From the NCBI GenBank assembly GCA_963666285.1, contig OY762711.1: a stretch of DNA of 64,000 bases; one strand, given 5' to 3'. The position numbers were made by a program, and so were the translations under genes. The DNA is from Sedimentisphaerales bacterium. GTDB taxonomy: Bacteria; Planctomycetota; Phycisphaerae; Sedimentisphaerales; SM23-30. The notes under the pieces were generated by a model. That model worked only from the letters and a program-made list of their open reading frames with translations, had not been told where the DNA came from and made no database searches. Positions 1 through 64,000 of the stretch are shown in pieces; position 1 is the first letter of the stretch; the number at the start of each line of letters is the position of its first letter.

Positions 1-1560
1 AGGTGGGTTGCCAATTATTATGTCATATTTATCTTCGCCAAAATCATGCGGATTGATTTCTTCTCTATTAGAATCTTGGACATGCGTACTATCAAGCAAG
101 CTGTTTCCGAAATGAATATTTGAAGACAAGTCAGGAAGTACAGGGGTCGGCACGCTTGAATCAGTTTCATCTTCGATTAACTTGAGAAGCAAACCAAATT
201 TACATGCCTCTACTGCATTAAAATCTTTATCAACTCCAAAAATGCAGCTTTCGATTAACTTTCTTTTAATTTTATATTGAAGCTTATATGTTGATGTGCT
301 TTTCTGAATCAATTTCCTAGGAGATTCTCTGATATAATAGTCAATCAATATGTCGTTTAATAATTGATATGTCTCTAACAGAAATGCGCCGGAGCCACAT
401 GCTATATCAGAAAAACGGTAACTTAATATTTCCTCGTCTGTCTTTCCTTCACAGTACTCTTGGACTGTTTGCCGCAATATATCCTTGATTATGAAAGTTG
501 GGGTTGTTATGACATCTCTGTCAACATGTTCTGGTTTGTTTTCTAGAACAATTACATTGTCTTTAATTACAAGATGCTGCCCAATAAAAATTTCATAAAT
601 ATTTCCTAATATATCAGAAGCAAATACTGCGAAAGAATAAGTGCTTGCAGGAAAATATAATTGCTCAATAATTGACCAAAACGCAGACTGGTTATTTTCT
701 AAAACAGCATCTGAATACTTATGATCAAATAGGCCAGAATTGTATTTCTTGTCAGCCTCCTTGAACTTTTTAATTAGGGATTCAAAATCCTTTTCTTTAG
801 CACATTGCAGTAAAAATTCATACTCTTCAAGATTCCTGTCTTCGCAAACACGAAGAAAAATAATACTATTAAGGTAGCGATGAACGATATCGTTCAGCTC
901 TATCTCGTCTATATCAGGTCTATGTGAAAATATCTCTTCGCCTAAAATAACACGCCATTGATTAATCTGGTCTAGGAATATCTTGTCAATGCTAAAAAGT
1001 TTCAATTGTTCTTCAATGTCTTTCCAAATTTCATCAAATTGACCACTATAAACACTTTTCTGGCTTAACTGCTTTTTAATCTCATCATATTTTTCAATAT
1101 ATTCAGTGTAGTGGTATAAATTAATACGAGAATGAGAAGCTATGTCGTCAGCACCAACTTGTTTTGAACAGTCATAAATAGCTAGGTGTTCAAAGTTAGA
1201 TAGGACACTAATCTTTAATTTTGCAGTAAACCCATATGCTCGTGTTTGCCTTGCTGGCTCTGGATTTTCATGGATTTTAACATTTGGCTTTTTAGCCTCA
1301 ACAAAAAACTTTCTGGTGTCGAATAACCTAAAAGTATAGTCAGGTTTTTTGGTATTTGACGAAACATTTTCCTTTAAAGGCTCTTCAACCAAAACCTCTC
1401 TTTCATTTGTTATTTTCCCAGATGCATTCTTTATATCCCATCCCAGTAATTCAAAAAAGGGTTCTAAAAAATCAGTTCTAAGCTGAGATTCGTTGTATTT
1501 GCTTGATAGATAATGAGTCCTATTATTTTCGTATTTCTCAATAAGTTTATTTATGCTCAT
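1..1560 (-). CDS. Type IIG (Eco57I-like) restriction-modification enzyme, N-terminal part; runs off window start
   Basis: Manual translation from ATG 1560: MSINKLIEKYENN...NESQLRTDFLEPFFELLGWD...KPDY...FFVEAKK (PD-(D/E)XK nuclease), motif I FSDIACGSGAF, and DIIIGNPP at the window edge (motif IV; gamma-class order). Not in the ORF track. Confidence 0.88.
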   Translation of the reverse strand, partial: MSINKLIEKYENNRTHYLSSKYNESQLRTDFLEPFFELLGWDIKNASGKITNEREVLVEEPLKENVSSNTKKPDYTFRLFDTRKFFVEAKKPNVKIHENPEPARQTRAYGFTAKLKISVLSNFEHLAIYDCSKQVGADDIASHSRINLYHYTEYIEKYDEIKKQLSQKSVYSGQFDEIWKDIEEQLKLFSIDKIFLDQINQWRVILGEEIFSHRPDIDEIELNDIVHRYLNSIIFLRVCEDRNLEEYEFLLQCAKEKDFESLIKKFKEADKKYNSGLFDHKYSDAVLENNQSAFWSIIEQLYFPASTYSFAVFASDILGNIYEIFIGQHLVIKDNVIVLENKPEHVDRDVITTPTFIIKDILRQTVQEYCEGKTDEEILSYRFSDIACGSGAFLLETYQLLNDILIDYYIRESPRKLIQKSTSTYKLQYKIKRKLIESCIFGVDKDFNAVEACKFGLLLKLIEDETDSSVPTPVLPDLSSNIHFGNSLLDSTHVQDSNREEINPHDFGEDKYDIIIGNPP

Positions 1561-1755
1561 AACAGATCTCCATATCTTATTTGTCTTCCTGCAACAAGAA
1601 AAACATTAGTGCCTATGCAATAGTACCCAGCGGTAAATGCTGATAAATCGTAAATCCTTTTAAGTTCTGAAAATAAACCTTTTCGATAATTGGATTGCAT
1701 CGTAAATTATATATCCCATAGCCACATAGACAAAATCATTCTCAGGCATAGGTTT

Positions 1756-1971
1756 TTAAATCTTTTCGTCAGGAAGCTTTCCTTTTTCGCTCAGCCACCG
1801 ATCAATGGTTTCCTTGTGAAACCGCCAATGCCGCCCAACTTTCTGACCTGGTAATTTGTCTTCCTGAGCCAGTTTATAGAGTGTAGACTTAGCGACCTTC
1901 AAGTAAGTTGAAAGTTCGTCAATTGTCATTACACTTGTATTCTCTTCAAACATATTATTCGCCTTGTGCAT
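1756..1971 (-). CDS. Excisionase-like HTH DNA-binding protein (HTH_17 type)
   Basis: MTIDELSTYLKVAKSTLYKLAQEDKLPGQKVGRHWRF; true start probably at a downstream Met. Confidence 0.85.
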   Translation of the reverse strand: MHKANNMFEENTSVMTIDELSTYLKVAKSTLYKLAQEDKLPGQKVGRHWRFHKETIDRWLSEKGKLPDEKI

Positions 1972-2293
1972 AAATTGGCTATTTTAGAGGATAGTACAGC
2001 TTCTAAAGCCTCGGAATGCCATATATTTAACAGTTATTAATGCTTGCTGTCAATTACTAATTACCAGATGTCCGATTTAGAGTACATAAACTTGATTTTT
2101 TAAGCTTAATTTGTTAAAATTTTATTAAAAGGTTCAGAAAAGACGTGAATTCTGAACCTTTTTTCACGTCGATTTTGCAATTTTTTCTAAGAAATCCATA
2201 TTTTCAGCCCCTTATGAGGCCATTTTCCACTTTTTGCCCGTGTCATCCAGAGCAAGAATACATTTACACTGCCTATATCTGGCAAGCCTATTA

Positions 2294-2330
2294 TGCACAT
2301 AAATGCTTATTAGTAAAGCATATAAGTGCA
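2294..2330. promoter_or_regulatory. Imperfect inverted repeat, possible accessory protein-binding site
   Basis: TGCACATAAATGCTTA ... AAAGCATATAAGTGCA, just upstream of the dif-like site. Confidence 0.45.
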
Positions 2331-2347
2331 AATCAATCTCCATCAAA

Positions 2348-2375
2348 GGTTCATATAACACGTCTTAGATGAACT
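2348..2375. other. dif-like tyrosine recombinase core site (11-6-11)
   Basis: GGTTCATATAA-CACGTC-TTAGATGAACT: inverted 11-bp arms with a 6-bp spacer, 34 bp upstream of the tyrosine recombinase. Confidence 0.7.
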
Positions 2376-2409
2376 CAAGTGACAGGAGAAGTATTTTGAT
2401 TAAAAAAGC

Positions 2410-3039
2410 ATGATAACCGGCAATTGGATTCTGGAGCCAAGCAAGTTTCTAAACAGGAGTCAGGCTGGCGATTTACTTGGTACCGCCAAAGAGCAAGCTG
2501 AGATTTCACAGGCCAGAAGCGAAAAAGTCGCTGTTCGGGACTACTTTGTAGTCCATTTTAATATTGGAACTGGCCTGAGAGTTGCGGAACTGGCAGATTT
2601 GAACTGCGGCGATCTGTTTATCAATGGCAAATCGAGTTCTGTATTGGTCAGGAATGGCAAAGGCAGCAAGAAGCGATTGGTCTTTATTAGTGAGTTATTG
2701 GCAAGCCACTGTAAGGAGTATCTTCGGTGGAAAAAGCAGATCGGGGAATCGGTCGAAGATGATTCGCCATTATTTCTGTCAAGCAATACCGGCAGGCACA
2801 TGACTTCCAGAGCTTTGCAGAAAGCTTTTAAGCGATGTGCCAAGAGAGCGAATTTGGACTCAAATTATTCGATTCACTGCCTTAGGCACACATACGCCTG
2901 TTTTTTGCTGAAAGCCAGCGACTGGAATCTCAGGCTTGTTCAGAAGCAGCTTGGCCATGCCCGGATATCCACAACACAAGTATATGCTGACGTAATGATG
3001 CCTGACATCGAAAAGGCACTTAACAAACTGCACTTATAA
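2410..3039 (+). CDS. Short tyrosine recombinase (catalytic domain only)
   Basis: GLRVAEL (R), GKGSK (K), HCLRH (HxxR), LGH, TQVY (Y); 209 aa. Confidence 0.93.
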   Translation: MITGNWILEPSKFLNRSQAGDLLGTAKEQAEISQARSEKVAVRDYFVVHFNIGTGLRVAELADLNCGDLFINGKSSSVLVRNGKGSKKRLVFISELLASHCKEYLRWKKQIGESVEDDSPLFLSSNTGRHMTSRALQKAFKRCAKRANLDSNYSIHCLRHTYACFLLKASDWNLRLVQKQLGHARISTTQVYADVMMPDIEKALNKLHL

Positions 3040-3122
3040 AAGATTATTCACCGTACGGTGGTAACAAGGATAAAATTTATAAGGACAATCGTTTTCCAAT
3101 AATAATAAGAGAGGATATTAAA

Positions 3123-3800
3123 ATGAAACTTCCAGATTTTATTAAAAAGCCATTAACTGGGCTTGCTTTACTAGCTGCGGCAACATCCGCAAATGCTGGG
3201 GTGACTACTGATCTACAAGTAGGAAATTATAACAATCTTGACAATGGTTTTAATTACACCTTAGCAATCACCAATACATATCCTGATATTACATTCGATT
3301 CTGGATTAGTTAAAAGTGATTTTATCAATGGTTTAGCTGATAGTATCGCAAACTACAATCCTAACGTAGATAAGCAGAGTGTTGTTGATGAATTGAATTC
3401 TACTATCGGCTTTTTTCCAACTAGTGACTACAACGGAAGTACCGGCTGGTTCAACTCTATTACTCCAGCGGGAGACATTGAGTTGACTAATAATGGAATA
3501 ATTCCAGGAGTTACTTACAATGAATGGAATCAGGACGGCACCGCTGTTCTTCATGGATTCGTGAATGCAGACCTGCTTGATGTTGATGGTGTTACTGGGT
3601 ACAATCCTGTTACTGATCTGGGCTTAAGAATTGATTCACTAAATCCGTACATCAATGGAGTTATTGGAACAAGTACTAACAACCTACGGTACGGTGGGGA
3701 TTTAGATCGACTTGAAGCTACCCCTGTCCCAGAGCCTTCATCGTTAGCACTTGTTGGAATGGGAGCATTAGCATTATCAGGTTACAGAAAAAGAAAATAA
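3123..3800 (+). CDS. PEP-CTERM sorting domain protein
   Basis: Signal peptide ending ANA; C-terminal VPEPSSLALVGMGALALSGYRKRK. Confidence 0.92.
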   Translation: MKLPDFIKKPLTGLALLAAATSANAGVTTDLQVGNYNNLDNGFNYTLAITNTYPDITFDSGLVKSDFINGLADSIANYNPNVDKQSVVDELNSTIGFFPTSDYNGSTGWFNSITPAGDIELTNNGIIPGVTYNEWNQDGTAVLHGFVNADLLDVDGVTGYNPVTDLGLRIDSLNPYINGVIGTSTNNLRYGGDLDRLEATPVPEPSSLALVGMGALALSGYRKRK

Positions 3801-3820
3801 TATTAATTTTGGAAAGTTTC

Positions 3821-3855
3821 ATAATGAAGATTGGTGTCTTGCCGGTCTTCATTAT
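3821..3855. terminator. Hairpin between convergent genes
   Basis: ATAATGAAGATTGGT-GTCTT-GCCGGTCTTCATTAT. Confidence 0.6.
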
Positions 3856-6800
3856 TAGTTCAAAACATGAGTTTTTGAAATATTGTTTAGAAAGTCACCC
3901 TCATAGTAAAACAAGTCTCCGTAATCAAATAAACCGCTTTTACTGTCATCATAAATTTTAACTATACCGCCTCTTCCTGATATATTTGCGTAAGATCCAA
4001 AAGAGTTTTGAGAAAATATTTTGTATTGAATCTCATCCATACTATCACTCACCGTAAATCTTCCAAGCACACAGCCGCTATCATCACAGCCGTCCTGCAC
4101 AAAAGAATATTTTCCCATATAATAAGAAGTATTCATAACTACTCCATCAAAACTATTGTCAACATCTACTAACCACCAACTATCGCCATAACTGGCATTA
4201 TAATCATTAGTCAGGTCAGTAGTGAATGAGTAACTGAAATTATTGGCGACAGAATTATTAAACCAGTATTGGTTATATCCATCTTTGCCAACAGAAACTA
4301 AATTGCTTAAATCTACATCTGACAGATTAATTGGTTCATTAAAAGTCAGATTCAACTCGAAGGTACTCAACTCGAAGGGACTATTGACTAAGGAGACTTT
4401 CAGATTACTCACGGTGTCAATGTCATGAAGCAAAGTATAATTTCTGAAATCGGTCATATGACTATTGTTTTTTGAATAGTCCCATTCAGGAATATGGGTT
4501 TCAATAAATGTTATATTTTCAACCGCCGAATCAATACTCATCAACACTGTTTCATTAAAATATTCAAAATCAGTATCAAAGCTGAAATTTAATACAACAG
4601 AAGTGCCATCCCACGTCATAAACCAACCCGAGACATTCTTGCTAAGATCAATATTGCTGCTGCCTAATGAATCTGAATAGCTTCCTGATAATTGGATCGG
4701 ATTTCCAGTGGAATTCAAAAATGAGATCGTTGAATAATTATAAACATACCTGTTTGCGAAATCAATTGCTTTGGTATTCGACCCATAGTCATATATAGTT
4801 CCATCAAAAGAATTGACCGTCATTCCTGACAGATTGCAGCCTTCTAACTTCACTTCTGACTCGCTGCTTCCCGTGAAGACAACACCGTTAATAAAACTTA
4901 CATTTTCAAATCGTAATACCCCTAAATCAGTTCCGGATATATTAATGCTGCTTCCATTAAAAATCGAATTTGAGACAGTACCGTTTGACTCACTAAAATT
5001 AACAGATGCATTGAACACAACCTGATTTATATTGACTCGGACATTATCAAATTCAACATTAGCAACAAAATCTTTTCTAACAGATCCTGAATAATCACAT
5101 CCGCTCGCAATAATAGCGATTCCAAGACTGAACGGCAGATCGTAATCTGCACATCTGGTTTCATCGGTTATTGTGTCAGCCAAAATCATAGAATATTGAT
5201 TCGGTGCAAAATCTATAGCAAAAGAATCGTCTGAATTCTGGTTAAAAGTATAGAGGTTAGATTTATCAACCAGATAGTATTTCAGATTCTGAGACGAATC
5301 ATAATAATCATTTCGATAAGTTCGCCCGACCATATTCACCTTAAAGAAGTAATCGTTATAGTTCCATCCATTGACAGTGTTAATGTCTGAAAATGTGAAA
5401 TTAACTATCGGAGAAGTTTTATTGACATTAATTTTTGCCGTATATTCTGTGCTCAGGTTCCTGAAATCTGAAATATTATTGTCTGCAATTTTCAACAACC
5501 GATTGCCGCTGATATAGGAGTAGATTATTTCCGAGTCAGAATCATTATCGAAATCATAGTTTGCTGAAACGTATGCGGGCGACCAATCAAATGTTTTAGT
5601 TGTCAATGAATTTACAAGGTAGATTCCTAATACCCCCGAACCCTTAAAAGCATGGTATATGAGATCATAATTAGCATCTCCCATAACGTCTAATAATTGT
5701 GTTTCGTAAAGAAAGTTTAGGCCAAAATCAAATGATTCTTCCAACTCCAATCCGCTTCCGCTGTAATTATACCAGTAGACTCCATAATCGGTGCTATCCA
5801 CACCGATTTCAATATGTCCATCCGAATCATAATCTCCTGCGAATATTGATTTGACATCAAACCCGTTTGCATTAATATAATAATAGTCCCATTCAGAAAT
5901 GTTCATGGACAAGTTGTTTCGATGAAATAATTTGATTTGATTCGGAGCTGAAACATCATAATAGCATATTACATCTTGTATCGTATCTTTGTCAATGTCG
6001 ATAATCTTCATATCTGTGCATTTATAGTTTCCTCCAGAGACAATCTTAGTATTAACAGGGACAAATGCGTCTCCATCTAAACTATAATAATTATATTGCC
6101 ATTGCCCTCCGTCTGCACTGGTTGCATTCAAAACCAATACATCCTTGTAAAAATCCCCATCAATATCGAACGCGCTAAACGACAAAATATGATCCATGCC
6201 GTCAACTACCTGAGCACCATAATTAAACCTAAAACCATCACCATCAATCGCCCCAAGTAATAAATGGATATCACTCTTGTTGCCAATCAGAATGTCACCG
6301 ATTCCATCCCAATTGAAATCAGTGATGAAAAACTCTGCGTCATTATTCATAACAACACCTGTAGCTGGAAGTGTAACTGAATTCAAAATCTCTCCGGCAC
6401 CTGAGTAATTCGCCCGAACATTAACTCCATCAAAGACAAGAAGGCCATCATCTTCAAGCACAATTAAATCGTCAATACCATCCAAATCTATATCGTAATT
6501 GCCAAGCTTAAATCCATTAGCAGATGAAATCCCAGAAAATGGGTTAGAGTTTGAAACCGAAAACTGCGGTTCATAAGGCTCAACTGAAACATAACCACTG
6601 CCATTGTACCAGCCGCCAGAATATGAGCAGTTGTAGACAAGGTTTATATTGTCCGAATTACTATATGTATGCGTGTAGCTCTGCACATCCGAATAATCAT
6701 TACTGTCAATTGAAATGTCACAGGAATCAAAATCAATTGTGCTTCTATCAGATTCAACATACCATGAAACAATTTCGTATTCATTTTCGATATATTGCAT

Positions 6801-7178
6801 TGGAGAATAATCAAAGTCTAAGTAAAACTTTCCCTGCTGGTTATAAGGCACAGTCCAGTTTAAGAAGTAGTCAGTGCCGTTTGAACAATTGAAATACAAA
6901 TAAGTACCATTTATGAAAGATATGGTAAAATTGTACAAATTGCCCGAACTTCCATTTGCTTGATAAAAAGTTGCATTGTCGTAACTGAACGAACAGTTAT
7001 TCGAATTTTGCAGAATGTTAGAAGAGTAGAGACCGACTGTTAAATTGACATTGTCATTTTTGTACAAGTCCATCCAAAATGGATTTTCAATATTTGTTAC
7101 ATTGCCTTGAATTGTATTTGCAAAACATAAGCTAGAAATAATTACTGCAAATACCAAGCAAAACGTTATGCCCCTCAT
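3855..7178 (-). CDS. Large secreted/surface protein with FG-GAP/VCBS-like repeats, very sequon-rich
   Basis: Signal peptide; repeats such as DLDGIDDLIV, DFNWDGIGDILI, DIDGDFYKDVLV, GDYDSDGHIEI; about 45 N-x-S/T by manual count; no C-terminal anchor. Confidence 0.8.
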   Translation of the reverse strand: MRGITFCLVFAVIISSLCFANTIQGNVTNIENPFWMDLYKNDNVNLTVGLYSSNILQNSNNCSFSYDNATFYQANGSSGNLYNFTISFINGTYLYFNCSNGTDYFLNWTVPYNQQGKFYLDFDYSPMQYIENEYEIVSWYVESDRSTIDFDSCDISIDSNDYSDVQSYTHTYSNSDNINLVYNCSYSGGWYNGSGYVSVEPYEPQFSVSNSNPFSGISSANGFKLGNYDIDLDGIDDLIVLEDDGLLVFDGVNVRANYSGAGEILNSVTLPATGVVMNNDAEFFITDFNWDGIGDILIGNKSDIHLLLGAIDGDGFRFNYGAQVVDGMDHILSFSAFDIDGDFYKDVLVLNATSADGGQWQYNYYSLDGDAFVPVNTKIVSGGNYKCTDMKIIDIDKDTIQDVICYYDVSAPNQIKLFHRNNLSMNISEWDYYYINANGFDVKSIFAGDYDSDGHIEIGVDSTDYGVYWYNYSGSGLELEESFDFGLNFLYETQLLDVMGDANYDLIYHAFKGSGVLGIYLVNSLTTKTFDWSPAYVSANYDFDNDSDSEIIYSYISGNRLLKIADNNISDFRNLSTEYTAKINVNKTSPIVNFTFSDINTVNGWNYNDYFFKVNMVGRTYRNDYYDSSQNLKYYLVDKSNLYTFNQNSDDSFAIDFAPNQYSMILADTITDETRCADYDLPFSLGIAIIASGCDYSGSVRKDFVANVEFDNVRVNINQVVFNASVNFSESNGTVSNSIFNGSSINISGTDLGVLRFENVSFINGVVFTGSSESEVKLEGCNLSGMTVNSFDGTIYDYGSNTKAIDFANRYVYNYSTISFLNSTGNPIQLSGSYSDSLGSSNIDLSKNVSGWFMTWDGTSVVLNFSFDTDFEYFNETVLMSIDSAVENITFIETHIPEWDYSKNNSHMTDFRNYTLLHDIDTVSNLKVSLVNSPFELSTFELNLTFNEPINLSDVDLSNLVSVGKDGYNQYWFNNSVANNFSYSFTTDLTNDYNASYGDSWWLVDVDNSFDGVVMNTSYYMGKYSFVQDGCDDSGCVLGRFTVSDSMDEIQYKIFSQNSFGSYANISGRGGIVKIYDDSKSGLFDYGDLFYYEGDFLNNISKTHVLN

Positions 7179-7200
7179 ATTGTGACTATCTGGTTAAGCT

Positions 7201-7208
7201 TATATAAA
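7201..7208 (-). promoter_or_regulatory. Archaeal-type TATA box of the surface protein gene
   Basis: Minus strand caaaatc-TTTATATA, 22 nt before ATG 7178, no SD. Confidence 0.6.
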
Positions 7209-7295
7209 GATTTTGTTTGAGTATTGGTCTACGTTATTATCGGTATAGCAAAAACTTAATAAAGCAGTTAATTGTTCCAAAAATTGGTTAAAGTC

Positions 7296-7340
7296 GTCAT
7301 TAAGCTTCCTTTCGGGGAAACTTAATGGCATTTTCTTTCT
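7296..7340. terminator. UUCG-loop hairpin followed by a T-rich tract
   Basis: GTCATTAAGCTTCCT-TTCG-GGGAAACTTAATGGC then ATTTTCTTTCT. Confidence 0.5.
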
Positions 7341-7386
7341 GGTGAATAGCCCCAGTTAACTGCGACAAGCCTCCATAAATATCAGA

Positions 7387-7599
7387 TTATTCATCTATGA
7401 CTACCATTGAGCCATCATTAAATAAATCACCCTGATAAGCAATTTCCATACCAGGAATTGCTTTGGGAGATTTGCTGATAAGGGTATCGTTATCGACTGA
7501 GTAAGCAGTTTCATTTATCGCTATTTCAGAATCATCATTTGCCATGATGGTGCATCCTGAAAGAAGTAATAGTATTGTCAATACAAATATTAATTTCAT
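7387..7599 (-). CDS. Small lipoprotein-like hypothetical protein
   Basis: Start re-called at ATG 7599: MKLIFVLTILLLLSGC (lipobox); TTTTAAAT box 21 nt upstream. Confidence 0.65.
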   Translation of the reverse strand: MKLIFVLTILLLLSGCTIMANDDSEIAINETAYSVDNDTLISKSPKAIPGMEIAYQGDLFNDGSMVVIDE

Positions 7600-7639
7600 G
7601 TCAATAACCAAAGTCGCCATATTTAAAAGCATTTTGTTC

Positions 7640-7792
7640 TTAATTTTTCTGTTGGTTATTATTTGTCGGCAAACCGTAAGTGAATACATCTAAACATGCT
7701 TGAATCCTTTCCATTCCTTCTTTTTCTGATATTTCTTTTCTATCGTAAGCATCAAGAATCCGTCTTATCTTTTTGATCATTTTAGTGTCCAT
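7640..7792 (-). CDS. 50-aa hypothetical protein (not in ORF track)
   Basis: MDTKMIKKIRRILDAYDRKEISEKEGMERIQACLDVFTYGLPTNNNQQKN; AGGAG SD; TTTATAA box at 7840-7846. Confidence 0.55.
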   Translation of the reverse strand: MDTKMIKKIRRILDAYDRKEISEKEGMERIQACLDVFTYGLPTNNNQQKN

Positions 7793-7872
7793 TTACACAT
7801 TTTCTCCTTTTTGGCAATCTATTTAGGTATTAAGCTAGCTTATAAAGATGAAGTGTCATTTATTCACGACCT

Positions 7873-7925
7873 CTGCATAATTATGCAGTGATAGTATAAA
7901 AAGGTATCTGTTTAATTATGCAGAT
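7873..7925. promoter_or_regulatory. Two palindromic operators flanking a TATA box
   Basis: Perfect CTGCATAATTATGCAG (7873-7888), TATAAAAA (7895-7902), near-copy CTGTTTAATTATGCAG (7908-7923). Confidence 0.7.
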
Positions 7926-8141
7926 ATGCCAAGGAAAACTTTATCTCAGATATCAGCATCGATTCAGTCATTATTGCAAAGCGAAGGCGAATTATCCGTC
8001 AGGCAGATAGCCCGGCTTACACATACACAGTGGCGAACAGCTGATAAAGCACTGGAACTTTTAAAGTCACTTGGCCTTATTGAGGAACGAAGATCAGATA
8101 ATAACAAAAGAAATGAACGCCTGTTCCGCTTGATTAAATAA
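7926..8141 (+). CDS. Small winged-helix DNA-binding protein
   Basis: LSVRQIARLTHTQWRTADKALELLKSLGLIEE. Confidence 0.8.
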   Translation: MPRKTLSQISASIQSLLQSEGELSVRQIARLTHTQWRTADKALELLKSLGLIEERRSDNNKRNERLFRLIK

Positions 8142-8167
8142 AATCAACATATCATGCTTAATCAGCA

Positions 8168-8518
8168 TTAAACCCGATATAGCTGATCATAGAGGCGAAC
8201 AGGCAGATAATCCCTAACTGCAGTATCAAGGCCTTCAACCATATGCAAAGCCTGGGGTAGCTGCCCCTGAACAAGAGCATCATAAACATCCTCCAAGTCC
8301 GCAACATCACTAAATGTCGTGCCTGCGATGTCATATTGCTTACGTTTGATATATCCTTTACCATCATCGATCAGTCCGTCGATCTGTGTATGAAGCGATG
8401 CGACATCTTCAATATACTGACCAAGCAAATATCCCTGCGGCAGTCTTGATTGCAAGATTGACTGTTGTTTTTCAGTTAGCTCTTCAAGTGAAAGACATTT
8501 ATTACGCTTACTGGCCAC
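8168..8518 (-). CDS. Hypothetical protein, paralogous to the C-terminal half of 15382..15882
   Basis: GAGGTG SD before GTG; shared motif DV..L.DV..A...G....A...EGL.....D..P.RL. Confidence 0.65.
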   Translation of the reverse strand: MASKRNKCLSLEELTEKQQSILQSRLPQGYLLGQYIEDVASLHTQIDGLIDDGKGYIKRKQYDIAGTTFSDVADLEDVYDALVQGQLPQALHMVEGLDTAVRDYLPVRLYDQLYRV

Positions 8519-8939
8519 TGTCTACACCTCGAAAATAATTACCTGCAAGCTGCTCAATTGGCCGCATATACATATCAATACCCGCTGCGTCGGGCCTGTA
8601 ACCTTCCAGTTGATGATATATATCCGCAGCAGCAATCAATTGCTCAACGTAATTATTCGCAGGAACTGCACTTTGAACCTCAACTTCCGGTGTTAAAAGC
8701 TGGATGTCTATAAATTCAGATCGCATTCTCCTGCTGAAAATAGCGTAATAGCCATCTCTCCCCTCTATATCAATCTGCGTATATCTTGGGTGCTGCAATG
8801 TCCCGCGATCCCGCCCAGCCATATATGAAGCAACCACTATATCATTCACCAAATCATTTTTATCATCACCGGCATTGAACCTGTTATGGTATTGTCGAAC
8901 AATCCCTTCGATAGTTTCCCGTTGTATTGGATCAGTCAT
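8508..8939 (-). CDS. Hypothetical protein
   Basis: 143-aa ORF overlapping the next gene, operon-like arrangement. Confidence 0.6.
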   Translation of the reverse strand: MTDPIQRETIEGIVRQYHNRFNAGDDKNDLVNDIVVASYMAGRDRGTLQHPRYTQIDIEGRDGYYAIFSRRMRSEFIDIQLLTPEVEVQSAVPANNYVEQLIAAADIYHQLEGYRPDAAGIDMYMRPIEQLAGNYFRGVDSGQ

Positions 8940-8970
8940 CGTATATCATAAAGCAAACCCAATAATTCAT

Positions 8971-10104
8971 TTAATAATGTTCAACCGATTTGGACTGCAT
9001 GTTCATCGCCTGCATCTGAAACAACTGTTGCTGGAGCAAGAGCATTTGCTGCTGAATAGCTTCTATTGATGAAATATTACCATTATTGTTTACCTGTATA
9101 TTGGTGACATTTTGTGTAGTTTGAACATCGGTTGGTTGCGCCATTGTCTGCTGTTGAAGATTATTTTTTGAATACACATTTTCAACTAAAGCTTTTTTCA
9201 AATCATTGTTATCCAGATGAACATATACATTTTGATGTTTACTTCCTGGGGCATGGCCTGCAAACTTATTATGTTCAATGCCCTTAACTCCAAGTTTGTA
9301 TAATTCTGTTAGCCGACTGTGCCTGAGTAGATAGGTATTGACTTTTCTTTTTATCCCAACTCTTACAGCCAACCTCTGGATTATTCTATTGATATATGCT
9401 GTTGAAATCGGTTTTTTCCGTGGCTGGTTTGCTCGTGCCATTGCCGGAAATATATAGTCATCATATTGAGGGTCAGGATAAGCCCATTGCTCATGCCACA
9501 TTTTTAAATATTTTATAGAATTATATATCGGCAGATCACGATCATGCGTTGTCTTGGTTGAGTAGAGGTGGACTTCTTTGTCATCCCAATTGATGTCACC
9601 CCAACACAAATCTCTGATTTCTTGTGGCCTAGCTGCAGTTTCAGCAAGAATCGCAAATAATGCCTTATCTCGCAGACGTTCGGCCAGGTGAAGCATTTGT
9701 TTTGCTTCTTGTGGCTTAAACAATACTGATTTGTTTATCTTTGTAGGATTCACCAGAGGACCGATAGGGTTTTTCAAGCATTCTATCATATCCAGGTTTC
9801 TGTAAAACCACTTTAAGAAACGCTTAATGGTTCTGCGTATCATTATTTTCGTAGCGTTTTCATGTTGAGAATAATTTACTAACCCCCAAAAGTCGATAGC
9901 ATCGTCTCGAGTTATCTGATCAAGAGGTTTTTCCATTACATCAATGAACTGCAGCATATATCGGCGATAATCTCTTACCTTTGTTGGGCCAGCGGTAGTA
10001 GCACAGAATCTCAGATAATCGTTAAGTATTTTCTTGTCACTGTCAGACAGGTTTTGAGCCAAAGGTTCAGAGTCTCTTCCGTACATTCGGTATTCACTTT
10101 TCAT
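8971..10104 (-). CDS. Tyrosine integrase, archaeal (SNJ2-like) style
   Basis: TAARPQEI (R), STKT (K), YLLRH, AGHAPGSKHQNVYVHL; GAGGTG SD; Gln-rich tail. Confidence 0.85.
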   Translation of the reverse strand: MKSEYRMYGRDSEPLAQNLSDSDKKILNDYLRFCATTAGPTKVRDYRRYMLQFIDVMEKPLDQITRDDAIDFWGLVNYSQHENATKIMIRRTIKRFLKWFYRNLDMIECLKNPIGPLVNPTKINKSVLFKPQEAKQMLHLAERLRDKALFAILAETAARPQEIRDLCWGDINWDDKEVHLYSTKTTHDRDLPIYNSIKYLKMWHEQWAYPDPQYDDYIFPAMARANQPRKKPISTAYINRIIQRLAVRVGIKRKVNTYLLRHSRLTELYKLGVKGIEHNKFAGHAPGSKHQNVYVHLDNNDLKKALVENVYSKNNLQQQTMAQPTDVQTTQNVTNIQVNNNGNISSIEAIQQQMLLLQQQLFQMQAMNMQSKSVEHY

Positions 10105-10322
10105 AGTGCCACCTCTGGACAGTAGTGTTTTTGTGGTTTGTCTCGATTAGGACGGTTTAGAATGCCGTAAATGAGTGTTTCAGAAAAAAGGGGCTGGGGA
10201 GACAAAATGTAAATGCCCAGGCCGGGCTGACTCAATTTGACTCCACAGCCACTTTTACGGTGCAAATGGATTGTTTTTATCATGCTTTTTCTTAACAATT
10301 ACCCATATATAAATTATTCGTT

Positions 10323-10499
10323 TCATTCTACAAATCTGTTATAATACTCTTTTAAATAATACATCAAACATTGTTTACTACAAAACAATGTCTCATCATC
10401 TAATTTCAGGAATCCTCTTGGTCCGATTACTCCTACTTCTAAATTAATCGCATTTTCTCCCAATCTTAAAGATTGTTTGCATTTTTGGCATTGCTTCAT
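10323..10499 (-). CDS. TRASH-like metal-binding miniprotein, copy 2 (not in ORF track)
   Basis: MKQCQKCKQSLRLGENAINLEVGVIGPRGFLKLDDETLFCSKQCLMYYLKEYYNRFVE. Confidence 0.75.
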   Translation of the reverse strand: MKQCQKCKQSLRLGENAINLEVGVIGPRGFLKLDDETLFCSKQCLMYYLKEYYNRFVE

Positions 10500-10576
10500 T
10501 TTTGCATCAATGCTCGAGAGTAATAGATTTTTTATAAATGATCTATCGATTTTGGCGGTAAGATTTCAATGGGCAT

Positions 10577-11077
10577 TTATTTACGATGCCCAAATATACT
10601 TTTATACGTTGGCAAACAGAAGTGTTCTGCTGCTCTTAATCCGTGCAGGTCACGAATCAGTAGATCAAATTCAGAGATTTCTTTAGGAACGTGAAAAGAT
10701 AAAATCAACATTTCTGAACCAAGAAATTTGATAATTGTCTCTGGATTACCTTTTTCTTTTGGGAAGCTGCAATAATGTCCATCTTTACTTTGAAGCACAA
10801 TGTAATCCATGCTTAACTTATAGCCATCAGTAAAGCCATTGTTAACTATACGTAATTTCATAGTCAAACATTTCATCTTACTCATCATATTTTTTATACT
10901 GAAAGGATGACTAAGGCTTACAAGCTTTACTGCCAGATGGTTATCTATTGAAAGTTTATTATTGGCAGGTACTGTTTCATTCTTCTGTATGGTTGTAAGC
11001 ATATTCTGGATAACATGCATCTCAGCGGATACAGTATCTATCCGTCTGGATATTTCATTGACTATTTGGTAATTCAT
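10577..11077 (-). CDS. Hypothetical protein (DUF4352-like beta-sandwich possible)
   Basis: Start re-called at MNYQ (11077), overlapping the upstream miniprotein stop. Confidence 0.55.
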   Translation of the reverse strand: MNYQIVNEISRRIDTVSAEMHVIQNMLTTIQKNETVPANNKLSIDNHLAVKLVSLSHPFSIKNMMSKMKCLTMKLRIVNNGFTDGYKLSMDYIVLQSKDGHYCSFPKEKGNPETIIKFLGSEMLILSFHVPKEISEFDLLIRDLHGLRAAEHFCLPTYKSIFGHRK

Positions 11078-11234
11078 TTTGCACTCGTAAAAATGACCAG
11101 AAACATTGTTTGCTGCAAAATAGCATTTCATCGCCCAGGTTCAGAAAACCATGAGAGCCTATTACTCCGATTTCAAATTTAATGACATTCTGTCCTAATC
11201 GAAGGACACTTTCACATTTATGGCATTGCTTCAT
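11055..11234 (-). CDS. TRASH-like metal-binding miniprotein, copy 1
   Basis: MKQCHKC...EIGVIGSHGF...LFCSKQC. Confidence 0.75.
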   Translation of the reverse strand: MKQCHKCESVLRLGQNVIKFEIGVIGSHGFLNLGDEMLFCSKQCFWSFLRVQNELPNSQ

Positions 11235-11475
11235 AATCAATCATCACTGTAAGCCAAAGATTTGTTTATAAATAAACAACCGGTTTGGAGTGTTTTTGCA
11301 ATTGGGATAATTCTGTTTTAAAAAATGCCACAAAAGCTAAATAACGTCTATATAGCCAATTGAAGGTGTTTGGGAATGAGAAATTCTCACCGATATAGGA
11401 CAACTTCTGTTAGCGATTTTCAATATTTCGCTGGCAAAACTCATTTGTTTTTTTTATTTGCCCTCCAAAAAGGTT

Positions 11476-11508
11476 CAAAGTTGTTATTAAGTAGTGATAA
11501 CAACTTTG
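11476..11508. promoter_or_regulatory. Perfect 12-bp inverted repeat before the wHTH gene
   Basis: CAAAGTTGTTAT-9nt-ATAACAACTTTG, 2 nt upstream of ATG 11511. Confidence 0.6.
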
Positions 11509-11510
11509 TT

Positions 11511-12086
11511 ATGAACTTTGACCGAACCGGCCACTGGCTTTTTAGGAGCAATAGACGACAAAAACTGCTTAGGCAATTATGTCAGCCTATGACAGCAAGT
11601 CAATTAAACACAAAAGTAAAATTGGCACGCAAAGATTGCAGTTTTGTAATTGCTGGCATGAATAGGCAGAACATTATTTATTGCCTGAACCCCGAAGCCA
11701 AGCGAAGCAGACTGTATGGTCTTACCGATTTGGGAAAATACTGGCGAAAACAGTTTTATCCTCAATTAGACGAATATAGTCAGCCTTCTGATATTGACTG
11801 GAATTTATACGGTTCTGTTTGTTTTAGCTATCGGAAGACTATCATTTTGGCATTAGATGAGCCGCGATACCCAGCTGACATCAAACGATACGCCAGATTC
11901 TATAATCCTGACATCAAGATGAGTTCTAATAATGTTCGTAATGTTATACCTGGACTTCTTGACAATGGAATAATTGTCAAAGTTGACACCAGAGGTGCAT
12001 ACCCTATGTATGACTTGACCGACACAGGCAGACAATTTCAAAATTTGCTGCGAAAAGCAGTGTCTAACCTTCAAAATGATAAATAA
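11511..12086 (+). CDS. Tandem winged-helix protein
   Basis: Two wHTH-like halves ending YGLTDLGK and YDLTDTGR; start re-called at MNFD. Confidence 0.65.
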   Translation: MNFDRTGHWLFRSNRRQKLLRQLCQPMTASQLNTKVKLARKDCSFVIAGMNRQNIIYCLNPEAKRSRLYGLTDLGKYWRKQFYPQLDEYSQPSDIDWNLYGSVCFSYRKTIILALDEPRYPADIKRYARFYNPDIKMSSNNVRNVIPGLLDNGIIVKVDTRGAYPMYDLTDTGRQFQNLLRKAVSNLQNDK

Positions 12087-12819
12087 AATCCACCCTATCG
12101 ATGCCCTTGAAGGGCTTAAAAAGCTGAAAACCAATAGTGTTGACTTGATCATAACTGACCCGCCATATAATATTGCATCCGGCAATGCTCTGACAATCCA
12201 GCAAGGCAAACTTAAGAGTACCAAAGATGCCTGGGGGCAATGGGACATACACCATCCTTTCGATTATGATGTGTTCATGTGTCAGGTAATCATCGAATGC
12301 TACAGGGTTCTAAGGCCGGGCGGCTCTTTTTATATGTTCACTGCTCAGGAAGATAACGGTTATTTTATTCGTCAAGCCGTCAAAAAAGGATTCCAGCTTC
12401 GAAGAGTTATGGCGATGGTCAAAAAGAATCCACTGCCAAGTATGAGCAAAAGAAACTGGAGAAGCAGCTTTGAACTTTGCATGTATATGACCAAGCCATC
12501 GTCTGGTAAGAATGCAGGCTACAAGGACGTAACCTTCAATTTTCTTTCACAGCAAGACTGCATTAATGTATTTCAATATGCCAACGGCAGAAAGCACACA
12601 AAACATCCAACCGAAAAGCCTCAGGCGTTTATTGAATTGCTGGTAAACATCAGTTCTAATCCCGGCGATGTCGCACTTGATCCATTTATGGGTGGCGGAA
12701 CAACGGCAGCGGCAGCAAAAAAACTAGGGCGTAAATTCATTGGTTTCGAGTTGAACCCGGAATATATACAGATGGCTGAGAACCGTTTGGAACAGATTGA
12801 TTCGGGGGCGAAACAATGA
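12076..12819 (+). CDS. Beta-class N4-C/N6-A DNA methyltransferase
   Basis: IITDPPY near N-terminus, HPTEKP, LDPFMGGGTT near C-terminus. Confidence 0.93.
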   Translation: MINKIHPIDALEGLKKLKTNSVDLIITDPPYNIASGNALTIQQGKLKSTKDAWGQWDIHHPFDYDVFMCQVIIECYRVLRPGGSFYMFTAQEDNGYFIRQAVKKGFQLRRVMAMVKKNPLPSMSKRNWRSSFELCMYMTKPSSGKNAGYKDVTFNFLSQQDCINVFQYANGRKHTKHPTEKPQAFIELLVNISSNPGDVALDPFMGGGTTAAAAKKLGRKFIGFELNPEYIQMAENRLEQIDSGAKQ

Positions 12820-13277
12820 ATACCTTGAAATATATTCGAGCTGAACCACAGTACAATGTAAATGAAAGTTCTGTCAGCAAGGCAGAAGAATTGCTAAGCA
12901 ATACGCTGGCAGAGTTTGGCACACCTAACCAAGATTACGAACCATCAGATAATATTGTAAGTGGAATCGAAAAGGCAACTGAACTTGTGCTTTGGCAATT
13001 GTCCAGGTTAAACAAAATGCATAAACAGACAATTGAAAGCATTCTTAAGGCAGAATGCAAGGCATCAACCGATCTTGAACGACTTCACCAGTTGGGATCA
13101 CGTTTCATCAATCCCACCGACACAAGAGCTGCACAGCTAAAGGATAGATTGGTTACTTTGGAAGAAAAAAGAAGACAGGCTGAGCTGGCATTCTTCGAAA
13201 GACAGTCAAAATGCCTTGAGAAACTGACAACACTGGTTGGCAGACACAAACTAATGACTCCGCCTCAGCACAGATGA
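12816..13277 (+). CDS. Hypothetical coiled-coil protein
   Basis: ATGA overlaps with both neighbours. Confidence 0.65.
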   Translation: MNTLKYIRAEPQYNVNESSVSKAEELLSNTLAEFGTPNQDYEPSDNIVSGIEKATELVLWQLSRLNKMHKQTIESILKAECKASTDLERLHQLGSRFINPTDTRAAQLKDRLVTLEEKRRQAELAFFERQSKCLEKLTTLVGRHKLMTPPQHR

Positions 13278-15385
13278 ACATAGAAAAACTGGCCAAATGG
13301 CTGGAACCAATCATGCCTGACAAAATCAAGACATGGTTAAAAGTGCGAGACATGAGTGACCCAGCGACAAAACAGTTAATAGAAAAGCAGATCATATCCA
13401 CCGCATACAGTGTTTTTGGTGACCCCAGAAAAGCTATGCTACTTTCATTGCCGCCATCAAAGGTCACGGACAAGCCTTTGAAACTTGGTAGCGTGTATTA
13501 TGAACGCAGGCGAGGGGCATTCGGTCTCAATAATCAACAATTGCTGCAGCACACAGCTATTTTTGGTCGCTCGGGGGCAGGTAAGAGTAATGTTGTTATG
13601 AACCTGTTTAGGCAGTTGATTAACCGTAACGTGCCAGTATTGTTCCTTGACTGGAAACGCAATGGTCGTGAAATAATCCCTCACGTCACGCGAAAAGTAC
13701 AAGTCTATACCGCTGGTCGTTCGGTTAGACCTTTTCCTTTTAATCCTTTTATCCCACCGCCTGGCATTGAGCTTAACGTCTATACTCAACATGTTGTCGA
13801 TGTTTTAGCTGATGCATACACGCTTGGTGATGGTGCAAGAAGTCTGATGCAAAAAGCCATCATCTCTGCAAGTAATAAATATGACAATGCCCCGAATGTG
13901 ATCCAAATAATTCACGAATTGGAACAGGTAAACGAATCAGAAAAGCTAGACCGCAGTCGAAGTCGAGGCTGGAAAACAACCGCAATGCGAGCGTTAGAAG
14001 AACTAAAGTTGGCCCAGCTGACAGGCGGTAATGCTCAATCGCAGCATAAGTTTGCTCGAAATCTTGCTGCCGGAATCAATGTCGTTGAGCTTGACAGCTT
14101 ATCCCAATCAACGCGTAAATTCATTATCCCATTACTATTTTCATGGGTATATCAGGTTAAGCTAGCCGATTCAAAACGTGAGAAATTATCACTTGTATTA
14201 ATCCTTGAAGAGGCTCACAATGTTCTTTATCGTGGTCAAGGTTCTAATGAGACACTGACCGAACAATTACTTCGTCAGTGTCGTGAAATTGGCATTGGCG
14301 TTATACTTGTAGATCAGCAACCCGGTCAATTATCTTCATCGGCTTTGGGAAATGTCCACAGCAGCATTTGCCTTAATTTAAAAGATCCCGCTGATATCAC
14401 AAAAGCAGCAGGCTTGTCTTTGCTCGATGAAACTGAAAAGAACTATTTAAATCAACTTGAGGTCGGCACTGGTATCGTGAAACTGCAGACACTGTGGCAA
14501 CGGCCCTTTATGGTGCGGTTTGACCATCTGGAACTTGCCAAGGGTAAGGTCACAGACGATGTATTGATTCGCCTGATGCGGGGCAATCTGCCGCAGTCTA
14601 CCCTGAGTCAGCGGGTTTGCCCCAATACCCCACGCAGTTCGCGCCGTCGCCTGCTTGATAGCGGCTTTAATGGGGACCAAGACCATGTCATTGGTCTTAT
14701 ACATGACATCTTACACCATCCATACGATGGTGTAAGAGTCCGCTATGAACGCATAGGGCTAAGCGTAGGTAAAGCCAATAAGCTCAAACAGGAATTACTG
14801 ACTTTAGGGTGGCTATCTCAAAAAATGGTTTCTCAGGGTAATACTCGGAGAGTTGTCCTTGAAATAACTGATGCAGGTCGCAGAGTATTTGATTTGCCAA
14901 TCACCCAGAAAAAGCCCGATCCGATCCTTTCTGTAAAGAAAACCACCACTCCAAAACCTGCCAGAAAAGGCTGGATCGATGTAGGCCTGATAATTGACTA
15001 TATCTCTAATGACAAGTCAGCTTCGCATATTCGCCGTGAATCTTTGGAACACTCCTACTGGAAAAATCGCTACGCTCGCCGCTTAATAGAGCTTGGCTAT
15101 GATGTTGAAATGGAAGCAGCAGTTGAAGGTGGTTTTGCCGATGTCGTTGCACACAAGGCCGGACAAACGCTGATTTGTGAGATCGAGACTGGACGCTCGG
15201 ACTTTATCAAAAACCTGCGACATGGCCTTCAATCGACTGACCTTGTTATCATCGTAGCAACCTGCGAAAAAGCCATGCAAAAAATCGAACGCACGTTAGC
15301 TGAAAAAGAATTACTGATACCCAGCAGGGTTGAAATTGTCCTCAAAGATCATTCCCGATTTTTTGGGGGGAGAAAAATAAGATGA
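13274..15385 (+). CDS. HerA/DUF87-like ATPase fused to wHTH and PD-(D/E)XK nuclease-like domain
   Basis: Walker A GRSGAGKS, Walker B LILEEAH, DQQP; C-terminal EHSYWK...ADVVAHK...ICEIETG. Confidence 0.85.
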   Translation: MNIEKLAKWLEPIMPDKIKTWLKVRDMSDPATKQLIEKQIISTAYSVFGDPRKAMLLSLPPSKVTDKPLKLGSVYYERRRGAFGLNNQQLLQHTAIFGRSGAGKSNVVMNLFRQLINRNVPVLFLDWKRNGREIIPHVTRKVQVYTAGRSVRPFPFNPFIPPPGIELNVYTQHVVDVLADAYTLGDGARSLMQKAIISASNKYDNAPNVIQIIHELEQVNESEKLDRSRSRGWKTTAMRALEELKLAQLTGGNAQSQHKFARNLAAGINVVELDSLSQSTRKFIIPLLFSWVYQVKLADSKREKLSLVLILEEAHNVLYRGQGSNETLTEQLLRQCREIGIGVILVDQQPGQLSSSALGNVHSSICLNLKDPADITKAAGLSLLDETEKNYLNQLEVGTGIVKLQTLWQRPFMVRFDHLELAKGKVTDDVLIRLMRGNLPQSTLSQRVCPNTPRSSRRRLLDSGFNGDQDHVIGLIHDILHHPYDGVRVRYERIGLSVGKANKLKQELLTLGWLSQKMVSQGNTRRVVLEITDAGRRVFDLPITQKKPDPILSVKKTTTPKPARKGWIDVGLIIDYISNDKSASHIRRESLEHSYWKNRYARRLIELGYDVEMEAAVEGGFADVVAHKAGQTLICEIETGRSDFIKNLRHGLQSTDLVIIVATCEKAMQKIERTLAEKELLIPSRVEIVLKDHSRFFGGRKIR

Positions 15386-15882
15386 AAGATGGATATTTGA
15401 ATAAGACATACAGGCAAACAAAACAAGATGTATATAATATGCTTGACTTGCTAAAAGATGAACTCAAAGAAGAAGAAACGAACGATATTAACTGGGGCCA
15501 TGTCGGCAATTTGGAACATGTTCGTGAAAATCTGATGGAGTCTTATTGTTTCGTCTCCGGCAAAGAAGTCGAAGATGTCAACCAAGAATTAGCCGACTAC
15601 CGTCAGAACCATACATATCCCGGATTCCAAATTGACCTTGAATGCCTTTCAGAGCGAATAGCCAATTGCCAGTATGAGTGCGATATGGCTGCTGAAGGTG
15701 GAGATGTGAGCAGATCGCTACATCAAGAATGTGACGTCAAATATTTAACGGATGTTCTAAATGCAGTCAATGATGGCAATTATGGTTCAGCCTATGAACA
15801 CATTGAAGGACTTACACCATTATCGGCAGATCATGTCCCGCTGCGATTATGCGAATTTTTGAAGCAATATTATTCAGGATGA
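15382..15882 (+). CDS. Two-domain hypothetical protein
   Basis: N-terminal NWGHVGNL helical domain; C-terminal half paralogous to 8168..8518. Confidence 0.7.
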   Translation: MKDGYLNKTYRQTKQDVYNMLDLLKDELKEEETNDINWGHVGNLEHVRENLMESYCFVSGKEVEDVNQELADYRQNHTYPGFQIDLECLSERIANCQYECDMAAEGGDVSRSLHQECDVKYLTDVLNAVNDGNYGSAYEHIEGLTPLSADHVPLRLCEFLKQYYSG

Positions 15883-15963
15883 TTTTGGATCAATACTGGA
15901 ATGTTATTTTTCTTAATTTATTGTAAGAAAGAAAATTCGGTTTGGTATCTATACCTCTTACAG

Positions 15964-18900
15964 TTATGAATTTTCCAAAGCACCGCTTTCGTATAATCTC
16001 TTGAGGGAATACAGATCATCCCGATCAGATATTGTCAACAGATTCCGCCTAGCAATGTCTTCTATTTGATCTTGGCTGTCATTCCCTAAAAGTTCTATCG
16101 CTAAGTGAGCAATGCGTTTGTCAGGGGAACTACCTAAAGATTTGAATATTGAAATTGTATGAGAATCATATTCCAAATCCAAAGTTTTCATAGTCATCAG
16201 TGTTTTTATGACGACTTTTTGTTCTGGATCGCCAAGCATGTGCTTTATAGTCATAAAAACATCATTAGCTGTAAGAATATCTTTATGGAATAATTCCTCA
16301 ACGGCTTTGATTGCGACACATCGCACTTCACTGCTATCATCTTCAAGTTTTCTTATTAGGCTTTCAACGATTTCCTTGTGTGAGGAATTTATCATTATTC
16401 TGAGACTGTCCACTGCTTCACTGCGAACTTCTTTATTAAGGTCATCTAGTTTTTCTAAAATTGCTGTCACTGCTTTTGGGAAGTTGTCTTTAAGGTATTG
16501 GTGAAGCTCTCCAAGTGTATAAATCATAACACTTCGTACAGCTGAATCAGGGTGTCCTAAATGGTTAATAATACTTTTCATCGCTTTTGGGCTAATAGCT
16601 TTTTTGATGTCATTGCTTTGCTCAATCGCTCTTAAGGCTTCAACTCTCACAGACCACTCCGAATCACTCAGCTTATTGACAATTAAGTCTGCGACATTTG
16701 CTTCATATCGATCAAGCATTTTCGCCAAAGCTTTTATTGCCGCGCATCGAATGTTAGCTTTTTTAGACCTATGCCTTCTTAATAGTGTATTTGCGTTTTT
16801 GTCACTTATATGTTCTTTTATTTCTGCAATTGCTAACATGGGCCAATATTGATCTATTTTTTTATCATTGAGCATTTCTGTTATCATTGTTACAATTTCA
16901 TTGTCTTGATCGCCGATTTTAACTTTATACTCTGCCAGAAAACTTATCACAGAATGTTGGACATAAGCACTTTTATTTCTGATTTGAGAAATTATTCGCA
17001 CTGCAATGTCACTATTTATTTTATCTTTCAATACTCTCAGAGTGTCAATAGCACTGCTGGCTATCATGCCATCAGCATTTTCAATCAAGGCAGCTATTTC
17101 AGAGATTATTTCTTCATCTATATAATCCTTTAAATGTCGAAAACCTGAAAGAGCAAAGTGGACAATAACAGGATTAGAGCCACATATGTCTTTTTGCAGA
17201 TGAGTCACAACTTTTCGGCCTTGAAGCCTTACCATTTCTTCGAGAGTTAAATAATCATAGGCATGCTCATTTTTTGTCTCTAATTGTACAATAGCTTTAT
17301 CAATATCTACATAGCAAAGATGCCTGATCGCTTCGCTGGCAAAAAGCGAGTCATCTAACAAATCTTCTAACTTGTTGACTATTTTGTTTTTGACTTTCTG
17401 GCTTATATATTTTACTTCTGGAACTAATTCAGCCGCTAAAAATAACTTCGAATGAATAGCATTGTCGTCTTCATCAAGGATGTCGGCAATGATATTTTGT
17501 CCTTTAATTCCAGTTATAAATTTAAGTACTTCTTTCCACTTTGGATTCCATTTTTCCTGTAGCACAAGTGCAAAAGATTCACCGTTTTCCGAACAATATA
17601 CAGCAGCTAAATATTCCTGATACGATTGATGATTAAAAACAAAAGATTTGTTATTTGTGTTTGAAAATAAATTAGCAAGCCCCAATTTGGGTAAGCGGTC
17701 TAAATGTATACCTAATGATTGATGTGCAATTTTAAGCGGGATATTCTGGAGGCAATGCTGTTTGTTGGCAATCGCATCATAAGAAATCTTTTCATAAGCC
17801 TTGCGAATATCTGTTATTTCACCAATCCCGAGATTAAGACTTTCATGTCTGTATTGTAGAGGATCAAGCAAATAATTGATAAATCTTTCATATAGTCCGG
17901 AACGATTTACAACCTCTTGAGTTAAGTCTTTATCAATAAGGGTTTGAACCATATAAGCAAGCATCGGAATTGTTAACATCTCGGGGCAATTAATGCAGAG
18001 TTCTTTTGCTGCCTTATAATCATCGCCAAAATATTCATTCACTAACCTTGGCGTAAATGGTCTTAGTCGCAGAAAAGATGCTTGCCCATCTTGCTCCAGA
18101 TGCGAAACTGCAGAGGGACGTGAAGCAATGACAATCTTGTCGCTGATGGTTGTAAGTATCTTTTCTGCCAAATTTACATATGTGGTTCCATAGCCATCTA
18201 TTTGATCAAGGCCATCTATTAGAAAAACTATCCTTTCTCGATATTTAAGAAGAAAATGTTCTACATTTTCACTGCCAAGGTAACCATCAAATAGTTGGGC
18301 TACCTGTTTCAAGAAAGTACTAGTATTCCTTTTGCTTAAATTAAAGTTCGCAATGTTGTCGGCATCCAAAAAAATAGGTATCAAGCCGTAATCGCTCTTA
18401 AGAATATTAAGCTGTAAATCCCTTAGAAATATTGTTTTCCCAAATCCTGTATCAGAACTAAGAATGTATTTACCATGTAAATTCAAAAGTTCTGCTATGT
18501 TAAGGATATTCCAGCTTCTTGTAGATTTGTTGGAGTCATCAACCAAACCTATTTCAACCACCATGGAAATGGGTTCTTTGCCGTACAGTCTGGCAGTTAA
18601 ATGTTCTGATGCCTCATACTTAATATTGTTGCAAAATGTTACAAACTGCTTGTCATCTGGGGCTTTTTCGGTCAGAAGATCTGTATTTAATATTTTTTTA
18701 AGCTTACCCTTAATTCCTAGCTGACGGTATTGTTTAATTAGTTCATCTTCATCAAATAAACATTTGCCAAACAAAACATCTAGAAGTTGCCTTAACTTAA
18801 CCCCTTCAATTTGATTGCCGCCGTTGTCCATGAAGGTGACATTCTCAGGTAAGGCACAGAGCCAACCTGCCGCTAAATTACTATAATTACCTGTAAAATT

Positions 18901-19488
18901 AACAAGGTCATATACCTGTCCATTACTTGACAAAAGCCATGCCTTTTTTGTTTCTACTATTGGGGTGCTGTTGATTTTGTTGTAAAGAGCTTTAAAGGCA
19001 GAAGTATTTTCTGCTTTTCGTTTAATGGAATTTTCGGCAGTAGTTCTAGTACCCCACTTTGATCTGACTCGGTCAATTTCAAAAGAATGTAACATCCTAC
19101 CGCAATCACATAATACCCCTTCATAAAGGTAATGAGAGTATTCATTGTCTTTACGTAAAGCATCATATTTTAATTTGGCGGCTAGAAGAAAAAAAAGTTC
19201 TCCGACACGATGTTTATCTATGCACTGGGCACGCCTGCCATCAAAGTCCTCTTCATCGTACATTATTTCATTGTATATTCGCAGAATATGAGATTCATAG
19301 CTTATGGCTATTGAATCATAAGGATTTATCTTGTTATTCTCAGCAGTATCGGGTGATACAAGCCAATCTTGATTTAAATATAAGTTTAGATGATACTCCT
19401 TAGGCTTGTAATCATCATTCATCTTCCTTTTGCTTATATATAAATCTCTCAGTATTTTGTGAAGAACATAACTCATAGCGAATCTCAT
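15964..19488 (-). CDS. NACHT NTPase with C-terminal HEAT repeats
   Basis: ILSSDTGFGKT, VFLIDGLDQ, IASRP, IPML, FNHQSYQEYLAA; HEAT repeats such as LSDSEWSVRVEALRAI and LEDDSSEVRCVAIKAV. Confidence 0.9.
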   Translation of the reverse strand: MRFAMSYVLHKILRDLYISKRKMNDDYKPKEYHLNLYLNQDWLVSPDTAENNKINPYDSIAISYESHILRIYNEIMYDEEDFDGRRAQCIDKHRVGELFFLLAAKLKYDALRKDNEYSHYLYEGVLCDCGRMLHSFEIDRVRSKWGTRTTAENSIKRKAENTSAFKALYNKINSTPIVETKKAWLLSSNGQVYDLVNFTGNYSNLAAGWLCALPENVTFMDNGGNQIEGVKLRQLLDVLFGKCLFDEDELIKQYRQLGIKGKLKKILNTDLLTEKAPDDKQFVTFCNNIKYEASEHLTARLYGKEPISMVVEIGLVDDSNKSTRSWNILNIAELLNLHGKYILSSDTGFGKTIFLRDLQLNILKSDYGLIPIFLDADNIANFNLSKRNTSTFLKQVAQLFDGYLGSENVEHFLLKYRERIVFLIDGLDQIDGYGTTYVNLAEKILTTISDKIVIASRPSAVSHLEQDGQASFLRLRPFTPRLVNEYFGDDYKAAKELCINCPEMLTIPMLAYMVQTLIDKDLTQEVVNRSGLYERFINYLLDPLQYRHESLNLGIGEITDIRKAYEKISYDAIANKQHCLQNIPLKIAHQSLGIHLDRLPKLGLANLFSNTNNKSFVFNHQSYQEYLAAVYCSENGESFALVLQEKWNPKWKEVLKFITGIKGQNIIADILDEDDNAIHSKLFLAAELVPEVKYISQKVKNKIVNKLEDLLDDSLFASEAIRHLCYVDIDKAIVQLETKNEHAYDYLTLEEMVRLQGRKVVTHLQKDICGSNPVIVHFALSGFRHLKDYIDEEIISEIAALIENADGMIASSAIDTLRVLKDKINSDIAVRIISQIRNKSAYVQHSVISFLAEYKVKIGDQDNEIVTMITEMLNDKKIDQYWPMLAIAEIKEHISDKNANTLLRRHRSKKANIRCAAIKALAKMLDRYEANVADLIVNKLSDSEWSVRVEALRAIEQSNDIKKAISPKAMKSIINHLGHPDSAVRSVMIYTLGELHQYLKDNFPKAVTAILEKLDDLNKEVRSEAVDSLRIMINSSHKEIVESLIRKLEDDSSEVRCVAIKAVEELFHKDILTANDVFMTIKHMLGDPEQKVVIKTLMTMKTLDLEYDSHTISIFKSLGSSPDKRIAHLAIELLGNDSQDQIEDIARRNLLTISDRDDLYSLKRLYESGALENS

Positions 19489-19635
19489 AAATATGGCTAA
19501 AATTAATGTAGCCCTGCATTAGTTGTCCGTAAGAAAGAGACTGATTATATCTGATAACACAGGCTGTGACAAGATTTTATATGCTTGCTGGCGAAATCAA
19601 AAGGGATTTCTACGTTGATCAGCAAGAATGTATGT

Positions 19636-20091
19636 TTAATGACGTCCAGTTATGTGATATCTATGATAAATATGTTCATTCTCGGGAGCTGACAATATTG
19701 CCATAGCATCCACGTTGAACCCCATAGAAGCATAACATTTTCCCAATCTTCTATGTGACTCGAGATCTTCTAACGCCATATTCTTATAAGCTTTCTTAAA
19801 ATCATTACAGGCATCTATTAATCTACGTATATTCCTATTTTTATTGTCTCGCTTTGATTTTTCGTACAATTCTTCAGAAAACCCCAAACCAAACCCACAT
19901 TTTAACTTGTACAGATGAAAAATATCCCCTGAATGATCAAAATCTTCTGGGAGAACCAAACAATCGTGGGTTTCTATTTTATCAACAATGCCTTTGAAAT
20001 CATGTTTTGCACCATAGTAATTTTCAAACCAAAGACAGGACATGGCCTCCTCATAATTAGCTTTCATAGTTGAATATGGATAAGTTGTCAT
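19636..20091 (-). CDS. Hypothetical helical (TPR-like) protein
   Basis: 151-aa ORF, no confident family. Confidence 0.5.
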   Translation of the reverse strand: MTTYPYSTMKANYEEAMSCLWFENYYGAKHDFKGIVDKIETHDCLVLPEDFDHSGDIFHLYKLKCGFGLGFSEELYEKSKRDNKNRNIRRLIDACNDFKKAYKNMALEDLESHRRLGKCYASMGFNVDAMAILSAPENEHIYHRYHITGRH

Positions 20092-20274
20092 CAGGTAGTG
20101 GGAAATTTGAGTCTTTATAAAAATTGTGTTTGAGGTGATTTTGTAATCATGCTTTCAGGGTGAAAAAACAGTTTTCACCTTCCATAATTACCTCATGAAA
20201 TCACCTTTTTACTCCTTTAAATTGAGATCTGAGCATTAGATTAGTCAATTAACCCAATTTTAAAGGAACGTAAA

Positions 20275-20715
20275 ATGAGCCAAATCGATCTTAAAAATAA
20301 CACTACAATTATCAGCAATATTTCCAAATATGTGGTCAGTGACATCATTTTCACTTGTCCTGACGGTTTTACTTTGGATTTATTTAGCTTTGATAAGCCA
20401 ATGCTCGCCAGAAGGTTCAATCCTGAACAATACATGGTGTCACTTGCTGGGTATGAACAAAAGTATGCGGGTATCCCAACCTATCAAGATATCTCATCAT
20501 GGCTGACTGAAAACTACGAACAAGCTACACGTTTTGGACAGTATGTCGGTGGCTGGTCAGACCAAGACCTTTTCTACTTTGACATTTCTATCGCAATTAG
20601 TGGTTTGGGAAATGCTTTAGAGGTAGCCAGAACCAACCAACAATTGGCTATATACCATCCTGCTACATCTGGGACGATTCATATTTCAGATCATATTTTG
20701 CAGGCAACTGCTTAA
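20275..20715 (+). CDS. Hypothetical protein of a phage/MGE-type family
   Basis: AAGGA SD; motif YVGGW...YFDIS...A..NQQLAIY. Confidence 0.7.
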   Translation: MSQIDLKNNTTIISNISKYVVSDIIFTCPDGFTLDLFSFDKPMLARRFNPEQYMVSLAGYEQKYAGIPTYQDISSWLTENYEQATRFGQYVGGWSDQDLFYFDISIAISGLGNALEVARTNQQLAIYHPATSGTIHISDHILQATA

Positions 20716-20742
20716 TCATATCCACAGAAAGGTGTCCAATTA

Positions 20743-20919
20743 ATGTCTTGGAAACAAAAAATCACTGACAGTATTCCTGACTTATTCAGGCTAATTATGG
20801 CTTTTATTTTCTGGCTGATCCTGCTGGTGTGGGTGTTGTTTATTCTCTGGCTCTCATGGAAAACAGTGCCTCAGTTAATGGACTATCTCAGCAGGACAAT
20901 ATTTTCAAAATCATGGTAA
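20743..20919 (+). CDS. 58-aa membrane protein (not in ORF track)
   Basis: MSWKQKITDSIPDLFRLIMAFIFWLILLVWVLFILWLSWKTVPQLMDYLSRTIFSKSW; AAAGGTG SD. Confidence 0.65.
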   Translation: MSWKQKITDSIPDLFRLIMAFIFWLILLVWVLFILWLSWKTVPQLMDYLSRTIFSKSW

Positions 20920-20928
20920 GGAAGGTGA

Positions 20929-21339
20929 ATGATGGAATCCCCACTTAGACGAAAAAAGAAAATCACTGTCATTCGAGACCCTAAAACAGGTGAAGATAGG
21001 GTTGTTAAATCACTCGAAGAAAAGAATGTGTTTCTGGACGGCTCACTTGATTCAACAGAAGTCGAGGTACTTGTTCCGCTCAAGTGCGGTTGTATCAATA
21101 AGGAAATAGCAGGTACCTGCTTCCAGTGCGGCAATGTTGTATGTGCCGACCATATTTACTTCTGTGCAGACCCCTGTTGCTGTCAGCCACTTTGCTCAGA
21201 ACATGTCTACTTCGTTGACTCTGAAAAAAACGGCAAACTGCCCATGTGTAAATTTCATTTTAAAGCACATAGACGCAAGACAAGCAACCGTAAAATTCGC
21301 AACTTCCTTCTGGCACCATTTTTTGAGTTTGAGGATTAA
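20929..21339 (+). CDS. Cys/His-rich multi zinc-finger protein
   Basis: CGC...CFQC...CADH...C...CCC..LCSEH...MCKFH. Confidence 0.7.
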   Translation: MMESPLRRKKKITVIRDPKTGEDRVVKSLEEKNVFLDGSLDSTEVEVLVPLKCGCINKEIAGTCFQCGNVVCADHIYFCADPCCCQPLCSEHVYFVDSEKNGKLPMCKFHFKAHRRKTSNRKIRNFLLAPFFEFED

Positions 21340-21341
21340 TC

Positions 21342-21557
21342 ATGAAGAAATCTTATCCATATTTGGCAGAGGAAATCGCATGGGCCAAAGAACAGGGACT
21401 ATTCAACGACACAAAAGGCAAAGCTTTAATCCGTCTTTGGGAAGAGAAGCTCGTTGATGAAACGGTTGCCGGGATGATTATGTATCGCATCCAAAAAGCT
21501 CAGCTTCGAGAACTGTTTAACGAGCATCCATTCAAAACACCGGAGGGCAAAATATGA
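21342..21557 (+). CDS. Small hypothetical protein coupled to the ATPase
   Basis: GAGGA SD; ATGA overlap with 21554. Confidence 0.65.
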   Translation: MKKSYPYLAEEIAWAKEQGLFNDTKGKALIRLWEEKLVDETVAGMIMYRIQKAQLRELFNEHPFKTPEGKI

Positions 21558-23002
21558 TTATAGGCTATAACAACAGAAGAAAACCGGTGATAGTTGATCC
21601 TCAGATTTTAGCAGAACACATGCTTATTACTGCTGGCAGCGGTGCTGGTAAAACTAATTTGCTGATTTTTTTCATAATGCAGCTTGCTGCTGCAATCTAC
21701 GGTATGTGGATATTTGATTTCCGCAAGCGTGAATTTTCACCTATTAAATCAGCGTTAAAGCGGAAAGGCATAGATCTAATTGTCCTGTCCGGCGATCTAT
21801 TAAGATTTAATATGCTCCAACCACCTGTGGGAGTAAGCACAAATATCTGGGCGGTAATCATATCTGACTTGCTTTGCGAAGCGATGGTTTTACCCCAGCG
21901 AGCGAGCAAGCTGCTCCAAACTAGGATCATGAAACTCTACTCAGCATTTGGCGGTCATGAGCAGATGGAAAAGCAGAAGTCTTATCCCAATCTGTTTGAT
22001 TTGTCAGACTCAATCAAAAGTGATATGAAAGCCAATTATCAGGCGTCTCGAGCAGTAATCGATAATTTGGAACCCTTGCTGATTGCTCATGGTGATATTC
22101 TGGCTTGTAGGTACGGCTGGCCGGTTTCAGAATTGACTGACAAACACATTGTATTTGAACTAAACGGCCTGCTTGAAACCGCAAAAAATCTTGTATTGGG
22201 TTTTGTACTAATATCTGAATTCACTCGCAGGATTGAACTTGGTTTCAGCAATGTACCTTTAAGTCTTGTTGCAATTTGTGACGAAGCTCAAAGGCTGATT
22301 TCATCAGCCGGTTCTATTGGCGCAAATGTAATTAAGTCGCAAGTAGGGCTTATCAGGGGGACTGGACTCGGTATGCTTTTCTCAGCCCAGAGCAGCCACG
22401 ACATTATTCCCGAAATTATCTCCAATACGGCAACCAAGGTAATGGGTAGATGCGGCAGTTTTCAAGATTACAATTCTATGGGTAAGGCAATGGGACAGGA
22501 TCACAGACAAATCAAATGGTCTCAAAAAAATCTCAAAGCTGGGAAATTTGTAGCCCAGTTTGCCGGTAGTAGTTTTAGAGAGCCGTTCGTTTTTACTGTT
22601 CCTGATATGGCCAGCAGCAAAGACAAGAACCCTCAGCCAGCCGACAGCACTTCACTTGATTACCTTCAAGCTATATCAATGCAGACCGAATCTGAGGTTC
22701 AGAAAGATCAGGCCCAGGGTCAATCTCAGCACAGCGAACCTGCTCATTTATTTGAGACCCCGCAGGAATATCGACTCTGCAAGGTCATCGCTGACAGTCC
22801 AATGCAGCCAAGCAGTTCATATTACAAACTCGCCGGAATCAGTTCTAAAACCGCGATGAAAGTTCGCAAGTCGCTGGCGGCCAAAAAATATCTCAAAGAA
22901 CACTCACTGGGCACCGGCACAACCGGCAGGAGCAAGATTCTAATGGAAGCAACCGCTGCCGGTGTTGAAGCAATCAAAGCATATGAAAGGCAGGGTAATT
23001 AA
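21554..23002 (+). CDS. Second HerA/DUF87-like ATPase with C-terminal wHTH
   Basis: Walker A AGSGAGKT, Walker B AICDEAQ, SAQS. Confidence 0.83.
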   Translation: MIIGYNNRRKPVIVDPQILAEHMLITAGSGAGKTNLLIFFIMQLAAAIYGMWIFDFRKREFSPIKSALKRKGIDLIVLSGDLLRFNMLQPPVGVSTNIWAVIISDLLCEAMVLPQRASKLLQTRIMKLYSAFGGHEQMEKQKSYPNLFDLSDSIKSDMKANYQASRAVIDNLEPLLIAHGDILACRYGWPVSELTDKHIVFELNGLLETAKNLVLGFVLISEFTRRIELGFSNVPLSLVAICDEAQRLISSAGSIGANVIKSQVGLIRGTGLGMLFSAQSSHDIIPEIISNTATKVMGRCGSFQDYNSMGKAMGQDHRQIKWSQKNLKAGKFVAQFAGSSFREPFVFTVPDMASSKDKNPQPADSTSLDYLQAISMQTESEVQKDQAQGQSQHSEPAHLFETPQEYRLCKVIADSPMQPSSSYYKLAGISSKTAMKVRKSLAAKKYLKEHSLGTGTTGRSKILMEATAAGVEAIKAYERQGN

Positions 23003-23003
23003 C

Positions 23004-23456
23004 ATGAGAGGACAATCTTTACATGATCTTTCAGCCCAAAAAACAGCTAACTTCTTGGAGTCAGACGGCTGGAAGGTCAGACTGGAATATCCAATACATA
23101 TGGCAGATGGCAGGAAAAACTATGCAGATATTGCGGCATGGAAATCAGGTAAAATGCTTCTTTGCGAAATTGAGACGAGTACACGTCACATGTTGGATAA
23201 CATATTCAAAGCCGCCGCTTTGAACCTGCCCCTTATCGTAATTTTACCCAATAGCAAAACGCTAAATGCCGCTAAACGCAAGTACAAAAGGTGGAAAAAG
23301 CCGCCCCGAAGTCCGCCAGTTATTTTTCTGCTGATTTCTCAATTATCAGCCCAGAAAACGCGTTTTTGGTTGGAAAAGCATTGTTTTTCCACCGGCGAAT
23401 ACAGAAACGGAAACACTGGAAAAAAGGAAAAATACCATGAAAACACACAAAAATAA
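23004..23456 (+). CDS. PD-(D/E)XK nuclease-like protein
   Basis: LHD...GWKVRLEY...ADIAAWK...LCEIETS; start re-called at MRGQ. Confidence 0.7.
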   Translation: MRGQSLHDLSAQKTANFLESDGWKVRLEYPIHMADGRKNYADIAAWKSGKMLLCEIETSTRHMLDNIFKAAALNLPLIVILPNSKTLNAAKRKYKRWKKPPRSPPVIFLLISQLSAQKTRFWLEKHCFSTGEYRNGNTGKKEKYHENTQK

Positions 23457-23658
23457 TCTAACACGGTTTGCTGCTGCGATTCTTTGCTGTGTTTTGGCTC
23501 TGGTCGGAATCAGTAACATCCTGGCCTTCTTCGAAGCAGTTGCAAATCCCGGAAGATCGGGAAATGAACCGGCAGAAATATTAATCGGAGGCATGCTCTT
23601 TTCGCTGATTCTTTTGGCGGTCGCAGGAGTATGCAGAATCTTTTTCGAGAGAGACTAA
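23437..23658 (+). CDS. Small two-TM membrane protein
   Basis: Two hydrophobic segments. Confidence 0.6.
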   Translation: MKTHKNNLTRFAAAILCCVLALVGISNILAFFEAVANPGRSGNEPAEILIGGMLFSLILLAVAGVCRIFFERD

Positions 23659-23684
23659 CCATCATATTAAAAGGACATTTAACA

Positions 23685-24824
23685 ATGAAATTACAAAATC
23701 TAAAAGCTTATTCCGACATTGGCGGTCGCAAAGACCAGCAGGACAATTACCTTCTCTGGCAGTCCAGAGATAAGCGGCTTAAATGCATGGCCGTTCTAGA
23801 TGGTGCTGGCGGCTGCGGTCATGGAGCCAAGGCCAGCAAGTTAGCTAAAATAATTATTGAGTCAAATCTAAAGAAACTTTCAGCTGAAATATCGCCCGAT
23901 AATCTGGCAAAGTGCCTTGCTGCAATTGCTGTCAGGGCACACAGAGCCCTGCTGGCATTTACAGAAGAATCTCCAGAAACCGAGGGCATGGCAACAACTC
24001 TTGTACTTGGCTGTATTCAGGATGATTATGCTCATATCACCTGGGTCGGTGACAGCCGGGCATATTTATACCGTCAGGATAATCTGACCTGTCTGACTTC
24101 TGATCACAGCCAAGTCAATGAGTTTGTGATTCGCAGAATGATTACTCATGAACAGGCAAGAGTAAGTTCGGAAAAGAATCGAATTACTCGAGCTATTGGC
24201 GCTTCTAATCATCAGCCCGATGGCCTTACTGTCAAGCTGGAAGATAGTGATGAGATTCTACTAGTAACAGATGGTGTCATAGACGTTCTTTCCGACACTA
24301 AAATTCAGGAAATCATGACAGATGCCAAAGATTACGACAAGGCCGAGGCGATAGTCGAATCTGCTGTCACCAGCGGCACTCGTGACAACACCACCGCCAT
24401 CTGGTATCAGCACGATTTGAAATCGACTGATCCGGTCAATAATAACTATCAGCTTCAGGCTGCCAGAGCTGCCGAGATTCCTGTTGCCCCTGCGGACACA
24501 GAGCAGTCTTACAGGATAGATGTTGTTGACAACTATGGCAATAAGCAAAGCTGTAATGTTGTAGATGAGGATGTCGTCATCGGCAGAAGTGTTCGGGCAG
24601 GAGTTTCTATACCTGGTGATCCATATCTAAACCCCAATCACCTGCGAATCCAGAAAGATGGCGATGCGTTTATCGTGTCTGACCTTGATACTCATAACGG
24701 CTGTTTTTTGAGACTGACTGGTAAACCGATGAAGCTCAAAGCTCCTTTTGAATTATTGATAGGCACTCAGCGTTTAAGTCTTTCAACCAACGAAAAAGGA
24801 GGTGAATCTGATGTTGCTCACTAA
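23685..24824 (+). CDS. PP2C-family Ser/Thr phosphatase with C-terminal FHA domain
   Basis: GRKDQQD, VLDGAGG, VGDSRAY, DHS, TDG, RDNTT; FHA-like IGR...H...NG; start at MKLQN after AAGGA. Confidence 0.92.
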   Translation: MKLQNLKAYSDIGGRKDQQDNYLLWQSRDKRLKCMAVLDGAGGCGHGAKASKLAKIIIESNLKKLSAEISPDNLAKCLAAIAVRAHRALLAFTEESPETEGMATTLVLGCIQDDYAHITWVGDSRAYLYRQDNLTCLTSDHSQVNEFVIRRMITHEQARVSSEKNRITRAIGASNHQPDGLTVKLEDSDEILLVTDGVIDVLSDTKIQEIMTDAKDYDKAEAIVESAVTSGTRDNTTAIWYQHDLKSTDPVNNNYQLQAARAAEIPVAPADTEQSYRIDVVDNYGNKQSCNVVDEDVVIGRSVRAGVSIPGDPYLNPNHLRIQKDGDAFIVSDLDTHNGCFLRLTGKPMKLKAPFELLIGTQRLSLSTNEKGGESDVAH

Positions 24825-25994
24825 TGGACATAGGGTATTAAACATTTTGAGGTTGTGAAACCACGAGGCGAAGGTGGACAGGCCTACACCTATGAAGGTA
24901 TTGACATCCGGACAAACAATAAAGTTCTGATCAAAGCCAGAAAATCGTCAAGCAACAATGCCGCTGCAATCGAAAGGTTCAAACGTGAAGGTGCAGTTTG
25001 TCTCATCGACCCTCACGTTGTAATGCCGATTGCCGGTGATGGAGATTATATCGTGTTCCCATTCATTGACGCTTTAAGCCTTGAGGAAATAATGAACGAT
25101 GGGAAGTATCTGCTCAAAAGCGATGATGCATTGATCATTATGGTAAAGATTGCTCAGGCCGCTGCCGCAATACATCAGAATAACATGATCCACCGCGACA
25201 TCAAAACGGCAAACATCCTTTACAATCCTGAGACTAAGCTGGTATATCTGATTGATTTTGGAGCCGCTAAGCATTTTGACCTGCCGACGATGACAAAATG
25301 TGACAATGTAATCGCCAGTCCATTGTTTGCTTCGCCGGAGCAGCTTAATAACCCATCAAAGGTTGATGCAAGAAGCGATATATTCTCGCTTGGCTGTACT
25401 GGTTACAAAATCCTTACTAACACCGATGCTTTTGAGGGGGCAACTATTGCTGAGATCACAACCAAGGTACTCAATGATACGCCGCTTCCTATACGTCACT
25501 TTAATCCTGGAGCCCCAGAGATTCTGGTCAGTACAATAGAACGAATGATGGCCAAGGATCCAGATGACAGGTTTTCCAGTATGGATGAAGTTATCATTCA
25601 TCTGACCGGCCAGAAATCTCAAAGCACCGACGGTTATTACTGCCTTGCATGCGGCCATAAAAGCGGCCCTGAATCATGTCCGTCATGCAGTCGCAAATTT
25701 CTGGATAAGAAGCTGGTGGTCAGGACACCTGAAAACCAAAGGCGTATCTACAGCATACCAATTGGTGATTACTGTGTTGGTCGTGAGCAGCTGGGAAATC
25801 AAATGCATGTATCCAAGAGTCATTGTAATTTTAAAGTCAGTTCAAATGGCTCTATTCGCATCTGTGACAATCACAGCACGAACAAGACATACGTAAATCG
25901 GCAGTATGTAACACAGCCGGTGGTGGTTTTACAAAGCGATGTAATCGAAATAGCAGATTTAACGGCGTTTGTCGTAAACGCAAAAGCTAACTAA
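24811..25994 (+). CDS. Ser/Thr protein kinase-zinc ribbon-FHA; 5' end appears frameshifted
   Basis: GEGGQAYTY, HRDIKTAN, DFG, SPEQ, DIFSLG, CxxC...CxxC, FHA VGR..SKSH..STN. Strong SD and ATG at 24811 are out of frame with the main ORF (24855). Confidence 0.85.
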
Positions 25995-26016
25995 CTATTT
26001 TTACAGGAGATTTATC

Positions 26017-26703
26017 ATGGAAAACAACACTAAAATTATGACCAGTCTGGCCATTAATTCGGATCAGTCCTTTGACCATCGTGGGCAAACGGTAATCGAC
26101 ACTTCGATTATAGATCGACCTTCCCAGGAACTGATTCATGCGGTTGGGCAACGCAGATGGATTTATGTGCCGGACAACTCTGGAAGTATGAATGAAATGT
26201 GCGAAAATGCATGTACGAAAATCATGGCCTTGATATATGGTTTAGTACAGAGTATCGGGGTGGCCGCAAGGCTTATGCCTGACGGAGAAATTGCTTTAAT
26301 CTCTTTCAACAGCAAAGCTACAACTGTATGTGACTTTGTGAATATTGAAGAAGGTTATTCACAGCTGATAGATGCAACACAAAGTCTTAAAGCAGGCGGC
26401 AATACAAACATCCCGCGAGCTTTGGAAGCAGCTCTTAGTCTGCTTGGAAAAGATGCAGGCCCAAACGATACGATTATCTTGATGACCGACGGTCATGGCG
26501 GCAACGGCGTCCCAGTCGCTGAAAAAATCAAAAAACTTGGTGTAACTATCAAGGTCATGGGTTTTGGCAAGAAACCATCAGATGTAAATGAAACGATGCT
26601 GAAAAAAGTTGCTTCTGTTGCAGATGGCAAGCCGCTTTATACGTTTGACACTGACAAGAGAGGCTTTACAAAAACAATGATCGAAAACACTGTTACGCAG
26701 TAA
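26017..26703 (+). CDS. vWA domain protein
   Basis: MIDAS DNSGSM, GGNTN, LMTDG. Confidence 0.9.
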   Translation: MENNTKIMTSLAINSDQSFDHRGQTVIDTSIIDRPSQELIHAVGQRRWIYVPDNSGSMNEMCENACTKIMALIYGLVQSIGVAARLMPDGEIALISFNSKATTVCDFVNIEEGYSQLIDATQSLKAGGNTNIPRALEAALSLLGKDAGPNDTIILMTDGHGGNGVPVAEKIKKLGVTIKVMGFGKKPSDVNETMLKKVASVADGKPLYTFDTDKRGFTKTMIENTVTQ

Positions 26704-26714
26704 AGGAAAAAGCC

Positions 26715-26945
26715 ATGTCGATTTTGGAAACACTAGATATTGTGCTTAAAACTTTCTTTTGGTTGGCGATTGTTGTAGTTCTTGGATTTATCGCTTCGAG
26801 TATGTTTTTTGCAGTTCTCGAAGGGTTAAAAACATTTCGTGAAGAACTCCGGAAATTCAAGGACAGCAGCGGCACTCAAAACCAAATATCACATAACCCA
26901 AACAATAATTCTGATGGTTATGGAAATCAAACAGTAGAAGATTAA
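26715..26945 (+). CDS. Small membrane protein
   Basis: Single TM helix, AAGGA SD. Confidence 0.6.
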   Translation: MSILETLDIVLKTFFWLAIVVVLGFIASSMFFAVLEGLKTFREELRKFKDSSGTQNQISHNPNNNSDGYGNQTVED

Positions 26946-26965
26946 CTCGTAAATAATAACCTAAA

Positions 26966-26995
26966 GCCGGACACTTCAGATGTGAGGTGTCCGGC
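26966..26995. other. GC-rich intergenic hairpin without U tract
   Basis: GCCGGACACTTCA-GATG-TGAGGTGTCCGGC. Confidence 0.55.
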
Positions 26996-27015
26996 ATATC
27001 TGAAAGGAATTTATT

Positions 27016-27336
27016 ATGGCTGTAATTACTTCATTTGTCATTTTCTTAATGGTTGTATATTTCGTATTAAAATCAACAGGGCTGAATCTTGACTACAATA
27101 AGATGGCATATATGGGCCTTTTGATAGTTGTCATCAGCCTTTTGGGATTAATACAACCTGATCTGCTGAAAAAATCTTTTACATTGCTGGATGTCGCAAG
27201 CGTCATTTTTATATGTACAGCTCTAACAATTGCTGTAAGCAATATTATCAGTCTCACCGACAACATAGTTAGGTGGCTTAAAAACAGGTCAATTGCTCGC
27301 AATTCCCAGAGAACAACTGATGTCAATAGTAAATAA
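27016..27336 (+). CDS. Small three-TM membrane protein
   Basis: Three hydrophobic segments, AAGGA SD. Confidence 0.6.
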   Translation: MAVITSFVIFLMVVYFVLKSTGLNLDYNKMAYMGLLIVVISLLGLIQPDLLKKSFTLLDVASVIFICTALTIAVSNIISLTDNIVRWLKNRSIARNSQRTTDVNSK

Positions 27337-27535
27337 GCTAGCAGAAGTCGGCAACATTGACCAGCGTCTTGATGAACTTGCCATGCTGTTTGGAACGGCC
27401 ATATTACGGCTCCACCAGCGGCAAGCTTTACTTCCTGATAATAGTGTAATATTTCATCAGAATCGACTTGCTATCTCCTGCGATTCAGTGATGAATGTGA
27501 CACAACAGTTAACTCATCAACCTAAACAGGAGTAA
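27320..27535 (+). CDS. Small protein preceding DUF2924
   Basis: RLDELAMLFGTAILRL, of the type that precedes DUF2924 genes. Confidence 0.55.
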   Translation: MSIVNKLAEVGNIDQRLDELAMLFGTAILRLHQRQALLPDNSVIFHQNRLAISCDSVMNVTQQLTHQPKQE

Positions 27536-27539
27536 ATGA

Positions 27540-28028
27540 ATGAAGCAAGGAATTGACAACATTGTCACACAATTAAAAACGACGCCAACTAAAGATTTGA
27601 AGCGAAAATACGCTGAGCTGTTTGGGCATAAGCCCAGTTCCAATAATAAGGCGTGGCTAGTGAAGCGTATCGCATGGGGCGTCCAGTCTCATCATCAAAA
27701 TTTGGATATATCCAAGCGAGCCAGAGAACGGGCGATTGAACTGGCAAAAACGAGTGAAATACGGACAACAATACCAAAGTTCAAGGAAATTGAACCGGAA
27801 TCAACTACTGTAACCAAACCAATTCGGTTTAATGTTGATTCACGCCTACCAATGCCAGGGGCGATCCTAACCAAAAACTACAAGGGGCAGAAAATTGAAG
27901 TTACGGTTCTTTCAGATGGCTTTCTTTACCGAGGTCGTCACTATCGCTCGCTCTCTGCTGTCGCCAAGGTAATTAGTGGATCGCATTGTAATGGATTTGT
28001 CTTTTTTGGATTGAAGAAAGGAAATTGA
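27540..28028 (+). CDS. DUF2924 domain protein
   Basis: LVKRIAW..Q; PGAILTKNYKG...YRSLSAVAKVISGSHCNGFVFFGL. Confidence 0.9.
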   Translation: MKQGIDNIVTQLKTTPTKDLKRKYAELFGHKPSSNNKAWLVKRIAWGVQSHHQNLDISKRARERAIELAKTSEIRTTIPKFKEIEPESTTVTKPIRFNVDSRLPMPGAILTKNYKGQKIEVTVLSDGFLYRGRHYRSLSAVAKVISGSHCNGFVFFGLKKGN

Positions 28029-28032
28029 TTAA

Positions 28033-29574
28033 GTGATTGCACCAAATGACAAAAATCTTCGATATGCTTTGTATTGCAGGGTCTCAACTAACCACGGTGA
28101 GGAATTAGACTATAGCTCAATAGACCACCAGGAATCATCAGGGACAAAATGGCTTACGCAAAACAAAGGAGCTTTGCCTGAAAATATTGACGTGTACAAA
28201 GACAGCGGCTTTAGTGGCGGCAATACTAATAGGCCTGCATTTAAGAGGCTTATGAAAGATATTAGAGATCATAAAATTGATGTCGTTCTTGTCAATAGGT
28301 TAGATCGGATTAGCCGATCTCTCTTTGATTTTCTTAAAATGCAAAAAGAATTTGAGAAATACAATGTCGGCTTCATTTGTGTAGAGCAGCAGATTGACAC
28401 CAGTACCGCAGCGGGCAAACTTATGCTATATATGCTTTTCAGCTTTGCTCAATTTGAACGTGAAACAATTTCGGACCGTACACGCAGTAAAATCCGAGGT
28501 GCTCGCATGCGTGGAGATTATACCGGCGGTAGACCTATCTTAGGATACGACATCGAAAGGCTCACTACTGGCTCTCAACTAATAATCAATCCAGAAGAAG
28601 CACAGCAGGTTCGAGAAATCTTTTCGCTCTATCTTGAAAAGCAATCTCTAATGCTAACTGTCAAGGAATTGAACCATAGAGGCTGGACAAGCAAACGGTG
28701 GACTACTCGCAAAGGCACCATTCAAGGCGGAAAGAAATTCAATAAAAATATGCTGCGAACACTACTAAAAAACGTCACCTATATTGGGAAAACCAGATGT
28801 GGAGAAGAAATCTACGAAGGCAGGCACGAAGCCATAATTGGTATGGACACATGGAAAAAGGTCCAGCAGTTATTTGCCAAAAACCTTCATTGTGGCGGCA
28901 TAACTGACAACACAAATCGCCGAACCGTTCTTTTGAGAAATCTGCTGTTTTGTTCGAAGTGTGGCCAGCCAATGGGCCACACTTATACAGTCAGAAACAA
29001 TATTATGTATCGTTATTATCTCTGCGAAACAGTCCATAAAATGGGCAAAGACGCCTGTGTTACTCGTCGCATTCCAGCTGTGGAAGTCGAGAAATTCGTT
29101 ATTGACCAAATTAGAAGTATTACGAAAGACCCGCAATTATTTCTACTTGCTCTCGAACAGGCAAACTCAAAGGCCATCAGTAAAAATGAAGAACTCGGTG
29201 CAGAATTTACGCAGCTTAGCAGAAAAGCAAAGCAGCTTAATCGTAAAATCCAGGCATTATGCAATAATCCTGACGTTGAAATTTCAGATGGTGTAGTTGA
29301 ACTCAATGAGCAACTTCACGAAACAGAATCTCGCCTACAGCAGATCGAAAAAGAACTAGCCATTCTTGATGGTAAACGAATCAACAGCAACGCCGCCATG
29401 GAGGCATTTCAATCCTTTGACGCCGTCTGGGATGCATTATCCCCGAAAGAACAGGCTCGCGTTTTGCAACTCCTGATCGAGCGTATCAATTACGACAGCA
29501 CACCGAATAAACAACTTATGTCCATAACGTATCGACCTAATGGCATTATGAATATGGGCAATGGAAAGGCGTAA
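28033..29574 (+). CDS. Large serine recombinase (resolvase, recombinase and zinc ribbon domains)
   Basis: YCRVST, DSGFSG, RLDRISR, FAQFERE, CSKCG...YYLC. Confidence 0.95.
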   Translation: MIAPNDKNLRYALYCRVSTNHGEELDYSSIDHQESSGTKWLTQNKGALPENIDVYKDSGFSGGNTNRPAFKRLMKDIRDHKIDVVLVNRLDRISRSLFDFLKMQKEFEKYNVGFICVEQQIDTSTAAGKLMLYMLFSFAQFERETISDRTRSKIRGARMRGDYTGGRPILGYDIERLTTGSQLIINPEEAQQVREIFSLYLEKQSLMLTVKELNHRGWTSKRWTTRKGTIQGGKKFNKNMLRTLLKNVTYIGKTRCGEEIYEGRHEAIIGMDTWKKVQQLFAKNLHCGGITDNTNRRTVLLRNLLFCSKCGQPMGHTYTVRNNIMYRYYLCETVHKMGKDACVTRRIPAVEVEKFVIDQIRSITKDPQLFLLALEQANSKAISKNEELGAEFTQLSRKAKQLNRKIQALCNNPDVEISDGVVELNEQLHETESRLQQIEKELAILDGKRINSNAAMEAFQSFDAVWDALSPKEQARVLQLLIERINYDSTPNKQLMSITYRPNGIMNMGNGKA

Positions 29575-29576
29575 AT

Positions 29577-29981
29577 ATGGAAACAGTTACCGTAGATTAT
29601 CCCATCAGCTTTGAAACACATGAACATGGCCGCAAGGTCATTCAGCATGGGCACAATATCGTTCCGGAAACACCCAAAGGCCGACCTCAGCGGATTTCGC
29701 ACCTTATGGCCTTAGCGATATACTTCGAACAACTTATCAAACAGAGAGTCGTCAAGGATTATGCCGACATTGCTCGTCTTGGCTATGTTACCCGTGCCCG
29801 CTTAAGCCAGATCATGAACCTGCGTCTATTAGCTCCTGACATTCAAGAAGCCATCCTTGACCTGTCGCCAACAACCAAGGGCCGCGACCCAATCATGGAA
29901 AGAGCCGTTCGCCCAATCACTCTTCAGCCCAACTGGACCAAACAACGGCAAATGTGGGAAAAGTTACTTGCCGACTCTTAA
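29577..29981 (+). CDS. Recombinase-associated HTH protein
   Basis: YADIARLGYVTRARLSQIMNLRLLAPDIQEAIL. Confidence 0.8.
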   Translation: METVTVDYPISFETHEHGRKVIQHGHNIVPETPKGRPQRISHLMALAIYFEQLIKQRVVKDYADIARLGYVTRARLSQIMNLRLLAPDIQEAILDLSPTTKGRDPIMERAVRPITLQPNWTKQRQMWEKLLADS

Positions 29982-30376
29982 TGAGCAAAGATATTATCGT
30001 ATATTTCTTTCTCTTGTAGCTGTTTTGCCAGCAACTTCAAATCTACTCTGCCATAAGCATCTGATCTACCAAAAATCACCATCATGCTTTGTGCTTGATC
30101 TACTTCCCATTTCCCGCCGCCCATGATATGCCATTCATTATCATGGATATTGTATTTTGTTTGTGCGGCATTGTATGTCCCGGCAATATTATGCTGACGG
30201 CAGAATCTTTCAGCAATATTAGCATGCCACTTCGATAGTTCAGCAGGCGAAAACACCGCCCATCGACTACTGCCATTAGCAATAAGAATGAATTTCCCCG
30301 ATCTTTTATCTGGCAGTGGCTCGTTATTGATATCGCAAAACCACTGCGATGAATAATCAACATACTCTAAGTTCAA
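29978..30376 (-). CDS. Janus/Ocnus (PHPT1)-like protein
   Basis: GKFILI...WHANI...GGG...IFGRSDAYG; TTG start after GGAGG. Confidence 0.6.
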   Translation of the reverse strand: MNLEYVDYSSQWFCDINNEPLPDKRSGKFILIANGSSRWAVFSPAELSKWHANIAERFCRQHNIAGTYNAAQTKYNIHDNEWHIMGGGKWEVDQAQSMMVIFGRSDAYGRVDLKLLAKQLQEKEIYDNIFAH

Positions 30377-30396
30377 AACTAACCTCCATGTTATTC

Positions 30397-31383
30397 TTAG
30401 TTCTCTCCCTCTAGCCACTGGCAGGCCAACATCGCTAAATCTTCCAGATCCACATAACAGTCACCCGTCAGGTCAGCGGTGACGCTGCAGGGTTTAATGC
30501 TGAATGGTTCACTCGTTCCCAGAATAGCTGTACCGTCGGCGGCGGTTGCCTGAATGATACAGCTTTCGCTGTCAATCCCAGCGGGGATATGCCAATACAC
30601 CGGCCCGGCTAAGTGCAGACTGTTGTCGATGCTCGCAAAGGTCACACCGTTGTCGATAGAGAATTGCAGTTTGGTATAGCCCGATGTGTTATTACTAAAA
30701 CCAATGGCTATGATGTGATCGCTGTAACTCAGATTGCCGCTATTGATAACAATCTCCGAGATCGGCGGGACAGCTTCTATTTTATCAATATTCCCACCAT
30801 ATTGAGCTCCTCCAGCAGTTGTCCCAATTACTCCATTAATGTATGGGTTGTTGGTATCAATGCTTAGGGTTAGGTCTTGAAGTGAATTATATACACCATC
30901 TCCATTGGAGTCAAGATCTTTTAGGTCTCCCCAAACGTTAAACATCATTGAGTTTCCATTTCCAAATGTTTCGTAATCTCCAGGTCTTCCGTCCTTATGC
31001 CCTGCACTGATTACACCATTTGTATCCATTGAGGTGTACCAACCGTCTTTAACATTACTACCTGTAGCTATTTGTGTAAGCATATTGTCAATTACAGTTT
31101 GTTTGTCTGTGTATGGGTTATTTTGTGCAATGCTGTCTGCTAGGCCTTCGATTAGTCCAGTAATTTGTAAGCTGTCTAATTCAACACCTTGGTAGTCATT
31201 AAGAATATTAAAGTGGATACCATATCCGCCCATTCCAGATGGGTTGTATAGGTTTGATTGTTGAGTAAATACAACAGTAGTGGTATTTCGAGCCTCAGCC
31301 CTATGTGGCAGTGCAATTGCACAAAGCAGTATTAAAAGTATGAATCTCTTTGTCACCATATCGTTTTCCTGTTTTCTCACCAA
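30397..31383 (-). CDS. Secreted protein with dockerin-like C-terminus; N-domain paralogous to the PEP-CTERM protein
   Basis: Signal peptide; ADLTGDCYVDLEDLAMLACQWL; shared GLADSIA and NPYINGVIGT. Confidence 0.85.
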   Translation of the reverse strand: MVRKQENDMVTKRFILLILLCAIALPHRAEARNTTTVVFTQQSNLYNPSGMGGYGIHFNILNDYQGVELDSLQITGLIEGLADSIAQNNPYTDKQTVIDNMLTQIATGSNVKDGWYTSMDTNGVISAGHKDGRPGDYETFGNGNSMMFNVWGDLKDLDSNGDGVYNSLQDLTLSIDTNNPYINGVIGTTAGGAQYGGNIDKIEAVPPISEIVINSGNLSYSDHIIAIGFSNNTSGYTKLQFSIDNGVTFASIDNSLHLAGPVYWHIPAGIDSESCIIQATAADGTAILGTSEPFSIKPCSVTADLTGDCYVDLEDLAMLACQWLEGEN

Positions 31384-31693
31384 ATTGCAATCTCAATAAT
31401 ATAGATAACTTCCTTTGCTAAATCAAATTAGGCATAGTCAATTATACAAAATTCCGGTAGGAAATGCAAATTTATGAAGCTCAATCAATCCCGTTGTGTT
31501 CGGGGTTCGATTGCAACGGGCCTGTTAACCAGCCGGGGGCAAATATTCAGAGAGTTTGAGAGATTTTCTGGTATTGATCGATATTCGTTCGTAACACCGG
31601 CGGTTTGCATCGGTTGTGCAAGTCTCACAATAAAAACACAGAGAGAAACCGGAAAAGGTGAAAATGACGCTAAGTCTTTACACAGAAGGGGTT

Positions 31694-31730
31694 AAAAGAA
31701 AAAGGCCACAGGGTTTATCCTGTAGCCTTT
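31694..31730 (-). terminator. Intrinsic terminator downstream of tRNA-Asn
   Basis: Minus strand AAAGGCTACAGG-ATAAAC-CCTGTGGCCTTT then TTCTTTT. Confidence 0.65.
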
Positions 31731-31774
31731 GTTGTTAACAAGTGGGTCGCTAAGGTTAGCGACCCAACATAAAG

Positions 31775-31847
31775 CTCCCCGAACTGGACTCGAACCAGTA
31801 ACCTAGCGGTTAACAGCCGCTCGCTCTACCAATTGAGCTATCAGGGA
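31775..31847 (-). tRNA. tRNA-Asn(GTT), CCA not encoded
   Basis: TCCCTGA TAGCTCAATTGGTAGAGC G AGCGG CTGTTAA CCGCT AGGTT ACTGG TTCGAGT CCAGT TCGGGGA G forms a full cloverleaf. Confidence 0.97.
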
Positions 31848-32155
31848 ATATATTGGTATAAGTCCGGCAATAGCCGGGATTTATTTACTTGTAATTTTCG
31901 CCGGTAATTAACTGACGAGTTACATATCATATAAATATATATCAGTTATGTCAACGTTAAATATTAGTAAAATACTGTTTTTTTAGAAATGCCATAAAAT
32001 ATTTACCAATAGTAACTTATCTTAAGTTATGGCAATTAAAAACAACAAATTATGACATAATTTCGACAAAAACCTGAAAATTGTAAATATTCATAAGTAT
32101 ATATTCCATCAGCAGTTCAAGAACATATTACCAAAATGCAGCTTCTGCCGCCCTA

Positions 32156-34159
32156 TCATTCTGCCTGCTCAAGTCTGATATAATCTATGCCCAGCATATT
32201 ACCAGGCTTAGCCTTTGGATTCGGCTTCAATACCTGGAATCTAAATACATGTTCTCCTTTATCCAGCTGGAGAATGCCCAATTCAATCTGTCGCAAATTT
32301 ACCCCTTGCGGCACATAGAAATCCTCACTCTTGATCAGTTCCCGCCCATCAAGAGTAACGCAAAAACAACCATAATCAATCGCAGTTATTGTCTGAAGCG
32401 TTGCATTGTAACGCCCTTTACCTGGCAGCTGGAAGGCAAATTCCAGCACATCACCGACCTTTGCATCTTTCCACCATAAATGCGTGCCGTTACTGGTGCC
32501 CCAGTTACCTTTCTGCGGCTCGGTAAAGCCGCCGGAAACTCTACGCAATTGAGTATCTTCACCTTCGATAAGCAAATTATACTTGCCAACCTTAGCTGCC
32601 GCCATTTCCGGCATGACTTCGCCATTATCAATGGCCCCGCCAAAAGCATACCAGTAGGTTGTTGAAGCATAATCAATATCAGTAGCCTGCCAGTGCCAAA
32701 GCTCCATATCAAATTTAATCGATTCGGTAAAAGGTATAATATCGAGCAGCCTTACGCGGGTATTTGTACTATGACCGACTTTGCTATTGCCGAAACCCTC
32801 AGGCTGGGCATGAAACGGAGAGGTAAAATATTCGGAACAGCACCAGGCATAGCCAAAATAATCTTCGGTACCGGTACCAAAATGAGAAGGAAATTGCTCT
32901 CCATCAACAAATACTTTCTCATCACCTTCCCCCCACCATGCATTCGCCCGATTGAATACCGCCAGGGTATCTCCGGCATAGACACCTTTACCTTTAACTG
33001 TTATAAAATTCCAGTCCGACATTCGGGAACGATCAGAACCGTAAACCGGTATTTGCTCATCAGCCCGCCAGGAAGCATGAAAATACATGGTACGATCTGT
33101 CCATTGATATTCTGCGACACCAATCTCACCAAGCTCTACACTCACATCAGCGTTTCCATAATTGGTAATAGTAACGCTCGCTGCATCCTTGTACGGCATA
33201 GGCCAGTAACAGCTCATCCATCCATCAGAACCAACTTCACGCCACCAGCCTTTATAAGGTTTCAACCCAACTCCGGTACCAAAGAATTCGCCTATCGGCA
33301 CCCAAACCGTTTGTTTCCCATCAAATTCAGCACTAATGACAGTTGATCGCATAGCCTGCTCGATATTTTCCGCCCCTATCCTGATTTTTAGAGTGCTGAT
33401 ACAGCCGGAACCTTTCAGATCACGGTTAATCGACTTACCGACAGAAAGCACTGTTTTCTTACCGGTAACAGTTTTCGAGACTGTCATTCTATTGGCCAGC
33501 GGTTCAAGCAATTGTTTCTGTACATTCTCGATCAATTCAGAGTTTTTCTTGAAATCAGCCATTGAGAATGTCTGAATATCTGTACCTTTGGGATACTGCC
33601 GATAATTGATATTATAATATATATTATCATTAAAATCTTTGCTTTCCCTGGCATGCGGGCCATCATAGGTTATTTTACAGTGTTTGCGATACGGTATCGG
33701 CAGATAAAGATTACGCCCCCTGGATGCCTCGGCATTAAGCGGAGGACCTAACAAAATACCACCGCCAATCAATTTATCTGCTTTTCCCTGGAATACAGGC
33801 TCATCTGAGTCATCCAGATAAACGCGAATAGTGCCTTTATATTTGAACCCGGTAATCCACCAGCGGACAATCACTCCCGGACCGTCAACATCCATCATTA
33901 CCCATTCACGTCTGCCATTTATCTCATCACAGCGAACAAAATTCGACCAGTCATCGTTGGCAAACCAGTCCGGATTACCGGGAGTTTTACTCTTAGGGTC
34001 ATAACTGCTTACCTGCCTGCAAGTATAGTCACCAGCCGGATATTCGGCAATAGAATTACGATCCAGCATATCTTCTAGTAAACTGCCAAGCGAAATAACT
34101 TCGGCATTAACAATATTAACTGAAAGCAAACATATAATTACAAAAATACCTTTTTTCAT
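32156..34159 (-). CDS. DUF2961/GH172 family glycoside hydrolase, secreted, with C-terminal CBM-like domain
   Basis: WWGEGDEK, GTGTEDYFG; signal peptide. Confidence 0.85.
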   Translation of the reverse strand: MKKGIFVIICLLSVNIVNAEVISLGSLLEDMLDRNSIAEYPAGDYTCRQVSSYDPKSKTPGNPDWFANDDWSNFVRCDEINGRREWVMMDVDGPGVIVRWWITGFKYKGTIRVYLDDSDEPVFQGKADKLIGGGILLGPPLNAEASRGRNLYLPIPYRKHCKITYDGPHARESKDFNDNIYYNINYRQYPKGTDIQTFSMADFKKNSELIENVQKQLLEPLANRMTVSKTVTGKKTVLSVGKSINRDLKGSGCISTLKIRIGAENIEQAMRSTVISAEFDGKQTVWVPIGEFFGTGVGLKPYKGWWREVGSDGWMSCYWPMPYKDAASVTITNYGNADVSVELGEIGVAEYQWTDRTMYFHASWRADEQIPVYGSDRSRMSDWNFITVKGKGVYAGDTLAVFNRANAWWGEGDEKVFVDGEQFPSHFGTGTEDYFGYAWCCSEYFTSPFHAQPEGFGNSKVGHSTNTRVRLLDIIPFTESIKFDMELWHWQATDIDYASTTYWYAFGGAIDNGEVMPEMAAAKVGKYNLLIEGEDTQLRRVSGGFTEPQKGNWGTSNGTHLWWKDAKVGDVLEFAFQLPGKGRYNATLQTITAIDYGCFCVTLDGRELIKSEDFYVPQGVNLRQIELGILQLDKGEHVFRFQVLKPNPKAKPGNMLGIDYIRLEQAE

Positions 34160-34209
34160 TTGGCCACCTCAATAAACAGGATTTTAATTCATATAATTAT
34201 ACAGTTTAT

Positions 34210-34255
34210 AAAAACAAAACCCACCTCAAAATTCAATTTCTTTGAGATGGGTTTT
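34210..34255. terminator. Intrinsic terminator-like hairpin
   Basis: AAAACCCACCTCAAA...TTTGAGATGGGTTTT. Confidence 0.6.
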
Positions 34256-34278
34256 TATTTACGGTCAAAAATATTTGT

Positions 34279-36483
34279 TTACCAGACTGGGTTCAATTCA
34301 TAAATATCCATATTTTCAACTGAAGCATTGCCATTAACGCTTAACTCCAATGTATTTTGATTTTCAGATATATCAACACCAATAGGCATGTAAACACTGC
34401 CGCCATTGGCAAATATCTCAATACTCATACGGTCAACAAGCAATTCCAGGCTGATCTTTCCATCCACCAACGCCAAAGAAGCGGTCTTACCCTGACAGTT
34501 AAGCTGCTGCGATGCAACATCGTATGTTACCGGCACACCGCGGATAACAAATTTCACTTCTGCTGCTTCCTGCGGCTTAATTTCAGACTTAATATGGAAA
34601 AGTTCACCTGATAATGAAGAAAGTAAATTACTGCCTGACCGGACAACCTGATTTTCCCAATGTAAATGATTCTTATGCAAGGATGTAATTTCTTCTACCG
34701 GGTTCACAAATACTCGCAGACCGGCATTTGTTGTATGCAGCGTTAACTCTACCGGAAAGAGGATCATCTGGTTGAAAGGCATGCCATGCATTTCAATCCC
34801 ACGTCCCCAGCCCATCTGGATACGTCTGCCGTCTGTTTCAGGTATATTATTAAAAGTCTGAGATGCGTAGAAACAATTTCCATATTCAAATTTAATCATA
34901 TCAGTTTCCGGAATAAATGTTTCGCCATCAAAGCTGCCTATTTTATAGTCGCCGCTTGCTCCGTAAACCACCCATTTGGTATTGCCGGAATCGCCATCAA
35001 CCGGCAGTTCAAACAGTTCAGGACATTCAAAGAAACCTTCGATATCACTCTTTCTTTGCCAAGATTTAAGATCACTGGAATTAAAAATCGAAAGAGTAGA
35101 ACCATCAATATAAACAACCATTACCCATTTACCGCTGACTTCATGCCAGAACACTTTCGGGTCACGAGTACCTCCGGCGATTTGAGAAACAACGGGATTA
35201 TTAGCAAATTTGGACCAGGTATGACCACTGTCATTACTATATGCCATAGACTGTGTAAACGGCTGACTGCTTGACCAGCGACTGGTACCGCCGGCAGAAG
35301 TATAGAAAGCAACCAATGTTTTTTCGCTGCCGGATTGCAGCCCGCTGGTATTATTATAATCAACCAGAGCCGAACCAGAAAAAATCGTACCCAGCTGGTC
35401 TGGATGCAATGCATCGCCCAACTCCTGCCAGTGCAGCATATCCGTACTTACCGCATGTCCCCAGGTCATATTCCCCCAGCCCCATCCATAAGGATTATGC
35501 TGATAGAATAGATGATACTGACCATCATAATAAACCATACCATTAGTATCATTTACCCAGCCCCGACGGGTTGTATAATGGAATTGCGGGCGTTTACTTT
35601 CATTATACATTTCTTCCATCCCCGGAAATGTATCAGAGTTTTTTACGGCATTAAAACCTAATTTCCAATCGGAAGTATACCTGTCTATCCTTACCACACC
35701 GGCTTTACCCTGAAACTCACTTACATCCAGATAAACCCAGAAATCGGCTTCTTCAATCGCAAGTTCGATATCAAACTCCCTTACCATTACTCCATCAATA
35801 AATAGACTAATCCATCGTTTGGCTGCCCCATTCTTTACAGGAAAGATAAGGTATTTATTAGAAAAACTAATCTCAATATCTTTATCTAAAACCACTTCCT
35901 GTTTTTTGCTACTTTGAACTATGTGATCGATGTTTATATGACCCCAACCGCCGGTACGATTATCAACTATCTCTATGTTAACCTTTTTACCCATAAACTC
36001 AGCAACATCCCAGGAGCTCCAATCCAGGTATTCAGTGCCACCGGAAGCTATATTGGGCCCAACTGCCGTCCTGACAACCTGCCCATCTAAAAGGAGATTT
36101 ATACAGGTTTCACCTTCATAGCCGCCACCGCCAATAAGAAAATTGATATAATGACGCACTACCTTGAATTCAGGTGAAGTTAATTTACCAACAGTTCCAT
36201 CTCCACCAAAATATGAATTAACTAAGCCACTGCCTTTATAACCGGAAACCTGCATCTGGTCGGGAAGTGTTCCCTGGGCCGGGCCGGAGCCAAAGGCTTC
36301 ACCTTCAACCAGCCAGCTGCCATAATCACTGCCTTCAAAGTCGGCTATTATTACATCATTTGTATCAGCCTGCCTGAATGTCTCGTAAGCCAGCACTTTT
36401 GCAGACGCCGACAAGACCGGAATTAACACCAGTAAAAGTAAATATCTAATAATCTTATTTTCTGCTTTCTTCATACAATACAA
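34279..36483 (-). CDS. GH32 beta-fructosidase/levanase, secreted
   Basis: WVNDTNG, WGHAVS, FSGS, RDP, FECP. Confidence 0.93.
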   Translation of the reverse strand: MYCMKKAENKIIRYLLLLVLIPVLSASAKVLAYETFRQADTNDVIIADFEGSDYGSWLVEGEAFGSGPAQGTLPDQMQVSGYKGSGLVNSYFGGDGTVGKLTSPEFKVVRHYINFLIGGGGYEGETCINLLLDGQVVRTAVGPNIASGGTEYLDWSSWDVAEFMGKKVNIEIVDNRTGGWGHINIDHIVQSSKKQEVVLDKDIEISFSNKYLIFPVKNGAAKRWISLFIDGVMVREFDIELAIEEADFWVYLDVSEFQGKAGVVRIDRYTSDWKLGFNAVKNSDTFPGMEEMYNESKRPQFHYTTRRGWVNDTNGMVYYDGQYHLFYQHNPYGWGWGNMTWGHAVSTDMLHWQELGDALHPDQLGTIFSGSALVDYNNTSGLQSGSEKTLVAFYTSAGGTSRWSSSQPFTQSMAYSNDSGHTWSKFANNPVVSQIAGGTRDPKVFWHEVSGKWVMVVYIDGSTLSIFNSSDLKSWQRKSDIEGFFECPELFELPVDGDSGNTKWVVYGASGDYKIGSFDGETFIPETDMIKFEYGNCFYASQTFNNIPETDGRRIQMGWGRGIEMHGMPFNQMILFPVELTLHTTNAGLRVFVNPVEEITSLHKNHLHWENQVVRSGSNLLSSLSGELFHIKSEIKPQEAAEVKFVIRGVPVTYDVASQQLNCQGKTASLALVDGKISLELLVDRMSIEIFANGGSVYMPIGVDISENQNTLELSVNGNASVENMDIYELNPVW

Positions 36484-36504
36484 TTCCTTTTGAGATATTT
36501 TAAC

Positions 36505-36547
36505 AAAAAAATACCAGCCTTCTGCAATAGACAGCCAAAGGCTGGTA
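36505..36547 (-). terminator. Intergenic hairpin with T tract on the minus strand
   Basis: TACCAGCCTT...AAGGCTGGTA. Confidence 0.5.
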
Positions 36548-36569
36548 CAATTTTAATCATAATAATTGC

Positions 36570-38765
36570 TTATTCAATAACATTTGTGCATGTCGGCAAA
36601 AGACCGCAATCAAGCCATTCTGACATAAACATTGCAAAGTCTTCGAGATTAACTTTACAATCATTATTAAGATCATAATTAAGCTCAACAACACATAGAT
36701 CGCCACCGGCAATAGCTACATAAGATTGAGCTACATCAGTTGCAGATAATGCATAATTATACACTTTCACTTCATCCATTGCACCTGCAAAGTATTCACT
36801 ATCATTTGTAGTATTTGTTCGGCCAATATGGAAGTTAATACTTGAAGGAACTGCATGCGGCTGTGGATTATTTGAGCCGGCCTCAATACCATCTATGTAT
36901 ATTACCTTTGTGACGCCATCATAAGTTGCAACTATCTGATGCCATTTTTCATCTGCCAGGCTATAACCGCGACTGGCAGACAAATCATTATCCCACCAAT
37001 AGTTATTAACCCAGTCAGGAGCACCGGAATAAATCGCAATTGCATTTACCTGGTTATAAGTGCCATAATTGCCCCATCCAATAAAGCCTTCGCTCTTTGG
37101 ACTTGTCTTAGCCCAAACAGACATAGTATATGGTGAATCACCAACTGGTATATCGTTCATTGTACCATCTGCCTTTTTGGTCCCAAGTGAAAATTCACCA
37201 TTAAATACAACTGCACCACTCTCTGAACCATCAGCACCGGCAGTCCATTCGAAAGTATCAGGAACAATACTCAGAGCTGTTAGGTCATTATCAGAATCTG
37301 AAAGATCAAGCCATAAATAATTCGGATCTGTTACTCCCGGATCATCCAGGTCCCAATAACCTACCAAGCGACTTATCTTCAAAGTTACAGTATCTGATGC
37401 AATAGTACCGGCCGAATTTGTAACTTCACAATAGAACGAATCTTCATTTGCAATTTGAGCTCCGGTAATTAACAATGTAGCAGTTTTAGAACCACTGACA
37501 TTCCCACTATCACTGACAGCACCATCCAGATTGAACCATTGATAACTGGCAGTAGAAACAGAATAAACATCAAAAGTAAACTCTGCATTTTCACCGGCAA
37601 ATACCTGTAATGATTCCGGCTGCGACTGAATAACCGGGTATGTCTTATTTGTATCAAATGACCAGATCACACCTGGCACATCATAATTCGGATCATCAGC
37701 AACTTCTGACTCTACCACTGACCAGTAATAAGTTGTATCAGTACTCAAACCATCAACTACAATACTTTCTGTTGAAGGATTACCTTTCAATGCTGCTGAA
37801 GAAGCAGAAATTACTTCATCTATATTATCGCTTACATATACTTTATACTCTACAGGCGATACATTAGTTCCAGAAATCCAGCTAAGAGTAACAGGCTGAC
37901 TCGAATCTACATCAATTCCGCCATCGGCAGGTACCGGAGTATTGGCTTTTGCATCTGTGTTATAAAATCTAACAGCATCTTTATAAGTAGAAGCTACACA
38001 AATTTCATCAAACTGAGCTACACGGCCGGCCGGATCAACCCAGGTTGCAAAAGTAATTGCATTAAAAGTCATATCACCGGCATTTACCAGATCGGGATCT
38101 TTTACCGGCTCTGCATCAAGCGATGGCTGACGATAAACAGTTACATCATCACCATCTGCTTCAAAATCAATCTTTACAACATACAATTCAGTGTCTGTTG
38201 TGCCGTCACCCAGATAATTCAGATGCACGCCTATATTACTTGGGTCGGTATTACGATCTCTATAAGCACATACCTGAATAGTGCTATTCATATCATTACC
38301 AATATATAAAATTGCTCCGCCATCACCAAGGTCATTACGTTTCAATTCGAAAGCAAAAAATGGTGACGTATAGTTCGTTTTCATCAGGAAACTCAGATAA
38401 ATAGTCTGACCATTATTACCAATTACACCACCATTGTTGTATTCACCCAAAGAACCTTCAACATCAAGAAAACGCCCCGCACGAGTACCGTCCCAAACAG
38501 GCACATAAGCCTGAAACATACCGCTGCCATTTTGATAAGCGGTATCTACACCCGGATAAATCAAACTTTCCGGCAATACTGTGCAATTTGAGGCAATACC
38601 GCCACCTGTTCCCCAGGAACCGGTAAAGCCGTATGTCTGAACTGCTTCATCCACTATTTCGCCAGGAGCATAAGTAAATGTATCATAAGCATAAACTTCA
38701 CCAAACACAACATTAACCATACTGAACAATAGTACTAATTGTAAAATTGACAACATTTTCTTCAT
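36570..38765 (-). CDS. Secreted Ig/LamG protein with dockerin-like C-terminus
   Basis: WHQIVATYDG...YIDG...MDEVKVYNYALS; DLNNDCKVNLEDFAMFMSEWL. Confidence 0.85.
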   Translation of the reverse strand: MKKMLSILQLVLLFSMVNVVFGEVYAYDTFTYAPGEIVDEAVQTYGFTGSWGTGGGIASNCTVLPESLIYPGVDTAYQNGSGMFQAYVPVWDGTRAGRFLDVEGSLGEYNNGGVIGNNGQTIYLSFLMKTNYTSPFFAFELKRNDLGDGGAILYIGNDMNSTIQVCAYRDRNTDPSNIGVHLNYLGDGTTDTELYVVKIDFEADGDDVTVYRQPSLDAEPVKDPDLVNAGDMTFNAITFATWVDPAGRVAQFDEICVASTYKDAVRFYNTDAKANTPVPADGGIDVDSSQPVTLSWISGTNVSPVEYKVYVSDNIDEVISASSAALKGNPSTESIVVDGLSTDTTYYWSVVESEVADDPNYDVPGVIWSFDTNKTYPVIQSQPESLQVFAGENAEFTFDVYSVSTASYQWFNLDGAVSDSGNVSGSKTATLLITGAQIANEDSFYCEVTNSAGTIASDTVTLKISRLVGYWDLDDPGVTDPNYLWLDLSDSDNDLTALSIVPDTFEWTAGADGSESGAVVFNGEFSLGTKKADGTMNDIPVGDSPYTMSVWAKTSPKSEGFIGWGNYGTYNQVNAIAIYSGAPDWVNNYWWDNDLSASRGYSLADEKWHQIVATYDGVTKVIYIDGIEAGSNNPQPHAVPSSINFHIGRTNTTNDSEYFAGAMDEVKVYNYALSATDVAQSYVAIAGGDLCVVELNYDLNNDCKVNLEDFAMFMSEWLDCGLLPTCTNVIE

Positions 38766-38901
38766 TGCTTTCTCCTTAAATCAAATTATTCACATATTTA
38801 ATATTACTTTTTCTATCATAGTCACATCTTAGCCATATATTTGAACAAATATACTTTTTCATTTCATTTAATTAACCTCCGTAAATTATATATTTTTTTC
38901 G

Positions 38902-39723
38902 TTATTTAACATTTTTTACCCAGCCAATACCACCCCATAACGACCTGACAAGTTTATCAATATCCATATTTCCGGTTTCTATCCTGCGCCAATATGAAGC
39001 ATCGTTAGGATTCTCAAGCTGGTCAGCCTCTTCTGCAAAATCGAGTGTGCGTTTATCATCCCATTTCCAATGTTCGGCGTGACCATCAATAAAAGCAAAT
39101 GTTGTACCATTTCCATGACGATTTGGCACAGGATCCCACCATTGCTGTGTGGCATACATTATACTCCACGATGCTGGTGTAGCCCAACCTTCATCAATAA
39201 ACATCATGCGCTCTGAAGGAAATTTGACTCTAGTTAAATTTTTTACTAATCCTGATTCCGGGGCTCCACTAACTGCAAGCAAACCCAGATTATCATATGC
39301 AAAAGAATCTGGAATCGAGTATGATCTCGCCTGACCCTTTCGCGATGTTGGACACCTGAATAACTCAACCTGATCACCGGCATATCGCCATAACAAACCA
39401 CGCTCAATTGCTTCCATTTGCTGCTGTTCTTTTTCGATACTATTATCTAAATTGTAATAGGCAAGACCGCCGGAATGGTCTACCCAGGCAAAGTCACCAT
39501 CAGTACTTCCGGAAGGAACCTTATCGTCATTGTCATTTGCATATAAAACCATAATAGAAGTTAAAGATTTCAAATTCGACAAACAGCTTATTCGCTTACC
39601 GGCTTCCCTGGCACGACTTAAGGCCGGCATTAATATCGAAACCAGTAAAGCAATTATTGAAATCACAACTAACAACTCGATTAACGTAAAACCATTCTTT
39701 TTTGATTGATAATTCAAATGCAA
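38902..39723 (-). CDS. Prepilin-type N-terminal cleavage / DUF1559-like protein
   Basis: [27 protein letters not shown]9-DG motif [14 protein letters not shown]. Confidence 0.92.
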
Positions 39724-40025
39724 CCTCCGAAATTTACAAAACGCAACTTAATTGTTATATATAAAATAACATCGTTTTACATATATGTCAATAAATTATT
39801 ACTTTTTTTTATAAATATTTCTCTTTAATTACACAAAATACTAAACATATATTACTATAAACGATTACATTACAATTTGTTACAACACATCACCCCCACC
39901 CTGACACGCCCAAAACAAACTACCCCAATATGTAATTTTATATTTGACATTTACCTTTACTTGTTGTATTATTTCATTAGTCAATCATAAGCAATAATTA
40001 TTTTCACACAGAAAACAGGTAAATA

Positions 40026-40991
40026 ATGATACATAATACAAACCATCCAACAATCGTAGGGATAGGCGAACTACTCTGGGATATGCTGCCGGGAAACCCT
40101 AGACTTGGCGGCGCACCAACAAACTTTGCCCTGCACTCAAACGCCTTAGGCGGCAAGGCCGCTATTGTCAGCGCTGTCGGTTCAGACAAACTCGGACAAG
40201 ATATCCTCAACCAACTACAAGCCAAGCAAATCGAAACCAGATACATAGAAACCAATACACTGCCAACAAGTCAGGTAGATGTCCTGGTCTGTGACAAAGG
40301 GCATCCAACATACACTATTCACGAAAATGTGGCATGGGACAACCTAAGCCTTCCCCCTAAATCTATAGAGCTTGCTAAATCATGTAACGCCGTCTGCTTT
40401 GGCACCCTGGCACAGAGAAAACCTATATCTAGAACTGCTATACAGAAATTTCTTGCAAATACAAACAAAGACTGCCTGAAAATATTCGACATCAACCTTC
40501 GACAAAATCACTACACTCCCGACACAATCTACGAATCACTCCAAACGGCAAACATCCTGAAACTTAACGACGACGAACTGATACTGCTACAAAAATTATT
40601 CAACTTGCCGACTGACACAAACTCTGCCCTTGAATCTATACTTAATCACTATAAGCTAAAACTAATCGCCTTGACCAAAGGAGCCGAAGGGAGTATTATG
40701 ATGGACAAAAATAGTATTTCATACTGTCCCGGATTAGAAGTAAATGTAAAAGATACCGTTGGCGCCGGAGATTCGTTCACCGCAGCAATGACTATAGGCT
40801 TATTATCAAAAATGCCGCTCAATACAATCAACCGGGCTGCTACACAAATTGCTGCATATGTTTGCTCACAACCAGGCGCAACCCCAACCCTGCCTGAAAC
40901 TTTAATTTCAGAACTTAAATACAATATGCCGACTATAATTGAAGAAACTAACACTAAAACAGCTAATTCAAAAAAACATTTCAAAAACTAA
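40026..40991 (+). CDS. PfkB family kinase, probable fructokinase
   Basis: GGAPTNFA, DINLR, DTVGAGDSF; GH32 context. Confidence 0.9.
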   Translation: MIHNTNHPTIVGIGELLWDMLPGNPRLGGAPTNFALHSNALGGKAAIVSAVGSDKLGQDILNQLQAKQIETRYIETNTLPTSQVDVLVCDKGHPTYTIHENVAWDNLSLPPKSIELAKSCNAVCFGTLAQRKPISRTAIQKFLANTNKDCLKIFDINLRQNHYTPDTIYESLQTANILKLNDDELILLQKLFNLPTDTNSALESILNHYKLKLIALTKGAEGSIMMDKNSISYCPGLEVNVKDTVGAGDSFTAAMTIGLLSKMPLNTINRAATQIAAYVCSQPGATPTLPETLISELKYNMPTIIEETNTKTANSKKHFKN

Positions 40992-41027
40992 CAGCAACAT
41001 AAAAAGTATTTCTTACAGGAAAATCAC

Positions 41028-42626
41028 ATGCACAGCAAAAAGCTATTTATATGGGCACTAACATCAGCCCTGGCAGGTTTTTTATTCGGTTTTGACACAA
41101 TCGTAATATCGGGAGCAGAAAAAGACTTTCAGGCCTTATGGCAGCTGGACAGCTTCACCCACGGACTGGCTATGAGCATGGCTTTATGGGGTACCGTTAT
41201 TGGTGCAATATTCGGCGGAATACCCACCGCCAAGTTTGGCCGCAAAAAAACACTCGTTACAATTGGTTTTCTTTATTTTATCTCTGCCGTACTGTCTGGA
41301 ATAGCTCCAAATGTGTCATTTTTCATGTTCGCACGACTAATCGGCGGATTGGGAGTTGGGGCCGCTACCGTAGCTGCACCAATGTTCATATCGGAAATCT
41401 CCCCTGCACAAAGCCGCGGAAAACTTTCCGGCATGTTCCAGTTTAATATCGTATTTGGCATACTTGTCGCTTTTTTGTCAAATTTTATCATTGCCAAATG
41501 TATCGACAGTTCAGTTGCATGGAGATGGATGTTAGGCATCGAAGCTGTTCCGGCCCTTATCTATACAATATTATCATTCAGCCTACCCGAAAGCCCTAGA
41601 TGGCTCATAACACATGCCAAAAACATTGAAAAAGGAACAGAAATTTTCAAGCAAGTCAACCCGGACTACAGTGATGCTGAAATAAATGCTATGGTTCGCG
41701 AAGTTGAAGCAACCACTATGGATGAGAAGAAATCTAATGGCTTCTGGTCAACAAGATTAAAAATACCAATACTTTTAGCGTTTCTCGTTGCATTTTTTAA
41801 TCAGTTTTCCGGAATTAACATTATCCTTTATTTTGCTCCGCGACTATTAGGTCTGGCCGGTATGGAAAACGCTTTACTTGCTTCATCTGCATTAGGACTG
41901 ACAAATTTAATATTTACCTTTGTCGGTCTATGGCTTATCGACAAGCTTGGAAGGCGATCTCTACTATATATAGGTTCATTTGGCTACATCCTGTCACTGG
42001 GCATTTGCGCCTACGCATTTCTTACCACACCACTGTTTGAAACCTTTTCAACCGCTGAAAACACAATTGCCAGCACTAAAAATGTCCAGGCCATTGAGAA
42101 CGAAACTCGATATTTCTCAGAAAAAGACAAAGAGAAAATATTAAAAGATTATAAAACTAACCTGTCATTACTGGAAAAAGCTACACTGATAGATGAATAC
42201 AGCGGAGATAAGATAGACATTGCCGACAGTACGGACACTGCATCTGTACTGGAAATCGCAAAACAGGTAAAAACCCAGGCATCAGAAGGCCTTGGCATCA
42301 AAAGCTCACTGGTACTTGTGTGCCTGCTGGCATTCATCGCTGCTCATGCCGTAGGACAGGGAACTGTTATTTGGGTCCTGATCTCAGAAATATTCCCTAA
42401 CGACCATCGAGCCGCCGGCCAGGCTCTGGGCAGCTCTACCCACTGGGTATGTGCCGCCGGACTTACATTTTTGTTCCCGATTGCACTTGACTTCTTCGGC
42501 CCTGGAATACTTTTTGGCTTTTTCTGCTTCATGATGATCTTGCACCTCATCTGGGTTAAAACTATGGTTCCGGAAACCAAGGGAATATCACTGGAGCAGA
42601 TCCAGAAAGAACTTGGAATTGAATAA
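41028..42626 (+). CDS. MFS sugar porter
   Basis: GFLFGFD, PESPRW, NQFSGIN, PETKG. Confidence 0.93.
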   Translation: MHSKKLFIWALTSALAGFLFGFDTIVISGAEKDFQALWQLDSFTHGLAMSMALWGTVIGAIFGGIPTAKFGRKKTLVTIGFLYFISAVLSGIAPNVSFFMFARLIGGLGVGAATVAAPMFISEISPAQSRGKLSGMFQFNIVFGILVAFLSNFIIAKCIDSSVAWRWMLGIEAVPALIYTILSFSLPESPRWLITHAKNIEKGTEIFKQVNPDYSDAEINAMVREVEATTMDEKKSNGFWSTRLKIPILLAFLVAFFNQFSGINIILYFAPRLLGLAGMENALLASSALGLTNLIFTFVGLWLIDKLGRRSLLYIGSFGYILSLGICAYAFLTTPLFETFSTAENTIASTKNVQAIENETRYFSEKDKEKILKDYKTNLSLLEKATLIDEYSGDKIDIADSTDTASVLEIAKQVKTQASEGLGIKSSLVLVCLLAFIAAHAVGQGTVIWVLISEIFPNDHRAAGQALGSSTHWVCAAGLTFLFPIALDFFGPGILFGFFCFMMILHLIWVKTMVPETKGISLEQIQKELGIE

Positions 42627-42740
42627 ACCATGAAACCACACCGACATACTGCAGCAAAGAAAAAAAATGCTTTTCAGGTCATTATATTTTGTGTAGAATG
42701 TAATCTTCGCATAAGATATGTTTAATTAACAATTTACAGA

Positions 42741-43901
42741 TTGACCGTTCTTCGGTTGCAATATGGAATTCCGATGTGTGCAAAAAAAACGACACCTGAT
42801 ATCAGTTTTGACTCAAATCAAAAATTCTACAAGCTATACAAACTGCTTAAAGATGATATCGAGAATAATCTTTACTCCGACTCTAATAAACTTCCAACCG
42901 AAATCGAGCTCGCAGAACAACATAGCGTTTCCAGACCGACAGTAGCAAAAGCCCTCGAACTTCTTAGACGATCGGGATACATCGAACGAGTCAGCGGCGT
43001 TGGTACGTTTGTCAAATACAAACCCAACTCGGATATCAAAAATTTCGCCCTGCTTATCCCGGGCCTCGGCGAAACCGAAATATTTGAATCTATCTGCAGC
43101 CACATGTCAAACCTGGCCCAGACCAGAAACTTTAATCTTATTTGGAGCGGCTCAATCCAGGAAGATGCCGAAATGCGCCGCCAGCATATCAAACAGCTCG
43201 CTCAACGCTACATCGAACAACAAAACATAGACGGCGTTTTCTTTACACCACTGGAACTCACCTGCGAAAAAGACCTGGTCAATATGGAAATTGTCCAACT
43301 TTTTGACAAAGCAGGAATTCCCGTAATCCTAATGGACCGCGACATTGTCTCATTTCCTTTGAGGAGCAACTACGATATTGTCTGTGTAGACAACTTCAGG
43401 CTGACTTTTCTCTTAACTCAACATCTGATCCAGCAAGGGTGCGAAGATATAATTTTTGTTGCCAGACCATACTCTGCACCCACTGTCCAAATGAGAATTT
43501 TTGGCTACAAACAAGCCATGAATGATACCAAGCCGAATGCAAGGCCAACCAGGGTCGCTATCGAAGACAATTTTAACACCGACTTCATCAACAACCTTCT
43601 AAAAGACTGCTGCAAACCGGGAATAATATGTGCTAACGATACAACCGCATCCAAACTCATGCACGCAATTGAAGAATGCGGCTACTCCATACCAAATGAT
43701 GTTAAAGTTGTCGGCGTAGACGACATAAAATACGCCAACTACCTGCGCGTTCCGCTAACTACCTACAAACAGCCATGCAAAGACATCGCAGAAGAAGCGA
43801 TAGAACTCATGTTCAGTAGAATCCAGGAGCCGGCACACTGCGCCCGCACAGTTTACCTTGCCGGCGAACTGATCGTTCGCAAATCAACGTCAAATCAATA
43901 A
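42741..43901 (+). CDS. GntR-HTH plus LacI-type sugar-binding domain regulator
   Basis: LPTEIELAEQHSVSRPTV...GVGTFV; CAND, VVGVDD, PLTT. Confidence 0.9.
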   Translation: MTVLRLQYGIPMCAKKTTPDISFDSNQKFYKLYKLLKDDIENNLYSDSNKLPTEIELAEQHSVSRPTVAKALELLRRSGYIERVSGVGTFVKYKPNSDIKNFALLIPGLGETEIFESICSHMSNLAQTRNFNLIWSGSIQEDAEMRRQHIKQLAQRYIEQQNIDGVFFTPLELTCEKDLVNMEIVQLFDKAGIPVILMDRDIVSFPLRSNYDIVCVDNFRLTFLLTQHLIQQGCEDIIFVARPYSAPTVQMRIFGYKQAMNDTKPNARPTRVAIEDNFNTDFINNLLKDCCKPGIICANDTTASKLMHAIEECGYSIPNDVKVVGVDDIKYANYLRVPLTTYKQPCKDIAEEAIELMFSRIQEPAHCARTVYLAGELIVRKSTSNQ

Positions 43902-43913
43902 TTGAGTATTCAT

Positions 43914-43956
43914 AAAAAAAGCACTCATCCCAATTCACAATCAGGATGAATGCTTT
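43914..43956. terminator. Bidirectional terminator
   Basis: AAAGCACTCATCC...GGATGAATGCTTT between convergent genes. Confidence 0.6.
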
Positions 43957-44029
43957 GTTATTTTATCTTATTCTACCCAGACAGTTTCTTGTCCTTCAAA
44001 ACCCCTGCCTGAATAATAACAATCACTTA

Positions 44030-44911
44030 TCAGTCTTCCAATGGTCTTATCCAGATATTCCTGAATCTTACCGGATTGCCATGGTCCTGTAACTTAATCG
44101 GCAACGCATCATCATGCGGAAAATATTCCGAAACTGAATGATGACCTGTCCAGTTGGTACCGCCAGTCAAAAACACATGGTCCTGAATCAGTACACCATT
44201 ATGAAGAACTGTAAAGGTAGCCTGACGGATAACCTTGCCATCATCTCCAAAAATCGGACGGTGGAAAATAATATCATATGTCTGCCACTGACCCGGACCG
44301 CGAGATGCATTTACTAACGGCTTACTTCTTCCATATAGCGCCCCGGCCTGACCATCCGGATAAGTTTGATTGTTATAACAATCCAAAACCTGAACTTCAT
44401 AGATACCCTGCAAAAACACCCCGCTATTACCCCTGCCTTGGCCGTCACCTTTCACTGTTGAAGGAGATGCCCATTCTACATGCAGCTGACATGAGCCAAA
44501 CTTCTGTTTGGTCTGAATCATACCGGCCTTGTCAACCGACTCAAGCGCTCCGTCAACATACTTCCACTTAGTCTTACTGCCGTCAGTCGCTTCCCAGTTT
44601 TCCATAGATTCCTTACTGCCGTCAAACAATACAACAGCATCGGAAGGAGCACTGCCGACCTTATCGCCACAACTAGGCTCACCCGGAGTCACTACTTTAG
44701 GCTGCGGCTGCTTGGCCGGGTCTGTCTCATGAACCAGGACTCCGTTAATTGACGTCATCTCATGAGTTTTACCTTCACTATCTGTTACAGTCCATTTTTT
44801 TATAACAGGTGCAGTTTTGCCTTTACAGCTTTCACATAGCTCTGCCGTAGCATTAGCGACCAACAATGAAAACACCAAACCCAACTGTAATACAGCAATA
44901 TAAAACTTCAT
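44030..44911 (-). CDS. DUF1080 (3-keto-disaccharide hydrolase-like) protein
   Basis: GNSGVFL, YEVQVLD, LQDHG..VRFRNIWI. Confidence 0.9.
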   Translation of the reverse strand: MKFYIAVLQLGLVFSLLVANATAELCESCKGKTAPVIKKWTVTDSEGKTHEMTSINGVLVHETDPAKQPQPKVVTPGEPSCGDKVGSAPSDAVVLFDGSKESMENWEATDGSKTKWKYVDGALESVDKAGMIQTKQKFGSCQLHVEWASPSTVKGDGQGRGNSGVFLQGIYEVQVLDCYNNQTYPDGQAGALYGRSKPLVNASRGPGQWQTYDIIFHRPIFGDDGKVIRQATFTVLHNGVLIQDHVFLTGGTNWTGHHSVSEYFPHDDALPIKLQDHGNPVRFRNIWIRPLED

Positions 44912-45120
44912 AGAAACTCCTAAAAATAAACATACATTTTTTCAAAAACAGAAAAACTTTAAACACAGTTACAAACAGATAACTGAGAATAATACTATTG
45001 TATAAACCTCAGAAAAGAAAACAAGAAAAAACAACGCATAGTACAATATTAGCTTACTATCTGCAATATAACAACAAATATCAATAATGCATAAGATTGT
45101 GCAAATTTATTACAAACGTT

Positions 45121-45523
45121 CTAAAACTGCCTCCGACGACGCCTATGAAGTATAATAAAAACGCCAAGAACCAGGCTGCCTACTACAGCAGGTCCAGGAA
45201 CATACCCTACCACATAACCCGGAACAATATCACCAAAATCGTTCCGATTTTCTCCTTTGGAATTACCGCAACCATAGCTTACTTTCACAGTTTTAAGTTG
45301 CAATAACGAAGCACCTTTGGCAAATAGCCCTCATGCAATGTTATCGCAGCCAGACAACCTCCCGCTGATTCGGCAGCCGTTTTTGCATCACCCCCCAAAA
45401 TACTCCCATCAATCACTACAACCTTATACCCATAACCACTACTCGCTTCAGACCGCTCAAACAGATCTGCATGCAAACCTGAAACAAACAAAAAATAGAC
45501 AACAAAAATATCAAACTTCTCAT
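45121..45523 (-). pseudogene. Degraded PEP-CTERM lectin-like gene
   Basis: Fragments in different frames: signal MRSLIFLLSIF, DAKTAAESAGGCLAAIT, and GYVVGYVPGPAVVGSLVLGVFIILHRRRRR. Confidence 0.55.
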
Positions 45524-46040
45524 AACTCCACCATCTCCACCATATAATAATCAGGAAACTTAAGAACCTGATTTTATCACATATTGCACCACCACTGTCC
45601 ACATATGGATCACATTCACAGTTATAACTACTTATGCCACACAAGCAATACCAGCTTAAAATCAACATATAATAAGCAAACATAAACATCTGTCAGCCTG
45701 TCAATATAACAAATTTATTATTAAATAGTGAAATACAGATATATATCACTAATCTACACCCTTGGATAATTAACAAATAAAGTAATAAATACGGACAAAA
45801 CCTATCTACTTCACCCACGGTCCCCAAGCAATAATCACCTTAAACTATTTATTTACCATACTTTGCGACGCTGCTAGACAGGAAAGTAAAAAATATATCA
45901 GAAAAAATATATTATTTAGGAAAAATATAATGACTCTGCCATATGGATTAATGTAGTTGATGATTTTAAAGTAAGCTCTCTTAATTAATTTGTTTCTGTG
46001 ATATTTATTCAAAAAACAATAACCTGAATATGGTGATATT

Positions 46041-46655
46041 TTGAACAGATTTAGAAATCACATAATAACAGCCTGTCTGGCAGCATTACTATTGACCATA
46101 CATTCAAGCTTAATGTTGCGTAAAACCACACCGGCTATTGCAGAATTTACATGCCACACAGATAAATCTGGCAGTATAGATATCTTCTATAATGTTGTAC
46201 CTGTACAATTCGGAACAATACTGAAATTCTCCCAACCGGCATCAGCCTGGTCAAACCAATACCTCGAAATACACCTTCAGGTTCCGCTAACAGGTACAGC
46301 AACTGCTGGATATTTTTCTAAATACATATATACAATCAATCTACCCGTTAAAATTGTAGCAAACAATAGAATGTATAACAGCTTTAGTAAAACATTAAAA
46401 TCAAAAAATGATATTACTGAAATTGTATTGCTTGGTGCCAATCCTAACGAATTAGATCCTCCGACACCAAGTCCAATGTCATGGGCAGTTGCTTCTTATA
46501 CGGACAGTATAAGTTCTACCGCAATAAGAGCAACTGTCACCTCTGAAATAAAAAGTGAAGAATACGATTGTTCAAACACTTATAGCAGCAACCTGATTTA
46601 CACTATTAAAGATAAAGCCATAAATTATTATAGAAATATACCTGTGAGTGTATAA
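46041..46655 (+). CDS. Hypothetical exported protein
   Basis: N-terminal hydrophobic stretch, 204 aa. Confidence 0.5.
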   Translation: MNRFRNHIITACLAALLLTIHSSLMLRKTTPAIAEFTCHTDKSGSIDIFYNVVPVQFGTILKFSQPASAWSNQYLEIHLQVPLTGTATAGYFSKYIYTINLPVKIVANNRMYNSFSKTLKSKNDITEIVLLGANPNELDPPTPSPMSWAVASYTDSISSTAIRATVTSEIKSEEYDCSNTYSSNLIYTIKDKAINYYRNIPVSV

Positions 46656-46742
46656 GCCTGTAAGAGCTTATTTTGAAAGTAGAGTATTAGCTTCTAGCGA
46701 GTAGATAGATGGAGAGACTGAAAGTTAGATAGAAGCAATTAT

Positions 46743-46781
46743 CCCGCTTGTATGATTTTTTGTGCAAGCGGGTATTTTTTT
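46743..46781 (+). terminator. Intrinsic terminator
   Basis: CCCGCTTGTA...TGCAAGCGGG followed by T run. Confidence 0.65.
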
Positions 46782-46825
46782 CTTAATATTATTTATTGAA
46801 TTCCAATACTACCGCTATTATTATT

Positions 46826-46992
46826 TAAGGATACCTTTGGAAATTGCTTTTGATGTGAGAACTAAATATTTTGTTTGCTGACAAGGAAGGTAAAACTGCT
46901 CATATTTAATGATATTTGCGGTTTTGTATGACGCAGTTCAGCGAGCAAAAGAGTAGTTCGCAACACAAAATGATTTTTTAGAGGTGACTCTA
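46826..46992. repeat. ~165-bp MITE-like repeat, copy 1
   Basis: Colinear with 52642..52806 (GGAAATTGCTTTT...TTTTGTTTGCTG...GCGGTTTT...TGACGCAG...AAAATGATTTTTTAGAG). Confidence 0.75.
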
Positions 46993-47046
46993 TAGTTATC
47001 TTTCACAATTTTCAAGTGGAAATTTATATTTTACAAAAGGCTACTT

Positions 47047-49965
47047 ATGTTTACCTCAAAAACAATTACATATTATTTGATAATCAGCAATATACTGTTT
47101 ATTGCTATCAACAGCGGCTGCCAACATACAAACACATGTTCCCAAAAGGTACCTTCCCAGAATTCTGACAATACCGCATCCTCCTTTTCTGATAGAAATT
47201 TTGATTCAAACTGGCATTTCCTTCGCGGCGACGCTGCCGGCGCAGCATTACCGGATTTTGATGACTCCCAATGGCGAATATTAGATGTGCCTCATGATTG
47301 GACCATCGAAGATCTTCCAGCCCCGAAAAACTCCGTTCCGGAGCTGTCGATAGTAGCAGGACAATGGCGGTTCCAAAAAGGTGATAATGCCGCATGGAAC
47401 TCTCCTGGATTCAACGACAGCAGTTGGCAGCTGGTAACTTTACCTGACAACTGGGAAGCTCACTCTAATTACACCGACGAAAACGTCTACGGCTGGTTTC
47501 GCCGTAAAATAAATATTCCTTCATACTGCATCGGCAAAGACTTTAACCTCCTGCTCGGCTGTATCGATGATGTAGATCAGACCTGGCTCAATGGCGTTCT
47601 TATCGGCAGTACCGGAACATTCCCGCCCAACTACCAGACGGCATGGAATATTGAACGAAAATACCTTATACCCGCTTCCCTGGTCAAAGGTGATGGCACA
47701 GATATTCTTGCAGTTCGGGTTTTCGACGGTAGCGGCAACGGAGGCATTAACCAGGCTGGAACGACTTTCACCCAAATCGGACCGTTTAACCCAGCCATAA
47801 GTCCGAGCAAACATTTTACCGGTAACACCGTTGGCGGTACCGGCTGGTATCGCAAACACTTTACCCTGGACGAAACCAACAAGCAGGTATCCGTAATCTT
47901 TGATGGCGTTTACATGAACTCAGAAATATGGCTTAACGACCATCGCCTGGGCGAACACCCTCACGGCTATACCGGCTTTATATTCGACCTTACACCTTAT
48001 CTAAATAAACCGGGCCAGGAAAACATACTTGCCGTGAAAGTTCGCAACGAAGGACGCAACAGCCGATGGTATTCTGGTTCAGGCATATATCGTCATGTAT
48101 GGCTGTCAGTAAATGAACCGGTACATATCCCTGACTGGGGAGTTTTTATCACCACTCCGAAAGTCTCTAAACAAAATGCACAAGTAAATATTTCAACTGA
48201 AATCAAAAACAACACACAATCAACTGTTAACGCAAGTGTCAAAACTAAAATACTCAATCACTCAGGCCAGACTATAGCAAACATTCAAAATACGGTTTCT
48301 ATTCAGCCCAATGCTATGATCACCCCTGAATATTCAATCGAAATAACTAATCCGCGACTATGGAGTACAGACACTCCCTATCTGTATACCGCAGAAACAT
48401 CCATTATCGTCAACGGTAAAATCAATGACATAAAAAACACGCCTTTCGGCATCCGCAAAATTGAAATTGATACCGTAAACGGGTTTCGACTTAATGACAG
48501 CAAAATACTACTCAAGGGCGGGTGCATCCATCACGATAACGGCCCGCTTGGCTCTGCCGCTATTGACCGCGCTGAATACCGACGAATTGAGCTGCTCAAA
48601 GCCAACGGTTATAACGCTATCCGCAGCAGCCACAACCCGCCCTCTTCTACTATGCTTCAAGCCTGCGACCAACTGGGAATGATGGTTATCGATGAGGCCT
48701 TTGACCAGTGGACCGTATCAAAGGAAAACAACCCGCAGGACTACAGCAGTTTCTTTAAGCAATGGCACACCCGCGACATTGCCGCTATGGTACGCCGCGA
48801 CCGCAACCACCCATCCGTTATCATGTGGTCTATCGGTAACGAAATACCAGAACAATTCAATGCCGAAGCCACCCAAAAAATGCTACGCGAAGAAGTTCTT
48901 TCGCATGACAATACTCGACCAATCACACAAGCCATTAGCGTCACCCACGATTGGGCCAAACGTTCCGACCCGGCATTCAAATACCTGGACGTCGCCGGTT
49001 ATAACTACCTCCTCCAGCATTATGAAGCTGACCACACCCGCAACCCGGAACGTGTTATTCTAACAACCGAATCATACCCCAAAGAAGCTTATGCCAATTG
49101 GGACAAAGTAGAAAGACTGCCATTCGTAATCGGCGATTTCGTCTGGACCGCCATGGATTATCTCGGCGAAGCCGGACTGGCACACAGCATTCTCAGCAAC
49201 GAACAAAACAGCTTCTTTATGCCATGGCCATATTTTAATGCCTGGTGCGGCGACCTCGACCTCTGCGGATTCAAAAAGCCTCAATCTTTATATCGCGATG
49301 TCGTTTGGGGCCGCAGCAAAATTGAAATGGTTGTTCACGCCCCTATCCCTGACGGCCTTACCGAGGTTCTTAGCTGGTGGGCATGGCCAAATGAATCTCA
49401 ATCCTGGAACTGGACCGGCAATGAAGGTAAACCACTACAGGTCTCGGTATATTCCAGCTGCGATACTGTCAGACTCGAATTAAACGGAAAAAATATCGGT
49501 GAAAAGTCTGTATCAGGCGAAACAAACCTTACCGCAAAATTTGACGTACCCTACGCCCCCGGCCAACTCCGTGCTGTAGGGCTGACAGATGGAAATATCG
49601 TCTCAGAAACTTCCTTAACTACCACTGGCAAACCTGTCGGAATTAAACTTACTGCCGACCGCAATATTATCAACGCCGACCGCAACGATCTTTCCTATAT
49701 CTCTGTTGAAATTGTCGATTCAAATGGCAATCGCGTCCCAAATGCCGAGATACCAATACGCTTCTCTGTCAGCGGTGCAGGAACCCTCGCCGGACAGGCC
49801 AGTGCTGCCCCCAATAAACCGGCAAGCTTCCAGTCACCTGCAAGAGAAACCTTCCAAGGCAGATGCATTGCTATTGTTCGCCCTACCGGCTCAAAAGGGA
49901 CTATTACTTTAAATGCCGCAGCTGAAGGACTAAAAACCGCTGCTATTACCATACAAACCAAATAG
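47047..49965 (+). CDS. GH2 beta-galactosidase-like glycoside hydrolase
   Basis: PHDW, FDGVYM, RWYSGSGIYR, GCIHHDNG, RSSHNP, WSIGNE, DYLGE. Confidence 0.92.
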   Translation: MFTSKTITYYLIISNILFIAINSGCQHTNTCSQKVPSQNSDNTASSFSDRNFDSNWHFLRGDAAGAALPDFDDSQWRILDVPHDWTIEDLPAPKNSVPELSIVAGQWRFQKGDNAAWNSPGFNDSSWQLVTLPDNWEAHSNYTDENVYGWFRRKINIPSYCIGKDFNLLLGCIDDVDQTWLNGVLIGSTGTFPPNYQTAWNIERKYLIPASLVKGDGTDILAVRVFDGSGNGGINQAGTTFTQIGPFNPAISPSKHFTGNTVGGTGWYRKHFTLDETNKQVSVIFDGVYMNSEIWLNDHRLGEHPHGYTGFIFDLTPYLNKPGQENILAVKVRNEGRNSRWYSGSGIYRHVWLSVNEPVHIPDWGVFITTPKVSKQNAQVNISTEIKNNTQSTVNASVKTKILNHSGQTIANIQNTVSIQPNAMITPEYSIEITNPRLWSTDTPYLYTAETSIIVNGKINDIKNTPFGIRKIEIDTVNGFRLNDSKILLKGGCIHHDNGPLGSAAIDRAEYRRIELLKANGYNAIRSSHNPPSSTMLQACDQLGMMVIDEAFDQWTVSKENNPQDYSSFFKQWHTRDIAAMVRRDRNHPSVIMWSIGNEIPEQFNAEATQKMLREEVLSHDNTRPITQAISVTHDWAKRSDPAFKYLDVAGYNYLLQHYEADHTRNPERVILTTESYPKEAYANWDKVERLPFVIGDFVWTAMDYLGEAGLAHSILSNEQNSFFMPWPYFNAWCGDLDLCGFKKPQSLYRDVVWGRSKIEMVVHAPIPDGLTEVLSWWAWPNESQSWNWTGNEGKPLQVSVYSSCDTVRLELNGKNIGEKSVSGETNLTAKFDVPYAPGQLRAVGLTDGNIVSETSLTTTGKPVGIKLTADRNIINADRNDLSYISVEIVDSNGNRVPNAEIPIRFSVSGAGTLAGQASAAPNKPASFQSPARETFQGRCIAIVRPTGSKGTITLNAAAEGLKTAAITIQTK

Positions 49966-50123
49966 CACAACTCATGTCATTATCCTCCAATAAATAGTAC
50001 ATAAATTGCATTTTATATCCCTGTTTTAGTAATTATAATCTAATACATGTCATATTGAGCAATATATATAATTTTGACTCAATGTGAGCCCTCACCCAAA
50101 AGAGAATTATATTTACTAAGGCA

Positions 50124-52193
50124 ATGATAGATATGAAAAATGCATATAACGTTACACAACCGGACCTGGAACTCAGCCCTTTCACCGGCATGACCAGGAC
50201 ACACTATATTGACTGTGCTAAATACGTACTCGAACGAGCCTTCACCAAACACGTAAAATCATTTGAAGATCCGATTGTTTTCCCTACGCTGCCCGGCAGT
50301 AAAACATACCCGCTGCCAGGCGCCCCGGCATGGCGGCATCGCTCACACGAATGGGAAGCGTTTGAACGAACCTTCACTCTTGCCGGACCGCTTATACACG
50401 TTGACCCTGATATCAGCATCAACGGCATTAAACTCGATGATTACTACAAGCATCATCTCTATCAGGCCCTTACCCCCGGCAATCCCACCAGCCTGCCACT
50501 GCCGGAAGAGCTACCCGACGCAACCTACCAGTTCACCTGCGAATTCGGCGGACTGGCCAAAACGCTACTGCTCCTGCCCGACGTACTATGGCCGTCTTTC
50601 ACCCGACAGCAGAAAGACGAAATGGCTGTCACACTATCGAAATGGGCTCACCATCGAACAACCCAGAACAACTGGCGGATCTTCAATATCTGCGTACTGT
50701 CGTTCCTTAAGCTTAACGGCTATACCATCGACGAAGATCTCCTCAAAAGTCATCTCCTGTGGGTCGCCTCCTACCACGCAGGTGATGGCTGGTATCTCGA
50801 ACAGACTTACAACTACTACACCATCAGCCTATTTGTCGTTTACGGGGCTATCTGGTGCAGGGCTTTCGGCGATCAATACTACCCGGAAATTGTCGAAGTA
50901 CTCGAAAACAGCTTTCAGCAACTCATGAAAACATACACCAATTTCTTTGCCAGGGACGGATATATCAATATGTGGGCCCGAAGTATTTGCTATCGACTCT
51001 GGATCGCCGGCGGATTCCCCGTGTCGTTCATGCTTAAAAATAAGGCTCCGCTCGATCCGGGTTTTGCCCGCCGACTTTGCTCCGGAGCCATACTGCAGTT
51101 CACCGGCCGGGAACAGTTCTACCACAACGACATACCCAGCCTGGGCTTCTACGGCTACCGTGAATATGCCCTGCAAAGCTACAGCTGCCCCGCCAGCCCG
51201 TTTATTATGTTCCTGCCGTTTATCAGCCTGGCCCTACCCAAAGATTCGCCTTTCTGGACCGCTGCTGAAAACGAAGGCTACTGGCCCGAACTCGGCAATA
51301 AATCCCAAAGATCGGTTCTAACCAAACCCGGCCTGGTACTGGTCAATCACGGCAGCACCGGCACCTCTGAGATCATCTCCGGCAAGGTTTACGACGATGA
51401 CCACAACTATTCAAAACTAGTTTTCAATACCCATTTCCCATGGGAAGACCACAACCCGGACGGCGGCACATCACAGGAATACAGCTTCCGCAGCCTCGAC
51501 CCGCGCGACCTGGAAGGCGTCGATATTAACTTCTACCTTACCGGCAAAACCGTTGACAACGAAGCCTCCAAAAAGGCTGAGTTTACCACCTCGCAAAGCA
51601 TCCTGTTCAACGGCGTCCGCGACAACGTCCTGTACCGCCAGCTGATTATGCGCAAACCGCCCTTTAACGGCGTTGGCTACATTATCGACCTGGCTGAAAT
51701 AACCATCCCCGGCGGCGTTATACGCGTCGACCGCTGCCGACTCGCATTTGAACATGAAATGACTCTCGGACATTTCGCTCTGCCGCATTTCGACGGCCAA
51801 CCCGCCGAAATTGAGCAGATAAACGACCAGCACAAAACAGCACTCATCGCCTCCATCCCCGGCAGAAAAGTCGCTCTTATCGCTTATAACGGCTGGGACC
51901 GGCTCGAAACCCTTCAGCAGTCCGGCCGCAACGCTGAAGCCGACGAAAGTACCGTACTCTACGCTTATCGTAAACGAACCGAGCAAAACCCCGCTATGGA
52001 ACTCATGATCACCGCCATGCTGCACAAAACCGATGATATTCCCTGGACCGGCGACGAACTCAACATTGTCAAAAATATCAAAATCATGGACATTACCCCT
52101 ACCGGCTCGGTACTCGGTGCCATAATAACCCTCTCTGACGACACGACATATTCAGTAGACTTCAAAGACATCGACGGCTATAAATCATGCTGA
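50124..52193 (+). CDS. DUF2264 family protein
   Basis: SPFTGMTRTH, NNWRIF, YHAGDGWY, RSICYR. Confidence 0.8.
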   Translation: MIDMKNAYNVTQPDLELSPFTGMTRTHYIDCAKYVLERAFTKHVKSFEDPIVFPTLPGSKTYPLPGAPAWRHRSHEWEAFERTFTLAGPLIHVDPDISINGIKLDDYYKHHLYQALTPGNPTSLPLPEELPDATYQFTCEFGGLAKTLLLLPDVLWPSFTRQQKDEMAVTLSKWAHHRTTQNNWRIFNICVLSFLKLNGYTIDEDLLKSHLLWVASYHAGDGWYLEQTYNYYTISLFVVYGAIWCRAFGDQYYPEIVEVLENSFQQLMKTYTNFFARDGYINMWARSICYRLWIAGGFPVSFMLKNKAPLDPGFARRLCSGAILQFTGREQFYHNDIPSLGFYGYREYALQSYSCPASPFIMFLPFISLALPKDSPFWTAAENEGYWPELGNKSQRSVLTKPGLVLVNHGSTGTSEIISGKVYDDDHNYSKLVFNTHFPWEDHNPDGGTSQEYSFRSLDPRDLEGVDINFYLTGKTVDNEASKKAEFTTSQSILFNGVRDNVLYRQLIMRKPPFNGVGYIIDLAEITIPGGVIRVDRCRLAFEHEMTLGHFALPHFDGQPAEIEQINDQHKTALIASIPGRKVALIAYNGWDRLETLQQSGRNAEADESTVLYAYRKRTEQNPAMELMITAMLHKTDDIPWTGDELNIVKNIKIMDITPTGSVLGAIITLSDDTTYSVDFKDIDGYKSC

Positions 52194-52217
52194 AATTACA
52201 GATCAAATCAGCTGCTG

Positions 52218-52556
52218 CTAAAACTTCTTCATTATCGTTATCGCCAGATAATAGCATCCGATCATTATCCCGGTAGCCACCGTCATCGACAGAAAAAAGT
52301 TTACTCCGCGACTAAGCAAATACGGCAAAGCCAGGAAAAACACCAGCGACGGTATCACCAGCCAGAATATGTCTTTGGATAACGCTATGATCGGAGTAAC
52401 ATCTTTGTTCTCGCCATACATCCACAATATCGCCAAAAATGAGGTCAAAGGTATAGAGGCCAGTATCCCTCCCATCAGCGAGCTCCTCTTGCCAAATTCC
52501 GATATCAACACAATCAAAACTGCCGATACAACTAACTTAATAATGTAATATATCAT
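52218..52556 (-). CDS. DUF3147-like membrane protein
   Basis: ISEFGKRS..GGILASIPLTS...FWLVIPSL. Confidence 0.8.
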   Translation of the reverse strand: MIYYIIKLVVSAVLIVLISEFGKRSSLMGGILASIPLTSFLAILWMYGENKDVTPIIALSKDIFWLVIPSLVFFLALPYLLSRGVNFFLSMTVATGIMIGCYYLAITIMKKF

Positions 52557-52641
52557 TCGCTATGCTTCCATAATGGTAATCCAAAATGCTCAGAATAATG
52601 AAAATATACTATATCATAAAGCTAAATCGAACTCAATAACT

Positions 52642-52806
52642 CAAAACTACTTCTGGAAATTGCTTTTATTGCGAAAGTGAAGTGTTTTGTTTGCTGGCAA
52701 GAAAGATAAAATCGTGCATATTGGCTATATTCGCGGTTTTATCTGACGCAGACCGGCAAGCAAAAGATCCATCTTTCGCTAAAAATGATTTTTTAGAGCT
52801 GCCCTA
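52642..52806. repeat. ~165-bp MITE-like repeat, copy 2
   Basis: Same orientation as 46826..46992; ends TTTTTAGAGCTGCCCTA. Confidence 0.75.
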
Positions 52807-52848
52807 AATACATTACAAGGATATAAATATAGAACAAAAGTTAAATAA

Positions 52849-53700
52849 TTATCTTTTAATATCAGCCTTCAGTTTTTCTGCATCAATAAAATCATCTAAT
52901 GATTTTTGGCGATATTCTTCATTTAACTGTTCTGCCAGATGTTTTTTTACCTGTTCAAATGGAACTGTTTGTTCTGGAGATTTATCTATTACACGCGCGA
53001 TATGCCATCCAAATTCAGTTTCAAATGGTTCACTGGTTGCTCCCGGTTCTAATGCAAAAACAATATCTTCAAAAGCCTGAACCATATGCCCGCGAGGAAA
53101 CCAGCCCAGGTCCCCGGCATTATCCGGACAGGATGAATACTGTGATGCTATAGCTTCAAATGAGACACCTTCCTGAATTTGCTGGTAAAATTCAAATATT
53201 TTCTTTTGTAACTTATCTCTATCATTGCCGGAGCCGGGGTGAAGTACAATATGGGCGGCATGAACTAATTCCGGCTGGATAAACTGCTCTGGATTCTGTT
53301 CATAATATTCTCTGAGATATGATTCGGTCGGCTTTATTGAATTTTCCAGGATTTGATTATGCAAACGTTGAATTTTTAGACTATCGCATATTTGTTCGCG
53401 AAGTGTTGATTCCGCAACACCGGCCTTTTCCAGAAATTGCTCCTTGCTTTCAGATTGACTACTCATTTCCTGGAATATTTCGTCAATACTTGCCTGATCT
53501 ACTGGTAATTCATCAGCTAAGGCAACCTGCCGAAACAATACCTGCTCGATAAGATTTTCACATGCCCACTCATATAGCTGAAATTGCTTCTGTTCTCCAG
53601 TTAAATCTGAATCGAGCCTGTCATAATGAGGTTTCACCCTTTGGATTTCACGTTGAATATCGCTGTCAGATATTTCTTCACCGTTCACAAAAATTGCCAT
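52849..53700 (-). CDS. PpiC-type peptidyl-prolyl isomerase
   Basis: AHIV, GDLGWF, FETEFGWHI; start re-called at MAIFVNG. Confidence 0.9.
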   Translation of the reverse strand: MAIFVNGEEISDSDIQREIQRVKPHYDRLDSDLTGEQKQFQLYEWACENLIEQVLFRQVALADELPVDQASIDEIFQEMSSQSESKEQFLEKAGVAESTLREQICDSLKIQRLHNQILENSIKPTESYLREYYEQNPEQFIQPELVHAAHIVLHPGSGNDRDKLQKKIFEFYQQIQEGVSFEAIASQYSSCPDNAGDLGWFPRGHMVQAFEDIVFALEPGATSEPFETEFGWHIARVIDKSPEQTVPFEQVKKHLAEQLNEEYRQKSLDDFIDAEKLKADIKR

Positions 53701-53743
53701 TATTTCTCCATACTTGTAGGGACTTCTTCTAACAACAGGCGGA

Positions 53744-54721
53744 TTAAATACCTCGATATTCCTCTTCAAGAACCATTGTCGGCAGTAAATAAAACTCACC
53801 CTTAAACTCGTCGATTCTTCCTGAAATCTTATATTTTACCGAACGGTTATTCGCCCGAATAGCTGACTCCATTAATTCCAGATACTGACAAGGTTGGATT
53901 ATCAGCGGCTTCTGACCGGTATTTCCATCACCACTTTCAAACATGAAATAGATTCGCCCCTCTGACTGATTGGGGACCAAACGGCCAACTCGATTGGTTA
54001 TTGTTGTATCATTCTCAAACTCATCAATTGCTCCCTGAGTGTCATTAATTGTCACGGAATCTTCATCAATGCTTTTCATCTTAAAGGGAAAAGGCATAAC
54101 GTTGACCCTGGGAACCTTCATTAGTTTATCTCTAACATACTGGGGAACAATACCCACATCTTCAGGATTTTGTTTATTGTCATTTTCCGGTTGGGTATAA
54201 TAAAATGGTGATGTCTGAGAATCTTTTTGCTTTGCAATCGCAGCTTCACTAAAAAGAGATTCAGTAGCAACCATAGTCAGCATAATAAAATTCCGCTTCT
54301 GGTATGAGGTAGCTTCACCCCATATGCGAAATACAATTCCATAGTCTGACTTATTATTTACTACTCGCAGCATAGTCTCCAGCCAACGGGAAGGTAACAC
54401 TTCAATAACTGAAACTTCAGGATTCTGCCTTACAACATCTAAATCTGCCTTCCCGTCTGAATTCGCCTGAATTTCGGTAATTGCCTTCTGTGTGTCTTTT
54501 GTAAACACCAGAAACCACTTGTCACCATCAGGATGTTCTATTAAACGAGCCTGCCTTCCAGAGAAGTAAAATCCTTCATTATATAGTTTATCAGTAATTG
54601 TCTTTTCTTTTACTGCACTAATTTGAGATTTCGACTCTTCTTCCGCGGCAAAACAATTTGAACTGTAAATACAAAACAGTGCAAATATTAAACATGCTAA
54701 AAAAAGTGATATCGGTTTCAT
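53744..54721 (-). CDS. Hypothetical exported protein
   Basis: Signal peptide; two related halves. Confidence 0.7.
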   Translation of the reverse strand: MKPISLFLACLIFALFCIYSSNCFAAEEESKSQISAVKEKTITDKLYNEGFYFSGRQARLIEHPDGDKWFLVFTKDTQKAITEIQANSDGKADLDVVRQNPEVSVIEVLPSRWLETMLRVVNNKSDYGIVFRIWGEATSYQKRNFIMLTMVATESLFSEAAIAKQKDSQTSPFYYTQPENDNKQNPEDVGIVPQYVRDKLMKVPRVNVMPFPFKMKSIDEDSVTINDTQGAIDEFENDTTITNRVGRLVPNQSEGRIYFMFESGDGNTGQKPLIIQPCQYLELMESAIRANNRSVKYKISGRIDEFKGEFYLLPTMVLEEEYRGI

Positions 54722-55248
54722 ATTAAATATTTCGATTCCAGCAAATCAATTGCTTCTTCTACGTTATCAACACAATCTATATATCCTGATGATTTGTCAT
54801 CATGATTAATTACCTCACATATGACATTTTTCCAGGATTGACCTACTAAAACAAATGGCCTGGACTTAATGAACTTTTTATTCATCATTTCCCAGACCAT
54901 TGATATTTCCAATAAAGTGCCAGTTCCACCAGGCAATGCAACAAAACAATCTCCAAGCTCAATCAGTTTCATTAACCGATCATTAAGATTATCAGTACGG
55001 ATTTCTCTAGTCAACCACTTATTAGGACCACTCCTGTCAAACGCTGTGCATGTCACTCCAATTATCTCAACTGGAAATGAAGATGCTCCATATGACACCG
55101 CTGCCATGGTTCCTCCATAGCCACCATTGCTGACATTATATCCTTTTTCCGCTAAAATATGACCCAACTTATAAGCTTGCTCATATTCGGCTTCTACAGG
55201 CAATGGTTTTGATGATCCAAAAACAGTTATTGTTTTAGAGATAGCCAT
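54718..55248 (-). CDS. LOG family protein
   Basis: VFGSS, GGYGGTM, LPGGTGTLLE. Confidence 0.9.
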   Translation of the reverse strand: MAISKTITVFGSSKPLPVEAEYEQAYKLGHILAEKGYNVSNGGYGGTMAAVSYGASSFPVEIIGVTCTAFDRSGPNKWLTREIRTDNLNDRLMKLIELGDCFVALPGGTGTLLEISMVWEMMNKKFIKSRPFVLVGQSWKNVICEVINHDDKSSGYIDCVDNVEEAIDLLESKYLI

Positions 55249-55273
55249 CTTAATGCTATATCCGGATTAATTA

Positions 55274-55870
55274 TTATTCGGCCTGAACAGACTGTGCCGG
55301 CATAGAAGATTCATTTGCATTTTCAGAGTTATTCACAGGCTTACTTGGCTTTTCGGCTTTCGCAACAGGACCAAGTACCATGTTCATTCTCCTGCCGGCT
55401 CGTTTCGGCAGTGAATCCACCTTACTGCAATCTGAGAGTTCCTTAACAATAAGGTCGAACATTTCATTTGCCATGCCAAGATGCATCATCTCACGACCCT
55501 TAAACATCATGGTAAATTGAACCTTATTACCTTTTTCAAGGAACTTTCTGGCATTATTAATCTTAGTATCCCTGTCATGCTGGTCAATTTTGGGCCTTAA
55601 CCTGACCTCTTTCAGAACAACATTATGCTGTTTGACCTTAGCTTTATGCTCTTTCTTTTTCTGGTCGTATTTCCATTTACCGTAATCCATCAGTCTGCAA
55701 ACCGGCGGTTTACTTGTCGCTGAAACCTCTACCAGATCAAGCTCTGCTTCGCGGGCCATGCCCAATGCTTCTACTGTTCTGATGATACCTACCTGATTAT
55801 TATCCTGGTCAATCAACCTGACCTCAGGCACTCTAATACGTTCGTTGATTCTTAAATCTTTGGAAGCTAT
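55274..55870 (-). CDS. infC: Translation initiation factor IF-3 (ATA start)
   Basis: LRINERIRVPEVRLI, PPVCRLMDYGK, KEVRLRPKI; AAGGAG SD 8 nt before an in-frame ATA at 55870. Confidence 0.95.
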   Translation of the reverse strand: MASKDLRINERIRVPEVRLIDQDNNQVGIIRTVEALGMAREAELDLVEVSATSKPPVCRLMDYGKWKYDQKKKEHKAKVKQHNVVLKEVRLRPKIDQHDRDTKINNARKFLEKGNKVQFTMMFKGREMMHLGMANEMFDLIVKELSDCSKVDSLPKRAGRRMNMVLGPVAKAEKPSKPVNNSENANESSMPAQSVQAE

Positions 55871-55935
55871 CGCTGTATCTCCTTGTTAATCAATAACTTA
55901 ACCGAATGACTCACACTGAGCCCTTTTTACGGTAT

Positions 55936-57879
55936 TTATAATACTGTTGATTCTAGCGAGCGACTGGCAATTTCACAAGTGATTTTTTCGATAAAGTCTT
56001 GTAGTGCAATCGCTTGCTGATCTTCACGCCCTCGGACGCGAACAGTTACTTTATTATTTTCGGCTTCATTTGGCCCCATGATTAGCATATAAGGAATTCT
56101 TTCATTATAAGCTTTCTTGATCTTGGCATTAATCTTATCATCTGCCAAGTCTAATGTTGCCCTGACACCGGCATCCTTCAGTTGTTTACAGACTATTTGG
56201 GCATAATCATTGGTCTTTTCACTTATAGGCATAACCCGAATCTGTTCCGGTGACAGCCAGGTAGGAAATGAACCGGCGAAATGCTCGACAATAATACCGA
56301 AAAACCTGTCTAATGAACCGTAAAGTGCTCGATGCAGCATTACCGGACGTTGTTCTGTATTATTATTATCTGTATAAGTCAGGTCAAAACGCTCTGGCAA
56401 GGCAAAATCACATTGAATTGTACCTATCTGCCAGCTTCTGCCCAGACAGTCACGAACATGAAAATCGATTTTAGGCCCATAAAACGCCCCATCTCCGGGA
56501 TTTAGCTGGTAATCCAGACCTTTCTCTTCTAGAGCATTTTTTAGAGCTTCTGTTGCCATTTCCCAGATATCATCACCGCCAATAGATTTGGCCGGTCGTG
56601 TAGATAACTCCAGCTTGATATCTGTCAGCCCAAAAGCATTATATATCCGGAATGCCAGATCAATTACTTTCTTTACCTCATCTGTAACCTGACCTGGTGT
56701 GCTGTAAATATGGGCATCATCCTGGGTAAAACGTCTAACGCGGAACAATCCATGTAAAACTCCGCTGGCTTCATGACGATGAACAGTTCCCAGCTCGGCA
56801 CAACGAATTGGAAGCTCGCGATAAGAGTGATGACGAGATTTATATACCAGACATCCGCCAGGACAGTTCATTGGCTTTATAGCGTACCTGTCATCATCTA
56901 TGTCAACAAAATACATGTTTTCCTTATAATTATCCCAGTGACCGGATTGATGCCAAAGCTTCTCGTTTAGCATAGTAGGTGTACTGATCTCACAATAATC
57001 ATCCTTGGCGTGTTCTTCACGCCAGAACTTCAGCATTTCGTTCCAGATTACCATACCCTTCGGATGATAAAACGCAAAGCCTGGACCTTCTTCATGGAAA
57101 CTAAACAGATCAAACTGCTTACCAATAGTTCTATGGTCACGTTTTTTCGCTTCTTCAAGCAAATGTAAATACTGCTTAAGCTCTTTTTTATCAGCAAAGG
57201 CGGTACCATATACCCGCTGGAGCATCTTCTCGCTGGCATCACCTCTGAAATACGCACCGGCAATACTCATAATCTTATATGCACCTATCTGTCCGGTACG
57301 TGCTATATGCGGGCCGCGGCATAGATCTTCAAAACTACTCTGTTCCCTGCTGCCGGTAACGTAAAAACTTATTACATCGCCTTTCGCCGCTTTGGCGTTT
57401 TCTATCTTGTATCGATTACCCTCATTTTCGAGATATGGCATCGCATCATCGCGTGACATTTCATATCGCGTAAAAGGACGATCTTCCTTAATTATAGATT
57501 TCATTTCAGATTCTATCTTACTGAAATCATCAGGAGTAATTGGCGTATCTAAATCAATATCATAATAAAAGCCATTTTCAACTGTTGGGCCGTAAACCAG
57601 CTTAGCCTCAGGAAACAGCTTACAAATTGCTTCCGCCATCACATGTGCACAACTGTGCCTGATAAGCTCTAAGGCCATTTCAGGATCACTCTTGGCTGTT
57701 ATAAGCTCAAGACTAAAATCACAATCCATTTGTCTGGTTACATCTGTTAGTTCACCATCTATCTTAGCAGCCAAAGAAGCCTTCGCTAAACCTGGACTAA
57801 TATCAGACGCTACATCAAATGCTGATACAGGGTTTTCATATTCTCTTACAGTTTTATCCGGTAATGTTACTCTTATCAT
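55936..57879 (-). CDS. thrS: Threonine--tRNA ligase
   Basis: RHSCAH, DLCRGPH, KPMNCP, GAFYGPKID. Confidence 0.98.
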   Translation of the reverse strand: MIRVTLPDKTVREYENPVSAFDVASDISPGLAKASLAAKIDGELTDVTRQMDCDFSLELITAKSDPEMALELIRHSCAHVMAEAICKLFPEAKLVYGPTVENGFYYDIDLDTPITPDDFSKIESEMKSIIKEDRPFTRYEMSRDDAMPYLENEGNRYKIENAKAAKGDVISFYVTGSREQSSFEDLCRGPHIARTGQIGAYKIMSIAGAYFRGDASEKMLQRVYGTAFADKKELKQYLHLLEEAKKRDHRTIGKQFDLFSFHEEGPGFAFYHPKGMVIWNEMLKFWREEHAKDDYCEISTPTMLNEKLWHQSGHWDNYKENMYFVDIDDDRYAIKPMNCPGGCLVYKSRHHSYRELPIRCAELGTVHRHEASGVLHGLFRVRRFTQDDAHIYSTPGQVTDEVKKVIDLAFRIYNAFGLTDIKLELSTRPAKSIGGDDIWEMATEALKNALEEKGLDYQLNPGDGAFYGPKIDFHVRDCLGRSWQIGTIQCDFALPERFDLTYTDNNNTEQRPVMLHRALYGSLDRFFGIIVEHFAGSFPTWLSPEQIRVMPISEKTNDYAQIVCKQLKDAGVRATLDLADDKINAKIKKAYNERIPYMLIMGPNEAENNKVTVRVRGREDQQAIALQDFIEKITCEIASRSLESTVL

Positions 57880-57930
57880 GTCTAATTCTATTATTCCCTT
57901 TTATAGATAGGATTATTATCTATATCATTA

Positions 57931-58404
57931 TTATTCTTGTGTGATTATTTTATATACTTCTTCCGCAGTCCAGTCTTTACCTGTATCCGGGTTAATATCG
58001 TTCCATAGTTTATCACGCACGCCCGCAGTTGTTATTATTCTGGAAATACCGGCTAGAGCCTGAATATGCTCTCCGGTCTTGGCTGTCGGGCTTATCAAAA
58101 GAGCTATCAGCTTCACCGGCTCTTTATCAATGCTGTCAAAATTAACCGGCTCGGCACACCTGCCAAAAGCAAGGACTATTTCATCAACCAGCATTGTCTT
58201 GCAATGCGGAATAGCAAATCCCTTACCAACACCAGTGCTTCGAATATTTTCCCTTTCCATTATTGCATTAAATACGCCGTCACGACTGGAAACTAAACCG
58301 TTGTCACAAACCAGGTCTACCAGTTCCGCTATGACAGATTTTTTATCTGTACCAACCAGTGGCGTCTTAATGCTCTTTATATCAATAACTTGTGATAATA
58401 TCAT
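57931..58404 (-). CDS. PTS EIIA domain protein (Ntr/fructose type)
   Basis: RE...STGVGKGFAIPH. Confidence 0.9.
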   Translation of the reverse strand: MILSQVIDIKSIKTPLVGTDKKSVIAELVDLVCDNGLVSSRDGVFNAIMERENIRSTGVGKGFAIPHCKTMLVDEIVLAFGRCAEPVNFDSIDKEPVKLIALLISPTAKTGEHIQALAGISRIITTAGVRDKLWNDINPDTGKDWTAEEVYKIITQE

Positions 58405-58576
58405 AATTTTCTTCTATCAATAAATTCATTTTCTTTTTTACTTATATATATAATTTTTCTATTTTAATGATTCTAGCTATTATATATAGCATAGCAACAT
58501 AAATTTATATATTTTTTTTGATTAAATTATTATAGTAGAAGAACTTAATCACATATAGACCTGCTTAAAGCAACAG

Positions 58577-59296
58577 TCAGCTAACTCCCTGAATCTGGCT
58601 TCTTAATTTAAGCGATTTTGCTATTTTAATTGTCCGGGCAAGCAATACGGCTATCCTTAGATTTGATTGCACCCTTTCAGACCACACAATAACCTTACTC
58701 CCTTGAATCTCAATACTTACATGCTTTAACATGGACAATCTTTCCAACACCTTATCGTCAAATATTTTATCCAGCAAATGAAGCTGCTCTGAATATATGT
58801 GATATTTACAAAAATGGGATAAAACCGATTTCTTTTGAATTTTACCGGCATATGCTTTTATAAAGTCCAATCTATGAAATGATGAATATTCTCCAATAGG
58901 AGAAATATGGTGTTCTGGCAATATTAATATATGCGGCAATCGTAAACCGGTCTCAGCTACAAAAACTGTCTTATATTCATATTTCCTGCGAACCTTACTT
59001 CCTAATTCGTATTCATAATCAAAAACGACAACTGGAATATCTTTGTACTTGCCAACAATACTTGCCGAGACTTTTCTTGAATGCCCAAAAGCTCCATGAT
59101 AGATGCCGGTAATAACAGACTGAAGTCCGACATAATCTTTCCTGGAAAATCGCATATTCCAGCGCAATGCTAACGCCCCAAATAATAAATCCCTTTTATT
59201 GGCAGTTACTAGTCTGCACAATACAGGTGCAGTAACTATTACAAATAAGGATGTTATACTTACTATAGAGACATAAGTTGATGCTGATCCCAACAT
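58577..59296 (-). CDS. Hypothetical membrane-anchored protein
   Basis: N-terminal TM helix. Confidence 0.6.
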   Translation of the reverse strand: MLGSASTYVSIVSITSLFVIVTAPVLCRLVTANKRDLLFGALALRWNMRFSRKDYVGLQSVITGIYHGAFGHSRKVSASIVGKYKDIPVVVFDYEYELGSKVRRKYEYKTVFVAETGLRLPHILILPEHHISPIGEYSSFHRLDFIKAYAGKIQKKSVLSHFCKYHIYSEQLHLLDKIFDDKVLERLSMLKHVSIEIQGSKVIVWSERVQSNLRIAVLLARTIKIAKSLKLRSQIQGVS

Positions 59297-59314
59297 AAAG
59301 CTATACCATTTTGT

Positions 59315-60400
59315 TTAATTGTCGTCATAATCATCGAGCCAGTATGCATTAGGATTTGACTTGAATACTAAAAATGAGGCCGAATTGCCATCCTGTGCTG
59401 CTCGATGATACTTAAAATAAACATGCCCATCATTAACACCAACAATTTCTATTTTGCCGGTTCTGTGTGACATTACATATCTCGCACGCTTAGCCAGACC
59501 GGAAACATAAGATCTGGCTTTCTCAAAAATATCATAACCCTTTTCCAGTGGTACCGCATAATCTTTATTACCCATCGCGGGACGACACTGAAATACATAA
59601 TAAGGTGGAACCCCTATATCTGCTAGAACAGTAAACAGTTCAGCAAGTACTTCTGAATTATCATTTATACCACGAATTATCGGATTCTGGTTTGTCAAAA
59701 CAACATTTGCATTCATCATGCTCTTTACTGCTTTTATCGCTAGATCTGTTAACTCATTCGGGTGACTAAAATGGTTCATTAAATATATCTGCTGATGAGT
59801 ATTCTCATTATGATTTTTTAATATACTTAACAGATTGGTGTCATCTACTACTCTTTGAGGATTGAATGCAAGCATTTTCGACCCAAACCTCAGTATTTTA
59901 ACATGTTTCACTGCTTGTAATTTGTCGAGAATAATTTCCAAGCGGGAATTGCTCAACATAAAAGGATCACCACCAGTTAACAAAATATTATTAATCTCTT
60001 TATGCTGCTGAATATATTCAATCGCTGAATCTATATTCTGAATAATTTCATCTTCTATAAACACCCGTTTTCGAAAACAATATCGACAAATCCCTCCACA
60101 CAAATTACTTATCAGCATTAAGGCAGTCGATGAATATTTATGTTCCAAACCTGGCAGAATTGTATACTTCGCCTCATCTGATGGGTCAGCGGTACCCCAT
60201 TCTTCCAATTCAGAAAGGTCCGGTATTATCAACCGGCGGATTGGATCATTTGCATTACTCCAATCTATTAAAGAAAGATAGTATTTACTTGCCTGAAAAC
60301 GATATCTATTGGAAACCTGATCTATTTCCTGCATAACATCTTGTGGGATTTCAAACTTTTTCGATAGAGATTCCTTACAATATATCATAGACTCTTTCAT
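59315..60400 (-). CDS. KamA family radical SAM protein
   Basis: GLEHKY, CGGICRYCFR, LLTGGDP. Confidence 0.9.
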   Translation of the reverse strand: MKESMIYCKESLSKKFEIPQDVMQEIDQVSNRYRFQASKYYLSLIDWSNANDPIRRLIIPDLSELEEWGTADPSDEAKYTILPGLEHKYSSTALMLISNLCGGICRYCFRKRVFIEDEIIQNIDSAIEYIQQHKEINNILLTGGDPFMLSNSRLEIILDKLQAVKHVKILRFGSKMLAFNPQRVVDDTNLLSILKNHNENTHQQIYLMNHFSHPNELTDLAIKAVKSMMNANVVLTNQNPIIRGINDNSEVLAELFTVLADIGVPPYYVFQCRPAMGNKDYAVPLEKGYDIFEKARSYVSGLAKRARYVMSHRTGKIEIVGVNDGHVYFKYHRAAQDGNSASFLVFKSNPNAYWLDDYDDN

Positions 60401-60871
60401 TAGAATACCTTAACTCCCTATTTTCAAAACGCTTATGTGTTCGGTAATGAAATTAATTGTGTACTTATATATTATTGCTTGCGTTTTCTTATCTGGTTTA
60501 AAATCTCAACATTACCGTAGCAAGGCTATTATAAGGCAAAAGTACAATTAATTCAAATTCTAATTTAACTTCTTATTCCACAGAACATTACGATCTATTC
60601 CATGACACATTCACCTCAAAACGGCTATCTCTGACTGCCTATTGTAATCATTCCACTGCTTGCAGCGTTACCAACTATTATCCAACCTACAAACCACATA
60701 CTCAAACCTTTAATATACAATTACTTATAAAATTAACAGATATTAACTCGTACCCAATATATTCCTCAAATCATTTCTTAAACCTTAATAAATACTAAAG
60801 TCGTCATGAAATAATATCGAAAAATAATCTGGATAACCAAACTATAACTCTTTAACCAGTTAGGTATTGCA

Positions 60872-61831
60872 ATGAACACAATGGGGAATATTTTGCCAAG
60901 AATAGTCGTAATTGGAGGTGGAAGCATTGACTATAGTTCGAGATGCTCTAAAATTCCTTCTACAAACGAAACTGTACCTGCAAGTGAACATATTTCTAAC
61001 CCTGGCGGAAAAGGTGCAACTCAATCAGTAGCAGCTGCCAGGCTCGGGGCTGAAGTTCACTTTATTGGATGCCTGGGTAAAGATGAGAATGGAGATAGAA
61101 TACTTACAACCCTAAATGATTCCGGGGTCAATACAGAGTTTGTTGAACGTTCTGCCAAACCTACGTCATCCAGCCTGGTAATTGTTAATTATGATGGAGA
61201 AACTATAACTGCTTATCATCCTGGTGCTAACCTGGATTTATCAGTCAATACAATTAACAATGCAAAAGGAATAATTGCAGAAGCCGATATTGTTTTGTGC
61301 CAGTTAGAAAACCATAACAGCATTCTCGAACACTCAATTGCTACTGCAAGACAATTTGGTGTACCGGTTATATTAAACTGTTCACCGGCCCTACCTTTTG
61401 ACTCTAACCTCTATACAGATATTTCTGCCCTGGTAATGAACCAGGTCGAAGCCGAATACTACACTGACACTGAAATACTAACCGTTGAAGATGCTAAAAT
61501 CGCCGCCAAACTATTGTTGGATGAAGGTGTAGAATCTATCGTTTTAACATTGGGAAGACTTGGCTGCCTGGCCGCTGACAAGAGCAGTATGAAACATATA
61601 GTCGTATCTACAGCCAAAGTAATTGATTCAACTTCTGCTGATGATGTTTTCGCCGGCGCTTTGGGGTGGTCAATAGCAAAAGGCTATGAACTTGCTCAAG
61701 CATCTGATTTTGCCTGCAAATGTGCTTCTTTGTGTAAAAAACAGCAAGGAGCAATCCAATCTGTTCCGGATCTATGTGAAATCAACAATATATTTGGCAA
61801 CTCACTGGAACTTGAACATAGCTTGTCATAG
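60872..61831 (+). CDS. Ribokinase-like PfkB kinase
   Basis: PGGKGATQSVAAARLG, QLE, NQVEA; C-terminal motif variant DSTSADD. Confidence 0.82.
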   Translation: MNTMGNILPRIVVIGGGSIDYSSRCSKIPSTNETVPASEHISNPGGKGATQSVAAARLGAEVHFIGCLGKDENGDRILTTLNDSGVNTEFVERSAKPTSSSLVIVNYDGETITAYHPGANLDLSVNTINNAKGIIAEADIVLCQLENHNSILEHSIATARQFGVPVILNCSPALPFDSNLYTDISALVMNQVEAEYYTDTEILTVEDAKIAAKLLLDEGVESIVLTLGRLGCLAADKSSMKHIVVSTAKVIDSTSADDVFAGALGWSIAKGYELAQASDFACKCASLCKKQQGAIQSVPDLCEINNIFGNSLELEHSLS

Positions 61832-61996
61832 TACTGAAAGCACTCTCTTTCATTATCGTAATATAAATGACAATAATAGTTTTATCTGTTTAATCCAATA
61901 GCTAACTTTCGCCGTTTTTAATCTGCAATCTATGGGTTAATCACCTAATAAGTACTTTTACTGTAATATTGAAAAGTCAATAATTACGGTACCGCC

Positions 61997-63337
61997 CTAA
62001 TACTCTCTCCAATAAAGATAATTGGGAGTCATAGAAGAGACATCTACCGTAGCTTCAACTGTATGGCTGACATTGGAATCATTACACATGCCAACAGATA
62101 CTATCGTAAATACATTACCTTGAACTGTAAGTTTACCAAGTATATCCTTGAATTGCTGAAAATCAAGAACTCCTGCTGAAAATATCTCAGCCGGCGAATA
62201 AAAACCAGTAATTAAAGAATCTCGTTTTTTTATTACTTTATCTGCCTGCTCTTCTGTAATACCCAGAAATGCCGCTAATACTTTCTTGCCGGCTGTGTTT
62301 ATATTGACTTTACCTGGAATTATAGAGTCATCTAATACAGTTATTTTATTAAATATACGCCTTAACGTTTGCACAGACAAGGGCGCAGAAATTATTTCTT
62401 CTGTACCATCTTCATTTAATTTTACCTGATTAGCCTTTTGGGAACTGGCTGTATTGTTTATATCACTATTAAAATCTTCAGGTACAATATTTACAGGAAA
62501 CAATTCAGCCACACTTTCATATGGAGAATTTTCAACAATCCACATTGCCTCTGAAAGACTAATCTCTAAAATATCTGACAAATCCGCCTCACTGGCAAAG
62601 TTGATATTAATCCTGGGTTCTCCATCACGATCGATATTTCTCTCATATGAATACAATGTAGAATAGTGAAGTAACCCGGTTTCTAATCTGCCGTCTGCAT
62701 TGTCACTCGGAGGAAATACAGCACCATCATTTTCATTCCAATCGAGTATACCGTTTAAATTAATGTCTTCACCAAAACAATCTTCCAGGGATAACTGACT
62801 GTCACTGGCTATTATCCGTATATTTTTTGCATAATACTCAGAAGCCTTCAACTCTTTCAAACTTTTACTATCAGTAAATCCTGACAAAGTTTCCAGGCCA
62901 GAAATATTAAAATTTTGTTTTACTGTATCTGGAGAAACTTTTAATAACTCTGATATTTGCTTGTCGCTGGCAGTCAAAAGATTGATCTTCGACGACTCAT
63001 CGCTAATACCGTTTTCTACTTGTTCTATATTGGGATTATATACATACAGTGAAAAATAGCTTTCTGGTGAAACTTGTCTTTTCCCGGAACCCTTAAACTT
63101 TTGTAAAATATAATACGAATCATTAAAGCTGGTTGGATTTTGCGTAATTATATCCACTGCATACTGTATACCTGCGCGAGCTGACCACTTCGCCCTAACT
63201 TCCGCTTCCTTATTAACAGCACTAAAACTATCTAGTCTGCTTATGTGCACTACACTCATTACAATAATTATCATTAGCACGAGGAGCCAGATACACAAAA
63301 CCAGCACCATAGATTTTATTTTTTTATTCTGTTTCAT
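61997..63337 (-). CDS. Type II secretion protein K-like (GspK)
   Basis: N-terminal TM, DESSKINL, HhH motifs ININFAS and VNINTAG; start re-called at MKQN. Confidence 0.8.
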   Translation of the reverse strand: MKQNKKIKSMVLVLCIWLLVLMIIIVMSVVHISRLDSFSAVNKEAEVRAKWSARAGIQYAVDIITQNPTSFNDSYYILQKFKGSGKRQVSPESYFSLYVYNPNIEQVENGISDESSKINLLTASDKQISELLKVSPDTVKQNFNISGLETLSGFTDSKSLKELKASEYYAKNIRIIASDSQLSLEDCFGEDINLNGILDWNENDGAVFPPSDNADGRLETGLLHYSTLYSYERNIDRDGEPRININFASEADLSDILEISLSEAMWIVENSPYESVAELFPVNIVPEDFNSDINNTASSQKANQVKLNEDGTEEIISAPLSVQTLRRIFNKITVLDDSIIPGKVNINTAGKKVLAAFLGITEEQADKVIKKRDSLITGFYSPAEIFSAGVLDFQQFKDILGKLTVQGNVFTIVSVGMCNDSNVSHTVEATVDVSSMTPNYLYWREY

Positions 63338-63983
63338 TATCATAAGTATGAATATCGTCAGGTATTGGTAATAGTGATATCTGCCTGCTGATAGCAGACT
63401 GTCCTGTCGCCCAGATATGGCCATCCAATTCCAAAGTAACTCTTACCATTACCGGTAAAGAACCATTCAGGGGTGAAGTTCTAAGCCATTTTTCTCCATC
63501 CCAGCATTCAAAAAGTAAAGACTTTATCGAATCAGCTATTACGATAACTTTGCCTCGCTTGTTACCAGTGGCCCTATCATTTACCACTCCAACTCGTTTT
63601 CCCAGTTGATAGGAATCCCGTTGATCCGATGATTTCAATAAACCGTACTCTACTTCATATATATAGGATTTGTTTGCAGTAATATTGTCTCCAACAGTAT
63701 AAAAACATATACGATCACATGCCGTTTTAACGCTCCCTCCTACTTTTAATCTAAAACTATAACGACCGTTTTGTTTTTCGCGACAAATATTAGACAAGTC
63801 ATTTTCAATTTTATCCAAAACATCCAAAGCCTGGGTCAGGGCTCTGTCATGTATTTTGATCCGGTTTTTCATCTCAAGGATAGTTCGTGTTCCAGCAGCT
63901 GCAACAAGTATTATTATTGCAGTTAGCATTACCGCTAACATGAGTTCAACTAAAGTAAAGGCCTTATCTTTATTATAATTCAA
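63324..63983 (-). CDS. Type II secretion pseudopilin J-like
   Basis: AFTLVELMLAVML; WDGEKW...LPVMVRVTL. Confidence 0.8.
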   Translation of the reverse strand: MNYNKDKAFTLVELMLAVMLTAIIILVAAAGTRTILEMKNRIKIHDRALTQALDVLDKIENDLSNICREKQNGRYSFRLKVGGSVKTACDRICFYTVGDNITANKSYIYEVEYGLLKSSDQRDSYQLGKRVGVVNDRATGNKRGKVIVIADSIKSLLFECWDGEKWLRTSPLNGSLPVMVRVTLELDGHIWATGQSAISRQISLLPIPDDIHTYDNETE

Positions 63984-64000
63984 TGTTTACTACCTTTATG

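Follow-up and report, generated by a model that had tools for sequence, protein, structure and literature searches.

Cargo of an integrative element in a planctomycete points to possible direct gene exchange between DPANN archaea and bacteria

Elements that integrate by means of a tyrosine recombinase and carry a HerA/FtsK ATPase occur as integrative mobilisable elements in bacteria and as integrated plasmids in archaea. Bacterial RNA polymerase can also use very short promoters, as in the late genes of phage T4, where TATAAATA serves as an extended -10 without a -35. In its treatment of leaderless transcription, the GeneMarkS-2 study places the upstream box 22-24 or ~26 nt ahead of archaeal genes and 6-8 or ~10 nt ahead of bacterial ones (PMC6028130). 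With respect to DPANN archaea and bacteria, the sections of Castelle et al. (2021, PMC8204110) on gene sharing describe bacterial genes in DPANN genomes, and their conclusion raises the question of whether some DPANN have bacterial hosts. Until now, such gene flow has been interpreted as one-way, from bacteria into DPANN genomes. Compared with the exchange described in those sections, the flow proposed here would be reversed, running into a bacterial mobile element and including promoters and a housekeeping synthetase; our literature search found no report of DPANN genes moving with their promoters into a bacterial mobile element.

We analyzed a 64,000-nucleotide stretch of a Sedimentisphaerales genome (contig OY762711.1 of assembly GCA_963666285.1), hereafter the window, in which a first-pass annotation had marked positions 3050-10320 as a single segment recently transferred from a DPANN-like archaeon. 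The segment proved to lie centrally in an integrative element that spans at least ~13.5 kb (2410-15882). In a genome of the host's order assembled as a single contig (G031), the genes of window positions 2410-19488 were found in the same order at 27-76% identity. A MAG of Kuenenia contained a collinear counterpart of 8168-15882, and a second copy, the sister element, is located within the same genome (C1:3379257-3408586). The element would represent an integrative family resident in anaerobic Planctomycetota, with the segment as its central part. The conserved core of this family has bacterial nearest relatives and contains a tyrosine integrase, a pair of small proteins, zinc-ribbon proteins, a DNA methyltransferase, and a HerA/FtsK-like ATPase; its far end holds a short second recombinase and a PEP-CTERM protein, and a variable cargo slot, here 3855-8141, lies between the two. 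Like the tyrosine-recombinase elements described above, the present one combines an integrase, a DUF87/HerA-like ATPase, and a methyltransferase, and lies close to a tRNA gene within a genomic island. Unlike them, it has two recombinases and a fixed cargo slot. Pfam and PHROG searches of 2410-20715 detected no genes for a relaxase, coupling protein, type IV secretion, replication, or capsid, the HerA/FtsK-like ATPase being the only match of this kind, and flanking direct (att) repeats were not found at the element ends.

The core operon (11370..15882, plus strand) encodes a wHTH-like protein, an N6/N4 DNA methyltransferase, a 153-aa protein, the HerA/FtsK-like ATPase (703 aa), and a 166-aa protein, as assigned by Pfam and PADLOC. 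The gene order is kept in G031 (41-76% identity) and Kuenenia (40-66%). The first four genes are 58-79% identical in the sister element, where the search for the 166-aa protein gave no homologue. Of 250 other Planctomycetota, 6 have homologues of the ATPase at 31-42% identity (E<=1e-60), and in the DPANN-phylum sample identity reaches no more than 32%; occurring in both groups, the ATPase does not discriminate between them. On the minus strand, two paralogous CxxC...CSxxC zinc-ribbon genes (10323-10499 and 11055-11240) flank a 184-aa gene, and the genes of this locus (10323..11240) have homologues in Kuenenia, Opitutaceae, Pirellulaceae, and Cyclobacteriaceae loci. Each zinc-ribbon gene is preceded by a AAATCGGTTGAA-like word abutting TTTATAAA; at up to 3 mismatches AAATCGGTTGAA is not enriched (77 matches vs 90.7 expected); its meaning is limited to exact or near-exact copies before core genes. 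Two overlapping minus-strand genes at 8168..8939 encode proteins of 116 and 143 aa that matched no Pfam, PADLOC, or PHROG family. They share 52% and 42% identity with the Kuenenia MAG and 36-39% with G031, and are fused into a single protein in the sister element (257- and 260-aa forms).

At the opposite end of the element, the short tyrosine recombinase (209 aa; 2410..3039, plus strand; PF00589, 104 bits) has a 60% identical copy at the equivalent end of the G031 element and a 59% identical one in the sister element. The conserved end module also includes the PEP-CTERM protein (3123..3800, plus strand), which passes both PF07589 (27.2 bits vs a cut-off of 20.7) and TIGR02595 (22.5 bits vs 16). 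Its gene is present at the equivalent place in G031 and the sister element, and in the window it combines an SD with a leader of 39 nt that follows TTTATAAG. PEP-CTERM is a bacterial exosortase-type sorting signal.

The cargo slot contains three minus-strand genes, for a secreted sequon-rich FG-GAP surface protein of 1107 aa (3855..7178; FG-GAP_3), a small lipoprotein of 70 aa with the lipobox LLSGC (7387..7599), and a small ORF of 50 aa (7640..7792) that has the SD AAGGAG and, upstream, TTTATAAG at 7840-7847 on the plus strand. A 71-aa winged-helix regulator is encoded on the plus strand (7926..8141). In the explanation that we regard, taken as a whole, as probable, a cargo module of wHTH repressor, small lipoprotein, and large FG-GAP surface protein (3855-8141) would be of DPANN ancestry and would have been inserted into the bacterial core, each of its genes retaining the archaeal promoter geometry of a TATA box 21-23 nt before an SD-less ATG. 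The DPANN label rests on names attached to MAG records, and the sample from the phylum of genome G042 is assigned to DPANN by inference.

Re-reading of the sequence confirmed every box, TTTATAA, and GAGGTG coordinate and spacing claimed for the segment. Upstream of the minus-strand genes, TTATATAA at 7201-7208 lies 22 nt before the surface-protein ATG at 7178 (read in the sense of the gene with a one-base offset, it is TTTATATA), TTTTAAAT at 7621-7628 lies 21 nt before the lipoprotein ATG at 7599, and TTTATATA at 10306-10313 is 22 nt upstream of the 10283 ATG; on the plus strand, TATAAAAA at 7895-7902 precedes the regulator ATG at 7926 by 23 nt. None of the four box-to-ATG spacers contains an SD-like word. 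TTTATAA is found at 3076-3082 and, on the minus strand, at 7840-7846, and GAGGTG upstream of the starts at 8518 and 10104. With TTTATATA twice, TATAAAAA, and TTTTAAAT, the boxes are of the TTTAWATA type and agree with the octamer of an archaeal leaderless promoter, and the gaps of 21-23 nt without an SD agree with its spacing (~22-26 nt). The A/T-rich box, the spacing, and the SD-less ATG are thus shared with the TBP/TFB leaderless promoters placed in group D by the GeneMarkS-2 classification (PMC6028130).

How far the boxes exceed chance varies with the motif chosen. A loose box (any A/T-only octamer, gap 21-23) precedes 10.6% of the 4038 host genes outside both elements and 3 of the 9 called genes in 3050-10320 (P=0.06), a count that omits the box at 7621-7628 because the gene caller starts the lipoprotein at 7689 rather than 7599. 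For the strict motif (TTTATAWA, at most one mismatch), the host rate is 1.88%, compared to 2/9 in the segment (P=0.012), 4/19 in the whole element (P=3.9e-4), and 7/30 in the sister element (P=1.2e-6). The box pattern of the window by itself is only modestly above chance; it becomes convincing because of the sister element, the 22-nt box in G031, and a homologous promoter on DPANN contigs. The surface-gene orthologue in G031 retains TTTATATA and the 22-nt gap despite a differing spacer sequence. Among 129 genes from loci of DPANN-labelled MAGs, the strict motif peaks at 21 nt (28 genes, with 0-3 at other gaps), whereas in host genes the box frequency is flat at ~0.6% per position. In a separate count by genome, the peak contains 19/101, 6/23, and 4/26 genes, and in further DPANN-phylum loci the gaps are scattered over 21-23 nt. 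A 12-mer weight matrix made from the 28 DPANN boxes was over-fitted to the flanks and recovered 1 of 19 element genes and 3 of 30 sister-element genes; the simple motif with up to one mismatch was used in place of this over-strict matrix. A sigma-70 consensus scan of 2900-11400 was uninformative (40 sites vs 35.8 +/- 5.7 in shuffles).

The winged-helix regulator gave weak Pfam wHTH matches, including HVO_A0114, MarR_2, and DUF2250, and no more than weak matches of wHTH type in PADLOC and PHROGs. It has a 59% paralogue in the sister element and full-length homologues of 54% and 48% identity in DPANN-phylum genomes; matches were found in 10 of 201 genomes of that phylum vs none of 200 other Planctomycetota. 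Its promoter aligns without gaps with those of the sister element and of two DPANN-binned contigs, the box, the TATCTG word, and the spacing all being kept. The same two contigs contain ArdA, RadC, and type III restriction-modification genes. A perfect 16-bp palindrome, CTGCATAATTATGCAG (7873..7888), is located just upstream of the TATA box; the half-site TAATTATGCAG of this palindrome appears again at 7914-7924 beside the ATG, and the homologous promoters have palindromic words at equivalent places. Judged from this arrangement, the palindrome is a probable operator of the wHTH protein, which would bind around its own TATA box as a self-regulated repressor.

The surface protein had been described as saturated with sequons, and the counts agree. 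It contains 46 N-x(not P)-S/T sequons vs 19.8 +/- 3.9 in 2000 shuffles (z=6.7), and the excess is directional, with only 20 in the reversed form (S/T-x-N); the forward/reverse ratio in host ORFs of at least 300 aa is 1.05. The corresponding z-scores are 6.5-11.2 for the four homologues of full length, 2.3 for a 612-aa DPANN-binned fragment, and 9.2 for an unrelated 2759-aa giant protein of the sister element. A 27% orthologue occupies the equivalent slot of the G031 element, as does a 29% homologue of the lipoprotein; the two surface proteins are equally enriched and have 8 of 46 sequon columns in common. STT3 (oligosaccharyltransferase/AglB) was not found in the host genome (97% complete) or in G031 (99% complete), and all 4 DPANN genomes tested have it. 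We propose that the surface protein sequence would have been shaped by archaeal N-glycosylation, which it would have lost in the present host. Among 7997 scored candidates, 3 were homologues of the surface protein. A 29% match over 460 aa occurred in 1 of 301 DPANN-phylum genomes, on a 2.8-kb contig with uncheckable binning. The closest homologue (53%) comes from a contig of 5.9 Mb, as large as a bacterial genome. The protein atlas gave no usable match for the surface protein, PADLOC and PHROGs none for it or for the lipoprotein, and a metagenome scan with the surface-protein alignment returned one weak match (22%). The predicted structure, from a 6-row alignment, had a mean pLDDT of 43.6 and a pTM of 0.34, values too low for a comparison of folds.

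The strongest phylogenetic evidence is the glycyl-tRNA synthetase (GlyRS), which belongs to the sister element, outside the window. It is 63-74% identical to DPANN sequences, and among its best 120 matches 18 of the 19 that carry an organism name are archaeal, and 17 of these names are of DPANN type. In the tree it falls within a 38-row clade (SH-aLRT 100) that includes names from Woesearchaeota, Pacearchaeota, and Nanobdellota, whereas the GlyRS of the host itself is placed far away; members of this clade are on contigs of up to ~1 Mb. A PPDK-N-type gene of the sister element has its best match at 39% in both groups (204 bits vs 175). Such genes were found in 129 of 151 genomes of the DPANN sample vs 35 of 150 Planctomycetota, and the DPANN sample has the stand-alone form of ~315 aa; its sequence affinity to DPANN is suggestive only. 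Other cargo genes of the sister element include NUDIX, radical SAM, and HAD genes, further PPDK pieces, and ALDH fragments.

In the host genome, no match to TBP (PF00352) or TFIIB/TFB (PF00382) was obtained with profiles that gave positive controls in 4 archaea. In this the locus differs from the TBP/TFB promoters discussed in PMC6028130, and the archaeal mechanism cannot operate on the boxes in such a host, which would not read these promoters in the archaeal style. If the genes are expressed, bacterial RNA polymerase would most likely treat the TATA box like a -10 element, with transcription beginning ~7 nt past it and giving a ~15-nt leader without an SD. The T4 late promoters likewise present a bare TATA-like octamer to bacterial RNA polymerase, and the fixed spacing to the ATG seen here is no feature of theirs. 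The locus would offer a natural experiment on the fate of archaeal promoters and glycoprotein genes in a bacterium without TBP, TFB, and AglB, and a bacterial mobile element with DPANN genes would supply a concrete bacterial lineage to examine and a concrete transfer vehicle.

The cargo hints at direct gene traffic between DPANN archaea and a planctomycete bacterium. In a broader form of the core-plus-cargo explanation, which we consider possible yet doubtful, the element family would be a permanent route of exchange linking DPANN archaea with anaerobic Planctomycetota, the slot being filled repeatedly with a repressor and its own promoter, giant glycoprotein-type surface proteins, a complete GlyRS, and a stand-alone PPDK-N-type gene of a form that many DPANN genomes have. 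The sequon excess is kept in two hosts without oligosaccharyltransferase while nearly all sequon positions have been swapped, so the orthologues would have diverged in archaea and been acquired separately. Repeated capture would imply physical contact; if the route exists, planctomycetes of the Sedimentisphaerales type may serve DPANN cells as bacterial partners or hosts, or, alternatively, both domains may support replication of the element or a relative.

A purely bacterial element is an unlikely alternative to the DPANN-cargo explanation. It would interpret the boxes as -10-type promoter signals peculiar to the regulation of the element, the cargo as fast-evolving planctomycete surface proteins, and the DPANN matches as bacteria-to-DPANN transfer, a frequent kind of exchange, or mis-binned contigs. 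The TATA-plus-22 layout could indeed be an element-specific promoter working in bacteria, rather than a mark of archaeal cargo, because it is likewise seen upstream of core genes whose relatives are bacterial (10283, 11376, and 20091). At the alternative core-operon start 11376 it takes the form TCTATATA plus 21 nt. The ATG at 10283 opens a 60-aa minus-strand ORF (10101..10313) that overlaps the integrase start (ATGA); its counterparts at the equivalent place in G031 and Kuenenia have no sequence likeness to it, and the one in Kuenenia also has TTTATAAG plus 22 nt. The 10283 ORF is probably a leader ORF and promoter, not a conserved excisionase. Host-like composition (tetranucleotide correlation of 3000-10000 of 0.80-0.88 to the host vs 0.63-0.79 to DPANN loci), the location of the best surface-protein homologues, the 53% one among them, in genomes of bacterial size, and the lipobox and adjoining PEP-CTERM gene, which are features of bacterial type, all count against DPANN cargo, as does the shortness of the DPANN contigs with homologues (2.8, 5.3, and 10 kb). 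That DPANN genomes hold many bacterial genes is a point also made in the sections of PMC8204110 on gene sharing. Against a purely bacterial origin stand the GlyRS inside a large DPANN clade, the dominance of the layout in DPANN loci and its flatness in the host, the directional sequon excess without a reader in either planctomycete genome, the distribution of the wHTH protein, and the absence of boxes of this kind from high-GC planctomycete versions of the core.

The original proposal, in which all 7.3 kb, together with the integrase, arrived in one recent transfer from DPANN as a probably silent block that keeps its original promoters, is now highly improbable, although the boxes and spacings are real. 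The tyrosine integrase (377 aa; 8971..10104, minus strand; PF00589, 79 bits vs a cut-off of 27.1) has the GAGGTG SD and catalytic residues R159, K184, R261, H284, and Y294 that are invariant across 24 sequences. In favour of its archaeal style, the best NCBIfam model is archaeal XerA (NF040815; 96 bits vs 51 for XerD) and 42% identical relatives are present in Pacearchaeota-labelled MAGs. However, 96 bits is far under the equivalog cut-off of 220, which places it outside XerA, and its best named match is Limihaloglobus sulfuriphilus (65%), with 58% to the Kuenenia MAG. In the tree it belongs to a 25-row clade in which 7 of 7 named rows are bacterial and to which the DPANN clade is only sister. 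A viral-contig scan with the integrase alignment gave one weak match (23%). The integrase, the 8168-8939 pair, and the PEP-CTERM gene are collinear in bacterial genomes at 36-65% identity and belong to a bacterial (PVC) core. DPANN ancestry fits the cargo at 3855-8141, by its promoters, wHTH protein, sequons, and sister GlyRS, and not the integrase, 8168-10320, or 3123-3800, conserved core with bacterial closest relatives. Recency is not supported either, given the host-like composition and the cargo copy in the equivalent G031 slot, orthologous at 27-29%; both the boundaries and the recency of a one-block transfer are already contradicted. We infer that the cargo was acquired from DPANN archaea, and not recently, because its composition is host-like.

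An assembly chimera, with DPANN contigs of a mixed sample misjoined to a planctomycete chromosome, has a negligible probability: the runs holding the window do contain contigs at several depths, resembling a mixed sample, but an independent Logan contig of 41,692 bases spans window positions 1-20000 with 0 differences, its depth being flat in both runs of one sample, maybe the source sample (23.2 and 38), and the core-cargo-end layout occurs twice in the host genome and again in the single-contig G031. A 32-base word (window positions 2022-2053) is common only to the sister island and occurs once per element.

The window corresponds to positions 2944001-3008000 of the host-genome contig C1 (genome size 6.35 Mb, 41% G+C) and carries the bacterial markers IF3, ThrRS, DUF1559, PEP-CTERM, and type II secretion pseudopilins. 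A patchwork island occupies positions 1 to ~31,800, with a tRNA-Asn gene (31774-31847) at its end, and contains restriction-modification genes, a NACHT-HEAT protein, HerA-like ATPases, a PP2C/kinase/FHA/VWA set, and a serine recombinase. Gene order in the window matches that of G031, a single-contig genome from the host's order, where counterparts were found for the short recombinase (60%), PEP-CTERM protein (30%), surface protein (27%), and small lipoprotein (29%) of the far end and cargo, then for the 116-aa protein (two copies, 36-38%), 143-aa protein (39%), integrase (65%), zinc-ribbon protein (54%), wHTH-like protein (53%), methyltransferase (76%), and 153-aa protein (41%), and finally for the HerA-like ATPase (68%), 166-aa protein (47%), and NACHT protein (47%). 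The stretch 8168-15882 is also common to the window and one Kuenenia MAG contig, and the host genome itself contains a sister element at C1:3379257-3408586 (L027, L028) with identities of 58-79% for the core genes and 59% for the wHTH gene. Because gene order is conserved in these three relatives, the boundaries of the element can be fixed; by synteny, the unit spans about 2410-15882 and possibly extends to 19488. The segment 3050-10320, treated as one piece in the first-pass annotation, cuts through this unit. Two runs of a single sample, which may be the source sample, yielded an independent contig of 41,692 bases that covers positions 1-20000 with no differences and flat depth; this contradicts a chimeric assembly at the window junctions, which are therefore no assembly artefact. 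The element would integrate via its tyrosine integrase, and no att site was found for it. The methyltransferase and HerA-like ATPase match the mad8, DndH, and HerA models and by sequence resemble defence or DNA-handling modules.

As judged from their homologues, the relatives of the core genes are bacterial. A GAGGTG Shine-Dalgarno sequence precedes both the integrase and the gene at 8518, and TATA boxes are absent from the high-GC planctomycete versions of the core. An integrase search over 2250 candidates yielded 47 relatives at E<=1e-3, the named ones being planctomycetes, Limihaloglobus (65%) and Bythopirellula (51%), with Limihaloglobus sulfuriphilus (Planctomycetota, Phycisphaerae, Sedimentisphaerales) the best. 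A scan over one genome per species recovered 19 loci, 12 of them titled as bacteria (including Kuenenia, 58%; Opitutaceae, 56%; Bythopirellula, 51%; Pirellulaceae, 50%; and Cyclobacteriaceae, 49%) and seven with archaeal titles (Pacearchaeota, 42% and 33%; archaea, 42%, 28%, and 26%; Micrarchaeota, 29%; and Nitrososphaerales, 26%). A quick IQ-TREE tree placed the window integrase in a 25-row clade (SH-aLRT 98) in which all seven named rows are bacterial, and thus the integrase is not archaeal, contrary to its earlier description as archaeal-style. The sister of this clade (support 94) comprises five rows (support 99), including two Pacearchaeota MAGs and the archaeon G042; on these sequences, the family straddles both domains. 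At locus L045 (G146:C19) in a DPANN-phylum genome, a HerA-like ATPase (28%, full length) adjoins an integrase 29% identical to that of the window, a pair analogous to the element's own. Two small paralogous zinc-ribbon genes (10323-10499 and 11055-11240) lie 735 bp apart, each behind a AAATCGGTTGAA-like word abutting TTTATAAA; this word, also found before the integrase, 143-aa, and zinc-ribbon genes in G031 and Kuenenia, is probably an operator or promoter element common to core genes. The overlapping 116-aa and 143-aa genes (8168-8939) correspond in the sister element to fused single proteins of 260 and 257 aa, in two tandem copies (C1:3385858-3387462).

The variable slot of the element is flanked by the wHTH and PEP-CTERM genes. 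G031 has additional IS110 and IS21 copies plus a MarR gene there, and in the sister element the slot holds AT-rich cargo (26-33% G+C) comprising aldehyde dehydrogenase fragments, a 2759-aa FG-GAP giant protein, a stand-alone PPDK-N-type gene, HAD, radical SAM, PEP-utiliser, and NUDIX genes, and an intact dimeric glycyl-tRNA synthetase (GlyRS). The PPDK-type genes there are split, and the aldehyde dehydrogenase fragments have the look of a decaying gene. Here, the label DPANN follows MAG titles and source names, and for the phylum sample of G042 (genomes of 0.5-2.1 Mb) we infer it. Against a DPANN origin of the cargo, the tetranucleotide composition of the window cargo is host-like; of the two cargos, that of the sister element alone is intermediate, and its GlyRS region ranks among the 14 most DPANN-like of ~3076 two-kb windows. 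Neither the HerA-like ATPase nor the PPDK-N-type gene discriminates between DPANN and Planctomycetota samples, a further limit on the case for such an origin. The strongest DPANN-like tetranucleotide signal of the genome was observed at C1:2148001-2178000 (difference up to +0.19 versus a genome mean of -0.175), a region with no strict TATA-ATG instances.

Among the best 120 hits of the sister-element GlyRS, 19 carried organism names, and 18 of these were archaeal (Woesearchaeota, Pacearchaeota, Nanobdellota/Nanoarchaeota, 'DPANN group', and one 'archaeon'), with a Bacteroidota MAG as the sole exception. Identity was 63-64% for the best named hits and 74% for the best hit without an organism name, compared with 48% for the GlyRS of G042 and pieces of only 35-45% for the host's own. 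In a quick tree, the enzyme was nested in a 38-row clade with DPANN names (SH-aLRT 100), far from the host and G031 GlyRS. The GlyRS of two Pacearchaeota-labelled MAGs (L033 and L034, from G043 and G041) groups in this tree with the planctomycete hosts' own enzymes outside the main DPANN clade; two types of GlyRS appear to be in circulation among archaea with this label.

Of 201 genomes in G042's phylum, 10 contained matches to the wHTH gene (7926-8141, plus strand, 71 aa), versus none of 200 other Planctomycetota; the two best are full-length matches at 54% and 48%. The wHTH promoter can be aligned ungapped with two DPANN contigs, with agreement in the TATA box, a TATCTG word, the 23 nt to the ATG, and the places of the palindromic words; on both contigs the gene is accompanied by ArdA, RadC, and type III restriction-modification genes. 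In the window, this TATA box lies between a perfect palindrome (7873-7888) and a half-site (7914-7924). The cargo module encodes a putative repressor that would act at these sites, along with a lipoprotein plus a secreted FG-GAP surface protein.

All TATA-like boxes, spacings, and Shine-Dalgarno sequences listed in the first-pass annotation lie at their stated positions. The excess of boxes over chance varies with their definition. A loose box (an A/T-only octamer 21-23 nt before ATG) precedes 10.6% of 4038 host genes outside both elements versus 3 of the 9 called genes of 3050-10320 (P=0.06), a count that misses the box of the lipoprotein gene, called from another start. A strict box (TTTATAWA, <=1 mismatch) precedes 1.88% of host genes versus 2 of these 9 (P=0.012), 4 of 19 genes of the whole element (P=3.9e-4), and, at 21-23 nt, 7 of 30 sister-element genes (P=1.2e-6). 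In genes from DPANN-labelled MAG loci (129 in all), the motif has a sharp maximum at a 21-nt gap (28 genes, versus 0-3 at other gaps; 19/101, 6/23, and 4/26 genes per genome), and in 13 further DPANN-phylum loci it is spread over 21-23 nt; these include L050 of the unpublished genome G286, on which no conclusion depends by itself. The distribution before host genes is flat. The GeneMarkS-2 paper places the box of leaderless genes at 22-24 or ~26 nt in archaea and at 6-8 or ~10 nt in bacteria. The surface-gene orthologue in G031 has kept TTTATATA and the 22-nt distance while the spacer diverged. Against a DPANN origin, the same layout precedes the core genes at 10283, 11376, and 20091 and a small ORF preceding the Kuenenia integrase, suggesting that the boxes may be read in bacteria. 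TBP and TFB are absent from the host, and therefore the boxes cannot work there as archaeal promoters; if used, they would be taken by the bacterial polymerase as -10-like elements, giving short leaders lacking a Shine-Dalgarno sequence, tolerable since an SD-like word precedes only about 44% of the host's genes.

The 1107-aa FG-GAP surface protein (3855-7178, minus strand) contains 46 sequons against 19.8 +/- 3.9 expected (z=6.7), and 46 forward versus 20 reversed (ratio in host ORFs overall, 1.05), so that the sequon saturation noted earlier is real. STT3 was found in each of the four DPANN genomes tested but in neither the host genome nor G031. The G031 orthologue is equally enriched (z=6.5), although only 8 of 46 sequon columns are common. 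Such turnover at maintained density is the outcome of selection for glycosylation, which suggests that much of the divergence of the two orthologues took place in archaea. A DPANN-phylum homologue was detected in one of 301 genomes (29% over 460 residues, on a 2.8-kb contig). The closest homologue (53%), in contrast, sits on a 5.9-Mb contig, and two features, the lipobox of the small lipoprotein and the adjacent PEP-CTERM gene, are of bacterial type; these points speak against a DPANN origin.

Taken with these objections, the sister-element GlyRS, the box geometry, the wHTH gene, the sequons lacking a reader in the host, and the surface-protein homologue provide sequence-based evidence that the cargo is DPANN-derived, and we file the case as a putative inter-domain transfer carried by an integrative element. 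Our full-text literature search turned up no account of planctomycete elements carrying DPANN genes; one article (PMC8204110) describes bacterial genes in DPANN genomes and treats bacterial hosts for DPANN as an open question.

Further features of the surrounding island were observed. A DUF2924 protein and a large serine recombinase (27540-29574), ~2.2 kb from the tRNA-Asn gene, are possibly the integration module of a larger island housing the element. PP2C phosphatase, Ser/Thr kinase-FHA, and VWA genes lie beside both elements (window 23631-26703 and C1:3433198-3436178, 47-51% identity), and Janus/Ocnus-family genes are likewise paired (window 29978-30418 and C1:3387532-3387930, 58%). A 32-base word at 2022-2053 has a 94% match at C1:3414127-3414158 beside the sister island; other sequencing-run contigs match solely this word and have loose ends to either side of it. 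The word is possibly a recombination site or a small repeat.
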